The notes: generated by a model from the letters alone, not told the origin. Counted from the stretch's first letter, positions 1 to 64,000 are shown. The stretch is DNA of 64,000 nt from an uncultured Acidobacteriota bacterium (GCA_963773005.1 CAVYZR010000004.1:335272-399271), one strand, 5' to 3'. Program-made: numbers and translations.

Positions 1-972
1 CATCGCCAACATCGCGCGTCCGTCGACACCTCGCGCCGTCCAGAGCGTCAGCCGATTCACGACGATGGGCGCCGTCGCCAGAAATACGAGCGGCGTCAGC
101 CGAAGGTAGCGCCAGCCCAGCGCGCCGAAGACGATCACCGTCAGGGCTTCAGCGAGCGTGAGACGGCGAGGCATGGAGGCGAGGAGGACGGCCGCAACGG
201 CGAGATAGACGAAGAAGGCGCGATAGGCTGGCCAGTAGGCGGGCTGGAGCTCCGCGATGTTGAGCACCTGCGGCACCGAGAGATTCTCATACAGATACTC
301 GAGGATTCCCCATCCGTACGGGTTGAGCAGCAACGCCATCGCGCAGCCGGCGGCAATCGTCAATCCGTGAACGGCCTCTCGCCGCGTCAGCGTGGACGGG
401 CGCGCGAGCTCGCCGCACGCGAATAGCGTGATGAGCAAAACGCCAAGCACGCACTCGCCGTGGAGGTTGCTCCAGAGCGCGACGAGCGGCATGGCCCACC
501 GGAGCGGTCGCGCTGAGCGGCTGTCGATCGCGCGCTCGATCAGCCACGCGCAGGCGGCAATGCCGGCGAAGGAAACGAGGTGCGGACGGGGAATGACGCG
601 TGGCTCGAGAACGAAGAGCCCCAGTATGAGGATCGCCGCGGATGGCAGCGCAGCGCCTTGCACGCGGCAGGCGAGGTAGACGAGAGCCAATGTGGCGGCA
701 ACGGTCAACGCCTCGAGCGTCTGGATCGCGGCATCACCTCCCACCTGCCAGGCAGCGTAGGCAGTGGTTTCGGTCAGCCATGACGTGTAGCGCTGGCGGT
801 AGTCGGGATAGGTGAAGCTGAAGACGTTGGAGCGAACGAGCCGACCGTAGAAATTCTCGCGGCCCTGCGCCAGATGCCAGCCAAGGTCGGGCTCATAGAC
901 CGAGCGGAAGCTCACCAGGATGGAAACCGCCGCGATCGCGACTGCCACGATAACGCCGCCAAGCGGTTTCAC
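1..972 (-). CDS. Polytopic membrane protein, putative GT-C-like glycosyltransferase (3' end outside window)
   Basis: Not in the ORF track because it runs off the edge. Manual translation from GTG at 972: VKPLGGVIVAVAIAAVSILVSFRSVYEPDLGWHLAQG...PRPHLVSF...LWSNLHG...LLNPYG, with many hydrophobic segments; frame agrees at both ends. Function is inferred. Confidence 0.7.
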   Translation of the reverse strand, partial: MKPLGGVIVAVAIAAVSILVSFRSVYEPDLGWHLAQGRENFYGRLVRSNVFSFTYPDYRQRYTSWLTETTAYAAWQVGGDAAIQTLEALTVAATLALVYLACRVQGAALPSAAILILGLFVLEPRVIPRPHLVSFAGIAACAWLIERAIDSRSARPLRWAMPLVALWSNLHGECVLGVLLITLFACGELARPSTLTRREAVHGLTIAAGCAMALLLNPYGWGILEYLYENLSVPQVLNIAELQPAYWPAYRAFFVYLAVAAVLLASMPRRLTLAEALTVIVFGALGWRYLRLTPLVFLATAPIVVNRLTLWTARGVDGRAMLAM

Positions 973-1026
973 GGCTCATACCTTAACGATTGATGACGTT
1001 TCGGTCTAGTGCGGGATAACCCGTAC

Positions 1027-1682
1027 CCGCGCCACGAGGAAGTCGCGGCTCTGCACTCGCCTGATTGCCGCGGCGGGTCTGGCTGGTCCTGGCGATCATC
1101 TACCGCCGAGGAAACGCGCCCCGAGCGCGGTGAAAGGTTGCATCGACCGCACCGACGGTCGTAGATGAAAAGCGGCGGCTCCGGCCTGATGTTTTGCGAC
1201 CGCGCAGCTCCGTGAGCTGCGCGCTGGCCCGCCTGCGCTCGCCGCTTTACTGCTATCGCGTGTCACGCGAGTCGGAGGTCGCCGCGGCCGACGCAACCCT
1301 CCACCGCGGGAGGGCGCGACACATCGGACCGCAGCGCTCGTCTGCGAAGCACTCGCACACTGGAAGCTGCGGCGAGCCTGGCTGGCCCTGGCCCTGGAGC
1401 GAGCCGACGCGGTGCGTAGCCGGAACGCGATCGGAGCGATTCATCGCGTCGCCTTCCGTCCCCGTGATCCTCCAAGCCGATAGAAGCACAGTCGGGCCGA
1501 GAGCGCTTGATCACTGTCGGTACTAAAAGCTGTTAGGCGACGCGGCAGCGGAAGAGTACGAGCGTAGAGCGCGTTCCCGGCGAGCGGAGAGGGCCAGGGC
1601 CGGCCAGGCTCGCCGCGGCATTCAGGCGAGTGCAAGTCGGGAGCCGCGGCCGACACAACCGTCCACCGCCTCGAGGCGCGGA
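1027..1682. repeat. Cluster of four diverged ~100 bp units in alternating orientation (BIME/REPIN-like)
   Basis: 1052-1093 (tgcactcgcctgattgccgcggcgggtctggctggtcctggc) is a near-perfect reverse complement of 1593-1634; 1269-1319 resembles 1634-1682; 1349-1395 is another + copy. Confidence 0.7.
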
Positions 1683-1690
1683 ACCAATCA

Positions 1691-2677
1691 TCACGTGGTC
1701 TGAGAGAGCACATCCGGGTTGAGCAGATCCATGCTCGCGAAGGACTTCTCCTCGGCCCAGACGATGTTCTGGACCGCGCGCTCGGCCATGCCGCGGTTGG
1801 CTTCAGGCGTGGTGCTCCCGACGTGGGGCGTGAGGATGACGTTTGGCAGCGTGCGCAGGTCCCGGCTTGGGTCGACAGGCTGATACGGCTCGCGATCGAA
1901 GACGTCGAGCGCGGCGCCGCCGAGACGCTGCGCCACGAGCGCATCGTAGAGCGCCGCTTCGTCCACCACTGCCCCGCGCGCGGTGTTGATCATCCACGCG
2001 TGCCGCGGCATCAGCTCGATCCGCTCGCGGTTGATGAAGTGCGCGTTCGCGGGAACGCCCGGAATGAGCAGGCTGACGAAGTCGGCCTGGCCCAAAGCCT
2101 CGGCGAGGTCGTCGGTCACGAGGTCGAAGTCTCCGCTGGTCGGCATCGGCGCGCTCGACCCTTTGCGGCGGCAGCCGACGACACGCATCTCGAACCCTCG
2201 CTTCGCGATCCGCGCGACAGCCTGACCGATGCGGCCCGCCCCGACGATCGTGAGGGTTTTCCCTTTGAGCTCGACGCCGAGGACAGGCGTCCATTCACCA
2301 TCGCGCATCGCGCCGGCAATCGAAGTCAGCCGACGGGCGGCGGCCGAGACGAGGAGAAACGTCAGCTCGGCCACCGACTGATCGAGGACCGATGGGGTGT
2401 TGGTGCACAGCAACCCCGCCGCCGACGCCTTTCCCTTGTCGATCCACTCATGGCCGACACCGAACCGGGCGATCACGCTGCCGCGCGGCAGGGCCGAGTA
2501 AAGCGCCTCGCGGTACGGCTGGCCTCCGACGATGACGTGCCGCGCGCCGGACTCGGCAATGGCATGGACGAGCGCCGCCTCTTCGGAAGGCGCCGACATG
2601 AACGTGAAGCGCGCTGATGAGGCAAAGACCGCTTCGCCTCGACGGTATTCCGGCTCGGTGACGAGAACGATGGACAT
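1691..2677 (-). CDS. D-isomer-specific 2-hydroxyacid dehydrogenase (phosphoglycerate/glyoxylate reductase family)
   Basis: Motifs GAGRIG (NAD binding), INTARG, ALDVFDREP, LTPHVGS. Confidence 0.92.
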   Translation of the reverse strand: MSIVLVTEPEYRRGEAVFASSARFTFMSAPSEEAALVHAIAESGARHVIVGGQPYREALYSALPRGSVIARFGVGHEWIDKGKASAAGLLCTNTPSVLDQSVAELTFLLVSAAARRLTSIAGAMRDGEWTPVLGVELKGKTLTIVGAGRIGQAVARIAKRGFEMRVVGCRRKGSSAPMPTSGDFDLVTDDLAEALGQADFVSLLIPGVPANAHFINRERIELMPRHAWMINTARGAVVDEAALYDALVAQRLGGAALDVFDREPYQPVDPSRDLRTLPNVILTPHVGSTTPEANRGMAERAVQNIVWAEEKSFASMDLLNPDVLSQTT

Positions 2678-2682
2678 AGTTG

Positions 2683-2792
2683 GCTACCAGCTTCCAGCTA
2701 CCAGCTTCCAGATACAGATACTCGCTACGGCTTTCAGGTGATGGACGCAGGCCTGACCTCTGCTGGAAGCTGGTAGCTGGAAGCTGGAAGCT
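2683..2792. repeat. Inverted arrays of 7-nt tandem repeats (CTTCCAG/CTACCAG ... CTGGAAG/CTGGTAG)
   Basis: gctaccagcttccagctaccagcttccag near 2683-2711 and complementary ctggaagctggtagctggaagctggaagc near 2763-2791, between divergent genes. Confidence 0.85.
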
Positions 2793-2821
2793 GCGCTTAT
2801 CATATGCGTGCACGACAGTTC

Positions 2822-5327
2822 ATGCGGAAATCCTCGGCTCTCCCGCTCTCTGCACTGATTGGCCTAGCCGCGGGCCTGTGGGGTGCTGCGATCCTTGCCG
2901 TCGGCCAGAGCCGGGTGACGGCGACGGGTCAGCCACCTGCGGCAGGCACGCGCGTCGACTACGAACGTCAGGTCCGGCCAATTCTCGAGTCGTCCTGCTC
3001 CGAGTGCCACAGCCAGGACAAGCGCAAGGGCGGCCTCTCGCTCGCGACGTATGCCGACGTGCTCGAGGGTGGGCGGAGCGGCGCGGCGGTGCGGCCCGGC
3101 AACAGCGCCGGCAGCCTGATCGTGCACCGCGTCACCGGCGACACCGAACCGCAGATGCCCAAGGACGAGCTGCCGCTCGACGCGGCGTCGATCGCGCTCA
3201 TCCGCTTGTGGATCGATCAAGGCGCCCGAGCGACGCCGGCGAGCGCGCCGGCGCCGGCGCCGTGGGAAGCGCCGCTCGCGCTCGATCGGCCGGCGACTCC
3301 AGCCGTGCGCTGGCAGTCGTGGTCGTCCACAATCGATCGATTCGTCGCGGCGTATCTCGCCGAGCGGCGAGCCATGGAGCCCGCGTCGGTGCCGGACGCG
3401 CTCTTCGCGCGTCGCGTGTATCTCGACGTCTGGGGCCTGCTCCCCGAGCCCGCCGAGCTGCGCGCCTTTCTCGCCGATCGTTCACCGAGAAAGCGCGAGG
3501 AGCTCGTCGCCCGCCTCCTCGCCCGCGATCAGAAGAACGCCAAGAAGTACGCCGATCATTGGATCTCGTTCTGGAACGACCTGCTGCGCAACGAAGACGG
3601 CGTCACCTACTTTTCAGAATCGGCGGGCCGAAAGAGCATTACGGATTGGCTCTACTCAGCGCTCGAGTGGAATGTTCCGTACGATCAGTTCGTCAACAAA
3701 CTGATCAACCCGACGCTCGCAACCGACCCAGAGGGGTTCCTCGTCGGCGTGAACTGGCGAGGCGAGACGAGCGCGGCGGTCACGCCCTGGATGCAGGCAT
3801 CTCAAAACACCGCACAGCTTTTCTTGGGCGTGAACCTGAAGTGCAACGCCTGCCACGACAGCTTCGTCAGCAAGTGGAAGCTCAAGGATGCGTACTCGCT
3901 CGCCGGGTTCTTCTCGCCCGAGGCGCGGCTCCGGCTCTATCGCTGTGACGTCGCGCAGGATGCCTACGCCGAGCCCGCGTTTCTTTACCCGGAGTTGAAC
4001 CGCGAGCCGCCATCGACGTCGCTGGCCGATCGGCGCGCCACCGTGGCGGCGATCTTCACCGACCCTCGCAATGGACGGCTCGCCCGCACGGTGGTCAATC
4101 GCCTCTGGCAACGCCTCCTCGGCCACGGCATCGTCGGAAACCCCGACGAGATGGATGGCAAGCCGTGGAGCCCGGCGCTCCTCGACGCGGTCGCCAGCGA
4201 TTTCGTCGAGCACGGTTACGACCTCAAGTACTTGATCCAGAGCATCCTGTCGTCCCGCGCGTATCAGATGCCCGCGGTGTCGCGACGCGCCGAGGTCCAG
4301 GCGCGCGGCTACGTGTTTGAGGGACCAGAGGTGCGTCGACTCTCGGCCGAGCAATTCGCCGACGCGATTGGATCGATCACCGGCGAATGGAGCGTGTATC
4401 AGCCACGCGTCACGAGTAGCGGCGGCAGCGCACCCGGCGGTCCGCCAATGTCGGACCCCGCGACGGTCGGCGTCTACGCCCGCGAATGGCGGGCGGCGTC
4501 GAGCGACCTGACCCGAGCGCTCGGCCGCCCGATTCGCGATCAGGTCACTTCGTCACGGCCAACGCAATCGACCACGCCGCAGGCGCTGGAGCTGGTGAAC
4601 GGGGAAATGCTGACGCGATGGTTGTCGCGCGGCGCGCGCCGGATGGTCGGCCAGTTGCCGCCCGAGCGCCTGAGCCTGTTCAATAAGACCGTCGCCGGAC
4701 GAAACGCGACGGCCAGCAAGTTCGACATCGGCATCGCCAACGCGACGAGGCTCTGGCTGATTGCGGAAGACTACGGATTCGAACGCGCCAGAGCGCGTCG
4801 AGCCGCTCTGGGCGGGCGCGGAATTCGTCGACGCCGACGGCAAGGCGACCGCGCTCGGCTCGCTGACGCCCGTCGACGCGCAGGGGTTGCGTCAGCCGTC
4901 GAGCCAGGCCGCTACCGATGGCGGCGTGCGCGTGCGTCCGCCGTCGCGCCTCGTCTACGACATTACCGGGCGCGCCTTCACGCGTTTCCGCGGCAGCATC
5001 GCGCTCGACAATCCGCGCAGCGAGATCGGCGCCACGCTGAACCCGGCGGTGCGCTTCTTCGTGTTCGACGTCGAGCCGAACATGGATCGCCTGCTGCCGC
5101 CTTCGTCACAGCTGCCACGTGCGCCGGAGCCGCCCCTCACGACGGTCGCCGAGACTGTCGATCGGGTGTTCCTGCACGCGCTCGGCCGTGCGCCCTCGCC
5201 AGTCGAGCGACGGCTCGCGGCGAGTGCCATCGCCGACCCGGCGAGACCTGAACGAGTGTCGGCCGACGGGCTCGCAGACCTGCTATGGGCGCTGATGATG
5301 ATGCCCGAGTTTCAGTTGATCTATTGA
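2822..5327 (+). CDS. Planctomycete-type cytochrome c / DUF1549 / DUF1553 protein with an NPCBM-like insert; one frameshift near 4778
   Basis: Heme motifs CSECH and CNACH; FARRVYLDVWGLLP, RTVVNRLWQRLLGHG, RRLSAEQFADAI; C-terminus LADLLWALMMMPEFQLIY lies in ORF 4761..5327. Confidence 0.88.
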
Positions 5328-5338
5328 AGGACGCTTGT

Positions 5339-6844
5339 ATGCCCTCCGAAACTTCGCAGAACCTGACCGGACTGACAGCTGAAGAGCGGCGCATCTACGC
5401 GCGCGTCAGCCGCCGCGGCTTCATGGGCACGACGGCCAGTGCCACGCTCGCCGCGCTGGCCGGTCGCGAACCCGCCTTCGCCAAGGCTTCGGCGGGGCAA
5501 GGCCCTGGCACCACGGCCTCGGCGCGGCCAGCCTCCGCCAAAGCGGATGCCGTGATCGTGCTCTGGATGGCCGGCGGCATGGCCCAGACCGAAACCTTCG
5601 ACCCGAAGCGGTACACACCGTTCCAGCCAGGCGTCAACATCAAGGACGTCCTCAGCACGTTCCCGACGATCGACACCTCGGTCGACAACATCAAGTTCAC
5701 TGCCGGGCTCGAGCAGATCGCGAGCGTGATCGACCGCGGGACAGTTATCCGCACGTTCAACGCCGCCGACCTGGGCTTCATCCTGCACTCGCGGCATCAG
5801 TATCACTGGCACACCGGCTACATCCCGCCGCAGCCGATGGCGATGCCGCACCTCGGCGCGGTCGTCTCGCGAACGCTCGGGCCCAAAAACCCCGATGTCC
5901 CGGCGTTCATCGCGGTCGGTCAGACCGTCGAGGGCGCTGGTGAAATCGGCACGCTCAAGGCATTTCACACCGCCGGCTTCCTTGGCTCCGAACACGGACC
6001 GTTTCTCATCACCGATCCGCAGGACGCGGCCTCGGCCGTGCGGCCACCGAAGGAGCTCGGTGCAGAGCGGTTCCGCAGCCGGCGCCAGTTGTTCGAGAAG
6101 CTCCTCGCGCAGGAGCCCGTCCATCAATACGGGAGCGACTTCCAGCGGATGTCGCTCGTCCGCTCGCTCGAGGCCGCCGACCGGCTGCTCACGTCGCCGT
6201 CGGCCAAGGCGTTCGACCTCTCGCTCGAACCCCGCAAGACGTTCGACGCCTACAACACCGGCCGGTTCGGGCAGGGGTGCCTGCTCGCCAGAAGGCTCGT
6301 CGAGGCTGGCGCGAGGTACGTCGAAGTGACGTCGGAATACATTCCCTTCGTCTACTGGGACACCCACGAGCACGGGCACGACCGGGTCGTCGCCATGAAG
6401 CAGGTGATCGATGCGCCCGTCGCGCAGTTGATTCGCGACCTCGAGGAGCGCGGCCTTCTCGACCGCACGCTGGTCGTGCTCGCGAGCGAGTTCGGGCGCG
6501 ACGCGATGACCGAAGGCAAGGTGGGCAAGGAAGTTCGCGATCAGGCCATCAACATTCCTGACGTGATGACCGAACCGCGCCACTACGGGATGCACCGTCA
6601 TTTCACCGCCGCCGGATCGATCCTGATGTTCGGCGGCGGCATCAAGAAAGGGTTCGTCTACGGAAAGACGGCGGACGAGCGGCCCTGCACGACGATCGAG
6701 AACCCGGTGGTGATGGAAGATCTCCACGCCACGATCTACCACGCCCTCGGCATCGCCCCCGACACCTCCTACGTCGTCGAGCGCCGGCCGGTCTACGTGA
6801 CGAGGGATGGCGTCGGGAAGCCGATCACGGAGCTTTTTGGGTAG
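5339..6844 (+). CDS. DUF1501 domain protein (Tat-exported)
   Basis: Twin-arginine SRRGFM; LWMAGGMAQTETFDPK, FGQGCLLARRLVEAG, WDTH, SEFGR, DLHATIYHALGI; follows its usual DUF1549/1553 partner. Confidence 0.92.
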   Translation: MPSETSQNLTGLTAEERRIYARVSRRGFMGTTASATLAALAGREPAFAKASAGQGPGTTASARPASAKADAVIVLWMAGGMAQTETFDPKRYTPFQPGVNIKDVLSTFPTIDTSVDNIKFTAGLEQIASVIDRGTVIRTFNAADLGFILHSRHQYHWHTGYIPPQPMAMPHLGAVVSRTLGPKNPDVPAFIAVGQTVEGAGEIGTLKAFHTAGFLGSEHGPFLITDPQDAASAVRPPKELGAERFRSRRQLFEKLLAQEPVHQYGSDFQRMSLVRSLEAADRLLTSPSAKAFDLSLEPRKTFDAYNTGRFGQGCLLARRLVEAGARYVEVTSEYIPFVYWDTHEHGHDRVVAMKQVIDAPVAQLIRDLEERGLLDRTLVVLASEFGRDAMTEGKVGKEVRDQAINIPDVMTEPRHYGMHRHFTAAGSILMFGGGIKKGFVYGKTADERPCTTIENPVVMEDLHATIYHALGIAPDTSYVVERRPVYVTRDGVGKPITELFG

Positions 6845-6878
6845 CGATATAGGCACATTTGAGGCGACGTTCACGCGC

Positions 6879-6991
6879 AAAAGCTCTTCACCGCCGAGAA
6901 TGCAGAGGGCGCAGAGAACAAAGGATGGTTAGTGCCCACAGAACAAAACATGGCTCTGCGGGCTCAGCGATCTTGCGGTGAGAGGCTTTTT
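6879..6991. repeat. Palindromic intergenic repeat, family A (TCACCGC.GAG...GCAGAG / CTCTGC...GCGGTGA)
   Basis: Hairpin with 9-nt periodic arms; related copies at 11074-11160, 25857-25947 and 33070-33166. Confidence 0.8.
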
Positions 6992-7049
6992 GCAGCACCT
7001 GCGGGCTCAGAGGTCGGTGAGAGGCTTTTGCAGCAATGAGGTTGAGACG

Positions 7050-8114
7050 ATGAAAACGAGTCGACGCGAGTTTCTCGGTGCGGTCGCGGCGTCACCGATT
7101 CTCCTGGGCATGCAGGACAAGGCGGGCTCGAAGGCGCCGATCATGGGCTCGGGCGCTTACACGTATGAAGCGACCCACGACTGGGGCGTGCTCCCGCCGC
7201 AGATCAAGTATGGCAACACCCACGGTGTCGTCGAGGACTCGCAGGGGAACATCTACGTCCATCACACCGTGCACGCGACCAGCGAGAGCGCCGACACGGT
7301 GGTGGTCTTCGATGGCACGGGCAAGTTCGTGCGCTCGTGGGGCAAGGAGTACCGCGGCGTCGCGCACGGCCTGTGGATCCGCAAGGAGGGGCGCGACGAG
7401 TTCCTCTACCTGACGGTCAACGCGGCCGGTGCGAAGCTGTCGCCGCGACCCGAGCTGCAGGCGGTGCTCGTAAAGACGACGCTGGCGGGCGAGATCGTCT
7501 GGAAGATCGACGCGCCGCCGGATTTCGAGGGCTACAAGCCGGGACCGGACGGCGTTGCGCGGCCCTACAACCCGACCAACGTGGCGATCGCGCCCAACGG
7601 CGACATCTACGTCGCGGATGGCTACGGCTCGTACTTCGTGAATCAGTACACCAGCAAGGCCGAGTACATCCGATCCTTCGGCGGACGAGGGTCAGAGCCG
7701 GGGAAGCTGACGGAACCGCACGGCATCTGGGTCGACACGCGCGCGGCCAGCCCGATTCTGGTCGTGGCCGATCGACGCAACAATCGCCTGCAGCGATTCA
7801 CGATGGACGGCAAGCACGTCGACTTCATCACCGGCTTCAGGCTCCCCGGGCATTTCGACGAGTACAAAGGCCTGGTTGTGATTCCCGATCTGCATGGGCG
7901 CGTCACGCTGATGGACAAGAACAACGTGCTCGTCGCGCAGCTTGGAGACTCGAACTCGCCGGAATGGAACAACCCGCTGCGCCGCGAGCCGCGGGATCAG
8001 TTCATCCCGGGCCAGTTCATCTGCCCGCACGGCGCGTGCTTCGATCACGACGGCAACATCTTCGTCGTGGAGTGGGTGGAGGTCGGGCGGGTGACGAAGC
8101 TGCGGAAAGTATGA
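7050..8114 (+). CDS. Tat-exported NHL-repeat beta-propeller protein
   Basis: SRREFL signal; NHL-type repeats PTNVAIAPNGDIYVADGYG, PHGIWVD...VADRRNNRLQ, PHGACFDHDGNIFVVEW. Confidence 0.88.
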   Translation: MKTSRREFLGAVAASPILLGMQDKAGSKAPIMGSGAYTYEATHDWGVLPPQIKYGNTHGVVEDSQGNIYVHHTVHATSESADTVVVFDGTGKFVRSWGKEYRGVAHGLWIRKEGRDEFLYLTVNAAGAKLSPRPELQAVLVKTTLAGEIVWKIDAPPDFEGYKPGPDGVARPYNPTNVAIAPNGDIYVADGYGSYFVNQYTSKAEYIRSFGGRGSEPGKLTEPHGIWVDTRAASPILVVADRRNNRLQRFTMDGKHVDFITGFRLPGHFDEYKGLVVIPDLHGRVTLMDKNNVLVAQLGDSNSPEWNNPLRREPRDQFIPGQFICPHGACFDHDGNIFVVEWVEVGRVTKLRKV

Positions 8115-8130
8115 TCCACAAGCACCCCGT

Positions 8131-10923
8131 TTGACCCTCACCCCCGGCGCTCGCTTCGGGCCGTATGAGATCCTCTCCGCCCTTGGCGCCGGCGGCATGG
8201 GCGAGGTGTATCGCGCCAGAGACACCAGACTGCGTCGCGACGTCGCTATCAAGATCTTGCCCGATGCCTTCGCGCTGGATCCTGAGCGCGTGGCGCGCTT
8301 CAAGCGCGAAGCACAAGTCCTCGCGTCGCTCAATCATCCGCATATCGCACAGATCTACGGCATCGAAGAATCAGGCACCGTGCGAGCCATCGTCATGGAG
8401 GTCGTCGAGGGCAAGACGCTGGCGGAGCTCATCGCCGGTGAGTCGCTCGCGAACCAGGTCGCTGGGAAAAGGCAAGCCCTCGATCTTCCGGACGCGATCG
8501 CGATCGCGCGGCAGATCGCCGAGGCCCTCGTCGCGGCGCACGACCTCGGGATCATTCATCGCGACCTGAAGCCCGCCAACATCAAGATCACCGACGACGG
8601 GACCGTGAAGGTCCTGGACTTCGGCCTGGCAAAGCCGACGGGAGATGACGCGAATCGAGGGGGCACGAACGTCACCGATTCCCCAACGCTGACCTCGCCG
8701 GCGGCGACGGCGCTCGGCCTGATTCTCGGCACGGCCGCCTACATGGCGCCCGAGCAGGCCAAAGGTCAGCGTGTCGACAAACGCGCGGACGTCTGGGCCT
8801 TTGGCTGCGTGCTGTACGAGATGCTGAGCGGTCGTCGCGCCTTTGGAGGCGACGACGTGAGCGACACGCTCGCCTCACTCCTCAAGACTGACCCCGACTG
8901 GCGCGCGCTTCCGGCCGATCTGCCTGGCCCCATTCGGTTACTCATCGAGCGCTCGCTCGTGAAGGATCGCCGGAGGCGCGTGGGTGACATCTCGACGGCG
9001 CTCTTCCTCTTGAACGAGGCAGCCGTGCTGGCGGCGCCGCCGTCCTCATCCACCCCGGCGGCTCCCCGCCGCGCGATCGGATGGCTCGTCGCTGGCGCCG
9101 CCGTTTGTCTCGTCGCCGGCGCCACGCTGGCGACCATCGGGTGGCAGATGTTCGGTCGCCCGGCACCGCCTGCTGTGCAGCGCGTGTCGTTGGCCCTGCC
9201 GGCCGATCGCGCCGTCGACTTCTTTTGGTTTCCGAATCAGTCGCTCGCGATTTCGCCCGATGGCACCGAGGTCGCCTACGTCAGTGCGAACCCAGGTGCT
9301 CCGCCTGAGCGGAGCACTCAGCTTCGAGTGCGTTCACTCGCCAGCCTCGCGATCCGCGATCTGCCCGGCACGTTTCTCGCTCATCAGCCGTTCTTTTCGC
9401 CAGACGGACAATCCGTCGCGTTTTTCACGAGGAACGGGGAACTCAAGAAGATCGCGCTCTCCGGCGGCACCCCCGTGACGCTCGTCGAGAAGATCGCTGC
9501 CAGCCGATGGACATGGGGCGTGTGGCTCGCTTCCGGCACGATCGTCTTCGGTGCATATGGGCCAGGAACGGCCGGCTTGAAGCAGGTGCCGGCCGACGGT
9601 GGCTCGCCGACAACGCTCACCTCCGTCGACGTCGCTCAAGGAGAGTACGTTCACCAACCGTCGTCCTATGTGCCCGAGGCGGGCGCTGTGGTCTTCACCA
9701 CGGGGTTCAGTCAGCTCCGCAGTCCGCGGCTCGAGGCCGTGATCCTGCAGTCGGGCGAGCGTCGCGTGATCACCGAAGACGCCCGTGGCGGCAGGTATCT
9801 TTCAACAGGGCACGTCGCGTTCACGCGCGGCGACGCGGTGCTCGTCGCGCCGATCGACGTGAAACGCCTGGTGCTCGCCGGACCTGCGGCGGCACTCTCC
9901 GACGACGTCCGACGGGACGGTGCGAACTCGGAAGGGCCCACCCCGCAGCTGGCGGTGTCGTCGAACGGCACGCTCGCGTATGTCCCGAGAGCCGACGCCA
10001 CGGCGCGCGTGATGGGACGTGTCGGCCGCGCCGGGGCATTCACGCCCTTCGGACTGGCCGCTGGTCCGAACCGGCGGCCACGCGTCTCGCCGGACGGTCG
10101 GCGTGTGGCGTTCCTATCGCCCCAGCCCGGCCGTTCGGCGTTCGAAACCGCCGTGCACGTGCACGACCTCGTTCGCGGCACCGTGACCAGCCTGACGGAG
10201 GCCGGGTCCGAGTTGCATTCCGTCTGGCGGCCAGATGGCAGGGCCATTGCCGTCTACGCGAGACGCCCGGAGGCGTCAGGCATCTACCTCAAGGACCTCG
10301 GCGGACAGGAGCACCTCGTCCTTCGGGATGATAGTGGGGCCGGCCCTGTGCCTGAATCATTTTCGCCCGACGGCGCGGTGCTCGCCTTCTCGCGCGCCCA
10401 GGGCGGTCAGTCTAGTATCTGGCTGCTGACACTCGGCGAGAAACCGGTGGCACGGCCGCTCACGAGCGCCACGGCCTCCGAATACAGTCCGAAGTTCTCG
10501 CCTGACGGCCGGTGGCTGGCCTACGTCGTCGACCAGCTCGAGCGATCGGAGGTGTACGTCCGCGGCTACCCCAGCGGCGAGCCGATCCCCGTGTCCTCCT
10601 CCGGCGGAGCGGGCCCGGTCTGGAGCCGCGACGGGAGGACCCTCTTCTATGAAAGTGCGCAGTCGGGCGAGCGCATGTTGATGTCGGTTCCGGTGTCGGT
10701 GGACGGCAGCACGCTGAAACTGGGCGCGCCCTCACGCGTGGTGAGCCTCGCACTGGCGGGTGGGGACGAGTATGGTCGGAGCGCCTATTGGGGTCCGGAG
10801 TACGATGTGTTTCCGGACGGCGATTTCGTGATGCTGCGCGGTCCCGGCCCTGGGAGTGCTCGCGAGATCGTCCTCGTGCAGCACTGGTTCGAGGAAGTCA
10901 AGCGGATGCGGCCGGCGCGTTGA
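8131..10923 (+). CDS. Hanks-type Ser/Thr protein kinase with TM helix and C-terminal PD40/TolB-like propeller
   Basis: [35 protein letters not shown]; TM segment; repeated SPDG motifs. Confidence 0.95.
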   Translation: MTLTPGARFGPYEILSALGAGGMGEVYRARDTRLRRDVAIKILPDAFALDPERVARFKREAQVLASLNHPHIAQIYGIEESGTVRAIVMEVVEGKTLAELIAGESLANQVAGKRQALDLPDAIAIARQIAEALVAAHDLGIIHRDLKPANIKITDDGTVKVLDFGLAKPTGDDANRGGTNVTDSPTLTSPAATALGLILGTAAYMAPEQAKGQRVDKRADVWAFGCVLYEMLSGRRAFGGDDVSDTLASLLKTDPDWRALPADLPGPIRLLIERSLVKDRRRRVGDISTALFLLNEAAVLAAPPSSSTPAAPRRAIGWLVAGAAVCLVAGATLATIGWQMFGRPAPPAVQRVSLALPADRAVDFFWFPNQSLAISPDGTEVAYVSANPGAPPERSTQLRVRSLASLAIRDLPGTFLAHQPFFSPDGQSVAFFTRNGELKKIALSGGTPVTLVEKIAASRWTWGVWLASGTIVFGAYGPGTAGLKQVPADGGSPTTLTSVDVAQGEYVHQPSSYVPEAGAVVFTTGFSQLRSPRLEAVILQSGERRVITEDARGGRYLSTGHVAFTRGDAVLVAPIDVKRLVLAGPAAALSDDVRRDGANSEGPTPQLAVSSNGTLAYVPRADATARVMGRVGRAGAFTPFGLAAGPNRRPRVSPDGRRVAFLSPQPGRSAFETAVHVHDLVRGTVTSLTEAGSELHSVWRPDGRAIAVYARRPEASGIYLKDLGGQEHLVLRDDSGAGPVPESFSPDGAVLAFSRAQGGQSSIWLLTLGEKPVARPLTSATASEYSPKFSPDGRWLAYVVDQLERSEVYVRGYPSGEPIPVSSSGGAGPVWSRDGRTLFYESAQSGERMLMSVPVSVDGSTLKLGAPSRVVSLALAGGDEYGRSAYWGPEYDVFPDGDFVMLRGPGPGSAREIVLVQHWFEEVKRMRPAR

Positions 10924-10974
10924 GCAGAGCGACCGATCTTCGGTTCGGCTCGAGCGCGAGCCAAAGAGGCGCGC

Positions 10975-11060
10975 GGCGCCTGCTTCGATCACGATGGCAA
11001 CATCTTCGTCGTCGAGTGGGTTGAAGTCGGGCGCTGACGAAATTACGGAAAGTTGCGTGA
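10975..11060 (+). pseudogene. Displaced duplicate of the last ~27 codons of the NHL gene (8031-8114)
   Basis: Encodes GACFDHDGNIFVVEWVEVGR-(1 nt deletion)-TKLRKVA*; substitutions versus the gene are synonymous. Confidence 0.9.
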
Positions 11061-11073
11061 GCGGATTCGCGTT

Positions 11074-11160
11074 AAAAAGCTTCTCACCGCAGAGGACGCC
11101 GAGCACGCAGAGAAAACCTTATGGCTCTGCCATCTCAGCGACCTCCGCGGTGAAAGGCTC
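11074..11160. repeat. Palindromic intergenic repeat, family A
   Basis: ttctcaccgcagaggacgccgagcacgcagag...ctctgccatctcagcgacctccgcggtgaaag, between convergent genes. Confidence 0.8.
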
Positions 11161-11181
11161 TGCGTTAAGCCGCGATCCTCC

Positions 11182-14100
11182 TCAGAACATGAATTTCACA
11201 GCGAACTGCACGTTGCGCTGCGGATCGGCGTTGCCGTAGGCCGTCGCGGTGATTCGACCGGCATTGGTGTTGTCATTGCCGGGCACGCCAACCTCGGAGT
11301 CCGGGTTGCCGAGATTCACGTGGTTGAAGAGATTGACGACCTCGATGCGGAACTCGAGCACGTTGGTCCCTCCCAGCTGGACGTGCTTGAAGACTGACGC
11401 GTCGACTCTCCAGTACCCGGGCCCACGGAGCGTGTTCCTCTCCATGTCCCCAAAGGTTCCCCGCGCCGGCCGCGAAAACGCGCTCCCTGACGAGCCGATC
11501 GGCGTGGCGTTGAACCACTCGTCACGCGTCTGCGGACCCTCCGGGTCGCCAATCAGATTCGGCCGGTTGGGGCCCGTATCGCGGTCGGCTCCCGCATCCC
11601 TGTAGGAGACGCTGTACGGGAGCCCGCTCTGGATGATCGTATTGGTGTTGAACTGCCAGCCGCCGATGAACGCATCCGTGAGAGGAGAAACATCCGTGAG
11701 ATACCGCCTGCCGCGACCGATGGGGAGCTCGGCCACGAGCGAAAAGATGAAGTTGTGCGTGCGGTCCCAATCGGCTGGTCCCTTGTTCAACTCGACGTCG
11801 TAGATGAAGTAGTTGTCGCTCTCCTGCACCTGCCGCTGCAACGTGTAATTCGCCTTGACGGAATACCCGTTCGAGAACCGCTTATTGAACTTCAGCTGCA
11901 TCGAATCGTAGGCGTTGTTCGCGCAGTTGCAGAAATAGTCGATCCCCTGCGTCCAGCCGAACGCCCCGCCGAGTCCGAGGTCGTTGGGCACGACGCCGGC
12001 GAAAAACGGCCGGCGAAGGTTTTGTGGCACGAGCGGGTAGCCGTCGAGTATGGGCTGGTTGATGTTGAAGGCCGGGCCGTCGCCGGCAAAAACGTCTCGG
12101 CCCCGGTTGCCGACGTACCCGGCCTCGAACGACATCGTGTTGGACAACTGCCGCTGCACGATCACGTTGAACGCATCCACGGTGGGCGGCCGCTGCTGCT
12201 CCGGGAGGGCGCGCGCGAACACACCATTGGGCAGAGGGAACCGGCCGTTCGACGGGACCGCGGGGAAGACTGGCGGCGGCGGCCCCTGCGCGAGCGTGAA
12301 CACGCGGTCGAAATTCTCCGGCGCGTTGAGCTCCTGCACCGACAGCACCGGCAGGTTCTGGGTCACGCTGTGTCCGAAGAGCGACCCGAACACGCCGAGG
12401 TCGTAGCTGCGGCCGTACCCGGCTCGCAGGACGGTCTTGCTATCGAGCTGGTAGGTCACGCCCACGCGGGGCGCCCAGTTGAGCTTGTTCTCGATGTCGC
12501 CGTTCAGCCCGATGTCGCCGATGCCCGCGACCCGGATTTCCCCGGTCGCGAGATCCAGGAAACCACCGTTGCCGGGCTCGTTGACCGTCTGCGGGTTGAT
12601 GATGTCGAGCCGGAGCCCGTAGTTGAGCGTCAACTTCCCGGTAGCACGCCAGGTGTCCTGCGCGTAGTAGGCCGTCCGCCACTGTTGCTCTCGCGCGTCC
12701 GTGTTCGGGCTCACGTACCGCCGTCATCTGGGTGACGTCGCCCAACAGGAATGTGGCGAGGCCAAGGCCGCCGCCGGACGGTCCGCGGGTGCGGTCCACG
12801 TTGAACGTCAACTCGCCGGACCGGTGGGCGTCGCTCGGCACCCTGAGGTTGTTCGCCCGCCGGATGTCGAGACCAGCCTTGATGCTGTGATTGCCCATCA
12901 TCTTTGTGATGTTGCCGACCAGCTGCCATTGCTTCTCATCCTGATCCAGCGGGCAGTTGCAGCGGTTGACACCCAGGCCCGAACCAATGTTGAAGCCGCG
13001 GTCCCCCTCGATGAAGCCGGCAAACAGCCCCGAGGCGAACGCCGAATCGTTGAGCCCTGGAATTCCGGCGTCGGCGGCCGGCGTCGTGCCGAAGTCGAAC
13101 GGCAGGACGGCGACCTTGTACTTGAACCAGCCGAATCGGAAGTCGGCGATCAGCGTCGGCGAGATCACGCGATCGAGACCGATCGCAAGGCTCTGGTTCT
13201 TCACGTCCGAGATGCCCCCCAGCGTCACGAGCTCCTGCCCGCCCCCTTGGCCGAAAGACGTGGGGCCGTCGCGGAAGAAGTCACCGACGCTGTAGCGGCC
13301 AAACATGTTCGTGCTGTCGCCGATGCGCCCGTCGAGCCGCACGTTGAACGAGTTCTCCTCGAACTCCTCCGACCCCGATGCCTGGTAATTGTCCCTGGTG
13401 CCGCCGTCTCGGCCCGGCGCGTTCGGCATGGGAACGAGCGCGAGGATCCGCTGCGCCTCTGGAGACAGCCGGTTGGTCGGGATGACGTTGCCAGCAAACT
13501 GCTGCCGCACGGCCGGGACACCCGTCGACGGATCGAAAATGTTGATGCCAAACGCGCTCAGATCCCCACTCCGGGCGGCCGCTGTGGGCACCGTCAGCAA
13601 TCGTGTGCCGCCGACCGTGCTGCGCGTTCCCTGGTAATCGCCGAAGAAGAACACCTTGTTGGCGACGATCTTGCCGCCCACTGAGCCGCCGAACTGGTTC
13701 TTCTTCGTCTCGGGGAGGAACTTGCCGGTCACCGGGTTGGCCTGAAATTGCGTGAAGGGGTTGCGCGCCTGAAAGTTGTCGCCCTGATAGAACTCGAAGG
13801 CGCTCCCGAACCACTGGTTCCTGCCGGACTTGGTCTGCACCGACACGACGCCCGCGGTCGCCTGGCCGAATTCCGCGTCGTAATTCTGCGAGGTGATCTT
13901 CGTTTCGCCAATCGACTCGAGCGTGGGATTGATGACGATGATGCCCAGGATGGGGTCACGGTTCTCCGTGCCGTCGAGCTGATAGCCCGTGCCGCTGAAG
14001 TGCTGGCCGTTGACCATCGTCTGCGTGGAGCCCTGCGGGTTTTCGCTCGCCGCGTGCTGCCACTGAAGCTGCTGAGTGCCGGGCGTCAGCAGAATGAACT

Positions 14101-14567
14101 TGGTGAAGTTGCGATCGAGCACCGGCAGGTCGGTGATCTGCTTGGAATCAAAGTTGGTGGAGACGTCGGCGCGGTCGGTCTTGAGCAGCGGGGAGCCGCC
14201 GGTCACGACGACCTCCTCGCTGAGCTGCCCGAGCTGCCAGCACGAAGTCGATCCGCGTCTGCGTGTCGATGCTCACGCGGACCTCGCGCATGACCGCGGC
14301 CTTGAAGTTCGAGAGCTCGGCCTTCACTTCGTAGGTCCCCGGCAGCAGGCGGTCCTTGACGTAGAACCCCGACTCGTTCGACACGACCGTATCGACCGTC
14401 TTGCGCTCGACGCTAGTGACGGTAACCGTCGCGCCGGGCACAGTGGCCGCCGAGGAATCCTTGACGGTCCCCGCGATGCTTCCGTACACCGCCTGTGCGA
14501 ATGCCGATGGAGCGAGAGAAAGGAATGAGAGGAACAACCCGAAGGTGAGGATTCGGTCGCGCGACAT
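11182..14567 (-). CDS. Oar-like TonB-dependent receptor with N-terminal carboxypeptidase-regulatory-like domain; frameshifts near 14238 and 12720
   Basis: Signal peptide then GSIAGTVKDSSAATVPGATVT; YDAEFGQATAGVVSVQTKSG; YAQDTWR..LTLNYGLR; C-terminal PQRNVQFAVKFMF. Pieces lie in three ORFs. Confidence 0.9.
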
Positions 14568-14705
14568 GAGGCTCCCCCCTGTTCTACCTATCGCGAATCG
14601 ATGACCTCCAAGACTATCCCCGCCCTGAACGAAGTCAAACGTTTTTGTAAACATTCTCAATGCTGAGCTGTGTCGCTACTACTGTTCAGCTCGAAGCTCA
14701 TCGCT

Positions 14706-16424
14706 TCAGCGCTCGTCGATCGTCATCAGTTGTCGCGTCTCGATTTCCTTCACGCGCTGCACGTGACCGCTCGGCCATCGCACTTCGATCTCGTCGGCGC
14801 GCGTCGCGGTGCCAACACCGAAGTGCACACGCAGATCGTCGTGCGAGTAGTAGCTGGACTGACTCAGCACGGCTCGCGCCTGGCGCTTCCCCGCCGCGCT
14901 GACGATGACCGTTGCGCCTATGGCGGATCGGTTTGACGCGCGACCGCGAAGGACCACGTCGATCCAGTTGTTGCCGCCTGAATAGTCGTTGCGCAGGAGT
15001 GATGGCGGCTCGTTCATGTTCATGACGAGGACGTCGATGTCGCCGTCGTTGTCGATGTCGCCGAACGCCGCGCCGCGGCTCGAATGCGGCGTCGTGACGC
15101 CTGACCCGCTTGCGGCGGTGACGTCTTCGAATCGTCGGACGTCACCTGTGCCCACGGCCTTGTTGCGAAACAGCACGCGCGGGCCGCGATGCGGGTACTG
15201 TTCGAGCGACCGCTCGATCTCCGGGTAGACATGCCCGGTCACGCACATCAAATCGACGAAGCCATCGTTGTCGAAATCGGCGAGGCCGGCGCCCCACTGG
15301 ACGTATCGATTCTGCACGTGCAATCCCGCCGCGACCGCCGCGTCCTCGAAGAGGCCCTTGCCGAGGTTTCTGTAGAGCGCCGGGATGTCGTCGGAGAAAT
15401 GGGTCTTTGCGAGATCGATCCGACCGTCGTTGTTGTAGTCGCCCGCGGCGACGCCCATCCCGGCCTGCGGGCTGCCGTGCTCGCTGTACGCGGTCCCGCT
15501 TTCAACGGCGATGTCGGTGAAGGTGCCGTCGTGATTGTTCCGGTAGAGGATGGCCGCCGTCGAGTCGGCGGCCACGTAGATATCCGTCCAGCCGTCGTCT
15601 GTGAGGTCGGCCGCGAGCGCGGTCATCGAGTACCGCCCAGTTACGCGCGAAATCCCGGACCGCTCCGAGATGTCGACGAACCTGCCGTTGCCCTCGTTGT
15701 GATAGAGAAGATTCGTGTCAGTCGGCAGGCCCTTCGGCCCGCAGTTCACGGGCAGACCCTTCCACGTGCAGTTGATTCCCGAGCCCGGTTCGGACGCCGT
15801 CTGGAGATCGAATTTGAGGTAGTTCGCGACGAAGAGATCCAGCCGCCCGTCGCGATCGATGTCGATAAACGTACAGCCCGATCCCCAGCGCGTGGCCGTC
15901 GTCGACAGGCTCGCCGCAGCGGTCGCATCCGTGAAACGCCCATCGCCGCGATTGCGATAGAGCACGTTCTGACCGTAGGAGGTCACGAACAAGTCGATCC
16001 AGCCATCGTTGTCGTAGTCGCCCGCGCAGACGCTCGAGGCCCAGCCGGTTCGGCGCAGCCCGGCCCAATCCGTCACGTCCTCGAACCGGCCGTTGCGCGT
16101 GTTCCGATACAGCCGGTTGGTTGGAGCCTCGGCTGGCGAGTAACTCGCGTCGATCCTCGCGCCCTCCGCGAGCCGTGTCCCTCCGAGGACGAACGCGTCT
16201 ACCCACCCGTCACGATCCACATCGACGAGTGCGACGCCAGAGCCGTTGGTTTCGAGGATGAACCGCTTGCGATCCACGCCGCCGTAGACGGTGGGATGAG
16301 TCAGCCCGGACGCTTTGGCGATGTCTGTAAAGGTGATCGGCGAGACAGAGGCGGGCGGTTGCTGAGTGGCGCCAGCCGCGATGGTGAAGAGCGCGGCGCC
16401 AAGCATCGCGAAGGTTCCGAACAC
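14706..16424 (-). CDS. CRTAC1-family FG-GAP repeat protein with ASPIC/UnbV C-terminal domain (start uncertain)
   Basis: Repeated DxDxDGxxD motifs; SRGAAFGDIDNDGDID; NRSAIGA...SSYYSH...HFGVG...EVRWPSG. The upstream ORF extension is repeat DNA. Confidence 0.9.
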   Translation of the reverse strand: MFGTFAMLGAALFTIAAGATQQPPASVSPITFTDIAKASGLTHPTVYGGVDRKRFILETNGSGVALVDVDRDGWVDAFVLGGTRLAEGARIDASYSPAEAPTNRLYRNTRNGRFEDVTDWAGLRRTGWASSVCAGDYDNDGWIDLFVTSYGQNVLYRNRGDGRFTDATAAASLSTTATRWGSGCTFIDIDRDGRLDLFVANYLKFDLQTASEPGSGINCTWKGLPVNCGPKGLPTDTNLLYHNEGNGRFVDISERSGISRVTGRYSMTALAADLTDDGWTDIYVAADSTAAILYRNNHDGTFTDIAVESGTAYSEHGSPQAGMGVAAGDYNNDGRIDLAKTHFSDDIPALYRNLGKGLFEDAAVAAGLHVQNRYVQWGAGLADFDNDGFVDLMCVTGHVYPEIERSLEQYPHRGPRVLFRNKAVGTGDVRRFEDVTAASGSGVTTPHSSRGAAFGDIDNDGDIDVLVMNMNEPPSLLRNDYSGGNNWIDVVLRGRASNRSAIGATVIVSAAGKRQARAVLSQSSYYSHDDLRVHFGVGTATRADEIEVRWPSGHVQRVKEIETRQLMTIDER

Positions 16425-16444
16425 CCACGAACCAGGCTGAACGC

Positions 16445-16563
16445 GCCGACGGCCATGGTTCACGATGAACACGATGACGCGATGAACACGAAGAGAGCCT
16501 TCAAGGATCCATCGTGAACATCGTGTCATCGTGCGCATCGTGTTCTAACTTGGTGTCGTGGCA
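16445..16563. repeat. ~120 bp palindromic element, family B (CACGATG arms)
   Basis: Inverted relative to the copies at 28695-28815 and 29924-30042; shares the GCCGACGGCCAWGGTTCACGATG end. Confidence 0.85.
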
Positions 16564-16595
16564 CCATTCCTGAAACAGCTTGTGTCCCTCGGTCG

Positions 16596-17672
16596 CTACC
16601 GTCCTGGCGGCTGAAGGGAATCGGCGATCGCGAACTCGCGCTTCGCTTCCTCGAGCCGTCCGGTCTGCTGGAGCAGTTGGCCGAGCAGATAGTGCGCCGA
16701 CCGGTTGTTCGGATCGTACTGAATCGCGCGCCGGAGCATGCCCTCGGCTGTCGCGGGCTGACCCTTCTTCAGGTACAACCGCCCGAGAAGGATGTACGGG
16801 CCACTGTAATAAGGATTGAGCCAGAGCGACTTCTGCAGCGCCTCCATCGCTTCGTCGGCGCGAGACGCGCGCAGGTAGGCATCGCCAAGCTGATAGAAAG
16901 CCATCGCATCACTCGGGTTCGCCGCCAGCTCTCGCTCGGTCAACGCGATCGCCTCGTCCAATCGGCCCCGGAAGAGGGCCGTCTGTCCCAGGAGGTAGTT
17001 GGCGCGGGGCGTTCGCGGATCTTTTTCGATCGCTCGCTTCAGCTCCGCCTCTGCCTGCGGCTCCATCTCGAGCCTCAACATCATCTGCGCGGCGATGACG
17101 TGCGCGCCGGCCGAATCCGGCGGCAGCCGGAACGTGCGGGCGAGGGAGGTTCGCGCGGCATCCGGCTGGCGCGCCTGGATATAGGCGAGCCCGAGGATGT
17201 ATCCCAGTTCGAGGTTGTCCTGTGCCCAGACGCGCGTCTCTTCGAGAAGGGGAATGGCCTCGGGATACCGCCCGGTCAGGTAGTAGCAGAGCCCTAGGAC
17301 CTGAATCGCTTCGCGACGCTCGATCGATCCGTCAGGCAGCGTGCCCTTGGCCGACACCAACGGGACCAGCTGCTGGATCGCCCGCTGGTGATCGTCGGCG
17401 TGATAGTACGCGACTCCCAGCAGCCGAGCGACTTCGGGCACCGTCGTGTCGAGCGTCTCGAGCTTCGCGACCGCTTCTTTTGGCTTGCCATCGTCGACGA
17501 GCTTCCGCGCCTCGACGAGCACTGCCTTGACTTGGCTCTCCGCCGTCGACGCATGCGCCGGCAGCGTCTGAGCCGTCTGAAGCGTCGCAAGACGGACCCC
17601 CGGCACTTCACCCGCTCGCACGACGACGCCGAGGAGGATCAGATACGAAGCCAGGCTCGCAAGCGACTTCAC
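16596..17672 (-). CDS. Tetratricopeptide repeat protein with signal peptide
   Basis: TPR consensus repeats (AFYQLGDAY, AHYLLGQLL); GTG start overlaps the upstream TGA (GTGA). Confidence 0.88.
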   Translation of the reverse strand: MKSLASLASYLILLGVVVRAGEVPGVRLATLQTAQTLPAHASTAESQVKAVLVEARKLVDDGKPKEAVAKLETLDTTVPEVARLLGVAYYHADDHQRAIQQLVPLVSAKGTLPDGSIERREAIQVLGLCYYLTGRYPEAIPLLEETRVWAQDNLELGYILGLAYIQARQPDAARTSLARTFRLPPDSAGAHVIAAQMMLRLEMEPQAEAELKRAIEKDPRTPRANYLLGQTALFRGRLDEAIALTERELAANPSDAMAFYQLGDAYLRASRADEAMEALQKSLWLNPYYSGPYILLGRLYLKKGQPATAEGMLRRAIQYDPNNRSAHYLLGQLLQQTGRLEEAKREFAIADSLQPPGR

Positions 17673-19399
17673 GGGGCCTGCCTCGGCGTGCCCGAACCTT
17701 CTTTGAGTGTGTGGACCTTGTCGATCACGAGCGCCGTCCACGATTCTTCGCGGCCATTCGGCCAGCGCACCTCGAGACGATCGAACGCCGTCGCCGAACC
17801 AAGGCCGAAGTGCAGCCGGAAGTCGCTCTGCGAGTAGTAGCTGCCACCGCCGCGTACTTCCTGGACCTGAACGCCATCGGCCGTGACGAGTTGGACGCGC
17901 GCGCCGATCGCGCTGCGGTTCGACTCAGCGCCCACGAGCTTGACTGCCAGCCAGTGTCGATCCCCGCTCTGGTCGAGCCTGAAAAGGTCCGGCGTATCGT
18001 GGACGTTGTTGATGACGACGTCGACGTCGCCGTCGTTGTCGAAGTCGGCAAACGCCGCGCCCCGGCCGGCCTTGGGAATCGTCACGGGCGGACCGAGCTG
18101 CTCGGTGACATCCGCAAAACGTCCGTTCTTCAGGTTCCGGTAGACGACCTTGCGCTGCTTGTAGCCGGCTTCGGTCTTGATGCGATCGACTTCGGGATAG
18201 ACGTGCCCGTTGACGAGAAAGAGATCGAGCCAGCCGTCGTTGTCGAGATCGACGAAGCCGACGCCCCAGCCGAGCCACCGCGTGTTGAGGCCGATGCCGC
18301 CGGCAAACGTGCGATCCTCGCAGGCGCCCTTGCCGGTGTTGGCGTAGAGCGTCGAGGTATCACCGGCAAAGTTCGTCTTGAAGATGTCGAGCGTGCCGTT
18401 GCGATCGTAGTCGCCGATCGCGACGCCCATCCCCGCCTGGGGCTTCCCATCCTGGCTGTAGGCGCAGCCGGCGGTGATCCCGATGTCGGTGAAGGTGCCG
18501 TTGTGGTTGTTGTGGTAGAGCGCGCTTGGGTTGGAATCGTTGGCGACATACACGTCGAGCCAGCCATCGTTGTCGAAGTCGACGGTGGCTACGCCCAGCC
18601 CGTAGGTGCCGCGCGCGGCGGCGATGCCGGACGCGTCGGACACGTCCTCGAACGCGCCATTCCCGCGATTGCGATAGAGCACGTTCTTGCCGCCTGGCAG
18701 CCCTGGGGGGCCGCACGCGACCGGCAGGCCTTTATAGCGGCACAACCCGGAGGACGGGAGCGGCGTCGCCTTGAGATCGAGATCGATGTAATTGGCGGCG
18801 ACGATGTCGAGGAGGCCGTCGCGGTTGTAGTCGAGGAAGGCGCAGCCGGCGCCCCAGCGGGTGCGCGGCTGGGTAAGGCCGGCGCGCTCCGTCGCATCTT
18901 CGAAGGCGCCGTCGCCCTTGTTGCGATAGAGGCGGTTCTGGCCCCAGTAAGTGACGAAGAGATCGTCGTGGCCGTCGTTATCGTAGTCGCCAACGCAAGC
19001 GCCCTGTCCCCATCCGCCGTGCGCAAGGCCGGCGCGAGCGGTCACGTCTTCGAACGTCCCGTTCCCCTTGTTGCGATACAAGTGGTTTGTTGGTTCCTTG
19101 CCAGCGGGAAATCCCTCGAGCGTCGTGCCGTTGACGAGAAAGATGTCGATCCAGCCGTCGCTATCGAAATCGAACGCGGCGGCGCCAGTACCGGTCGTTT
19201 CCAGCAGGTACTGGTTGGTGTCGAGCCCGCCGTAGATCGTCTTTGCGACGAGGCCAGCCTCGCTCGCGATGTTCTTGAACGAAAAGCTCACGCCAGTCGT
19301 CTGGACGCGCGCAGCCACGCGGTCCGCGCCGAGCAGCGCGCCACATCCGAGAACGGACCAGATCAGCAGGCGTGTGACCTGTGAAAACGCGCGTATCAT
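17669..19399 (-). CDS. Second CRTAC1-family FG-GAP/ASPIC-UnbV protein
   Basis: Same architecture as 14706-16424: ETTGTGAAAFDFDSDG, GMGVAIGDYDRNG, GGGSYYSQS..HFGLG. Confidence 0.92.
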   Translation of the reverse strand: MIRAFSQVTRLLIWSVLGCGALLGADRVAARVQTTGVSFSFKNIASEAGLVAKTIYGGLDTNQYLLETTGTGAAAFDFDSDGWIDIFLVNGTTLEGFPAGKEPTNHLYRNKGNGTFEDVTARAGLAHGGWGQGACVGDYDNDGHDDLFVTYWGQNRLYRNKGDGAFEDATERAGLTQPRTRWGAGCAFLDYNRDGLLDIVAANYIDLDLKATPLPSSGLCRYKGLPVACGPPGLPGGKNVLYRNRGNGAFEDVSDASGIAAARGTYGLGVATVDFDNDGWLDVYVANDSNPSALYHNNHNGTFTDIGITAGCAYSQDGKPQAGMGVAIGDYDRNGTLDIFKTNFAGDTSTLYANTGKGACEDRTFAGGIGLNTRWLGWGVGFVDLDNDGWLDLFLVNGHVYPEVDRIKTEAGYKQRKVVYRNLKNGRFADVTEQLGPPVTIPKAGRGAAFADFDNDGDVDVVINNVHDTPDLFRLDQSGDRHWLAVKLVGAESNRSAIGARVQLVTADGVQVQEVRGGGSYYSQSDFRLHFGLGSATAFDRLEVRWPNGREESWTALVIDKVHTLKEGSGTPRQAP

Positions 19400-20862
19400 T
19401 TTTTGATTGGGGGCTTGACCTGCGGCGCGAGCGGTTTCGCCACGGTCGTCAGGTACGGCGCCAGCCGCTCGGCTTCGGCGAAGTGCGTTTTAGCTTCGGC
19501 CCGAGCGCCGGTGCGCTCGAGGGCGAGCCCGAGTTGGTAGTGCGCGCGGGCGTTCTCTGGCGCGAGGCGGATGGCCTCGCGAAACTTTTCGATCGCCCCG
19601 GCCACATCGTTCGCCTTGATCTTCTCCGCGCCGACAGCGACCGCGAACGTCGATGCCTGCGCGTCTGCCTTGCGCGCGTTCAACCGTTCAGCCTCGGCGA
19701 AGCACTTCGCCGCGTCCTCGGCCTGCCCCATCTGCGCCAGCATCTGCCCCAGGTTGAGATGCGCCTCCGCCGACGTCGGGCGGTAGCCAATCGAGGCGCG
19801 AAACTCGGCCAGCGCGTCGCTCGTCGCGCCCTTCTGCCTGAGGACGGTGCCGAGCATGAAATGCGCATCGGCATCCTCCGGACGGCGCGCGATTGCCGAC
19901 CGGAACGCGCTCTCCGCATCGTCCACACGTCCGGTCTGCCATAAGACGACGCCGAGCGTGTAGGACGCTTCCGGCAGGTTGGCGTCGAGCTCTGTCGCCC
20001 GTCGCAGCTCGGCCTCGGCGCCAGCAAAGTCATCCTGCTGCTTGAGCGCCAGCCCGAGGTTGTATCTGGCTTCGGCATTCGCCGGCTGCAGCCGAGTCAC
20101 GTCTCGAAGCACTGTCACGGCTGACGCAAGATCGCCGCGCTGCATGAGCGCAGTTCCAAGATTGATGCGGGCCGTCATCTTGTCAGGTTGACGCTCGGCG
20201 AGCGCGCGAAATGTCGAGATCGCCTCGTCGCCCTCTCCAGCCTGCATCAGCGCGAGCCCGAGGCTGTTCTGGATCTCGGCCGAGGAGGGGTCGAGCCGCG
20301 CGGCCGATTTGAGGCTGGCGACGGCGCCGTCGAAGTCGCCGGCATCCTGCAGAGCGACGCCGAGCTGCAGGTGGATCGGCGCCAGGCCAGGACCCGCGCG
20401 AGCCGCTTCGCGTAGTTGCACGATGGCCTCACCGAGCCGGCCCTTCTGCTTGAGCGTCAGGCCAAGGTAGTAGCGCGCTTCGGCATGGCCCGGCTGGAGA
20501 CGCACCGCGGCCTCGAGGGCGACGAGCGCGCCGTCGAGATCCTTGGTCCACCACCGCGTGGCGCCAAGGTGATACTGCGCGTCGAAGAGGTCGGGCTTGA
20601 GCCGGACGGCCTCTTCGAATGCAGCGATTGCGTCGGGGGTGCGGCCGAGCCGCCCCAGGACGAACCCCAGTCGATCGTGCGCCACCGCCATTGATGGATC
20701 GATCTGGACCGCGCGTTCGTATTCCGAGCGGGCAGCGCTCAAATCGTTGGACTTCTCGGCGGCAATTCCCTGCTGATAGGCAGCGGCTGCAGACTGCGCC
20801 TCTGTTCGCGGCCGCTCCTGAGGTGCCGACGCGACGAGCGCGCAGAGCAACACCAGCAACAT
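19396..20862 (-). CDS. Tetratricopeptide repeat protein with signal peptide
   Basis: Many TPR repeats (ARYYLGLTL, ARYNLGLAL, AHLNLGQML); ATGA overlap with the downstream gene. Confidence 0.92.
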   Translation of the reverse strand: MLLVLLCALVASAPQERPRTEAQSAAAAYQQGIAAEKSNDLSAARSEYERAVQIDPSMAVAHDRLGFVLGRLGRTPDAIAAFEEAVRLKPDLFDAQYHLGATRWWTKDLDGALVALEAAVRLQPGHAEARYYLGLTLKQKGRLGEAIVQLREAARAGPGLAPIHLQLGVALQDAGDFDGAVASLKSAARLDPSSAEIQNSLGLALMQAGEGDEAISTFRALAERQPDKMTARINLGTALMQRGDLASAVTVLRDVTRLQPANAEARYNLGLALKQQDDFAGAEAELRRATELDANLPEASYTLGVVLWQTGRVDDAESAFRSAIARRPEDADAHFMLGTVLRQKGATSDALAEFRASIGYRPTSAEAHLNLGQMLAQMGQAEDAAKCFAEAERLNARKADAQASTFAVAVGAEKIKANDVAGAIEKFREAIRLAPENARAHYQLGLALERTGARAEAKTHFAEAERLAPYLTTVAKPLAPQVKPPIKK

Positions 20863-20952
20863 GCCGCCATTCTATCGGCTCTCGACGAACGGCTGGAGCA
20901 AGGTCATCCATACCGGGGTTCGGGATTCGGGACTCGGGGTCCGGGCACGCAG

Positions 20953-20988
20953 AAAAAAACGCCGGACGGGGTTGGTCCCCGCCCGGCG
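20953..20988 (-). terminator. Intrinsic terminator downstream of the TonB receptor
   Basis: Minus strand reads cgccgggcgggg-accaa-ccccgtccggcg followed by T7. Confidence 0.8.
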
Positions 20989-21000
20989 CCCTGGTTTCCT

Positions 21001-21077
21001 TCTGTGTTATCCGTGTTGTCTGTGGCCCGTGTTTGTCTGTGGCTCGTGTGTATCCGTGGCTCGTGTTTATCCGTGGT
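21001..21077. repeat. Degenerate CCGTG/CTGTG short tandem repeats
   Basis: tctgtgttatccgtgttgtctgtggc...tatccgtggctcgtgtttatccgtgg abutting the receptor stop codon; same type as 36680-36930 and 46837-46866. Confidence 0.65.
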
Positions 21078-24000
21078 CTAGAAGAGATAGCGCAGCGCGA
21101 GCTGAATGTCGCGCCGGCTGCCATCCTTCGTAATCGAACGGCCGAAGTTCGTGTTGGTGATATCCGCGATCGGACCGCTCAAGTTCGGGTGGTTGATGAA
21201 GTTGAACATCTCCACACGGAACTGAATCTTCTGCGTCCCGGTGACGCTGAAGTTCTTGAAGATCGCCAGGTCCCACTGCTGGTCGCCCGGGTTCCGCACG
21301 ATGTCGCGGGTCGAGTTCCCGAATTTGCCAGCCGCCGGGTTGGCGAACGCCGCGGGGTTGAAGACGAAGTTGTCATCCTTGCCATTGCCGGCCGAGAACT
21401 TGCCGTTCGAGTTGGCGTAGATATCGCCGACGAGATCGACCGGCTGTCCGTTGCTGCCGTCGCCGACCCCCGCGATGTCGTTGGTACGGGTAATCGAAAA
21501 CGGTGTGCCGGTGCGGAAGAAGCTCGATCCGGAGATCTGCCAATTGCCGAGCAGGTTCTTCATCAGCGACGTCGGGTCGCGCCAGAACGGCAGGTCGTAG
21601 ATGTAGTAGACGCTGAGCACGTGCGTCCGGTCGTAGCTCGACGGCCCCCAGAAGTTGCTGTCGTCGTAGGTGTTCCAGAGCACGTTGCGCAGTCCGCTGG
21701 CATTGTCCTCGGACTTGCTGAGCGTATAGGCCATCCCGAACTTGAAGCCGTTGCTGTAGCGCTTGTCGGCACTGAGCTGGAGGCTGTTGTAGAGTGAGCG
21801 GGCCGAGTTCTCGGCGATACGGAGCGCGCTGTAGCCTTTGTAGGGGCGGAGAGCGGCGATGTTCACGCCGGGATTCGCCTGGACCGTCCCCGGTTGCAGC
21901 TGATTGATGTTTCGCTCGCGCTGCAAATAGAGGCCGCGGCGGCCAACATAGGTCGCATCGACCACGATTCCATATGGAATCTCGCGCTGAACGCCGGCTG
22001 ACCAGGTGTAGGCCGTCGGGAGATTGAACGGGATTTCCTGTCCCTGCATCGCGAGGGGCAGATCCGATCCTCCGCCCGCACCGCCGGGATTGTCCACGTT
22101 GCCACTGGCAACACTCACCATCGGCTGAAATGGCGGGTTGCCGCCGAGCAGCGACGAGTCGTTGAGCGTGACGCGGTTGTGGAAGACACCCGCGTTGACG
22201 CGTGCGATCGTCTTGTCGTTGATCGCGTACGACATGCCCAAGCGCGGCTCGAACACGTCGTAGTGCGTGTCCGAGAACCCTCTCGGCTCGCCACGGAAGA
22301 GCGCCTGAACCCTGGGATCCTGCGCGACGAGGAGATCGTTGCCGTCGCCCTCGAACCCGTCGCCCGGCAGTGAGATGCCGTTATAGCGATCGCCGCCAAC
22401 CAGCCGTCCCGTCGCCGGGTTGACGATCGGGGCTTTGGCGGGATCGTAGAACCGCGGATCGAAGCTCGCGATGTTGTTCGTCTGCGAATACCACGGCGGC
22501 CAGATCGCCCAGCGTACGCCACCTTCGATGGTCAGATTGCTGCTCGGCTTCCACGAATCCTGCACGAAGACGTCAGTTGCCAGCGCCCGCCACTTGGTGA
22601 AGGCGCGCTCGCCGATCTCGGCGTAGTTGTTGAAGAGGCCCAGTGCCATGTCCGAGATGCCAAGCCCCGACCGCGCCGTGCTGCTGTTGTTGAAAAAGAA
22701 TTCACCGTTCTGGTTGTTCGTGCCGCTCGGGATCGAGTTGACGTTGATCTGGTCGAAGTCGTCTTCGCCCGAATACTCGACCGAGATCCCGGCCTTGAAG
22801 GTGTGACGACCCTTGACGTAGGTCGTGGCGTTCGAGAACACGTGGATCGGCCCTTCCGACGACGAGGGATACGGCCCGCCGTCGATGCGCGTGAACGTAT
22901 CGACCGTGACACTCGGAATTTTGTCCTCGATCTCCTTCCGTAACGGGAAGATGTAGGGGTAGTTGATGCCCGTTCGGCTCCGTTTGTAGAGACCGGACTC
23001 CGTGAACACGTTGATGAACACCTGGTCCATCGAATACGTGTAGCTGAACTCGTTGATCAGGTGCACGAGGTGCCTGTCCAGTCGCCGTCTGCGTAACGTT
23101 CGGCCGATCCCAGTCGGTCCGCGCGTAAGGGAAGGTCCCGCGAAACGCGTCGACCGCTACCCAGTTGTACGAGCCGTAGCGATAGGTGAACTGGTCCTTG
23201 CCGCTCATCCGGTAGTCGAAGCGGATGTTGTCCTTGCGCTGATCCTGCGGGTTGTCGCTCGACTGGATGAGGTTCGCGGTGCCCTGCCGGAAGCCCGGCG
23301 TCGGCAGCGGAAACGTGTTCAGCATCGCGATGCCGTTCGGGCTCAGCCGGTTCGTCGGGATGATGTTGCCGGCGAACGCCTGGCCGGTCGTCGGATCGAT
23401 GATCGTCCGCGCGCCGGTGAAGAACGGGTTGTTCGGGTCGAGCAGCTCGCTGAAGTTGCCGGTGCGCATCAGCGCGGTGGGAACCGTGGCTGTGTTGGTC
23501 TGGATCTGGAAGAAATTGACCCATTCCTGCGCCACGAAGAAGAACAGCTTGTCCTTCAGCCCACCCACCGGGATGGGGCCACCGAGCGAGTACCGCGTAC
23601 TGCTTATAGTCGAACGGGGCCGGACCGCTGTTGTCGAGCGGGTTCGCGCTGCGGTTTCTCGCCCACGTGTTGGCCTGCAGCGAATCGTCGCGGTAGAAGT
23701 AAGAGGCGTTCCCGCTGAAACGGTTGCTGCCGCTCTTCGTGATGATCCGGATTTGCCCACCACTCGACACGGCCGTACTCGGGCATGTAGTCGCCGGTCA
23801 GGACCTGGATTTCCTGGATGACGTCCACGTTCTGGACGCCGACGATCGCGCCGTCGGATCGCGTGCGGATCGCCGTCGCGCCGTCGACGGTGATGTTGTT
23901 CTCGTCGTCGCGGCCGCCGTTGATGCTGAATCCGCCGTTGGTGAGGCTGGAGAAGCTGTCGTTGTTGAAGCTCCCGCCGACGACGCCCGCCTTCAGCGCG

Positions 24001-24490
24001 GGCAACGCCAATCGGGTTGCGCCCGTTGAAGGCGATCTGCTCGATGTCCTTCGCCTCGATCGTTTTTCGCAGCGTCGAGTCGGATTGCAGCGGCGACTGT
24101 TCGGCGGTGACGGTGACCTCCTCGGTCAGCGCGCCGGTTTCAAGGGTGAAGTCGAGCGCCAGCGAGCCGGCGGCGTCGAGCTGCACATTTGAGCGAATGA
24201 CTTTCTTGAAGCCGCTCAGCTCGACGAGCAGCTCGTAGCGTCCCGCCGCCAGGTTCGGGAAAGGTGTAGTAGCCGGTGGCGTTGGTGACGGTCGTGTTGG
24301 ATTGCTGGGTCTGGGTGCTCGTAATCGTCACGGTCGCGCCGGGGACGATGCCACCCTGTGCATCCTTGACCGTACCTGTGATGATTCCTCTATCGAACTG
24401 TGCGAAAGCCGTCGACGCAGCGCCTAGCAGTAGAAAACTGAATAGGACGATGCGGCGAAGGGGAGCGTAGCAGCTACGCTGTCGGCTCAT
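21078..24490 (-). CDS. Oar-like TonB-dependent receptor; about five frameshifts (near 24260, 24005, 23765, 23595, 23070)
   Basis: GIITGTVKDAQGGIVPGATVT; YMPEYGR..GGQIRIITKSGSN; FVQDSWK..LTIEGGVRW; C-terminal RRDIQLALRYLF; RBS GGAGG before ATG 24490. Confidence 0.88.
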
Positions 24491-24640
24491 GTTTCCCTCC
24501 TCCCGAAGTACAAGGTAACCCGGCCCTTTGCCTCGTGGCGCAGACGTGCACACCTAGGCGAGCCGGGCCGAAATGGACGGCCGAAAGCTTACCACACGGA
24601 GTCTCGAGTGCTCTGTTTTTGACAGTAAAATGACCACCCT

Positions 24641-25834
24641 ATGAGCACATGCCACGCTGGTCTGACCACCTCAACTCGCAACATCGTCGCAACTTTTTTT
24701 ACGCTGAGCCTCATCAGTCCCACCGTCTGTCCCGATGCTGTCGCCCAGATTGTCGTTTCCGCCAACGATTCCAAGTCGCGGCTCGTGGACGGCGTCAACT
24801 CGACCGTTCCGACTCCCCCGCCGGATACCGTGACAATCATCGAGATTGGCAAGGGTCAGGCGCGAATCCTGGCGGAGCTTCCGGTCCCCAACTCGATAGT
24901 CGGCCCGCCCCAGAACGTGGCTCTTTCACCCGACGGCGCTTTGGCGTTTGTCACCTCTTCAACGAAGCTCGACCCTGCCGACGCGACCAAAACGGCGCCT
25001 GACGACAAGGTCACGGTCATCGACCTGAGCGCGTCGCCGCCAGCCGTGCTGACGACGCTGCGCGCGGGTAACGGGGCATCGGGTGTGTCGATCAACCGCG
25101 CCGGCACCATGGCGCTCGTTGCCAACCGGTTCGAGGGAACCGTCTCGGTATTCACGATCGCCGGCAAGACCGTGACGGCCGCCGGAAAGGTCGAGGTCGG
25201 CACACCAGAGAGCCTGCTGAGCGGCGTCGTCTTCACGCGTGACGGCCGCGCGGCGCTGGTCACTCGCAACTTCGACAGCCTGATCTCGGTGTTGTCGATC
25301 GACGGCACCAAGGTCGAGAACACCAAGCGCGATCTCGCGGCGAACCTCAAGCCGTACGGCATCGACGTCACGCCGGGTGGCGACGCGGCCGTTGTCGCCA
25401 GCATCGGCGTTGGCGCCACGGGCGGCGCCGACACGCTCAGCGTGATCGATCTCACCACGAATCCTCCTCGCGCCGTGAATCACGTCGCCGTCGGGCCCGT
25501 TGCTGAAGGGCTCGCGATCTCTCCCGACGGCCGCTACGTCGCGGTGACGGTCATGAACGGATCGAACGCCTCTCCAAAGTCGCCGCTCTACAACGACTAC
25601 GGCTGGCTACGCATCTACGCGCTGAACAAGACGGCGCTGGCGCTCGTCGCCGAGACGCAGATCGGACACTGGTGCCAGGGCGCCGCATGGAGCGCAGACG
25701 GCCGCACCGTGCTGGCGCAGTGCGCCGTGGAGCGGGAGATCAGGACGTTTGGTTTCGATGGGCGCAGGCTGTCGCCTGGAGCACCAATCAAGGTCACCGG
25801 TGGACCGTCGGGGATCGGAACAGTGCGGAAATAA
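24641..25834 (+). CDS. YncE/YVTN-like beta-propeller secreted protein
   Basis: Repeated units such as VALSPDGALAFV, GIDVTPGG, LAISPDGRYVAV. Confidence 0.82.
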   Translation: MSTCHAGLTTSTRNIVATFFTLSLISPTVCPDAVAQIVVSANDSKSRLVDGVNSTVPTPPPDTVTIIEIGKGQARILAELPVPNSIVGPPQNVALSPDGALAFVTSSTKLDPADATKTAPDDKVTVIDLSASPPAVLTTLRAGNGASGVSINRAGTMALVANRFEGTVSVFTIAGKTVTAAGKVEVGTPESLLSGVVFTRDGRAALVTRNFDSLISVLSIDGTKVENTKRDLAANLKPYGIDVTPGGDAAVVASIGVGATGGADTLSVIDLTTNPPRAVNHVAVGPVAEGLAISPDGRYVAVTVMNGSNASPKSPLYNDYGWLRIYALNKTALALVAETQIGHWCQGAAWSADGRTVLAQCAVEREIRTFGFDGRRLSPGAPIKVTGGPSGIGTVRK

Positions 25835-25856
25835 GTTTGCGCGTGCATTCCTGGTC

Positions 25857-25947
25857 AAGAGCTTTTCACCGCGGAGGTCGCAGAGAACGCAGAGCCATAT
25901 AATGAGTTTTTCTCTGCGCACTCTGGATCTCGGCGGTGAGAAGCTTT
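25857..25947. repeat. Palindromic intergenic repeat, family A
   Basis: agcttttcaccgcggaggtcgcagagaacgcagag...ctctgcgcactctggatctcggcggtgagaagct. Confidence 0.8.
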
Positions 25948-25980
25948 CGGTGCCCGGAGGCTGCACCTGAGTGAACCGTC

Positions 25981-27345
25981 TCACACCCTCGACCACACGT
26001 AGTAGCTCGCGAACGCCAACATCACCGCGCTCGAGATCCACAGCAGCACCGTCGTGCCGAATGCGGGGCGAATGTCCTGCGGTACACGAGTGTGGCGGAG
26101 ATAGATCACGGCGCCGCCGATGAGCGGCAGCATCAGCGCCTGGGCCACCCCCCCTGCGACCACCATCTGTACTGGCGATCGCAGGAACCAATAGAAGGTC
26201 ACCGGCACGACTGAAAGCAGCACGACGAAGCGGTTACGCCAGCGAAGACGGCTGGCGCCATCGTCTCTCGCGTAACCGCCGGCGATGCGGACGGCGTCGG
26301 CAAACAGGCGCGCGTGCGCGGCCGTCGAGGCGAAGATGGTGCCGTAGAGCGTGATCACGGCGCCCAGGTAGAACAGCCAGAGCGTCCAGGCGCCGAGCGT
26401 CTGCGTGTAAATGTTCGAGAGCACGACAATCATGTCGCGGTCCGCCGGCACGAGCCCCATGCGGTTCAGTACGCCGGCGCCGAGCAGGTAAAAAGCCACC
26501 GTGGCCATCGTGTAGACGACCAGCGAGCACATGATGTCGAGGTGCATCACGCGAATCCAGCCGCGTGCGCGCGCCGTCCACGCCCGAGAGCCGTCGCGCT
26601 CGCCGACGAACCTGGCGTAGCCCTTCTCCACGCACCAGTACGGATACATCACGAGTTCTGTCGCGCCGACGCCGGTGATGCCAAAAACAGCAATCGCGGT
26701 CGCCAGACCGGCCGCTGGGAACTGGAAGCTGAATCCGCTTTGAAGGTCGGCAACACTCACCGCGCCGGGCCGGCGGAGAAGAATCGCTGCAGCACACACT
26801 GTGAGCAGCGTGAAGAGTCCGACCTTGACGATCGCGAGACGCTCGATGCGCTCGTAGCCGCCGCCGAGTAGGAGCGCCAGGGTCACGACGAAGCACACAC
26901 CCACCCAGGCGAAGACGGGGATCGCCGGCACGAGGATGTGCAGCACTTGCGCGACGCCACCATACATGCCGCCGACCTGTAGCAGCGTCAGCGTCACCGT
27001 CGCAGCCCAGATCCAGACCAGCCAGCCTACGCCAGCGCGAGGGCCGGGCACGCAGTTGAAGCCTTCGAGCGCGGTGTGCCCGGTCGCAATCGTGTAGCGC
27101 CCGAACTCGCCCTGGACGACGGGCTTGATGGCGCAGCTGAGGACGATGACCCAGAGGACGGCGTAGCCGACCTGCGCGCCGAGCGTCGTCGTGGCGATCA
27201 GCTCGCCGGAGCCAACGATCGCCGCGGCCAGCACCATGCCGGGGCCAATTCGTCGCAGGGCCCGCGCCCATGAATCTGGTGGGGACTCGATCGCTTCAGG
27301 CGCGAGGACGTAGGGATCGGAGAGAACCGGGACAGGGCGGTGCAC
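25981..27345 (-). CDS. Nramp-family (MntH-like) transporter
   Basis: IGPGMVLAAAIVGSGELI, FGITGVGATEL..YPYW, about 11 hydrophobic helices. Confidence 0.85.
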   Translation of the reverse strand: MHRPVPVLSDPYVLAPEAIESPPDSWARALRRIGPGMVLAAAIVGSGELIATTTLGAQVGYAVLWVIVLSCAIKPVVQGEFGRYTIATGHTALEGFNCVPGPRAGVGWLVWIWAATVTLTLLQVGGMYGGVAQVLHILVPAIPVFAWVGVCFVVTLALLLGGGYERIERLAIVKVGLFTLLTVCAAAILLRRPGAVSVADLQSGFSFQFPAAGLATAIAVFGITGVGATELVMYPYWCVEKGYARFVGERDGSRAWTARARGWIRVMHLDIMCSLVVYTMATVAFYLLGAGVLNRMGLVPADRDMIVVLSNIYTQTLGAWTLWLFYLGAVITLYGTIFASTAAHARLFADAVRIAGGYARDDGASRLRWRNRFVVLLSVVPVTFYWFLRSPVQMVVAGGVAQALMLPLIGGAVIYLRHTRVPQDIRPAFGTTVLLWISSAVMLAFASYYVWSRV

Positions 27346-27409
27346 GCGGCGAACATTACTACATGCCCGCCGCCACGTGGTGGTCGCGTGACGCTATTCG
27401 GGCTCTCCG

Positions 27410-28040
27410 CGTCTCGTGAGGAAGGCCGCATCGGCCTGGACGACTCGCGCCTCCCGCTTCGCGCCGTGGAAAAACGCCGCCTCCGCGCAGGTCTTCCGAT
27501 CCCGACGTCGCCTGCCGTACGTCCGGACGACAGCCGGCATCGGTTCGGCGCCACGTCCGAATGCCTGGCGTCGAATCAGCGGCGCCGTCGCTCGGAACGC
27601 TCCGGCAGCATTTTTCGGATCGGTGAGTCACGACGCTCAAGGTCGGCCCGACTCGCCCAGGCCGACACGGCCCCGGATTGAGACGCCGCGTGCCTCGGGC
27701 GATGGATTCGCCAGCAGCGCTGGCGCGCGGGGTCGCCGCGGCTCGTCGGATCCTGCCGACTTGAGCGGCGCGTGCAGGATGCCGCAAAACGTCCCGCAGC
27801 GGTCCCCTGCGGCGGCGGCGCGGCTTTCGCCACCACCCGTCGAGAAATCCGTCAGCCCAACCGATGCCGGCTGTCGCGCGGATCGTCCTAGCCGCCGCCG
27901 GCGACGCCAGCACACTCCGCGGAGGGACGTTTTGCCGCGTCGCGAATGGGGTCCCCGCCGCGCGTCTTTGGCGCGGTGGGGTGAGAAGCGGGAGGCAGGA
28001 GCCGACGAGCCGCGGCGACCCCTGCGCCCGTTGTTGGCTG
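27410..28040. repeat. Cluster of four diverged units in alternating orientation
   Basis: Perfect 18-bp inverted repeat 27528-27545/27859-27876; 29-bp inverted repeat with one mismatch 27729-27757/27994-28022; 12-bp inverted repeats 27449-27460/27985-27996 and 27784-27795/27924-27935. Confidence 0.75.
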
Positions 28041-28052
28041 TTTGTGCGCGTC

Positions 28053-28358
28053 CTAACCGCGCTCGTCGTCGCGACGCTTCTTGATGTCCTCGGCGACGTC
28101 CTTCTCGAGCTCGTGGCGCCGCTTGTTCTCATCGTCGGAGGTGTCTCCGAGGCTGGTCGTTTCGCCGCCCGTTTCGAAGCCGAGGATATCGCCGGGCTGC
28201 GCTCGTCCACCGAAATGAGGGCTGACGTCGCCCGCGCCGCGCGAGACGCCGGCCTCTTCCGTGGCGTCAAGCTCGTCAGGACGCGACTTATTGGTCGTCC
28301 GTTTCACATACTGTGGATCGAGCGTGCTCACACGCCTGTCGCGATTATTGTCTGTCAT
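28053..28358 (-). CDS. Small hydrophilic hypothetical protein (101 aa)
   Basis: RBS GGAGGA before ATG 28358; MTDNNRDRRVSTLDPQYVK...GDILGFETGGETTSLGDT; protein-like composition. Confidence 0.7.
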   Translation of the reverse strand: MTDNNRDRRVSTLDPQYVKRTTNKSRPDELDATEEAGVSRGAGDVSPHFGGRAQPGDILGFETGGETTSLGDTSDDENKRRHELEKDVAEDIKKRRDDERG

Positions 28359-28439
28359 TTGAATCCTCCGTTCGCTGCAGAGACTTCGTGCAAGACGGAG
28401 ACCCAATCGAAGGGAACGCCTCTTGCTACCTCGACTGGC

Positions 28440-28676
28440 ATGAGTATCAAACGACAACTGCTGCAGTTCGGACAGCGTCGGGTCACCAGACGGCTGCTTC
28501 GCGCGGCGCCCTGGATCGGGAGCGTGCTCGCGCTGGCGACTCTCGGCGCGGCGATTCGCCGCAAGGGCGCTCTCCGCGGGACGGTCGACACGGCGCTCGA
28601 CTTCACGCCGGTCGTCGGCGGGATCAAGAACGTCGCCGAGGTCATGCGCGGGCGGGACTTCATCGGCGATAGCTAG
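28440..28676 (+). CDS. Small hypothetical membrane-associated protein (78 aa)
   Basis: MSIKRQLLQFG...APWIGSVLALATLG...DTALDFTPVVGGIKN..EVMRGRDFI; typical codon usage. Confidence 0.7.
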   Translation: MSIKRQLLQFGQRRVTRRLLRAAPWIGSVLALATLGAAIRRKGALRGTVDTALDFTPVVGGIKNVAEVMRGRDFIGDS

Positions 28677-28694
28677 AAACCGTCTCATTGGCGC

Positions 28695-28815
28695 TGTCAC
28701 GACCCCACGTGACAGCACGATGTGCACGATGACACGATGTCCACGATGGATCCTTATAGAGGTTCTCGTCGTGTCCATCGAGTCATCGTGTTCATCGTGA
28801 ACCATGGCCGTCGGC
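28695..28815. repeat. ~120 bp palindromic element, family B
   Basis: tgtcacgac...cacgatg arms...catcgtgaaccatggccgtcggc. Confidence 0.85.
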
Positions 28816-28952
28816 AGCGTTCGCCGGGGTTTGGTTAACGAAATAGGTTCTAGCTTCGAAGGGCGTGGCTGTCGGATTTGTCCAAGCCCTCCGCCACCGC
28901 GCGTCGTATAGTGCCTCGGCAGGCGGGACATCTCCCGCCGTGGGGAGGATCG

Positions 28953-29885
28953 ATGCGGGGGCGTCTGGCCGTTACGGCCGCACTTGAATTGCTGGCACTC
29001 TCTGCGAACGCCGGACAACGTCCGGATTTTTCGGGCACGTGGGTCGCGGCGCCGGTAACCTCCGAAGCTGCAGGCGCTCGACCATCACCGCAGGTGTTCG
29101 GGCCACAGTTCACGATCGTCCACCAGGATCCGGCGCTCACTCTTACCCGCACTTTTGCCGGGTCGCCTGCCACCATCAAATACGTCCTCGACGGATCCGA
29201 AGTCTCGAGCCGCATGCCTGGCCGCTTGTGCGAGCCAGACTCGGGCGCCACGTGGACGGCGGCGTGGGATGGACCAGCAGTTTCAATCGCGATGACCAGC
29301 GCGGTGCCGCCAAACGGCAAGCCGATCAAGATCGACGTCAAAAGCGTGCTGAAGCTGGAGTCGCCGGACACGCTGCGCGTGGAGACGACGGCGCGCACGG
29401 CCGGCCAGACGGCCCCGCGCACCACGACGACTCTCTACAAGCGCACCGGCCCACCAGCGGCGCCTGTCGCGGCGGCGGTCAAGTCGGCCGACGCGACGAT
29501 GGCTCAAGTCGCATGGATCGCCGGAGAATGGACAGGAACGATGGGAAGCTCGTCGATCGAAGAGCGCTGGACCCCACCCGCCGGTGGCTCGATGCTCGCG
29601 ATCTCCCGCACGGTGCGCGATGGCCTGATGTCCGCCTTCGAGTTCCTCTGCATCGTCGAGCGCAACGGCGGGCTGGTCTACACGGCGATGCCGAACGGCC
29701 GCTCGCCCGCGACCGACTTCACGCTCACGAAGATTGACGCCACGAGCGCGACCTTCGAGAATCCGGCCCACGATTTTCCCAAGATGATTCGCTATACGAA
29801 GCTGCCGGACGGCTCGCTGGAGGCGGTCGTGAGCGGCGAGGGCGGCCAGAAAGCCCAGACTTTCGTATTCAAGCGACAGCAGTAA
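28953..29885 (+). CDS. Secreted protein with C-terminal DUF6265-like domain
   Basis: RBS GGAGGA; PDFSGTW N-domain; WIAGEWTG..EERW...FENPAHDFPKMIRY. Confidence 0.8.
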   Translation: MRGRLAVTAALELLALSANAGQRPDFSGTWVAAPVTSEAAGARPSPQVFGPQFTIVHQDPALTLTRTFAGSPATIKYVLDGSEVSSRMPGRLCEPDSGATWTAAWDGPAVSIAMTSAVPPNGKPIKIDVKSVLKLESPDTLRVETTARTAGQTAPRTTTTLYKRTGPPAAPVAAAVKSADATMAQVAWIAGEWTGTMGSSSIEERWTPPAGGSMLAISRTVRDGLMSAFEFLCIVERNGGLVYTAMPNGRSPATDFTLTKIDATSATFENPAHDFPKMIRYTKLPDGSLEAVVSGEGGQKAQTFVFKRQQ

Positions 29886-29923
29886 CCCTCCCCGGCGGCC
29901 TGGAGAAGTCGTCTCGCGAAAAC

Positions 29924-30042
29924 TGTCACGACGCCACGGTAGAACACGAAGTGCACGATGCACACGATGCTCACGATGAATTTCCTAAGATATCTTCGTG
30001 TTCATCGTGTCATCGTGCCCATCGTGAACCTTGGCCGTCGGC
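29924..30042. repeat. ~120 bp palindromic element, family B
   Basis: Same ends and orientation as 28695-28815. Confidence 0.85.
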
Positions 30043-30117
30043 CCGTCTCACATACTGGACTACCTGAAACAGACACCCCTATCCCGGCGTAGAATCACTC
30101 GCACGCACATGTCCGGC

Positions 30118-30151
30118 GGGTCTGACCCCGGTCTGACCCCGGTCTGACCCC
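30118..30151. repeat. Three tandem GGTCTGACCCC units
   Basis: gggtctgaccccggtctgaccccggtctgacccc just upstream of the RBS. Confidence 0.85.
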
Positions 30152-30166
30152 AATCAAGGAGTGTCC

Positions 30167-31033
30167 ATGAAGGTTCGACTCTCGCTGCTTGGCGCAGCGG
30201 TTGTGTTATGTACTTCGGTCATGGCGCAGCAACCGACACCGCCGCCGGCCGCCACGGCGCAAGTTCAGGCGCCGCCGCTGCGGGTCTACATTCACGCCGG
30301 GCTCAAGACACACGCCGAGGGTCAGCACGACTACCCGCAGTTCCTCGCCGACTGGAGCAAGCTCCTCACCAACCGCGGCGCGATCGTCGACGGCGGACTG
30401 CACTTCCCGTCGGCGCGCGAGCTCGCGGCCACCGACGTGATGGTCATCTATAAAGGTGACGCCGGCTACCTGAGCATCGAGGACCGCGCGACGCTCGACA
30501 ACTTCCTCCGCCGCGGCGGCGGGCTGGTCAGCTTGCACGACGCCCTCTGCGGCCCGGATCCCGAGCAGTTCGCCTCGTTTGTCGGCGGCGCCAAGAAGCA
30601 CGGCGAAGTCAACTACACGCTCGAAGCCGAGGTGCCATATACCGTCGTCGACCCGGCGCACCCGATCATGCAGGGCGTGACCAACTTCACGATCACCGAC
30701 GAGGCGTTCTTCAACATGACGTGGTCGAAGACGCCTGAAATCCATGTGCTCGCCACGGCGGTCATGGCGAAAACACAGAGCGCGGGAACGCATGCGGGCG
30801 AAGTCGTGCCGCAGATCTGGACCTACGAGAAGAGCATGCTGCCGGGCGCGCCGTCGTTTCGAGCGTTCGTCTGGATGCAGGGGCACAACTACGTGAACTT
30901 CTCCAATCCGCAAGTGCAGCCAATGCTGCTGCGAGGCATCGCGTGGGCTGGAAAGCGGCCGGCTGACGCGCTCGCCACCGAACGCCCGCCACAGCGTGGC
31001 GGCCGCGGTCGCGGCCGCAGCGGGCAATTCTGA
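30167..31033 (+). CDS. ThuA-like (trehalose utilisation, class I GAT-like) domain protein
   Basis: Signal peptide; GQHDYP, GGGLVSLH, HPIMQGVTNFTITDE, QGH, LLRGIAWA. Confidence 0.85.
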   Translation: MKVRLSLLGAAVVLCTSVMAQQPTPPPAATAQVQAPPLRVYIHAGLKTHAEGQHDYPQFLADWSKLLTNRGAIVDGGLHFPSARELAATDVMVIYKGDAGYLSIEDRATLDNFLRRGGGLVSLHDALCGPDPEQFASFVGGAKKHGEVNYTLEAEVPYTVVDPAHPIMQGVTNFTITDEAFFNMTWSKTPEIHVLATAVMAKTQSAGTHAGEVVPQIWTYEKSMLPGAPSFRAFVWMQGHNYVNFSNPQVQPMLLRGIAWAGKRPADALATERPPQRGGRGRGRSGQF

Positions 31034-31102
31034 ATGCTGAATTCTGAATGCTGAAGTAAAGGCTGAAGACTAAAGACTGAGAGCTGGAAGCTGGAAGCTG
31101 GA
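31029..31102. repeat. Degenerate 7-nt tandem repeats (CTGAAT/CTGAAG/CTGGAAG)
   Basis: tctgaatgctgaattctgaatgctgaag...gctggaagctggaagctgga fills the intergenic gap. Confidence 0.75.
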
Positions 31103-31108
31103 GGGTTC

Positions 31109-31685
31109 GTGAGCAAGCGCATTCTCATCATCACGGGCGACGGCGGCGAGAGCTACGAGACGTGGTTCGCCGTGCACCGCTTTCAGGAAGCGGGCTATGT
31201 GCCTCACGTCGCGGCGCCGTCCAAGCGGCGGCTGCACCTCGTGATGCACGACTTCGAGCCAGGCTGGGATACCTACAAGGAAAGCCCGGGATACGCGATC
31301 GAATCGGACGTCACGTTCGACGATGTGCGCGTCGGGGACTTACGAAGCGGTGATGTGCATCGGCGGCCGCGCGCCGGAGTATCTGCGCAACGACGCGCGA
31401 GTGCTCGCGATCCTCCGCGAGTTCGACGCTCAGCAGAAGTGGATCTTCTCGATCTGCCACGGGATCCAACTCGTGGCGGCAGCCGGGCTCGCCAAGGGCA
31501 AGCGATTCACCTGCTACGAGCACGTCCGCCTCGAGGTCGAAGCGGTTGGCGGCCACTACGTGACCGCGGAGACGATAACTGACGGCCGCCTGGTGTCGTC
31601 GCCCACCTGGCGCGAGCACCCAGCGTTCTACCGCGACGTGTTCGCCTGCCTCCAACGACAGGTTCAAGCGGTTCGAACCTCCTGA
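31109..31685 (+). CDS. DJ-1/PfpI family protein; one frameshift near 31341
   Basis: RILIITGDGGESYE in one frame; GGRAPEYLR and the catalytic ICHG in the next. Confidence 0.88.
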
Positions 31686-31690
31686 ACCTC

Positions 31691-32407
31691 TTGAACCTGC
31701 TGGCAATTCACGGCCTGGGAGGCGGCGCCTACTTCTTCGACGGCCTCGCTGAACGGCTCCAACCCGAACACCGCGTCATCGCCATCGACCTGCCGGTCTC
31801 CACACCGGATTTCTCGATGGCGACCTGGGTCGACGAACTGGGTACGCTCGTCTCGGAACGCGTCGCCGAACCGGTCGTCATCCTGGGTCATTCGCTGGGG
31901 ACGATGCTGGCGCTCGAGGCGTGGAAGTCGTGGCCAGAGCGAATCCGGGCGCTGATCTTCGTCGGCGGAGTGCCGCAGGTGTCGCCGCGCATCCGCGAGC
32001 GGCTGACGGATCGGCTCGAGGAACTTCAGGGCGCGTGCGATCTGATCGGGTGGGGCAAGAGAGTTGCCCCTGGGGTGTTCTCGCCGAGCACGCTTCGCGA
32101 CCGGCCCGACATCGTCGCCCGGTTCGAGCGAGAATTCGACACGCAAGCAGTTGGGACGTACGTCCGGTCCTGTCAGATCCTGCTCGGTGCGAACACCGAA
32201 GCGATCGCCGGCACCGTGCGCGTGCCGTGCCTCGGCATCACCGGCGAACACGATCAGTACGCGCCGCCTGACGCAGTCGCGGCATTCCTTCGCCGCATTC
32301 CGAGCCAGCCTGCCCTCGACGTGATTCCCGAGAGCGCGCATCTGCCCTTCCTCGAGCAGCCCGACAGCTTCGCGGCCGCCGTGAAGTCGTTCCTGCGAAC
32401 GTGCTAG
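31691..32407 (+). CDS. Alpha/beta hydrolase
   Basis: IHGLGG, GHSLG nucleophile elbow, GEHD, AHLPFLEQP. Confidence 0.9.
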   Translation: MNLLAIHGLGGGAYFFDGLAERLQPEHRVIAIDLPVSTPDFSMATWVDELGTLVSERVAEPVVILGHSLGTMLALEAWKSWPERIRALIFVGGVPQVSPRIRERLTDRLEELQGACDLIGWGKRVAPGVFSPSTLRDRPDIVARFEREFDTQAVGTYVRSCQILLGANTEAIAGTVRVPCLGITGEHDQYAPPDAVAAFLRRIPSQPALDVIPESAHLPFLEQPDSFAAAVKSFLRTC

Positions 32408-32418
32408 GATCCCGCGCT

Positions 32419-33054
32419 ATGACTACCCTGATTCGACTCGCTCCGTTGGTGCTCGCCGTGGTGATGCAGACGCCCGCGACCGAGCCAGGATTCACGCAAC
32501 TCTTCAACGGCAAGGACTTCACCGGCTGGAAGCTCTCGAATCCCGCCGCCTTCACCATCGAGGATGGCGCGATTGTCGCCAAGGCCGTCGGCATGCAGGG
32601 CCACGCGTTCTACGACGGGCCGTTCATGGATCACTCGTTCCGCAATTTCGAGCTGAAGGTCGACGTGATGACGCGCAACAACTCGAACGGCGGCGTCTTC
32701 ATCCTCACCGAATACGTCGAGAAGGGCTGGCCTTCGAAGGGGTTCGAGATCCAGGTGAACAACACCTACATGAAGGATCCCGTCAAGTCGGGTAGCCTCT
32801 ACCACGTCTCGGACGTCAAGGAAGCGTTCGCGAAAGACGACGAGTGGTTCACCGAGCACATCGTCGTCCAGGGCGACACGATTACCGTCAAGGTCAACGA
32901 CAAGCAGACGGTCAATTGGACGCAACCGAAGGAGTGGGCCGGCAGCCCGGACTTCGCGAAGCGTGTTCTCAGCCCCGGTACAGTCGCGCTCCAGGCGCAC
33001 GATCCCAACAGCACGGTCTACTACAAGAACATCCGCATCAAACCGCTAAAGTAG
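32419..33054 (+). CDS. DUF1080 (3-keto-disaccharide hydrolase-like) protein
   Basis: LFNGKDFTGW, NSNGGVF, GSLY, ALQAHD..VYYKNIRIK. Confidence 0.92.
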   Translation: MTTLIRLAPLVLAVVMQTPATEPGFTQLFNGKDFTGWKLSNPAAFTIEDGAIVAKAVGMQGHAFYDGPFMDHSFRNFELKVDVMTRNNSNGGVFILTEYVEKGWPSKGFEIQVNNTYMKDPVKSGSLYHVSDVKEAFAKDDEWFTEHIVVQGDTITVKVNDKQTVNWTQPKEWAGSPDFAKRVLSPGTVALQAHDPNSTVYYKNIRIKPLK

Positions 33055-33069
33055 GCCTCGCCACTTTCC

Positions 33070-33166
33070 AAAAGCCTTTCACCGCGGAGATCGCCGAGGA
33101 CGCAGAGAATCTAAAACAAGACAATAAGACTCTGCGTGGTCTGCGCCCTCAGCGGTGAAAAGCTTT
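33070..33166. repeat. Palindromic intergenic repeat, family A
   Basis: aaagcctttcaccgcggagatcgccgaggacgcagag...ctctgcgtggtctgcgccctcagcggtgaaaagcttt, between convergent genes. Confidence 0.8.
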
Positions 33167-33183
33167 CTGACAGCGAACGTCCT

Positions 33184-36100
33184 TCATTTGAGGGTGGAGA
33201 GATACGCCACGAGATCTCTCACTTCGCGCGGCTTGACGATGAGCCCGACGGGCGGCATCGCCGACACCGGGTTTGTTCGCTGCGCTATATCCGTCTTGGC
33301 GATTCTTTGTTCGGCCGGCGACGTGCCTGTCATAAGGACGACGTGCGTGTCGGTCTCGTCACGTAACGTGCCGTCGACGCGCGTGCCGTTCTTGAGCGTG
33401 ATGCCGACGGTGCCGTAGCCTGGAGCAATCCGAGCGCTGGGCTCGAGCAGCGACTCGAGGATCTGCTCGCGAGTGAGCCGCGTCGCCACGCCCGAGAGGT
33501 TCGGGCCGACATCCGCTCCGGCGTTCCGCACGGTGTGGCAGCGGGTGCACTGCGCCGCGGGATTTTCAACAAACGTTTCGCGGCCGCGGTTCACGCTTCC
33601 CCCTTGCAGCAGCGCGTCGCGAAACGCGAGCGCGAGGCTGTCCGCGGACTTCGACGCGCGGTACGCGTCGAGCTTCGCTGTCAGGGCCGGAGACCCGTTC
33701 GCCTGCATCGCGTCCACCAGATCGAGTTGCACGGCCGGCGCCACCTTGGCGGCCCCGCCGAGGACGAGCTCATCGAAGAACGACGCAAGCGTCTTTTCGG
33801 CTTCGGCGCTCTTCAGCGTCCCGAGCACCTCGAAACCCGCTTGCTGATCGTTGACGGCGCCGCCGCGAATCACCGCGACCAGGCTCTGCACCTTCGCTTC
33901 GTCGCTCATCGTCAGCGACGGCAGGATGCCAAGCGCAGCCCGCCTGACCTCGGCGTTGCTGTCGGCAACCGCGACCTTCATGATCTCTTCGATGTTCGAA
34001 ACCTTCAACGCCTGGAGCGCCCTGAGTGAGGCCACACGCACATTGAAGGAGGTGTCGCTTCGGAGTTGAATCATGAGGAACGGCGCCGCTCCCTGCGCGC
34101 CGAGACGTCCCGCCGCCTCGGCTAGTGCGATCCTCAGCGCGGGCGCGTTCTCGGACGCCTGCGCCTGCATCAGTCGAAGAACAGCAGCCTGCGCAGCCGG
34201 GACGACCGTGTCCCGCGGCTTCGCCTGGCCCAGATAGATCCCGTCGACGCGATCCATCGGCGATGGATCCGCCCAGACGCCGAGTGCGGCAATCGCCTCG
34301 ACCCGCATTCCCTGCGGCCGCGCCGAGTCGGCGGCAAACGTCTCGAGTCGCGTTACCGCCTCGCCTGTGCCGACCTTGAGGTTCGCGCTGATGGCGCGTC
34401 GAAGAAGCGGCTCGGCCGTGAAACGCTTCTCGTCGAGCACGCGCGCCAACGCGGGCAGCGCCCCCTCGATCCCACCGTCATCGTTGATGGCGCGGGCCGC
34501 CTCGAGCACGATCCCGTCGTCGGCGTCGGCGACGAATCGACCGACCTCCGGGCTGCGCAAGCGGCGGAGCGCGATGATCGCGGCGATGCGAACGCCGCGC
34601 GAGGGATTCGACGAGAGCGCGCCAAGCGCGGCGGCGTCACCGATTCGCGACAGCGCCAGGCTGCCGGCGTGACGCAGGTAGACGTCCGTATCGTCGTTGG
34701 CGGCCAGCATCGCGACGATTTCCGCGGTCGCCGGCTTGTAAGCGATCCGGCCAAGCGCTTCGGCCGCGAAGAACCGCGCGCGCGGCGCGGAGTCGGCGAG
34801 GAGTGGTACCAGTTTCGAGGCGGCCTGCGCGTATCGCAGGTCGCCGATCATCTTGGCCGTCTGCGCGCGGATCTCGGCGTCGGCATCGGTAAGGAAGGGC
34901 ACCAGGAGCGGCGCATGCTCCGCTCCACCCGTGGCTGTTCGCGCCAGCTGCGCGACACCCCAGACACCGTGAATGCGCGCCAGCTGGTTCGTCGAATTCT
35001 TGGCGGCAGCGAGGAGCGATTTCACATCGCCGCGCCGGACCAGCTCGAACTGCGCCTTTTGACGAATACGCATGTCGGCGTGCCGCAGGAGCGTCGAGAG
35101 ATCCGTCGCGGAACGCGTGCTGAAGTTCGCGGCGATGAGCGTCCGCACCTCGGCCCGCATCGGGTTCGCGGCCGCAGCCGGTGAGTCGAGCTTCCAGATC
35201 CGTCCCTTGTTTTTCGAGTCCCACCCGGTAATCCAGTCGGCCAGGTAGAGCGCGCCGTCGGGACCGAACTTCAATCCGACGGTGAGGATGCCTCGCAGCA
35301 GGACCTTGTCGTCTTCGAGGGAGAAGCCGGCGCCGTCGGCCTTGAGCTTGAACCCGTAAATGCGCGCACCGGCGGCCGAGCCGGGAAAACTCGATACGAA
35401 GAAGTAGTTCCGCCACTCATCGCTGAGCGCAGTGCCCGGGTTGTAGACCATGCCCGACGGACCGGCGTGGTACGCCGCCACCGGAGGAATGATGTGCGCC
35501 GCCTGGCCCGCGAAGCGCGGCTTGAACATGTTCTCGTCCATCCAGACGTTGTAGCGGTTGTTCTTCGCGTCGGTGTACTTGCCATACTGCCAGTTCGACC
35601 GCCATCCGCTGTCGGAGCCGTTCGGGATGTAGACGACGCGCTCGGTTTCGCCCTGGTGGTCGCCGTCGTTGTCGACGCTGATCAGGTTGCCGTACTCGTC
35701 GAACGAGAACTCCTGGAGGTTCCTGATGCCGGTGGCGAAGACTTCGAAATTCGAGCCGTCGGGCTCGGAGCGCATCACCGCGCCCTGGTTCGGGTAGGAC
35801 CAGCGCTTGCCGCTCTTGTCCGTGACGTCGAGGCCGATGTCTCCGACCTCCCAGTAGATTCGACCATCGGGCCCCATCGTCAGGCCAGAGATGCCGTGTC
35901 CGCCGAACGCCGGGTGGATGCTGTAGCCCTCGCTGATCACGATCTGCCGATCGATGGTGCCGTCGCCGTTGTCGTCCTTCAACCGCCAGACTCCCGGCGC
36001 GATGCCAATCAGCAGATCGCCCTGGTTGTAAAGGAGTCCGCCGGCTACGTCGTAGGTCGGGTCGAGGTTGAATCCCTCGATCATGATCTTGGACGTGTCG

Positions 36101-36654
36101 GCGACGCCGTCGCCGTCCGTGTCCTGGATGCGGTACAGCCGCTCCTTGAGCAGGGCCAGATCGCGAATATCGTTCGAACCGTCCTGGTTGAGATCCGGCA
36201 ACCACTGGTTCTTCGCGCTGCGCTCGGGCGCGAGCTCCTTCTCGTAGAACTCGCGCAGATCGGGGACGGTCTTCAGCGTGTGGACCGTCGGCACCCAGGT
36301 CGGATGCTCGCGGATGTCGAGCGGCATGTTGTTGCGGCTGGTACTCGTCGCGTAGACGGTGCCCGTCTCGTCGAACTCGAGAGCGACCGGGTCGACGATG
36401 AGCGTATCGGGCGCCCACAACTTGAGTTCGAAGTCCGGCGGGATTTCGACTTTGACGCCCTTGCGGGCCTCGTCCGCGAGCCTCGTCACGTCGGCCGCGC
36501 TGAGCTTCACATCCCGCGGCAGCTGTGGGACCGCGGCCGATTGGCGTCCGGCGCCGGCGATTGTCGACGGATCGACGAGCGTCAGCGTGCCGGCACAGAT
36601 TACGAGCGCGATCAGCGCGTGACGAATGCGAATGGACCGAAGAATGGGTAACAC
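33184..36654 (-). CDS. PVC-type heme-binding protein: sugar/sorbosone dehydrogenase-like propeller, HEAT repeats and C-terminal cytochrome c
   Basis: DTDGDGVAD, GPDGRIY, FGPDGALYLADW; HEAT repeats; CTRCH...VGPNLS...SAMP...DLVAYL. Confidence 0.9.
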   Translation of the reverse strand: MLPILRSIRIRHALIALVICAGTLTLVDPSTIAGAGRQSAAVPQLPRDVKLSAADVTRLADEARKGVKVEIPPDFELKLWAPDTLIVDPVALEFDETGTVYATSTSRNNMPLDIREHPTWVPTVHTLKTVPDLREFYEKELAPERSAKNQWLPDLNQDGSNDIRDLALLKERLYRIQDTDGDGVADTSKIMIEGFNLDPTYDVAGGLLYNQGDLLIGIAPGVWRLKDDNGDGTIDRQIVISEGYSIHPAFGGHGISGLTMGPDGRIYWEVGDIGLDVTDKSGKRWSYPNQGAVMRSEPDGSNFEVFATGIRNLQEFSFDEYGNLISVDNDGDHQGETERVVYIPNGSDSGWRSNWQYGKYTDAKNNRYNVWMDENMFKPRFAGQAAHIIPPVAAYHAGPSGMVYNPGTALSDEWRNYFFVSSFPGSAAGARIYGFKLKADGAGFSLEDDKVLLRGILTVGLKFGPDGALYLADWITGWDSKNKGRIWKLDSPAAAANPMRAEVRTLIAANFSTRSATDLSTLLRHADMRIRQKAQFELVRRGDVKSLLAAAKNSTNQLARIHGVWGVAQLARTATGGAEHAPLLVPFLTDADAEIRAQTAKMIGDLRYAQAASKLVPLLADSAPRARFFAAEALGRIAYKPATAEIVAMLAANDDTDVYLRHAGSLALSRIGDAAALGALSSNPSRGVRIAAIIALRRLRSPEVGRFVADADDGIVLEAARAINDDGGIEGALPALARVLDEKRFTAEPLLRRAISANLKVGTGEAVTRLETFAADSARPQGMRVEAIAALGVWADPSPMDRVDGIYLGQAKPRDTVVPAAQAAVLRLMQAQASENAPALRIALAEAAGRLGAQGAAPFLMIQLRSDTSFNVRVASLRALQALKVSNIEEIMKVAVADSNAEVRRAALGILPSLTMSDEAKVQSLVAVIRGGAVNDQQAGFEVLGTLKSAEAEKTLASFFDELVLGGAAKVAPAVQLDLVDAMQANGSPALTAKLDAYRASKSADSLALAFRDALLQGGSVNRGRETFVENPAAQCTRCHTVRNAGADVGPNLSGVATRLTREQILESLLEPSARIAPGYGTVGITLKNGTRVDGTLRDETDTHVVLMTGTSPAEQRIAKTDIAQRTNPVSAMPPVGLIVKPREVRDLVAYLSTLK

Positions 36655-36679
36655 GGCGGAATGCTAGCATGAGGCCGCT

Positions 36680-36930
36680 CCGCCGTGTGTTCCGTGTGGC
36701 CCGCGGCTCTACTTGATCGTGTCCGTGTGTTCCGTGTGACCCGCGGCTCTACTTGATCGTGTCCGTGCTGTCCGTGAACTCCGCGGCTCTAGTCCGCCGT
36801 GTGCTCCGTGTGTTCCGCGGGTCTACTCTGGCCGTGTTGTCCGTGTGATCCGTGGCTCTACTCTGGCCGTGTTGTCCGTGTGCGATCCGTGGCTCTACTC
36901 TGCCGTGTTGTCCGTGGCTCCGTGGCTCTA
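36680..36930. repeat. Tandem array of seven 32-40 bp CCGTG-rich units
   Basis: Units end in CCG(C/T)GG(C/G)TCTA at about 36711, 36751, 36791, 36825, 36860, 36897 and 36930. Confidence 0.9.
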
Positions 36931-38475
36931 CTTGATCGTGTCCGTGTTGCTGACAAACGCGAGCCTCTTGCCATCCGGCGACCACGACGGCACGTTGATG
37001 GTGCCCTGCCCGCCATAGAGATACGCGATCACTTTGAGCGGGCCGCCGCCGATCGGCATCAGGCGAAGGTAGACGCGTTTGTAGTACGGGTGATCGGTGG
37101 GGTTGATGTCCTTCGGGAAGCTGATGATGACTATCGACTGGCCATCTGGCGAAATGTGCGGGAACCAGTTGTTGAGATCGTCGTTGGTGATCTGCTCCTG
37201 GTTCGTGCCGTCCGGCTGCATCCGCCAGATCTGCATCAATCCGCTGCGCACTGAATTGAAGTAGATGTACTTTCCATCCGGCGTGAACTCCGGCCCATCG
37301 TCGAGTCCCTTGGAATTCGTGAGATTGACCTCGGTGCCACTGCCATCGGCGGCGATGCGGTAAATGTCGAACTCGCCGTTCCGGCCCCCGGTGTAGATCA
37401 GCGATTTGCCGTCGGGTGACCAGCTGTGCAGATACGACGGCGCGAGCTGCGTGATCCGCTTGGGCGTGCCGCCGCCGACCGGAACGGTGTAGATCGTGGA
37501 CCCGGTGCCCTGGATGCTCTGGTCGCTGATGCCGAGCATCGTCCCGTCGAACGACAGGACGTGATCGTTGTTGTTCCGGTTGTTGGTCCCGGTATCGATG
37601 GGCGTCGATTGGCTCGTCGCGAGATCGAATCGATGGAGCCGGCCGCGCCAGCCTTCGACGCGGCCGCTAGTGTTGAAGATCAGCGCCTTGCCGTCGCGGG
37701 TCCAGTTCGGCGCCTCGAACGGATTCTCGGAACGGTGAATGACCTTCTTTCGGCCGCTTTCGAGGTCGAGGATCTCGAGCACGCTGCCGATGTAGTCGCG
37801 ATACGGCACGAAGCCGTCTTTCGCGGGCCGCACGAGACGGACGTCCTTGAAGAGCGCGCGCTCGGTCACCTCGCCGTTGTGCGAGCAGAGAGCGAGCCCA
37901 ACCAGCACCTCGTCACCGAGCGTGACGTCGGACACTTCAGAGGTCGTAAACGGATCGCCAAACTTCGCCGCCGAGAAAATATAGGTTTGTCCCTTGCGCT
38001 CGATCTGGATGATGTCGGCGCCCTTGACGGCCGATTGCACCTGCTCGGTGATGGCGCCTTTCGTGCGGCGGAACTGCAGCGAGGTCAAACCATCGCCGTG
38101 CACCATGCCATCGACGTAGGGCGCGTCCGCATCCTGCGTCGGCCGCACCATCAGCCCGACCTTGCGATGCGGATCGACGCCCTGCCCGAGGAGCTCGACG
38201 CGCGCCTGCAGGATGAAGTCGCCGGTCATGCGTCTCCAGACGAAGTGGAACTCGTCTTTCTGCGCCCACATGTTCACGCCGCCGGCTGAGAGCGCGTACT
38301 GCTGTTGCGCGTCATCGTAGGTCGCGGACCCGGCAATCTTCGGCCCGCCGATGTCGCCATGCGCCTCGAACTCGCCAATCGCGACGTCCTGACCGACTCC
38401 ACGAACCGTCGTCAGCGAAAGGGCGACGGCAGCAGCACAAAGGCAAAACAGATGGCGCGGATTGGTGAGAGACAA
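36928..38475 (-). CDS. TolB-like PD40 propeller protein with N-terminal beta-sandwich domain
   Basis: DEFHFVWRRMTGDF, FEAPNW, NNDHVLSFDG, SYLHSWSPDG, GGQGTINVPSWSPDG. Confidence 0.88.
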   Translation of the reverse strand: MSLTNPRHLFCLCAAAVALSLTTVRGVGQDVAIGEFEAHGDIGGPKIAGSATYDDAQQQYALSAGGVNMWAQKDEFHFVWRRMTGDFILQARVELLGQGVDPHRKVGLMVRPTQDADAPYVDGMVHGDGLTSLQFRRTKGAITEQVQSAVKGADIIQIERKGQTYIFSAAKFGDPFTTSEVSDVTLGDEVLVGLALCSHNGEVTERALFKDVRLVRPAKDGFVPYRDYIGSVLEILDLESGRKKVIHRSENPFEAPNWTRDGKALIFNTSGRVEGWRGRLHRFDLATSQSTPIDTGTNNRNNNDHVLSFDGTMLGISDQSIQGTGSTIYTVPVGGGTPKRITQLAPSYLHSWSPDGKSLIYTGGRNGEFDIYRIAADGSGTEVNLTNSKGLDDGPEFTPDGKYIYFNSVRSGLMQIWRMQPDGTNQEQITNDDLNNWFPHISPDGQSIVIISFPKDINPTDHPYYKRVYLRLMPIGGGPLKVIAYLYGGQGTINVPSWSPDGKRLAFVSNTDTIK

Positions 38476-38511
38476 CAGAACCTCCGGGCCGATCCTAACC
38501 GGAAATCGAGC

Positions 38512-38967
38512 CTACGTCTTCGGTGGATGGCTCTGCCAGAGAATCTGGATGATCTTCCATTTGCCGTCGAACTTGCCCAGAAACATGAAGTCGATGCCCC
38601 AGGACGCGGTGAGTTTGACGACGGCAGTCTGGTCGAGGACGTCGAGGATGACGATCTCCCTGAGCTTCGTGTCGCGTTTGCCGTCCTTGTTCCAGCTCGC
38701 GGCAAGCTTGAGCAGCTGCTCGTAGGTCATCGGCGACTCGACGTACGGCGACGTCGCGTCCTTTTTATAGAAGCCGCGCTTGTTGAGTGTGGGATGCACG
38801 CTTCGCTCGATGCGTTCGGGCTGAACGTTGTAGATACCTTCGAGATAGTCGAGCGCGGCCAGGCGCACGCCTTCCTTGTCTCCGGCGGGCGCCTGCGCGG
38901 ACAGCGGAGTCGATACAGTCAGGGCTGCGGCTACGGCCACCGCCGCTACCGAACGGGCTGAGATCAT
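38512..38967 (-). CDS. NTF2-like (putative lumazine-binding) secreted protein
   Basis: RBS AGGAGG; DYLEGIY..ERIERSVHP.LNKRG; WGIDFMFLGKFDGKWKIIQILW. Confidence 0.85.
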   Translation of the reverse strand: MISARSVAAVAVAAALTVSTPLSAQAPAGDKEGVRLAALDYLEGIYNVQPERIERSVHPTLNKRGFYKKDATSPYVESPMTYEQLLKLAASWNKDGKRDTKLREIVILDVLDQTAVVKLTASWGIDFMFLGKFDGKWKIIQILWQSHPPKT

Positions 38968-38997
38968 GCTTTGCCTCCTGCCGGTCGATTCTAGTCT

Positions 38998-39098
38998 TAA
39001 CCGAGGGGCTTCGCCCCTCGGACTCCCCTACTGGCTCGCTCGCGGGGGCCCCGACGCCCCGCTCCGCTCGCCAGGCTCACTCGCTGCCGCTCGATCGC
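38998..39098. repeat. ~100 bp multi-hairpin repeat, family D
   Basis: taaccgaggggcttcgcccctcgg...gctcactcgctg; relatives at 58471, 61661 and 62538. Confidence 0.85.
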
Positions 39099-39151
39099 AC
39101 TACGAAGACGACAGGTTCTAATGCCGGCCTGACCCCAACTATCCTACTGAT

Positions 39152-39787
39152 ATGACGCGCGTGCGCGCGGCCTGGCGCCGCTGGTCGGTTTCTCCGGCCA
39201 TGATCCGCCTGACCCGCGCCCGAATCACGCTGCAGTGGTGGCTCGCGGGCAAGCCCGTACCGCCTCCGAACGTCGTCAAGCAGCGCACGGTGATCCGCTA
39301 CCAGGCTCGCTACGGCTTGCGGACCTTCGTCGAGACCGGAACCTACACCGGCGAGATGGTCCACGCGATGAGTGGGCACGTCGATCGGATCATCTCGATT
39401 GAGGTCGCGCCGGCGCTCCACGCCCAGGCCGCGAAGCGTTTCGGCAGCCAGCCGCACATTCGCCTGCTGCTCGGCGATAGCGCCGCGCTGCTGCCGAGCG
39501 TGCTCGAGTCGCTCCTGGGACCCGCGCTCGTCTGGCTGGACGGTCACTACATGGGTGGGGAAAGTGGACGAGGCAGCGACGAAACTCCCGTCATGGCGGA
39601 GCTGACCGCGCTCGTCGCGCATCCCGTGCGCGGCCACGTGGTCTTGATCGACGACGCGCGGCTATTCGACGGAACGGGTGGCTATCCCCGCCTGGACGAG
39701 CTCACTGCATGGGTGAAAGCGCGGCGGCCCGGCACCGACGTCAGCGTCGACGGAGACATCATCCGCTGCGTGTTCGATGCTGCTTGA
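39152..39787 (+). CDS. Putative class I SAM-dependent methyltransferase-like protein
   Basis: FVETGTYTG, ISIE, LGDS, VWLDGH, VLIDDARLF. Confidence 0.75.
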   Translation: MTRVRAAWRRWSVSPAMIRLTRARITLQWWLAGKPVPPPNVVKQRTVIRYQARYGLRTFVETGTYTGEMVHAMSGHVDRIISIEVAPALHAQAAKRFGSQPHIRLLLGDSAALLPSVLESLLGPALVWLDGHYMGGESGRGSDETPVMAELTALVAHPVRGHVVLIDDARLFDGTGGYPRLDELTAWVKARRPGTDVSVDGDIIRCVFDAA

Positions 39788-39809
39788 TCGTGGGGTCAGG
39801 CCCCGGTTC

Positions 39810-42593
39810 TTATCGAGGCTTCTTGAACGTAATCTCCTGGAACGAGAGATCCACTCCACCATACGCACCGAACGATGCGGCCGTAAACTGCTCGTAGGTG
39901 GTCCCAATCGCGGAGAGCCAGGCCCGCGAGATATCTATCGGCCCGGGATCGGCGACGCCGCCTCCTTGCGTCACGCCGACGATGGCGTCGCTACGGTTCG
40001 TGGCGCCGTAGTTGAATGTGATGTCCCCGCGCTTATCCAGCTTCACTGAGAAGTAGTTCGTGCCGGTCGCCGAGAACTCCGGCACGCTGACGTAGTGAAT
40101 CTCCAGCGCGCGGTCGGATTCTTCGGCGATAACGAGTCCGTTCGGAGCAAAGAGGTCGTCCCACAGCGGCGCGATCCGCGGTGGTCCGGCCAGGAGCTCG
40201 GCGGCCGTTTCCGTGAAGTCAGCGTTGGCGGCCCCGAACGTCAGGTTGCCGTTGCCGTTCACGAACACGCTCGACCAGTTGGTGCCTTGGAAGGGGAACG
40301 CAAAGGTCGAGAAGCCAACCTCGACGGCGTCGTCATCGCCAATTGGCAGGATGGTGCCACGGTAGCTGCTGATGTTCAGCACGTAGCGGCCGAAGTCGCC
40401 CCCGGCTCCGGTGAAGCCGAAGTCCGGAAACGTCGACACGCCCACGGCATAGATGCCGTCTACGTCAATCTGCACCAACAGCCGGGACAGTAAGCCGACG
40501 CCGCCATCGTCGTCGGCCAGCAGGAGGTTCCCCTCTGCGTCGAAGAGTCCGAGGACGGTATCCATGCTTGTCAGCCCGGGCACCGTCTCGATGGCCAGGA
40601 TGTCGCCGGCCTTGGCTCGGAAGCGGAAGAAGTCGACGTCGTTCCCGAGAGGACTGATCTCCGAGAAGCGATGTGCGGTGTTGAAGGGCAGTCGCACCAG
40701 GCCTCGCCCGCGATCATCATGGTCGTCGTGTCCGCACGACTCGGGATCGTGCTGCGGCGCGAGCAGTGGCGAATCGTTCGGCTCGAACGCGTCACGGAAG
40801 TGTCGCGGACCGTCGAACTCGAGGGTTCGGTTGGCCAGGTCGTTGTCGCTGGGCACGGCGTTGAAGATTTCGAAGATCGCGGTCTCGCCGTCACCATCGA
40901 TGGTTCGCCGCGCGGCCTTGCTGAGATCGGTCTCCCGCTCGAAGCCCGACGTGACGCGCCCGCCGCAGCTGTAGCCGGCCAGACCGTCCGTCGCCGAAAT
41001 GTTCTCGTACGCGATCGAGAACCGCCCGTCGTTATTACGACTATTACGACTGTCACGACTATTACGACTATGACGACTGCCGCGCCCGCGGTCGCCGTAG
41101 AGCGTGATCGAGAACGTGTTGCCGCCAGGGAGGTCGAATTCGGGCACGTTGGTGAACGAGACCGTGAGCGAGTGCGACGTTTCGGAGAAGGTCACCGACC
41201 CAGGCGCAGCGCTCGCGTCGAGATCGTCCCACAGCCCGGCGATGCGCGGCGGCCCGGTAAGCATCTCCGCGACGGTCTCGCTGAAGTCGGAGCTGCCGGC
41301 GCCAAAGCTCAGGCTACCGTTGGAGTTGATGAACACCGATTCATAGCGTTGCCCGCAGAAGCTCAAGGTGAAGTCCGGAAAGAGCTCGGTAGACGTGTCG
41401 TCTCCCGCTGGAATGGGACCGGGCAGAAGCCGGTTGAAGATGATGTCGATGTCGGGCGTCGTGACGCCCGCGGCGGCGACGACCGGCGTGAAGGCATTCC
41501 CCGGCGGATCAGTGATCGGATCGTTCGACTCGGTCGGACCGTTGAAGAACTCCTCGGGCCCAGGCAAAGAGCGCGGCGGCGTGCTGAAGCCGTCGATCAG
41601 AAGCTCGTCCACGTAGACAGCGTAGCTGGCGTTTGGCGTCAGCCCACGCAACGTGTAGGCGCCGACAAACGGACTGCCCGGGGCGTAGTTGACGGCGAAG
41701 TCACTCGAGATTGCCGACACCGCGTCGTCGTACGGATTGGCGATGTTGCGGGCGATGACGTTGACGCCAGTCAGGGGCGTCGTGTTGTTCGGCGCAACGA
41801 TGTTCCCGGTGATCGATCCGGTAGTGGTCGCGAAGGTGGGCTCAGGATAGAGCGTCGAGAAGATCGCGATGTCGTCGGCGTGGGGCGAGGCCTGTCCGCC
41901 ATTGATGAACAGAAACGGATACATCGTTTCGATCCGGCCGAAAAAACTCGGCGGTAGCGGAAACGTATCGAACGGCGAGGGTCCAGTCGAATCAGGGCCG
42001 ACAATGATCTGGCCGTTGACGGTGGTATGGGCGAGGTTCTGGTAGTGCCCATACTCGTGCACCTGGACCGAAAGGAACTCCGCGACTGGGAAGGCGTCGG
42101 GTCCGAGCAACGAGCCGCCGTTCATGAAGGCTACGCCTTCGACGATGGCGCCGGTCGCCGGATCGATCCACTCCGGGCTCGCGAACCCGAGCACGCCAGA
42201 GTCGGGTCCGAACAGCAACTCGAAGATTGCGCCGTCTGCGTCATACACGATGGCGCTCAGTCCATCAGGTGCGGCGGGTGAGAGATACGGCATGAAGTTC
42301 GTTTCATCGACATCGACCGGCAGTTGCCCGCGGTTGACGTGCGTCGCCGTGGCCGACGCGACGTTTGCCCAGACCTGGAACGCCGCCGTCGACTGCGCGA
42401 CCGCTTGCGCGTTGGTTAAGGGGCCAAGGCCACCCTGATCGGGATTGAACGGAATCATCCGGCCGCCGTTGGGCCAGAGAAACGGGACCCCAGCGGAGAG
42501 GAGTAGCAACGGTCCGCCCGCGTACACCTGGACCGACGTCAGCATGAAGGCAATGAGGGCGCCGACTGCCAGGACGGGATGTCTCTTATGCAT
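39810..42593 (-). CDS. Secreted metzincin-like metalloprotease with nidogen-like and PPC-like accessory domains
   Basis: HEYGHYQNLAH zinc motif plus Met-turn ETMYP; two INSNGSLSFG/VNGNGNLTFG...IA(G/P)LWDDL domains; DVDFFRF..DTVLGLFD..DDD. Confidence 0.8.
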   Translation of the reverse strand: MHKRHPVLAVGALIAFMLTSVQVYAGGPLLLLSAGVPFLWPNGGRMIPFNPDQGGLGPLTNAQAVAQSTAAFQVWANVASATATHVNRGQLPVDVDETNFMPYLSPAAPDGLSAIVYDADGAIFELLFGPDSGVLGFASPEWIDPATGAIVEGVAFMNGGSLLGPDAFPVAEFLSVQVHEYGHYQNLAHTTVNGQIIVGPDSTGPSPFDTFPLPPSFFGRIETMYPFLFINGGQASPHADDIAIFSTLYPEPTFATTTGSITGNIVAPNNTTPLTGVNVIARNIANPYDDAVSAISSDFAVNYAPGSPFVGAYTLRGLTPNASYAVYVDELLIDGFSTPPRSLPGPEEFFNGPTESNDPITDPPGNAFTPVVAAAGVTTPDIDIIFNRLLPGPIPAGDDTSTELFPDFTLSFCGQRYESVFINSNGSLSFGAGSSDFSETVAEMLTGPPRIAGLWDDLDASAAPGSVTFSETSHSLTVSFTNVPEFDLPGGNTFSITLYGDRGRGSRHSRNSRDSRNSRNNDGRFSIAYENISATDGLAGYSCGGRVTSGFERETDLSKAARRTIDGDGETAIFEIFNAVPSDNDLANRTLEFDGPRHFRDAFEPNDSPLLAPQHDPESCGHDDHDDRGRGLVRLPFNTAHRFSEISPLGNDVDFFRFRAKAGDILAIETVPGLTSMDTVLGLFDAEGNLLLADDDGGVGLLSRLLVQIDVDGIYAVGVSTFPDFGFTGAGGDFGRYVLNISSYRGTILPIGDDDAVEVGFSTFAFPFQGTNWSSVFVNGNGNLTFGAANADFTETAAELLAGPPRIAPLWDDLFAPNGLVIAEESDRALEIHYVSVPEFSATGTNYFSVKLDKRGDITFNYGATNRSDAIVGVTQGGGVADPGPIDISRAWLSAIGTTYEQFTAASFGAYGGVDLSFQEITFKKPR

Positions 42594-42599
42594 GATGAC

Positions 42600-43226
42600 C
42601 TACCTCCTGGCTCCGACGAGGTTGATGATCTGCGCGCGAAGGTCGACAAACCGCATCGGTCCTGCGGTTGGCGGCGCCGCGGAGCGCAAGGCTGCGGCGG
42701 CCGCAGCGGGCGGCTGCATGCCGCGGAAGAGCCCGGCGTTGTTGACCTCGTTGACGGCCATCTGGCTGTCACCCTTGCCGTACAGCCTGAAGCAACCCTG
42801 CCCAAGGCCGACCGTCGTCGACAGGCCGACGCCGCTTGGTTGCGTCGTGAAGACGAGATAGGTCTGGCCCACCCTCAGAACGGGCATGTCCGGCAGTGGG
42901 GATACAGATCGCATTCCCCCCACCTGGACGGTCTTCTGCTTGCCCAGCATGCGAATCTCAGCGACGCGCTCGCCCTTGACTATCGCGGTTTCGCCGAGCA
43001 GATCTTCGTCGACAGTGAGCTGATACGTGACCACCGCAAGTTGGCCGCCGCCGACCGCGAGCGTACCTTCAGTCGCAGAACGCACCGTGCCGACATAAAT
43101 CTTTTGAGCGCGTCGCGACATCTCCGCGAGGTTGAACTGCGACACGGTTGAAGCCGAGAGCGTTGTAACGGCCAGGACAACGAGCGCGGCAAGAATCGTG
43201 AGCAAGCGAGGGCGGAAGGCACGCAT
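42600..43226 (-). CDS. Secreted hypothetical protein resembling a stand-alone protease pro-domain
   Basis: RBS AGGAGG; signal peptide; NLAEMSRRAQKIYVGTV...MPVLRVGQTYLVF...VGLGQGCF. Confidence 0.75.
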   Translation of the reverse strand: MRAFRPRLLTILAALVVLAVTTLSASTVSQFNLAEMSRRAQKIYVGTVRSATEGTLAVGGGQLAVVTYQLTVDEDLLGETAIVKGERVAEIRMLGKQKTVQVGGMRSVSPLPDMPVLRVGQTYLVFTTQPSGVGLSTTVGLGQGCFRLYGKGDSQMAVNEVNNAGLFRGMQPPAAAAAALRSAAPPTAGPMRFVDLRAQIINLVGARR

Positions 43227-43475
43227 CGGTGAACCTCCTTGTGAGCCGTGGTTGAGAGGAAGGACCGACGATACGATTGATCGCGCTGTCGGCAACATCA
43301 CCACGACTGGACACGGCGCATTACGCGCCCGCCGATTATCGTTGGCTCTCAGCGGTTGTCAAGAGACAGGAAAGGCAGATCGAACGAACTCACCGAAAGG
43401 TCAGAACGACCAGCCGGCTCAGCTGCGCAGCTACAGCTACAGCCGCACACAGCCGCACACGGCGCGTCGACGCAA

Positions 43476-44816
43476 CTAGGACGAAGGGCGTGGCGTGGCG
43501 CGCGCAGCGCGCGTGGCCTGCCAGCGCGAAAACGCGTTGGTGAGAATCGCGCCGAAGCCGCTCGACCAGGCGAGAAACTCCACGGCCAAGCCAATCGTCA
43601 CGAGCAGGAAGACGAGCGGGCCGACCGTCCATCCCGCGAACGCCACGACCCTGGCGATTAGTACCGGCAGCAAGATGATCAGGATGCCCAGACAAAGATC
43701 GGCGAACGCCGAGACATTCGCCATCCCGAAGCGACGTCGCGTCCACTGTCCCACTGCGGCGGCCGTGCCGCTGAATCCGACGAGCGCCATCATCATCAGA
43801 AACAGCAGCGCGAACGGCAGAAGGATCAGCAGGGGGATCCCGACGACCGAGATCGCCAGCACCATGCCGACGAGCAGGAACACCGGCAGGATCAATGCCC
43901 AGGCGACGAAACCAACGAGCGTGGCCCGCACCGGCTCATCCGTGACGCGCTGCGCCGATCCTTCGACGGCTCGCCTCGCGACGACGAGCGCGATGCTCGC
44001 GAGGAGCGCGAGCAGCACCAGACGAAAGGTCGTGCCGACCAGGCGCGTCACCGGACCGAAGCCGCCGAAATGAAATGGGCCCCAGCCGTTCGCCCATGGG
44101 ATGTCGATCCTCGTGCCGAAGTCTCCGAGCGATACTTCAGTGACGCTTCCGCCGACCTGGGCGCCCGGATCTCGTCGCAGGCGTCCGCCGACCGAGACGA
44201 CGTCGCCATGCACCACGGCGTGAGGCCCGAGCTCGATTGTGCCGAGCACGGATACCACTTCCTGACTGACTTCCCCGTCGATGCGGACCGAGCCGAGCAC
44301 GGCTACGACCTGCCCGGTCACCTCTTCACCTTCGTGCACGACGACGTCGCCGAAGATCCGGACACGGTCACGGCCCGAACGCCGCATTGGCCGCGAAGGT
44401 GGCTCCGGCGTCGGCGGCGCCGGTGGCGTCGCTTGCGACGGCCGCTCGAGTTGCGGTTCCTTGTCCGGCGCCGGCTCGCGGGCAAAGAGCTTCCGCAGGT
44501 CGTCGCGGCCCAGATACGACAAGCGGAGAATCGTGTCCGCATCCGTGCCGAGCCGATCCCGCAGCTCGCGACCGCTGACCGCGACGCCGTTGATCGCGAT
44601 CGTGTCGGAAATCTCGATCAGCCGGACGTCGCCGCGGGGGGACTTCGGCGTAAGCGCCACGCCGACGGCCAACGGCACGACGTCGTATCGCTGTTCGATC
44701 CGCGCGCGCAACGCCTGCTGCTCGTCTGCGGGGAGCGGCTGCGCGGCGGCGCGGCCGATCGCCACGATGACGAGCATCGCCGCCGCAAGCGCCATGTGAG
44801 TGAACGCGCGTTTCAT
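43476..44816 (-). CDS. Membrane protein with bactofilin-like beta-helical repeat region and multi-TM C-terminus
   Basis: GDVVV..GQVVAVLGSVRIDG..GDVVSVGG repeats, followed by several TM helices (ISVVGIPLL). Confidence 0.8.
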   Translation of the reverse strand: MKRAFTHMALAAAMLVIVAIGRAAAQPLPADEQQALRARIEQRYDVVPLAVGVALTPKSPRGDVRLIEISDTIAINGVAVSGRELRDRLGTDADTILRLSYLGRDDLRKLFAREPAPDKEPQLERPSQATPPAPPTPEPPSRPMRRSGRDRVRIFGDVVVHEGEEVTGQVVAVLGSVRIDGEVSQEVVSVLGTIELGPHAVVHGDVVSVGGRLRRDPGAQVGGSVTEVSLGDFGTRIDIPWANGWGPFHFGGFGPVTRLVGTTFRLVLLALLASIALVVARRAVEGSAQRVTDEPVRATLVGFVAWALILPVFLLVGMVLAISVVGIPLLILLPFALLFLMMMALVGFSGTAAAVGQWTRRRFGMANVSAFADLCLGILIILLPVLIARVVAFAGWTVGPLVFLLVTIGLAVEFLAWSSGFGAILTNAFSRWQATRAARATPRPSS

Positions 44817-45329
44817 TGAAATGACTCCTCATCTGAACCAAGAAGACGCTGCAGCGCCACGAGCGCCGCGATGGCAAGCACTGAAATAGCGATCATGGCC
44901 AACGTGACGTTGGTGTCTGCGGCAACGGCCGAGGCCGCTCGCCCGAGACTCGACAAGACACCCCACACGCCCGCGCCGGTATGAAACGCCTCGGCGATGC
45001 GGACGACGGCGGCGATGAGCAGGTTGAGGAGCCCCAGGAAGGCAGCCGAGACGAGCGAGACGGCCCAACCAGAGCCGAAGTAGATCGCCGCGATCGTCGA
45101 CGCCACGGTTGCCGACAGGTACACTGGCCCTCGCCATGCGGGCCCGGCGCGCATCGACTAAAGAGGCAGCGCGGATTGCCGCCATCGTCTCGGCGGTGAA
45201 ATCCATGGACACTGGCGGCTCCTCGACGACCGACTGAAACACCGCGCCGAACGCGTCGTCCGCGTCGTCGTCTCGATCGCTCGCCTCGGCGGCTCGCCAG
45301 CGTTTGTAGCCGTCCACGTCTCCGTTCAT
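44813..45329 (-). CDS. Probable membrane anti-sigma factor; one frameshift near 45150
   Basis: Directly downstream of the ECF sigma; PPVSMDFTAETMAAI then TM helices continuing in ORF 44813..45154; ATGA overlap with the next gene. Confidence 0.65.
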
Positions 45330-45371
45330 GGCTCTATCAGGCTTACGGGGCGTTGTTGCGTTTCGTTGCAG

Positions 45372-46058
45372 TCACTCGGCCGGGGCCCAACCCGATGCGG
45401 TCAGGAGCCGCGCCAGCTCTTTCCTGGCGCGGTGGACGTGCGATCGGGCGGTGACCTCTGGCACGCCGAGAACCGTGCCGATTTCGTCGAAGGACAGTCC
45501 GTTTTCGTAGCGCAGGACAATCGCGGCACGCTCGTCGGGCCGAAGCGCGTCGAGCGCGGCCTCGAGCGCATGCCCCAGCTCCTGGCGTTCGACCGGGTCG
45601 GGCGGCTCGTCCGGCGCGTCAGCCGCTGCAGGCACGGTCTCGATGGGAACTTGCGGCGGGCGCGAGCGCCGCATCGCGTCGATGGCGGTGTTGTGCGCGA
45701 TTCGGAAGAGCCAGCTCGACAACCGTCGCGTCGTGTCGAACGCCGCGAGGCTGCGAAAGGCCTTGACGAACGTCTCCTGCGCGAGGTCCTCGGCGAGGGT
45801 CCGATCCCCGGTCATGCGGGCGATGAGGCTGATGATCGGCCGCTGGTAGCGGCGCACGATCTGCTCGAAAGCAGACTGCGAGCCGGCCAGGGCCTGTGCG
45901 ACGATCCGGGCCTCGCCTACCGTTTCCAGATCGATCGGGATGGTCTGGTCCTCTAATCCAGGCTTACGTAAAGCCGCCCGCCGGCGTTGCAGGCGAGCCA
46001 CAGAATACTGTGGAGACACGGATTGGTATACTCGGCAGTCACTGGTCGCGACCCGCAT
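45372..46058 (-). CDS. ECF-family RNA polymerase sigma factor (true start probably nearer 45950)
   Basis: AFEQIVRRYQ, AEDLAQETFVKAF, SWLFRIAHNTAID, LSFDEIGTVLGVPEVTARSHVHRAR. Confidence 0.92.
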   Translation of the reverse strand: MRVATSDCRVYQSVSPQYSVARLQRRRAALRKPGLEDQTIPIDLETVGEARIVAQALAGSQSAFEQIVRRYQRPIISLIARMTGDRTLAEDLAQETFVKAFRSLAAFDTTRRLSSWLFRIAHNTAIDAMRRSRPPQVPIETVPAAADAPDEPPDPVERQELGHALEAALDALRPDERAAIVLRYENGLSFDEIGTVLGVPEVTARSHVHRARKELARLLTASGWAPAE

Positions 46059-46069
46059 CGCCCTTACAC

Positions 46070-46834
46070 ATGGCTACTCGCACATCATCTCCAAAGGTCT
46101 TGATCCCGCTCCTGGTCCTCGTCGCGGCGGCGGCGGCAGGAGTTGTCGTCTGGCGGCCCATTACACCGACGGACGCGGCTGACGCGCTGCCGCGCGGCGC
46201 CCGCTATCTGCAAGCCGCCTACGGGCCGGCGCGCTATTCGCAGTTCGCCGAGGAATGGATCATCCGGGACTTCTTTCAGGACAAACGCGACGGCGTCTTC
46301 GTCGACGTCGGCGCCAACCACTACCGCGACTCGAGCACGACTTACTATCTAGAGAAGAATCTCGGCTGGTCCGGGCTGGCGATCGAGCCGCTCGCACAGT
46401 TCGAAGCCGACTACAAGACGCATCGACCCCGGACCACGTTCGCGCCGTTCTTCGTCGCGGACGTCTCCGACGAGACGGCAAAGATGTACGTGCTCGACGC
46501 CCACACGGTCGTCAGCTCCTCGGATCGGAAGTTCACGGAGCGGACCGGGGCCAACCCACGCGAGCTGCTCGTGCCGACGATCACGCTCAACGACCTGCTG
46601 CCGAAGCACGGCATCGACAGAATCGATTTCCTGTCGATGGACATCGAGCTGTCCGAGCCCAAGGCGCTTGCCGGATTCGACATCGGCCGCTTTCGTCCCG
46701 GCCTCGTGTGCATCGAAGCCCACGACGAAGTCAGGCAGCAGATTCTCGACTACTTCGCCCGAAACGGCTACGTCGTCGTCGGCAAGTATCTGGCAGCCGA
46801 CGAGAACAACCTGTACTTCAAGCCGGTGCAGTAA
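46070..46834 (+). CDS. FkbM-family methyltransferase with N-terminal anchor
   Basis: YSQFAEE, FVDVGAN, GWSGLAIEP, IDFLSMDIE. Confidence 0.9.
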   Translation: MATRTSSPKVLIPLLVLVAAAAAGVVVWRPITPTDAADALPRGARYLQAAYGPARYSQFAEEWIIRDFFQDKRDGVFVDVGANHYRDSSTTYYLEKNLGWSGLAIEPLAQFEADYKTHRPRTTFAPFFVADVSDETAKMYVLDAHTVVSSSDRKFTERTGANPRELLVPTITLNDLLPKHGIDRIDFLSMDIELSEPKALAGFDIGRFRPGLVCIEAHDEVRQQILDYFARNGYVVVGKYLAADENNLYFKPVQ

Positions 46835-46885
46835 CCAGAGCCACGGAATACACGGAAGGCACGGATCACTCAGAGTCTTCTGACG

Positions 46886-46908
46886 TAGTGTCCGGCTTCA
46901 GCCGGACT
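46886..46908. repeat. REP-like palindrome GTAGTGTCCGGCTTCAGCCGGAC
   Basis: GTAG tetranucleotide followed by a GTCCGGCT/AGCCGGAC hairpin, between convergent genes. Confidence 0.65.
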
Positions 46909-46945
46909 TCCACTGATATCGACACTGCACACGCTGTGAGGGCCG

Positions 46946-47905
46946 TCAATAGACATCGAGATCGCGACCGATGACGAAGTGGCCGGCGTAGTGCTTCATC
47001 ATGTCGGCCTGCAGCTCCTCGGGCGACAGACTGTTGTAGTGGTAGAGGATGAGCAGGCGCGGCTTGGCCTGACGTGCCAGTTCCGCGAGTTGCTCGGTCG
47101 TGGTGTGGTATTTCTCCGAAAAGCGTCGAAACGTCCCGGCTGGCGCGCCGCCAGCTTCGGGACGCGCGGCGAGCCATGCGCTCGTGTGGACTTCGTGAAT
47201 CAGGACATCGCAGCCGCGGCAGGCATCGATCGTGGCCTGTGCCGGGTTCGTGTCGCCGGAAATCACGACGCTCCGATCCGGTGTGTCGAACCGGTATCCG
47301 TAGCTCTCCATGGCGTGCTTCGTCGCAAACGCCGTCACTGTAACGTTCTCGTCCTTGTACACGACTCCGGCAGTGATTTCGTGTGCGTTCACCTTGTAGC
47401 CGTCCGGGAACGTTCGCTGGTTACCATCCGCGTTGGTCCGTGTGTCGATGTCCACTCTATAGGCCTCAATCAGATGTTGCGTCATCTCCTTGAGACCTCG
47501 AGGACCGTAAACGTCGAGCGGGACGCGGCGCCCCAGCGTCCAGGGGCTGAAGATCAAGTCCGCGTACCCCACCGTATGGTCGGAATGCAGGTGGGTCACG
47601 AAAGCGCGCTGGAGCCTCGTTGGCTGAAGGGCTGGAATACTTCTACTGGTCGCCGCGGCGGACGCGCGGCGCACGACGCCGGGTCCGAAATCGACGAGAT
47701 AGGCTGTGTCGTTCACCACGATCGCCGTGGCGGGACCCGATCGATCCGGTGTCGCGGCCGGCGTTCCAGTGCCCAGCAGGACAACCTTCGACGACGCGGA
47801 TGGCGAGGCGTTTGGCGGCTGCTGGCCGGCGTGGACCGCGATAACGAGGCCGCACACGGCCACTACGGGCCGCACGGTTCTGGCCAGCACATCGTGATGA
47901 GTCAT
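46946..47905 (-). CDS. MBL-fold metallo-hydrolase (RNase Z/AtsA-like), secreted
   Basis: LLGTGTP, VDFGPG, THLHSDH, ISGDT, LIHE, YHT. Confidence 0.9.
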   Translation of the reverse strand: MTHHDVLARTVRPVVAVCGLVIAVHAGQQPPNASPSASSKVVLLGTGTPAATPDRSGPATAIVVNDTAYLVDFGPGVVRRASAAATSRSIPALQPTRLQRAFVTHLHSDHTVGYADLIFSPWTLGRRVPLDVYGPRGLKEMTQHLIEAYRVDIDTRTNADGNQRTFPDGYKVNAHEITAGVVYKDENVTVTAFATKHAMESYGYRFDTPDRSVVISGDTNPAQATIDACRGCDVLIHEVHTSAWLAARPEAGGAPAGTFRRFSEKYHTTTEQLAELARQAKPRLLILYHYNSLSPEELQADMMKHYAGHFVIGRDLDVY

Positions 47906-47956
47906 CGCGTCTCTCGTCTCGTCAGCGATACGGCCCTGTGCCGGATACCCCCTGTC

Positions 47957-50871
47957 CTATTGCTTCGCGAACACTTCGGTAATCGGAGTGACGGTGATCT
48001 TCTCCGGAGCGATGGTCAGCTTCATCGCCCCGATCACCTTGTCCTCGTCCAGCAGCTCCTTCGGCTTCTCGCCGTCGTATCTGATGGACGACGAACGCGT
48101 CAGACGCGAGCGCCTGCTTCAGCCCGGCGGCATCCTTCGTGATGATGACGACGGAGAGATCCGTCGCCGAGAGGTGCCGCTTGATGGCGGCGTTTACGTC
48201 CGCGACGGTCAGCTTCTGCAGCGCGTCGCGCATGTACTTCGTGAACTCGCGGAATGCCGTACCACCGCGAGTCGAGCGCGTAGCCGAGCTGCTGGTCCTG
48301 CCGCGCGGTCATCACGTAGACGTTCTTCATCAGGTAATCGCGCGTGGTCTCGAAGTCCGTCCTGCGGTCAGCCCTCGATCGATGAGCTTCTGCAGCTCGT
48401 AGAGCGCGATCCGCAGCGACATGTGCGCGTTCGCCGGCACGACGGGCCGAATCCAGATCTCGAAGATCTGCTGCTGGCGCACTCGGTTCGGATCCGGGAA
48501 GAACTGGAACATGCCGCGCGGAAACGCCTCGATGTACGCGTAGTCGCCGTAGTTCATCCCGCGGATCTCGCGCATGCGCTGGTAGAGCCGTCCCGACGCG
48601 ATGCGATGCTCTCCGAGCCAGACGCGCGCAATCGACAGCGCCGCGAAATCCGGATGCGAACGCGTCACGTCGATCGGGAAGCCGAACGAGATCGCGGTCG
48701 CGCGCGTGTCCTTCTCGAGGATCTCGACCTCGAGACCGGACGGCCGCGCGCCCCGGACCGCGGCCTTCGCGGCCGCCGGCCCTTCGGGCAGCGTGCCGAC
48801 GTTCGCCTGCACCGTCCTGAGCATCTCGGGCGGAACGTCGCCGCTGGCCGCGAGCGTCAGGTTCGCGCGCGTGTACATGCGCGCGCGCGAAGTGCTTCAC
48901 GTCGTCCAGCGTGATTGCGTTGAGCCCGGCGACCGTGCCGAGCGCGACGTGGCCGTACGGCGTGCCGCGGAAGATGTTGATCTGGAGCTGCTCCTTGCCG
49001 AGCTCCTCTTCGTTGTTCGAGCGGAGGTCCTGCGTGAGCGCGTTCAGCTGCGCGTCCTTCAGCCGCTTGAAATCGTCTTCGCGGAATCCCGGATCAAGGA
49101 GCTGCGGCAGCACGATGCCGAGGAACGTCTGCCAGTTGTCCTTGTGAATGCTCCCGTGAAGGTCGTCATCTCCTTGTCGACGCGGTTCCCGAGAACCGAG
49201 CCGCCATCGGATACAGCGACGGCTTCGATCTGATCGATCGACAGCGATCTTCGAGCCGGCCTCGGCGATCATCGCGGCCGTCAGCGCGGCCAGACCTTCC
49301 TTGCCGGCGGGATCGTGCGCCGACCCGACAGTGAAGAGCAGCTTGATCGTCAGCTGCGGGAGCGCGGACTTCTGCTGGACGAGCGGGATCTTCGTGCCGG
49401 CGCCGGCGTCCGGCGCGATCGCGATCGGCGCGATCGCCGGCTTCGCCTCGACCGGAGCTGCTCGCTGGCTGTCGCGATCTCGTCCAGCGACGGCAGCGTG
49501 TCGATGCCCGCCGGCAGCGGGCCCTTCGACAGCGTCGTCACGATCAGGCTGTTGTCGACGAAGTACTCTCCGCGCCGCCGCCTGAAGATCCGCCGGCGTC
49601 AGCGAGTCGATCGTGCGGTAGTAGGTGTTCGACCGTGTCGAACGACCGGCGGTACGGCGCGAACGCCGACACACGGCCGCAATCCGTTCCGTGCTGTCGA
49701 GCGTCCGCGCGAACGCGTACTTGTTGAACGACTTCGAGTCCGCGAGCCGCTCGGCGGCGACCGGACTCGACCGGGCGTCCGCCATCGTCGCCAGGATCTG
49801 GTCGCGCACGTAGACGGCGTCGGCCGGGTTCTTCACGCGCGCGAGCACCGTGAAGAGCGACGCGTCCACGCTCGACGATGGCGTCGACCAGCAGTTGATC
49901 GACTTTCTGCTCGGTGACGACGAGCCGCTTGTACAGGTCCGACGTCGACCCGAAGTAGAGGGCCGCGAGAATCTCCATCGCGCCGCGAGTCCTTGCTGGT
50001 CTCGTCGAACGCGGGCCCGAGATACGCGACCGTCACCCACGGCAGCGTCTCGCTCGCCCACGGCACGTGAGCGTACTTCGCGGCCGTCGGCGCGCGGCTC
50101 CTTCGGGGAATCGCGGCCGCGCGGCAGTCGCCGGCCTTCCACCCGCCCCAGTGTTTCTCGACCATGCGGCATCACCTCCTCCGGCGTCACGTCGCCGCGC
50201 GATGACGAGCGTCGTGTACTGCGGGCGATACCAGCGCTGGAAGAACACCTTCGAGTACCTGGTACTCGTTGGGCATGTTCTCGATGTCGGCGATGAAGCC
50301 CATCGTCGTGTGCTTGTAGGTGTGCGCCTGGTAGAAGCGCTCGCGCTGGACCTCGATCAGCTTCTGGAGCGGCTCGGCGCTGTTCTTGTTGTACTCGCCG
50401 AGCATCGCGCGCGCCTCGGTCTTGAAGTCCGCCTCGGAGTACGCGAGGTTCTGGAACATGTCGGCGTACGTCGCCGAGGATCGTGTTCAGATCCTCCTTG
50501 GCGAACGTCGCGTAGTAGCGCGTGAAGTCGTCGCACGTGCTGGCATTGTCGCGCGCGCCGGCGCTCGACATGATTTCGCGGTACTTCTCCGGCGGCGTCT
50601 CGGGCGTGCCGCGGAACATCAGGTGCTCGAAGAAGTGCGCGAAGCCCGACTTCCCAGGCTCGACCTCGTTGCGCGAGCCGGTCTGCACCGGAATCTGCAC
50701 GCTCACCAGATTCGGGAATCCGGTGGGCACGACGATGACCTTGAGGCCGTTGGCGAGCGTGCGTTCGGTCGCCGTGAAGGGCAGGACGTCGCCGGATGAC
50801 GTCGGCTGAGCCGAGAGCCCGGCAGTCAGCACGATCGACAGGCAGAGAGCAACACCGCGAAGAGTTCGCAT
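47957..50871 (-). CDS. M16 (pitrilysin) zinc peptidase with fused active and inactive halves; more than ten frameshifts
   Basis: GSRNE..GFAHFFEHLMF; later segments (HTTMG, WYRPQY, GSAHDPAGKEGLAALTA, REIRGMNYGDYAY, EVFAKQ*) are scattered over all three minus frames. Confidence 0.85.
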
Positions 50872-51233
50872 AGGGTACACAACCTCCCGCACGTTGATTA
50901 TACGTTGCGCGTCTGCGACAGTCCGGGCGCGAAACGCGCTATCGTCCGTGCGCGGCTGTCATGCGCGTGCTCATCGCCGTTCAGGCCGGTACCGGCGGTG
51001 CGGGAGTGGCGCTGCTGTTTCTCGGCGCGCTCGCGGGACCATCCTGCTCCTGGTCGCCGGCATGGCCCTCCGACGCGTCCATGTCTTCGCGCCAGGCCTC
51101 CATGCAGAGGGTTGATGAGGCCGCCGTGGTCATCCTGTAGCAATCGAGCCTCCACAGGAGAATCGGCCTCTCGACGATGAGCAACCGAACGAGGACGCTA
51201 AGGACTTGCTACACTAAGCGTTGCACCCCATGC

Positions 51234-51309
51234 GCGCCCGTAGCTCAGTGGATAGAGCATCGGCCTTCTAAGCCGAGGGTCGCAGGTTCGAGTCCTGCCG
51301 GGCGCGCCA
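51234..51309 (+). tRNA. tRNA-Arg, anticodon TCT
   Basis: Full cloverleaf: GCGCCCG/CGGGCGC acceptor, GCTC/GAGC D-stem, TCGGC-CTTCTAA-GCCGA, GCAGG-TTCGAGT-CCTGC, encoded CCA; TACACT -10-like box at 51210-51215. Confidence 0.97.
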
Positions 51310-51664
51310 ACCTTCGCTCACGCTTGCCGATGAGGCCGATGAGATTGAGCTTCGGTTGGCAGGCCACGCGAGGGTTCAGGCCCGAGCGCGCCAATCGTTC
51401 AGAATCTTCAGCCAATCGAGTGTTCGCGCTTCCGTCTCATCCCGTCACCCACCTTCGGAGTCCGTCAACATCCGCGTGGCAGCCTTCGCTCGCGACAACC
51501 ATCACTCGCGTGGAACTCCACTGTTGGAGAGCGATTCGGTAAACAGTTCGGCGTTAGTCGGGACTCGACGGTATTGGCGCGAATGCGTCATTTCTGCGGG
51601 GTCGGTCTGCCGATGGCGATGCCTAGCGACCGCGCCGTCATGAGTCTACTGAGCACTCCCAGGG

Positions 51665-51859
51665 CTAGACCACCGCTCGAGGCAGTTTCTCTCTCATCAT
51701 CGAGTGGAATGGTGAATAAGTTCGCTGCACCCTTGCTTCGAGCGCAGCCCGTTCGGTCGCCGGTGCTGCCGCAATCCGCGCGCGCAGCTTGTCCCGCTTT
51801 TTCGCCCGATGTTGACGCAGATGTATGTCGGTGGGGTGATGGCTTGCACTCATGATCAT
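51665..51859 (-). CDS. Small basic helical protein (DUF6800-like by eye)
   Basis: RBS GGAGGAG; DIHLRQHRAKKRDKLRARIAAAPATERAALEARVQRTYSP. Family resemblance is from memory and unverified. Confidence 0.55.
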   Translation of the reverse strand: MIMSASHHPTDIHLRQHRAKKRDKLRARIAAAPATERAALEARVQRTYSPFHSMMREKLPRAVV

Positions 51860-52154
51860 GCTCCTCCGAGCAAGTGTATCTCGCCGATGTTCCCGTCACC
51901 TGTTCACAAGCGCACACTGAACCAACCGATTCTCTCGGAGGGTCGATTGCCTTAAGACGCTGCCAGTTGTCGGACCGGGGCCGGCCCGCCCAGTAACGAT
52001 CTGTCGCCAAGTCGCTTTGGATTGGCAAGGCTAAGGATGGAAGCCACTGCGGCGTTTTCCTGGACAAACCCGTTGACACTACGGCAACGTCGCGAGTGGA
52101 CGGACTCCGGTGACCAGGCGATGCCTTCAGGAGGGCATCAAGGCAAGCCCAGAC

Positions 52155-52265
52155 TCATGCGGCGGAGTGCACGACCGGTCCCCAGTTCAACCACATCGCC
52201 AACCCGGTCAGCGCGACGATGACGAGCACGATGAGGATGTGGACGGTGAATCTGCGTGTGGTCAT
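52155..52265 (-). CDS. Possible 36-aa single-TM peptide
   Basis: MTTRRFTVHILIVLVIVALTGLAMWLNWGPVVHSAA: basic N-terminus plus one hydrophobic helix. Confidence 0.35.
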   Translation of the reverse strand: MTTRRFTVHILIVLVIVALTGLAMWLNWGPVVHSAA

Positions 52266-52281
52266 CCTTTCGACACCCAGG

Positions 52282-52476
52282 TTAGTAGACACTGCTGGGA
52301 AGCGTTCGGTTCCACTTGATACCAAGGAGCGAAGCACGAGCGAGTAGCCGTCGGCCTTGCTCGGGCGTCAGCCAATTCCCCAGCCGAATACCGATGCGGC
52401 GCACTCCCTTCACACGGCGAATGCCCGCCGCCAGTTCCGGACTCAGGAGACCGGCATCGGCCGCCTCGGTTGCAAA
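52282..52476 (-). pseudogene. Fragment of a tyrosine recombinase/integrase
   Basis: Manual translation FATEAADAGLLSPELAAGIRRVKGVRRIGIRLGNWLTPEQGRRLLA...*, which I recognise as the segment before the catalytic domain of an acidobacterial phage-integrase family; no start codon and no catalytic residues. Confidence 0.75.
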
Positions 52477-52681
52477 ACGACAGCGACGATCCGCTGGCAG
52501 TCTCTTCCGCCGACCGTCGCTCGCATGCTGTCACACACTCGAGTCGCGCGGCTCCTCGAAGCCTTATGTGTCGCTTGCAGGGGTTGGCTTCCAACGGATG
52601 AATGCCCGCGTCCTTCTGCAGCCCACCGACTTGCCTACGCGACGGATATACTCCGTCCTACGCGATTCAACTGAGGTACGC

Positions 52682-53110
52682 ATGTCCGACAGAAACAAGG
52701 CTCGGGTCAGTGAATTCATTAACCGCGTTCTCACAGGAGGCGACATCGACGCTACCGGCGAGTACTTCGAGCGCAACATGGTGGAAGAGATGCCGTTCCC
52801 GCAACAGGGACCGGGACTTGCCGGCCTCGAGGATACGCTCATCCGCATTCGAGCGGCGTTTCCTGATTCGACGTGGACTGTCGAGGAGCAGATTGCGGAG
52901 GGCGACAAGGTGCTGACGCGGTTCGTCTGGTCCGGCACGCATGAAGGCGAATTCCTCGGCATCGCGGCCACCCACCGCCCGATCAATGTATGGGGCATGG
53001 TGATCGACCGATTCGCCGGAGAGAAGATCGTCTCGACCCGGATCCTGATGGACATGTTCGGGATGATGATGCAACTGGGCGTCATTCCACCGCCGCCGAC
53101 CGGTACATAG
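52682..53110 (+). CDS. SnoaL-like ester cyclase family protein
   Basis: RBS GAGG; NKARV..AFPDSTWTVEEQIAEGDKVLTRFVWSGTHEGEFLGIAAT..MMMQLG. Confidence 0.9.
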   Translation: MSDRNKARVSEFINRVLTGGDIDATGEYFERNMVEEMPFPQQGPGLAGLEDTLIRIRAAFPDSTWTVEEQIAEGDKVLTRFVWSGTHEGEFLGIAATHRPINVWGMVIDRFAGEKIVSTRILMDMFGMMMQLGVIPPPPTGT

Positions 53111-53139
53111 GTACGGGAAGCCTGCGCAGAGTGGAGCTA

Positions 53140-53220
53140 CCTGATCCATCGGTCGACCCCTGGAGCCTGGCCGTCACGATGTACGAGACAGCGACGAGCA
53201 CGAATCCGTTTCGCGCCCCC
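53140..53220 (+). pseudogene. Possible remnant of a Ser/Thr kinase (subdomain IX)
   Basis: PDPSVDPWSLAVTMYETATSTNPFRAP resembles the D-x-W-S-L-x-V-x-x-Y-E-x-x-T-G-x-x-P-F consensus. Confidence 0.5.
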
Positions 53221-53708
53221 GGCAGTAGTGGACACCACAAAGCTGGTGGTGCTCGCCAGGGAGTCGGACGCGCGCGTGCTGCCCCCCTGATTTGCCGACC
53301 ATCAATCGCGCTGTTCCTGAGGACAGAGCTGACTTCAGCCCTCGTCTACACTGCGGCGTTGCTCGTTACTAATGTCAGAGTTGAGCGCCGGCCGAGCTAC
53401 AACCCAAGCTGCGAAGCCGCTTCCTGGGATCTCCGTCGGCTGCGACGAGTGTTGGGGCATGATGCCGCCTGCGCGCCGTGCGTTGGATGTGCTCTTGCTT
53501 CCCTATCATCTCCAAGTCAACGAGGATCATCGCCGGCTCGGTTGCAGAAGGCGCTACGGGCTTTCGTTGGCACTTGGTCGAACACCCGTCCGCCGACGCC
53601 GGAGAGCCTTCCGGGGAGGGAGGACAGTGCGGAGGCCACCGCGCCGTTGCGCTACACTGCGCGTGTCGTCTCCGCCGGGCACCGGTCGGAGTCTCAAGGA
53701 GGGGCGTT

Positions 53709-55082
53709 GTGGCACCTGCCGCACAGTCGCTCGACGAGGCGCTGGTGCGGGCATTCGGAGCCGCCTTGCGCGGCGGGCTGCTGCGGCCGCGGGATCCCGC
53801 CTACGAGGCGGCGCGTTCGGTCTGGAACGCCGCGATCGACCGGCGGCCCGCCCTGATCGCCCGGTGTGCGGGAGCGGCCGATGTGATCCTGGCGGTCGAC
53901 TTCGCGCGCGCCAACAACCTGCTGGTCTCCGTCCGCGGGGGCGGCCACGGCGTGGCGGGCTTCGCGGTGTGCGACGATGGCCTGATGATCGACCTGTCCG
54001 GGATGAAAGGGATCCGGGTGGACCCGGCGAGCCGAGCGGTGCGGGCCGAACCCGGCCTCACCTGGGGGGAGTTCGACCGCGAGACCCAGGCCTTCGGACT
54101 GGCGACCACCGGCGGCTTCGTGCCCTCGACGGGGATCGCCGGGCTCACCCTGGGCGGCGGCCTCGGCTACCTGATGCGTCGCTTCGGCCTGACCTGCGAC
54201 AACCTCCTGTCGGCCGATCTGGTCACGGCCGACGGCCAGCTCCGCAAGGTCAGCGCGACAGAGAACGAGGACCTCTTCTGGGGCATCCGGGGCGGCGGGG
54301 GTAACTTCGGCGTCGTCACCTCCTTCGAGTACCGACTCCATCCGGTGGGACCGACCGTCCTCGGGGGGCTCATCGTGCACCCGCTGTCGGCGGAGCAAGA
54401 TGTCATGAGGTTCTACCGCGAGTTCGCGCCGACCGCGCCGGACGAGCTGACGACCCACCTCGCCTGGGTGACCACGCCCGGCGGTGACCCCGTCGTCGCC
54501 TTCCTCGTGTGCTACAGCGGGCCGCTGGAGCAGGGCGACGCGGTGATCCGGGCCCTGCGGGGATTCGGCTCACCGCTGGACGATACAGTCGGACCCATGC
54601 CGTACACCGCGGTCCAGGCGCTGGGCGGTCCCATGGCCCCACCCGGCCGGTTCAACTACTGGAAATCCAGCTTCATTCAAGACCTGACCGATGCGGCGGT
54701 CGACACGATTGTCGGTCGCTTCACCGCCGGCCCGTCGCCGTACCGCGTGGTGTCCGTCGAACAGCTCGGCGGTGCCGTGAGCCGCGTGGGCCGGGACGAG
54801 ACGGCGTTCGGTGAGCGGGGCGCACCGTACAGCCTGTTCGTCGCGAGCGCCTGGACGGAACAGGCCGAGGCCGACGAGAACGTGCGGTGGACGCGCGACT
54901 TCTGGGGGGCGATGCGGCCGTTCGAGAGCGAGGCGGCCTACGTCAACTACCTCGACGCCGATGAACAGGACCGAACCAGAGCAGTCTACGGCGGGAGGTA
55001 CGAACGGCTCGCCGCGCTGAAGAAGAAGTACGACCCGACCAACTTCTTTCGCTTGAACCAGAACATCAAGCCGGCGGGCTGA
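53709..55082 (+). CDS. FAD-binding oxidoreductase with berberine-bridge-like C-terminus
   Basis: RBS AGGAGG before GTG 53709; RGGGHG, GLTLGGGLG, WGIRGGGGNFGVVT, YVNY, KYDPTNFFRLNQNI. Confidence 0.93.
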   Translation: MAPAAQSLDEALVRAFGAALRGGLLRPRDPAYEAARSVWNAAIDRRPALIARCAGAADVILAVDFARANNLLVSVRGGGHGVAGFAVCDDGLMIDLSGMKGIRVDPASRAVRAEPGLTWGEFDRETQAFGLATTGGFVPSTGIAGLTLGGGLGYLMRRFGLTCDNLLSADLVTADGQLRKVSATENEDLFWGIRGGGGNFGVVTSFEYRLHPVGPTVLGGLIVHPLSAEQDVMRFYREFAPTAPDELTTHLAWVTTPGGDPVVAFLVCYSGPLEQGDAVIRALRGFGSPLDDTVGPMPYTAVQALGGPMAPPGRFNYWKSSFIQDLTDAAVDTIVGRFTAGPSPYRVVSVEQLGGAVSRVGRDETAFGERGAPYSLFVASAWTEQAEADENVRWTRDFWGAMRPFESEAAYVNYLDADEQDRTRAVYGGRYERLAALKKKYDPTNFFRLNQNIKPAG

Positions 55083-55379
55083 CGGTGACCATGTCCTCGC
55101 ACCTCTGTCGAAGGGGGAGTCGTGCTCTCGCTCCACTGAACTATGGCACGAGGACTCTGAACACGGACGATAGCAATCTTGAAGGAGCAAGAGCCGACGA
55201 GCGACTGGATCACTCGGCCGCCGCGCCAGCGGCTTCGTTCGAGTCGCGCAGTGTTTACTAGTCGGCGACCCATCCACACGAACGGTTCCCACGCGGTCCT
55301 CGCCGAACGATTTGCCGGGCAGCTGGAGAATACTCACCGGGTTCTGCGTCATCCGTGGCGATACGCGCGGCAGATCACG

Positions 55380-55495
55380 CGCGTGGCACGTCCGCGTGGC
55401 AGTCCTGGCAACCTGTTGAAACCCAACGTCCTCCGTTACAGGACCGCACCCTTCTAAGCCGAGGGTCCCGCGTTCGAGTCGCGGCGGGCGCACCA
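55380..55495 (+). repeat. att-like junction 1: direct repeats, IHF-like box and a variant tRNA-Arg 3' half (55450-55495)
   Basis: cgcgtggcac 55380, cgcgtggcag 55393, caacctgttgaaac 55409, then ccttctaagccgagggtc-ccgcg-ttcgagt-cgcgg-cgggcgcacca. Confidence 0.9.
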
Positions 55496-55562
55496 TCTTC
55501 TCGATTGATCCAGTAATCCCGTCCGCGCTGCCGCCCCGCCCATATAATCCACGGCAAGAGTC

Positions 55563-58304
55563 TTGGCGCTCACCCTCGGCACGTGCCTCGGCGTTTACGA
55601 AATCACCGCGCAGATCGGCGCGGGCGGCATGGGCGAGGTGTACAAAGGCCGAGACACGCGCCTCGATCGCGCGGTGGCGATCAAGATCCTTTCGGATAAC
55701 CGCGCTGCCGATCCGCAGTTCCGCGAACGCTTCGACCGCGAAGCGCGGACCATCTCACAGTTCACCCATCCGAACATCTGCACCCTGTACGACGTCGGCG
55801 AACATGCGGGCACCGCGTTTCTCGTCATGGAGCTTCTCGACGGGGAAACCCTCGAGCACCGATGTGCACGCGCCAACGCGAAGGGAGCTGGCCTGCCGCT
55901 GGGCGAAGCGCTGCGGATCGCGATCCAGATGGCCGATGCGCTGGCCGCGGCGCATCGTCAGGGAATCGTCCATCGCGATCTGAAACCGGGCAACATCTTC
56001 CTCGCGCGGAGCAGCGGAACTTCCGCCCCAGCAATCGCCAAGCTGCTCGATTTCGGCCTCGTCAGGACGGCGCCAGCCTTGACCGTCGACAAGGCCACCA
56101 TGGTGTCCACGACGCTGCCCCAGGCGATCACCGCGCAGGGCACGATCCTCGGCACGTTCCAATACATGGCGCCGGAACAAGTGGAGGGCGGCCACGCGGA
56201 CGCGCGCACCGACATCTTCGCGTTCGGCAGCGTGCTCTACGAGATGATAACGGGCAAGAAGGCGTTCGAGGGGAAGACGCAGACGAATCTCGTTGCTGCG
56301 ATTCTCGAGCGCGACCCACCGCCGATCACCACCGTGCAGCCGCTCGCGCCGCCACTCGTCGACGCCATCGTCCGCAAGTGCTTGGCAAAAAACCCGGACG
56401 ACCGTTGGCAGACCGCGTCCGACTTGGGATCGGCCCTGCGCTGGGCCGCGGAAGGCGCGAACGCAACCTCGTCTGGCGCAACCGCCGTCGCCAGAACGCC
56501 GCGAACTGGAGCACACCGTGTTGCAAACGGCGCCGTGGCGGCGGCGGGAATTCTTGGCTCGGTCGCGATCGGCCTTGCCGTCGGAGGGCGGTACATGTCG
56601 ACCGTCGCCACGCCCGCTGCCCTCGTCCGGTTTGAAGTGCAGCCGCCGGCAAACGTGACGCTGACGCCCGCGCCGATCGCGTCCGCCGCCCAGCTTGCGC
56701 TCTCTCCAGACGGGCGTCGTCTCGCGTTCGTCGCCACACCGAAACGTGCCACGTCGCAACTCTGGATTCGACCGCTTGATGGCGTACAGGCGCAACCTCT
56801 CCCCGGCACCGAGGGCGCGTCGTATCCGTTCTGGTCGCCCGACGGCCGGTTCATTGCGTTTTTCGCGGGGGGCAAGCTCAAGAAGATCGATACGACCGGC
56901 GGGCTGCCGCAGGTGCTCTGTCCTGCAGGAGCCGGCCGCGGCGGGACCTGGAACCCGGATGGCATCATCGTGTTCGTCGGTCAGGGAAACCGCCCGATTT
57001 CCCGAATCTCTGCTTCGGGCGGTGTCGTGACGGCGGCAACGACGTTCGACCCCGGCCAGGCGATTCTCGGGCAGTCCTGGCCGCAGTTTCTGCCGGACGG
57101 CCGACATTTTCTCTACCTGCAGCGCAGTTCGAAGCCCGAATACCGGGGCGTTTACGTGACGGCGCTCGACTCGTCGTCGTCCACACGCATTCTCGAGAGC
57201 GACCTGAGGGCCGTGTATGCCTCCGGGCACCTTCTGTTCGTGCGGGACGGGACATTGTTTGCGCAGGCGTTCGATGACCGTACGCTTCAAACGAGCGGCG
57301 ACCCCGTTCGAATAGGCGATCACGTCGGCTACTGGACCGCCGGAATGGGTTACGCAGCAGTGACCGTATCGCCGGCCGGTGTGCTGGCCCACGGCCCCAG
57401 CGTGCGGCTGACCACGAGCCTGCGCTGGTACGACCGCAGCGGAGCGTCAACGGCGCCCCCAACCGCGCCGGCGCAGTACACCACGCCGCGCCTGTCACCC
57501 GATCAGAAGAGCGTCGTGGTGGCTATGACGGATGGCGCAACGGCGCAGCCCGATCTCTGGGTGCTGGGGTTGGCCCGTGGCACGACCTCGCGCCTGACGT
57601 CCGATCCGGCCACCGACTGGTTTCCCGCCTGGTCCGCCGACGGCGGTCGCCTGCTCTTCGGGTCGAACCGCCTGGGGGTGACCACACCTTTCCAGAAAGT
57701 GGTCGGTGGCGGACAAGAGGAGCCCGCTGCGGAGAACATGTTCGGTGCGGCTGGCGCCACATCTCCCAGCGACACGTCAGGCGACGGACGGCTTCTTCTG
57801 TATACGCAATTGACGCAGCAGGGGTACGACCTGGGCGTGTTGACGTTGACCGGAGAGCGCAAGGCGAGCACGTTTCTCGGTACGCCGTTCAACGAAGCCC
57901 AGGCTCGTTTCTCGCCGAACGCTCGGTGGGTGGCGTACGCGTCGGACGAATCCGGCACGTTCGAGGTGTACGTCCGGCCGTTTCCTCCGGCGAGCGGGCA
58001 AACGCAGATCTCGATCGCCGGGGGCACGCAACCGGAGTGGCGGCGCGACGGCAAGGAACTGTTCTACATCTCCGCCGACGGCACGCTGACCGCCGTGCCG
58101 GTGACGACAGACGGAGCCACGTTCAGCGCTGGCACACCGCGAGGACTATTCGACGTCGAGGTGCCCGAGCCGAACCCGCCGTTCCCGACTGACTACGTCG
58201 TCACCGCCGATGGCCAACGGTTCCTCGTCAACACGGTCGTCGATCAGCCGACACGCCCAGCCCTGACCGTGATCCTCAACTGGACGGCGGATCTCAAGGA
58301 CTAG
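55563..58304 (+). CDS. Ser/Thr protein kinase with TM helix and PD40/TolB-like propeller
   Basis: GAGGMGEVY, VAIK, HRDLKPGN, DFG, YMAPE; SPDG repeats; TATAAT at 55543-55548. Confidence 0.95.
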   Translation: MALTLGTCLGVYEITAQIGAGGMGEVYKGRDTRLDRAVAIKILSDNRAADPQFRERFDREARTISQFTHPNICTLYDVGEHAGTAFLVMELLDGETLEHRCARANAKGAGLPLGEALRIAIQMADALAAAHRQGIVHRDLKPGNIFLARSSGTSAPAIAKLLDFGLVRTAPALTVDKATMVSTTLPQAITAQGTILGTFQYMAPEQVEGGHADARTDIFAFGSVLYEMITGKKAFEGKTQTNLVAAILERDPPPITTVQPLAPPLVDAIVRKCLAKNPDDRWQTASDLGSALRWAAEGANATSSGATAVARTPRTGAHRVANGAVAAAGILGSVAIGLAVGGRYMSTVATPAALVRFEVQPPANVTLTPAPIASAAQLALSPDGRRLAFVATPKRATSQLWIRPLDGVQAQPLPGTEGASYPFWSPDGRFIAFFAGGKLKKIDTTGGLPQVLCPAGAGRGGTWNPDGIIVFVGQGNRPISRISASGGVVTAATTFDPGQAILGQSWPQFLPDGRHFLYLQRSSKPEYRGVYVTALDSSSSTRILESDLRAVYASGHLLFVRDGTLFAQAFDDRTLQTSGDPVRIGDHVGYWTAGMGYAAVTVSPAGVLAHGPSVRLTTSLRWYDRSGASTAPPTAPAQYTTPRLSPDQKSVVVAMTDGATAQPDLWVLGLARGTTSRLTSDPATDWFPAWSADGGRLLFGSNRLGVTTPFQKVVGGGQEEPAAENMFGAAGATSPSDTSGDGRLLLYTQLTQQGYDLGVLTLTGERKASTFLGTPFNEAQARFSPNARWVAYASDESGTFEVYVRPFPPASGQTQISIAGGTQPEWRRDGKELFYISADGTLTAVPVTTDGATFSAGTPRGLFDVEVPEPNPPFPTDYVVTADGQRFLVNTVVDQPTRPALTVILNWTADLKD

Positions 58305-58350
58305 GCGGATTCAGAGTCTCATCGTTCGCTCCGACGTGGGGTAGATCAAC

Positions 58351-58464
58351 CGCGTGGCACACCCGCGTGGCAGTCCTCGCAACCTGCTGAAACATCGCCA
58401 CATCAGTCATAGGAATTCACCCTTCTAAGCCGAGGGTCGCAGGTTCGAGTCCTGCCGGGCGCGC
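58351..58464 (+). repeat. att-like junction 2: same module plus a 44-bp exact copy of tRNA 51264-51307
   Basis: cgcgtggcac 58351, cgcgtggcag 58364, caacctgctgaaac 58380, tRNA copy 58421-58464. Confidence 0.93.
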
Positions 58465-58470
58465 TTTACC

Positions 58471-58572
58471 TAACCGGGGGGCTTCGCCCCGCCGGCCCCC
58501 CGACACGCGCTCTCGCGCGCCGCTTCGTCGGCGCGCTCCGTTTCGCGTGGCTCACTCGCTGCGCTCGCTCGC
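58471..58572. repeat. Family D multi-hairpin repeat
   Basis: Nearly identical to 61661-61763. Confidence 0.88.
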
Positions 58573-58860
58573 ATCGTTCGTCGAGGGGCGGGGGCTCCGG
58601 CGTACCGCTCCGCCTTGGGCGCCATAGCGCGCAGCGCGAAGGCGGCTCGCGTGGCTCACTCGCTCCGCTCGTTCGCACGCGCATACGCCGCTGGGGAGTG
58701 TGCGACCGAGGAGGGGGGCCGAGCATCAAGCATGCGTCTGCGTCAATCTCTGGCAGCTAGATCAAACACGAGCTTTGTCCGGCAAGCCGCCACCGCAGCG
58801 CAGCAACACTGGCGCCACGACACAGTGGCCTAACACTATAATTCCCGCCACAGGCAATAA

Positions 58861-61488
58861 ATGCCACTCAGCCCAGGAGCTTCACTCGGTCCTTATGAAA
58901 TCCTGTCCCTGATCGGAGTCGGCGGGATGGGAGAGGTCTATCGGGCTCGCGATCCGCGTCTGGGACGAAACGTGGCGATCAAGGTTCTGCGCGGTGAGCG
59001 AATCGCCGACGATGATCGACGTCGTCGCTTTCTTCTAGAAGCCCGCGCTGCATCGTCCATCAACCATCCGAACATCGTTACCATCCACGAAATCGAGTCG
59101 TCGAATGGCACAAACTTCATCGTGATGGAATTGGTCGATGGACAGACTCTGGATGGGTTGATTCCCAAATACGGTTTTCCGACGAGCGAGCTGCTGCGCA
59201 TCGCGATTCCGATTGCGGACGCTGTATCCGCAGCTCACAGCCGGGACATCGTCCATCGGGACTTGAAGCCTGCTAACGTCATCGTCGGGCTAAACGGCGT
59301 AGTCAAAGTGCTGGACTTCGGTCTCGCAAAACTGCTGTCGCGTGCAAGTGATCAGAACGTGGAGACAATGACTGGGGACGCTGCCTTGAGCAGGCCAGGA
59401 ACGATCGTGGGAACGGCGGCGTACATGTCGCCAGAGCAGGCGACCGGTGGCAACGCAGATACCCGAAGCGACATATTCAGCTTTGGGGCCATGTTGTACG
59501 AAATGGCAACTGGACGGCGTGCCTTCGCCGGCAAGACACCTTCCGACACGCTGACGGCAGTCGTCCGGGATCAGCCAGCGAAACCGAGCACTCTAGTGCC
59601 AGGAATCCCGGAGCCCCTCGAACGACTGATCATGCGTTGCATCCGAAAGGACGTGGACAAACGCGTCCAGAGCATGGCGGACGTGCGTCTCGAACTGGAG
59701 GACCTGAAGGAAGATTCCGAATCCGGCGGTGCCGCTGGAGCGAAGACGCCAGCGCAACCCGTTGGTCGTCGGGCTATCTGGATGGTGGCCGCCCTGGTGA
59801 CGGCTCTGGTCGCGGCCGCGGCTCTGTTTCACCGCCTGCCGCCCGTGTCGCAGTCGCTTCCTCTTGTGCATCTCACGTCCGAGCAGCGAGCCGGCATGGG
59901 CAGTTTTTCCCCCGACGGTACGCAGATCGCGTACGCTTCTGCCGGCGACGAGGGCGCGAACTGGGACATTTGGCTGAAGGTCGTCGGAGAGCCCGAGTCC
60001 CGGCGCGTGACGACTAATCCCGCGTCGGAGGGCTTTCCCGCATGGTCGCCCGACGGGACACAAATCGCATTCATTCGTTATGCGGTCCGGGTGCGGGGTC
60101 AGTTCTTCTCGTTCCCTTTTGCCGGCGTCATACATCTGGTCTCACCCGTTGGCGGAGCCGTTCGTCGGTTATCCGACTTTCCCGCGAGGCTGCAGCTCTC
60201 CTGGTCGCCTGACGGCCGCTGGTTAGCCGCGGCCAAGGCCAGATCGGGAAGCGATCCACCAGGCGGCATACACCTGATCTCGGTCAACACTGGCGAGGTC
60301 CGTGCGATCACGTCACCGCGGCCACCAGCTTTCGATCAGTCACCGGCGTTTTCCTCGGATGGCCGGGCGCTGGCGTATGCAGGCTGCGTCGGGTCGGAAG
60401 GAAATCCGGGGTGCGACGTGATGGTCATTTCGCTCGACTCGGAACTGAAGCCCATCGGATCGCCTCGTCAGTTGACAGAGCAGCGGGTCGTGAACTCCGG
60501 CGTCGTTTGGACGCGCGATACGCGGGCTATCGTCTACGGCGACTACATCAGCGGCCTGTGGCGAGTCCCAGTCGAAGGCAAGACTCCCCCCGAGCGGATT
60601 GCCGGGGCCAATCAAGGAGGGTTCCCGACTGCGGCGGTCAGCCGGGACCGCCTCGCCTTCGTGCGCTCGACTGGCAGTCCCGATATTTATCAGCTCGATG
60701 TGGGCGGCTCGACGACTGCACTGATCGAATCCACTTTCCCAGACGTATTTCCGGAATATTCGCCAGACGGTCGCCGAATGGCTTTCGAGTCAGGCAGGGC
60801 GGGAGGGACTAGCGAAATCTGGCTGGCCGATGCCGATGGACAGAATCCGACGCGGCTGACGCGCGGTCCCGGCCGGCACCAGGGCACGCCGCGATGGTCG
60901 CCAGATGGGCGTACTATCGCGTTCGACTCCCTGACTGAAGGCGGCCACGCCGATATCTGGACAATCAGCACGGATGGATCTGGATTGCGACGGGTGACCG
61001 ATCATGCGGCAGACGAATTCACTCCGAGCTTCTCGCGAGATTCGCGTTTCATCTACTTCGTTTCCAACCGAACGGGTAGTAATGAGGTCTGGCGCGTTGT
61101 GATCGCCACGGGCGCGGAAGATCAGTTGACGCGTAATGGTGCGACGGCGCCGTTCGAGAGCCTGGACGGTCGAACGCTTTACTACAGTCATCCTAGCGGC
61201 GCGCTGCTTGCCCGATCGACAGCAGGGGGCATAGAGCGAACGATTCGTCCTTGCACAGGGGCATGGGCCGTCGCTACAAAAGGGCTCGTCTTTGAAGATT
61301 GTGGGTCGCCCGACGCGCCCGACCGCTTGGTTCGTTTCTGGGACGAGGCGACGGATCAAGATCGAATCATCGGGTCCCTATCGACAGACTGGATCGGCGG
61401 CCTAAGTCCCTCGCCCGACGGGCGGCGGATCATCTTCGGGCGCCTGAAGGCGACCTCCGACCTGATGATGATCGATGGTTTTCGGTAA
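58861..61488 (+). CDS. Ser/Thr protein kinase with TM helix and PD40/TolB-like propeller
   Basis: [29 protein letters not shown]; many WSPDG repeats; TATAAT at 58837-58842. Confidence 0.95.
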
Positions 61489-61539
61489 CCGAACGAGATC
61501 GACCGCATTAATTAATGGAGTTAGACAGCGGCAATCAAA

Positions 61540-61654
61540 CGCGTGGCACGTCCGCGTGGCAGTCGGCGCAACCTGTTGAAACGCAAGCCGCCTCCGATAC
61601 AGGAACGCAGCCTTCTAAGCCGAGGGTCGCAGGTTCGAGTCCTGCCGGGCGCAC
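61540..61654 (+). repeat. att-like junction 3: same module plus tRNA 3' half
   Basis: cgcgtggcac 61540, cgcgtggcag 61553, caacctgttgaaac 61569; 61610-61652 is identical to tRNA 51263-51305. Confidence 0.93.
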
Positions 61655-61660
61655 TTTACT

Positions 61661-61763
61661 TAACCGGGGGGCTTCGCCCCGCCGGACCCCCCGACACGCT
61701 CTCTCGCGCGCCGCTTCGACGGCGCGCTCCGTTCGCGTGGCTCACTCGCTGCGCTCGTTCGCA
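61661..61763. repeat. Family D multi-hairpin repeat
   Basis: taaccggggggcttcgccccgccgg...ctcactcgctgcgctcgttcgca. Confidence 0.88.
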
Positions 61764-61820
61764 CCCTGGCGCTTGTCTGATTGCTTTTGCCGCCGCAACG
61801 CGAGGGCGTAGAGTGGAGGG

Positions 61821-62353
61821 GTGATGGAACTCACGCTTCGCGTCCTAATAGCAGCGGCGTTGCTCGGCAGCGTCGACGCACGCGCCGCGGCTGTGCAGGA
61901 AAACAATCCGCCTCCGCAGGCTCAAGCAGCCGCCGCTCGCGACATCAATGCCCTGATCCGTCAGGTGCTTGCCGATCGGATCCCGGCGAAGGACATTCCG
62001 GATTTCGGCCTCCTCCGGGGCGCGAAGCGAATTGCGGTTCGCTCCGACCTCGTCCGCTTCGCGCTCGGACAAGACGCGATGCCTGCACTCGAGGGCTACG
62101 AGTTTCGACTCATCTCTGCCGCGGAGACCCAGGCCGAAGCCGAGCGAACCCAGACCAGCGTTTTTTCATCGCCATCGAGAACCTTCGGATGATTGGTGGG
62201 GACACCGCTGGTCTATGGATTGGCGTGGACGTTGCCATGCCGTCAGATCCCAAGCGGGTCAAGATGTGCTGTTGCTCTCGCTTGTTGGAGTATCGACGGA
62301 TCGAGGGCCGTTGGGTCTTCGTACGGTGGTGGGAAGAAGGCCGCTGCTACTGA
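61821..62353 (+). CDS. Secreted hypothetical protein; frameshift in the T-run at 62161-62166
   Basis: RBS GGAGG and signal peptide; adding one T joins ...RTQTSV to FFIAIENLRM...VKMCCCS...GRWVFVRWWEEGRCY*. Confidence 0.7.
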
Positions 62354-62434
62354 CGCGGCCGGGGCCCCGTTTCAGCGGGCACGAATGCTACGATCAAGCG
62401 GCGACACCACGGAAGGGAATCGTGCAACCTTTCA

Positions 62435-62678
62435 CGAATCCCCCCGGGCGCGCCAACCTTCGCTCACGCTTGCCAACGAGGGCGTGAGCTACGGTTGGCA
62501 AGCCATGCGAAGGTTCAGGCCCGAGGCGCGCTCCTTCTAATCGAGGGGCTTCGCCCCTCGAACTCCCCTGCACGCTCGCTCGGGGGGACCCCGGCGCCCC
62601 GCTCCGCCTTGCGCGCCATAGCGCGCAGCGCGAAGGCGGCTCACCTACCTTCAAAGTCCGTCAGTATCCGGGTGGCAG
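62435..62678 (+). repeat. Degenerate att-like junction 4: tRNA tail plus a homolog of the DNA that follows the intact tRNA
   Basis: 62444-62474 is identical (31 bp) to 51298-51328; 62485-62525 resembles 51346-51386; 62641-62678 resembles 51445-51482; a family D repeat begins at 62538. Confidence 0.85.
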
Positions 62679-64000
62679 ACGATGCGATGAGTCTGCCGGT
62701 CGCGAGTGTCGATGAGCCCTGCCCTTCTACGAAACGGTGATGGGGTTCAGCTTCGTCACGCGGAACCCGCTGCGCTCTCGTCTTCACTGGAACTTGGTCT
62801 CTCGTTGTCCCGAGGATCGGTGATGAACTCGAGGTCGGCTGCTTCGTTCGACGCTGCCACTCGGCCGCCTTGTCCGGCTTCCCCCAGGCCTGGTAGAGAC
62901 TGACAATCCGAGTCGCGGCGTCTTCGACAAGCGGCCGGTCCTCATAAGGCATGCGGGCTTCGCGCTGGTGCAGTCCCCGATACCCCGATAACACGAGCGG
63001 TTCAGCCTCAGCATGCTTGTCCTGAGCGGCGAGACTCCCTCCCAGCACGCTCTCGCAGTGATAGCGTCTCCAGCCATCCGCTTTGGTCTTCTCGTACCCC
63101 GACACGCCATCACGAAGGAGCGACTCGGCGTCGGCGTACTTCCCCTGCTGAAGCCGGACCAGGCCCAATGAAGTCATGGCCCTGAGGGTGTCGGCATGGT
63201 CGGGGCGCAGCCGGCGCCTGCGTACGTCCAGCACTCTGATGAAGAGGACCTCGGCCTCCGCATACTTGCCTAGCCTTTGGTACAGCATTCCGAGGTTGTC
63301 CTCGAGGGTCTGGGTGCCGGGGTGCTCATCGCCGAGCAGGCGCCGCGCGAGATCCAGCAACTTGGTCAAGAGCGCCTCGGACTCGGCGTACCGGCCTTGC
63401 GCCCGATACAGTTCACCGAGATCGTTCGAAGCCGAGATCGTGAGGGGGTGCTGTTCACCCATCTGGCGGCGTCTTCCGTCCAGTGTTTCCGTGAGCAGGG
63501 GCTCGGCGAGCGCGTATTTGCCTTGATTCTGGTACGCCAGTGCCAGGTTGGCCATCGAGTCCAAAACAGAGGGGGACTCCGGAGCCAGCACGCGACGCCT
63601 CGCCTCCAGGACTTGGGCGAAGAGCAGTTCCGCCTCCGCGTATCGACCTTGCCGTTCGCAGATCGCCGCCAGTCCGTTCGCGACATGGATTCGATCCGGG
63701 TGGTCCTCGCTCACGACGCCTCGCATGTCCTCCATGGCCTTCCGGTACAGTTGCTCGGACTCCTCGAGCCTCCCCTGATTGAAGCGCAGCGCCGCGAGGT
63801 CTCTCACGCTGTTCAACGTCTTGGGATGTTTGTCACCGAGCACGCGGCGCCGGATCTCGAGGACTCTGGTCGTGAGCGGTTCAGCCTCCGGGTACTTGCG
63901 CTGGTCGGAGTAGACGAGCGCCAGGTTGTTCATGTGAACCAGGGTTTGTGGATGCTCTTCGCCCAGCACGCGACGAGACAGTTCCACGACCTGCACGAAA
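62641..64000 (-). CDS. TPR (kinesin-light-chain-like) repeat protein, 5' part outside the window; possibly the C-terminus of a Ser/Thr kinase
   Basis: 42-aa repeats RRVLG.EHP.TL..MNNLA..Y..QG.Y.EAE; ends LYQAWGKPDKAAEW followed by an atypical tail. Confidence 0.88.
   Translation of the reverse strand, partial: FVQVVELSRRVLGEEHPQTLVHMNNLALVYSDQRKYPEAEPLTTRVLEIRRRVLGDKHPKTLNSVRDLAALRFNQGRLEESEQLYRKAMEDMRGVVSEDHPDRIHVANGLAAICERQGRYAEAELLFAQVLEARRRVLAPESPSVLDSMANLALAYQNQGKYALAEPLLTETLDGRRRQMGEQHPLTISASNDLGELYRAQGRYAESEALLTKLLDLARRLLGDEHPGTQTLEDNLGMLYQRLGKYAEAEVLFIRVLDVRRRRLRPDHADTLRAMTSLGLVRLQQGKYADAESLLRDGVSGYEKTKADGWRRYHCESVLGGSLAAQDKHAEAEPLVLSGYRGLHQREARMPYEDRPLVEDAATRIVSLYQAWGKPDKAAEWQRRTKQPTSSSSPILGTTRDQVPVKTRAQRVPRDEAEPHHRFVEGQGSSTLATGRLIASSATRILTDFEGR

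Follow-up and report, generated by a model that had tools for sequence, protein, structure and literature searches.

The DNA downstream of tRNA-Arg(TCT) in this soil member of the Vicinamibacterales (Acidobacteriota) is probably a tandem, site-specific accretion of small integrase-less units that resemble cis-mobilisable elements (CIMEs) and carry kinase-rich cargo. The window, that is the whole stretch of DNA analysed, is 64,000 nucleotides long, and the array continues beyond its end on the same 433-kb contig (C4). The units measure 4.1, 2.9, 3.2, 0.8 (truncated) and 4.0 kb (Table 1).

Results

The attachment site and its displaced halves

The array is anchored at an intact tRNA-Arg(TCT) gene, the sole tRNA-Arg(tct) that ARAGORN calls in the window. 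The attL core begins at 51264 in the anticodon loop, and a repeat search finds the 44-nt family at 51264, 55450, 58421 and 61611, with successive spacings of 4186, 2971 and 3190 nt. A further perfect copy is located at C4:401696, which is equivalent to window position 66425 and lies 2.4 kb past the window end. All four displaced halves begin at the anticodon loop; together with one eroded tail, they repeat the 3' part of the tRNA in direct orientation behind a restored tRNA gene. The motif CCTTCTAA occurs five times against 0.30 expected, and none of 100 shuffles reaches five occurrences. ARAGORN, repeat search and shuffles agree with a preliminary description of this DNA, which had placed the intact tRNA and three copies of its 3' half at these positions. 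The fifth CCTTCTAA, at 62533, was considered as a tRNA half and rejected, as it lies inside a copy of a dispersed ~100-nt repeat. The truncated tail that had been noticed near 62435 belongs to a decayed junction, in which a deletion has joined a degenerate P arm to what is left of a tRNA half, its T-loop and acceptor tail; tRNA tail and ~190 nt of downstream flank (51289-51482) are repeated at 62435-62678. The last unit in view, first put at more than 1.5 kb, is in fact 3.99 kb, given the perfect copy at 66425.

Table 1. Features of the array, numbered from the first nucleotide of the window.
Feature	Position	Strand	Basis or remark
Attachment site tRNA-Arg(TCT)	51234..51309	+	ARAGORN; Rfam tRNA, 76 bits
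Type-A flank	51310..51535	+	hairpin-forming stretch with CGCGTGGCA and CGCGTGGAA at 51473 and 51507
Unit 1 cargo	51536..55334	.	mosaic of recent intragenomic duplications
Unit 1 SnoaL-like gene	52316-53110	+	Pfam
Unit 1 BBE/FAD oxidase gene	53478-55082	+	Pfam
P arm of unit 1	55335..55449	+	CGCGTGGCA at 55380 and 55393
Displaced tRNA 3' half 1	55450..55493	+	84% identical; compensated T-stem variant
Unit 2 cargo K_u2, Ser/Thr kinase with PD40 beta-propeller, 913 aa	55563..58304	+	Pfam Pkinase 7.5e-45, PD40
P arm of unit 2	58334..58420	+	repeat search and alignment
Displaced tRNA 3' half 2	58421..58464	+	100% identical
Repeat R, two copies of dispersed ~100-nt repeat	58471..58678	+	directly after the 58421 half
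Unit 3 cargo K_u3, Ser/Thr kinase with PD40, 875 aa	58861..61488	+	Pfam
P arm of unit 3	61515..61610	+	repeat search and alignment
Displaced tRNA 3' half 3	61611..61654	+	98% identical; followed by repeat R 61661-61763
Unit 4 cargo, short frame, signal-peptide-like N-terminus	61821..62192	+	translation; codon-position GC
Decayed junction	62398..62460	+	read from alignment and repeat families
Second type-A flank, broken by a repeat R copy (~62540-62610)	62461..62678	+	
Unit 5 cargo, TPR Ser/Thr kinase, 1124 aa	62641..64000, gene continues to 66015	-	C-terminal TPR part in window; Pfam on L001:641-4015
P arm of unit 5	66345-66424, outside window		junction sequence read
Displaced half copy	66425-66468, outside window		junction sequence read

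A conserved arm related to an integrase 3' end

Each full displaced half is preceded by a conserved arm of 80-115 nt. Every arm contains two CGCGTGGCA repeats, 13 nt apart, which we regard as putative arm-type repeats. Within the 6.5 Mb genome, the double motif GCGTGGCA-N5-GCGTGGCAG is confined to the four arms of the array. A search that demanded the exact motif, and therefore passed over autonomous relatives with slightly different arms by design, recovers the canonical arm from public Vicinamibacterales genomes and from soil metagenomes, 72 sites in all, and a displaced tRNA-Arg(TCT) half adjoins each of them. The canonical junction is found in 13 stretches of genome contigs and 58 stretches of metagenome contigs, and in 4 of the 112 genomes of the family. 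Units 1, 2, 3 and 5 have kept attL and attR, with the core on both sides and the arm on the right; the right junction of unit 4 is eroded.

Two related elements have a homologous arm that overlaps a tyrosine integrase gene at its 3' end, although the arms of these two are slightly unlike the canonical one and the protein match covers 19-27 residues at E 0.04-0.8 in a small database. L027 encodes a 371-aa tyrosine integrase (PF00589, 2.5e-16) that stops 9 nt before a core copy, and its last ~21 codons align with the arms of the array at equal spacing. In G342, an integrase pseudogene with 52% identity abuts GCGTGGGCACGTCGCGTGGGCAG and the core. Double repeats analogous to the CGCGTGGCA pair lie between integrase gene and tRNA in other elements of the order. 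These findings bear out the earlier view of the repeats as att junctions of the tyrosine-integrase kind with crossover at the anticodon loop. The homology to integrase left in each arm of the array amounts to the last ~20-25 codons only.

Absence of integrases and what it may mean

Six-frame searches with PF00589, PF00239 and PF04986 place none of the 13 PF00589, 5 Resolvase and 9 Y2_Tnp matches of the genome on contig C4. The statement that the units hold no intact recombinase thus extends to the entire contig, including the rightward extension with the additional junction at 66425. The rest of the assembly (12 contigs, 93% complete) yielded no cognate integrase either, and tblastn of three att-linked integrases against the array gave nothing below E 0.04. 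Pfam scans of all long frames, together with the six-frame searches for these three recombinase families, show no integration or transfer genes. As first described, each unit is a small block of cargo without an integrase.

The locus is an insertion hot spot in the order, with intact integrases adjoining tRNA-Arg(TCT) in G032 and G024. Multiple copies of the 3'-half pattern were detected in 7 of 40 relatives searched, and they lie close together in the four of these examined (G001, G002, G032 and G035). Decayed integrases occur there in G004 (in-frame TGA and frameshifts), G342 (TGA) and L084 (truncated), and fragments of ~60 aa in L032, L040, L045 and L088. Such common decay would fit units that are pure fossils, larger autonomous islands that lost the integrase and most other genes by independent deletions and have been immobile since. 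The visibly eroded junction at 62398-62460 and the K_u6 kinase gene, which has a frameshift here whereas in G128 kinase and propeller are encoded in a single frame, point the same way. Independent deletions, however, predict remnants of varied length. Yet in 19 distinct junctions (21 aligned rows, two of them duplicates) the arms all stop at about the same distance from the core, ~115 nt, and tblastn with 11 integrases detects nothing upstream of any of the 72 canonical arms, where graded integrase remnants are also missing. K_u2 and K_u3 end ~30 and ~46 nt before their arms, which leaves no space for a decayed gene. Eroded islands had been named in advance as a pattern that would speak against small mobile units; decayed integrases that fit this pattern do exist at the tRNA in G004, G342, L084 and L040, but in neighbouring element families and not demonstrably in the units described here. 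We consider the purely fossil reading rather unlikely.

Alternatively, the units could have been integrase-less already on arrival, as MITE-like circles of attP plus cargo that an L027-type integrase inserted in trans at tRNA-Arg(TCT), the array being a cassette store. The frame through the arm never runs on into an integrase gene at any of the 72 canonical sites, closing after a median of 34 codons (69 sites where closure falls inside the locus), and the five longest of these frames are not integrase-like in translation. Together with the negative tblastn result, the mostly small units of one or few genes, and an array in G406 that combines an integrase-bearing unit with two canonical integrase-less junctions, this agrees with arrival as cassettes. 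So does K_u6, whose gene is 96.5% identical to one on an otherwise dissimilar contig, pointing to a recent gene-sized transfer. Against it, this genome offers no cognate integrase, and among 401 genomes from the order only 3 have homologues at 52% identity or more. The exact motif kept autonomous relatives with variant arms out of the comparison, and many metagenome contigs are short, with at least 1 kb upstream at 53 of the 72 sites. An equally uniform arm would result if one ancestral deletion derivative had spread, whether by cis-mobilisation or by vertical descent. Arrival as ready-made cassettes is a tentative possibility that we do not favour.

Cargo and independence of the units

Kinase genes are the main cargo, with four in 18 kb. 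The preliminary description assigned one gene each to units 2-4, which applies to the kinases K_u2 and K_u3. In unit 4 the gene is probably the 123-codon frame at 61821-62192 and not the 190-codon frame, judging from its more gene-like codon-position GC; the longer frame matches no Pfam family, and the shorter one is probably a truncated gene. Groups of kinase genes with no tRNA remnants beside them are present in other parts of the genome too, such as the four at C4:88-99 kb.

The units are independent acquisitions and not recent duplicates. The array kinases are ~30-41% identical to each other and to their best paralogues. For K_u2 the best paralogue reaches 41% and the best match in 12 congeners 47%, for K_u3 38.5% and 45%, whereas the M16 peptidase that flanks the array is 73.5% identical in G003. 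Each arm is nearer to an arm from another genome (69-80%) than to the arms of its own array (60-74%). Low kinase identity and arm kinship both sustain the earlier proposal of separate acquisitions, and in other genomes this arm-plus-core junction delimits cargo of other kinds. Units with both ends seen elsewhere measure 1.0-7.0 kb, mostly 2.3-4.6 kb, and 18.7 kb in G056; their cargo is diverse, and ten scanned frames contain no mobility genes.

An origin by local tandem duplication, in which unequal crossing-over multiplied a tRNA remnant with its kinase and gene conversion against the tRNA kept the junctions similar, is very improbable on this evidence. It would account for the common odd boundary GC|TTTACYTAACC (no CCA) followed by repeat R at 58421, 61611 and 66425, 86-91% identical over 220-267 nt, and for the kinase that again follows immediately on tRNA-Arg(TCT) or on its half in G003, G001, L032 and L033. 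But identity is 86-100% between the junctions and only 30-41% between the kinases, the tRNA has no arm, so that conversion by the tRNA cannot account for arm conservation, and the arms have their closer kin in other genomes. The T-stem of the 55450 half is foreign: GCAGG/CCTGC is replaced by CCGCG/CGCGG with compensated pairing, the native T-stem of tRNA-Arg(TCT) in G026 and L032. The genes in units 1 and 5 are unrelated, and unit 5 has the opposite orientation, with its kinase on the minus strand.

An assembly artefact is hardly credible. The assembly is indeed MAG-like and repeats invite misjoins, but these repeats are short (44-270 nt), their copies differ from each other and the content of each unit is unique. 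The independent assemblies G001, G406, L040, L051, L054 and L084 also show arrays with this junction.

Flanks and remodelling

Two types of flank alternate downstream of the junctions, type A after the tRNA and at 62435, repeat R after 58421, 61611 and 66425. Type A occurs in just two places in the genome and is hence no dispersed repeat; it also follows displaced halves in G001, G012, L021 and G002. Two identities come into question for it, the P' arm of unit 1 and the ancestral downstream flank. Of 41 relatives searched, 40 contain repeat R, and a first look gives 218 candidates in this genome. As a single native far-end flank is predicted, the alternation indicates a history more tangled than five clean insertions. 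In unit 1, 51536-52055 is 97% identical to C2:6585-6069 and 53354-55215 is 99.2% identical to C3:78329-80187, and both partner copies adjoin IS91-type Y2 transposase genes. Unit 1 also begins with a flank of ancestral appearance, and part of the array was therefore remodelled by other processes.

Discussion

We favour stepwise accretion at the tRNA, the steps following the usual scheme for site-specific integration. Small integrative elements that belong to a single tyrosine-integrase family would carry an attP composed of P arm, tRNA 3' half as core, and P' arm; the P arm would contain the two CGCGTGGCA repeats and, in autonomous relatives, overlap the 3' end of the integrase gene. Each integration would rebuild the tRNA with the half of the incoming element and push the older half, with all DNA behind it, downstream. 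At least five such events would have left the units now seen. All units now consist of cargo and att sites only, which makes them CIME-like. They are probably immobile in this genome today because no cognate integrase was found, and excision or movement would depend on the integrase of an incoming element. Mobilisation in trans may be possible.

Tandem arrays including integrase-less units are already in print as CIMEs, Dehalococcoides ssrA islands and tycheposon islands, so that the analogy to an integron overstated the novelty of the array. The CIMEs related to ICESt1/ICESt3 of Streptococcus thermophilus keep attL and attR, have lost integration and transfer genes, and lie in tandem at the 3' end of the target gene because newcomers integrate into the resident att site (PMC5704250, citing Pavlovic 2004 and Bellanger 2011). 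The array units likewise keep att sites without integration or transfer genes, in tandem at the 3' end of the target gene. Unlike these CIMEs, they are not adjoined by an integrase-bearing ICE or IME, so there is no visible driver for cis-mobilisation. They are also far smaller, often with one gene, reside in an acidobacterial host, use a tRNA anticodon loop as target and show no conjugation genes.

In Dehalococcoides, multiple ssrA islands are arranged in tandem downstream of one small-RNA gene and bounded by direct repeats of its 3' end, and 15 of them, without an integration module, were proposed to be cis-mobilisable (PMC3146451). In both systems a single expanded family of paralogues dominates the cargo, rdhA there and Ser/Thr kinases here. 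The islands have a serine recombinase module beside attL and a 20-bp ssrA repeat (PMC3146451), whereas the array has a 44-nt tRNA half with a ~100-nt arm related to the 3' end of a tyrosine integrase, and the module in none of its units. Prochlorococcus tycheposons are tyrosine-recombinase elements at tRNA genes, with small and adaptive cargo, whose new integrations push older ones deeper; degenerate elements are recognisable by partial tRNAs and fragmented integrases (10.1101/2020.12.28.424599). The array differs in its host phylum, its uniformly integrase-less state and a junction arm conserved across many genomes.

With integrons the array shares an ordered stack of mostly single-gene, promoter-poor units between recombination sites, the newest expected at the attachment site. 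The mechanism first suggested, modelled on integrons, does not hold. An M16 peptidase gene (Pfam) lies upstream of the tRNA, so no platform integrase of the IntI type sits beside the attachment site, and the junctions, read directly, contain neither attI nor attC hairpins. The recombination sites are tRNA halves with putative integrase arm repeats in place of attC, and the arm has its homologue in the 3' end of an integrase gene carried by an element. The kinase units also differ in having promoter-like leaders of their own.

A more far-reaching idea, which we regard as doubtful, is that miniature integrase-less elements of attP plus one gene are widespread in soil Vicinamibacterales and are moved like cassettes, in trans, by rare L027-type integrases at tRNA-Arg(TCT). 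If this were true, the tRNA locus would act as a store of cassettes from which horizontal transfer supplies the large Ser/Thr-kinase repertoire of these bacteria.

Tandem tRNA halves and their junctions

ARAGORN places one intact tRNA-Arg(TCT) gene in the window, and the preliminary description had noted that its 3' half recurs behind it. This is confirmed by two further lines of evidence. The octamer CCTTCTAA occurs five times against 0.30 expected, a count that none of 100 shuffles reaches, and a repeat search of the window finds a 44-nt repeat family, here called the core, which starts at the anticodon loop. The occurrence of CCTTCTAA at 62533 was rejected as a tRNA half, as it sits within a copy of a dispersed repeat. 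The window occupies positions 335272-399271 of contig C4, and rightward extension along this contig, which continues for 33.7 kb past the window end, shows that the array is longer than the window: a genome-wide scan of the source genome G000 finds a further perfect core, and no more copies beyond those of the array and of other tRNA-Arg genes. The blocks between successive junctions are referred to as units 1 to 5.

A conserved arm precedes each of the four full half-copies, as seen in the repeat family and by alignment. Every arm holds two CGCGTGGCA repeats, 13 nt apart, and this double motif is found in exactly four places in the 6.5-Mb assembly, all at array junctions. The sequences behind the cores are of two kinds, the type-A flank and repeat R. 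In other genomes and stretches (G001, G012, L021 and G002) the type-A flank trails displaced halves, and it is similar to the flank of a lone tRNA in G007; it may represent the ancestral downstream flank. In G000 it stands directly behind the intact tRNA and then again further down the array, positions that five clean insertions alone would not predict. Repeat R is a dispersed, GC-rich element of ~100 nt that opens with a GGGGGGCTTCGCCCC hairpin and follows the cores at 58421, 61611 and 66425. A search turned up 218 first-look candidates in G000, and 40 of the 41 relatives examined gave matches as well. Repeat R is present in so many copies that it is not an att arm in itself, and its assignment as P' arm was dropped once these hundreds of copies became apparent. 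An Rfam search of 50500-64000 with E up to 0.1 returned only the tRNA and a sub-threshold overlap; arm and repeat R match no described RNA family.

Coordinates of the array and related features (window positions unless a contig or a fetched stretch, L, is named)
Feature	Position	Description
tRNA-Arg(TCT)	51234-51309	sole tRNA of window
Core copies in window	51264; 55450; 58421; 61611	in tRNA; 84%; 100%; 98%
Core beyond window	C4:401696 (66425)	perfect copy
Truncated copy	62435-62678	last 20 nt of tRNA and ~190 nt of its downstream flank
Type-A flank	after tRNA; 62435	unique to array locus within G000
Repeat R, window	58471-58573; 58575-58678; 61661-61763; about 62540-62610	
Repeat R, other G000 sites	C3:896303-896938; C6:619422-619561	C3: tandem run, 104-nt period; also directly behind tRNA-Arg(ACG)
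Unit 1		SnoaL-like gene; BBE/FAD oxidase gene
Unit 1 duplicated DNA	51536-52055	97% identical to C2:6585-6069
Unit 1 duplicated DNA	53354-55215	99.2% identical to C3:78329-80187
Unit 2		913-aa Ser/Thr kinase (K_u2) with PD40 propeller
Unit 3		875-aa kinase (K_u3), architecture as in unit 2
Unit 4		short frame, signal-peptide-like start; right junction eroded
Unit 5		1124-aa TPR kinase, minus strand
126-nt periodic repeats	63118-63999	42-residue TPR_10/TPR_12 units of TPR kinase gene, no separate feature
K_u6, PD40 kinase after last core	66878-69452 (L001 4878-5699 and 5617-7452)	two overlapping frames in G000
IS91-family transposase genes (Y2_Tnp and Zn_Tnp_IS91)	C2:3140-8731; C3:76734-77984; C8:87518-89105; C8:261488-263075	a tyrosine-recombinase-like gene precedes, or is fused to, some of them
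Second integrase family, intact	G032; G024	470 aa; 88% identical
Second integrase family, decayed	G004:C30 (L012), 9625-11007	beside tRNA-Arg(TCT); in-frame TGA, frameshifted middle part
Second integrase family, truncated	L084	G032-type fragment
Other integrase sequence at arm-plus-core loci	L027; L032, L040, L045, L088	gene; ~60-aa fragments 5' of tRNA
Paired full tRNA-Arg(TCT) genes	L006 (G035) 6995-7073, 18728-18804; L054 5815-5891, 7748-7824; L004 1954-2029, 16237-16312	

Cargo and independence of the units

K_u2 and K_u3 end ~30 nt and ~46 nt 5' of their respective arms. In unit 1, a 163-codon frame (51588-52079) was not taken as a gene, having no Pfam family and a codon GC that is non-coding-like, and a 308-codon minus-strand frame (54570-55496) was rejected for its overlap with the BBE gene. 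Two parts of unit 1 have near-identical partners on other G000 contigs; both partners adjoin IS91-type Y2 transposase genes, one with an integrase-like gene as well. This suggests that DNA beside such transposases, including parts of unit 1, was recently moved by these elements. Unit 1 is a mosaic, and its 97-99% copies beside IS91-type genes mean that non-att processes recently remodelled the array.

Could the units have arisen by local duplication? The array kinases share only 30-41% mutual identity and have their best paralogues elsewhere in G000. For K_u2 and K_u3, no match above 47% and 45%, respectively, was found in 12 congeneric genomes, and the M16 peptidase 5' of the tRNA has a 73.5% identical counterpart in G003. 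Over 95 nt, the G000 arms are 69-80% identical to the nearest arm in another genome, compared to 60-74% within the array. In the half at 55450, both T-stem strands are changed, from GCAGG/CCTGC to CCGCG/CGCGG. The latter T-stem is native to the tRNA-Arg(TCT) of G026 and L032 and is also carried by displaced halves in L026, L027 and L084. Low kinase identity, arm kinship and the foreign T-stem argue for independent acquisitions, separate insertions from different donors, and make local duplication very improbable.

An insertion hot spot shared with relatives

Of 40 relatives searched, 7 carry the 3'-half pattern two or three times, and at the four loci fetched (G001, G002, G032 and G035) the half copies lie 4.5 to ~20 kb apart on a single contig. 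Arrays recur across independent assemblies; together with the apparently independent acquisition of the units, this leaves an assembly error as a scarcely credible origin of the array.

A second integrase family is located directly 3' of the tRNA and convergent with it. Its decayed member in the congener G004 is still very near the G032 integrase over the last ~110 residues. Judging from these remnants, integrase decay is common at tRNA-Arg(TCT). The arm repeats of this family differ from those of the array arms, so several element families stack at the same tRNA. In some relatives two full-length tRNA-Arg(TCT) genes stand a few kb apart, and L032 and L040 have integrase fragments upstream of the full tRNA; duplication by some elements of the group may therefore take in the complete tRNA instead of its 3' half.

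Within the family, 4 of 112 genomes contain the arm-plus-core pattern, with four sites in G000 and one each in G001, G012 and G056; another 58 stretches come from metagenomes. Scanning public genomes gives 13 stretches, whose titles almost all name Vicinamibacterales or Acidobacteriota metagenome-assembled genomes (MAGs). The junction is also present on one contig titled Gemmatimonadota (L031). Units with both ends visible measure ~1.0-7.0 kb, mostly 2.3-4.6 kb, with 18.7 kb in G056. Ten cargo frames from seven of these units include a GMC oxidoreductase, an alpha/beta hydrolase, a CarboxypepD_reg protein, an MBL-fold protein, a cyclophilin and a BNR protein; two of the ten have no Pfam family, and none is a mobility gene.

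Missing integrases and the origin of the arm

The array had been described as free of any intact recombinase, and this holds for the contig as a whole. Six-frame searches of the G000 assembly yield 13 PF00589, 5 Resolvase and 9 Y2_Tnp matches, none of them anywhere on C4. In tblastn searches with integrases from the att sites of relatives, one of which used the integrases of G004 and G032 as queries on the array and 33 kb downstream, no remnants were detected in the array. A weak match (E 0.041, 54828-55178, minus strand) lies within the antisense frame of the BBE gene and is taken as chance. The closest G000 homologue of the tRNA-Arg-linked G032 integrase adjoins tRNA-Thr on another contig, with 29% identity by tblastn and 33% by genome search.

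Over all 72 arm sites of the wider junction family, the frame that crosses the arm has a median length of 34 codons before it closes (69 sites closing inside the locus). Of the open frames, the five longest (L085, L046, L048, L023 and L055) were rejected as integrases, as they translate to arginine-rich nonsense. A tblastn search with 11 integrases detects integrase sequence in 6 of 71 loci, in no case upstream of a canonical arm. With less than 1 kb of sequence on the upstream side, 19 of the 72 sites are hardly informative.

A lead to the nature of the arm comes from L027 (genome G406). Here, a 371-aa frame (PF00589, 2.5e-16) ends 9 nt 5' of a core copy, and its last residues, QARGSVAWAESQIVAKKAASD, align with the translated G000 arms, QTRGTSAWQSAQPVETQAASD; at the DNA level, the integrase 3' end aligns with the arms at equal distance from the core. 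In G342, an integrase pseudogene 52% identical to the L027 type abuts GCGTGGGCACGTCGCGTGGGCAG plus core, and GCGTGGGCACGTCGCGTGGGCAG is intermediate between the L027 arm and the canonical arm. Remoter integrases of the order (~35% identity) share the layout of integrase 3' end, two short direct repeats and ~50 nt, followed by a tRNA-Arg gene or half. From the L027 and G342 homology and this shared layout, we infer that the arm is the integrase-proximal attP arm of the array's element family, overlapping the integrase 3' end in autonomous members.

The array probably grew by successive site-specific integrations at tRNA-Arg(TCT), and its units are at present att-flanked, integrase-less elements resembling cis-mobilisable elements (CIMEs). 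How the units came to lack an integrase can be read in two ways. They may have been integrase-less on arrival and mobilised in trans as a non-autonomous family, a tentative reading for which the uniform arms and the tight spacing of the K_u2 and K_u3 ends argue. A similarly tentative reading is that every unit lost its integrase after arrival and is a fossil. Arguments in this direction are that no cognate integrase was found in G000, that such integrases are rare in the order (3 of 401 genomes at 52% identity or more) and that integrase decay is frequent near the array tRNA.

Kinase cargo

Across its 6.5 Mb, G000 yields 93 Pkinase matches, and PD40 or TPR tails are frequent among them. The 18-kb array contains four kinases compared to ~0.26 expected by our arithmetic from these matches. 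Kinase clusters with no tRNA remnant nearby also exist in G000, for example four genes at C4:88-99 kb; window 8131-10650 is listed with them among the kinase-match sites.

Over 2611 nt, K_u6 shares 96.5% identity with a gene from another MAG (contig G128:C31, L034 1127-3736), in which the kinase and propeller parts lie within one frame. The likeness ends at the gene boundaries; the remainder of that contig's first 40 kb is 68-92% identical to G000 or has no match. This contig (L033) is titled Solirubrobacterales, yet it carries a Vicinamibacterales-type arm-plus-core junction, repeat R and the near-identical kinase gene; it is either misbinned or reflects DNA transfer between phyla.

Comparison with known systems and significance

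The array is a real, well-defined structure. The analogy to an integron drawn in the preliminary description does not hold: the array lacks IntI, attI and attC and is therefore not an integron. It works like CIMEs, for which concept and tandem accretion are described (PMC5704250), like the tandem Dehalococcoides islands at ssrA, which are bounded by repeats of the ssrA 3' end, include 15 without integration module and are rich in one paralogous family (PMC3146451), and like Prochlorococcus islands with stacked tycheposons, partial tRNAs and degenerate elements (10.1101/2020.12.28.424599). Our literature search, which covered main texts, returned nothing specific to acidobacterial or Vicinamibacterales tRNA islands or to integrase-less tandem elements of this lineage, and neither array nor arm was reported there; closer parallels may exist in the tycheposon and Dehalococcoides supplements.

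It is noteworthy that the units lack integrases throughout and mostly hold a single gene, that the cargo is rich in kinases and that the arm is conserved. The arm-plus-core junction can be used directly to search soil metagenomes for such units, and here it led to 72 sites. The locus has preserved a clean and datable history of gene gains, repeated at a single site, in Vicinamibacterales, an abundant soil lineage represented in the public-genome scan solely by metagenome-assembled records, and the array ties the Ser/Thr kinase expansion in these genomes to site-specific insertion. If the units are mobile in trans, they would constitute a tRNA-based counterpart to gene cassettes; if they are not, the array would be another case of accretion and decay, as known in streptococci, Dehalococcoides and Prochlorococcus.
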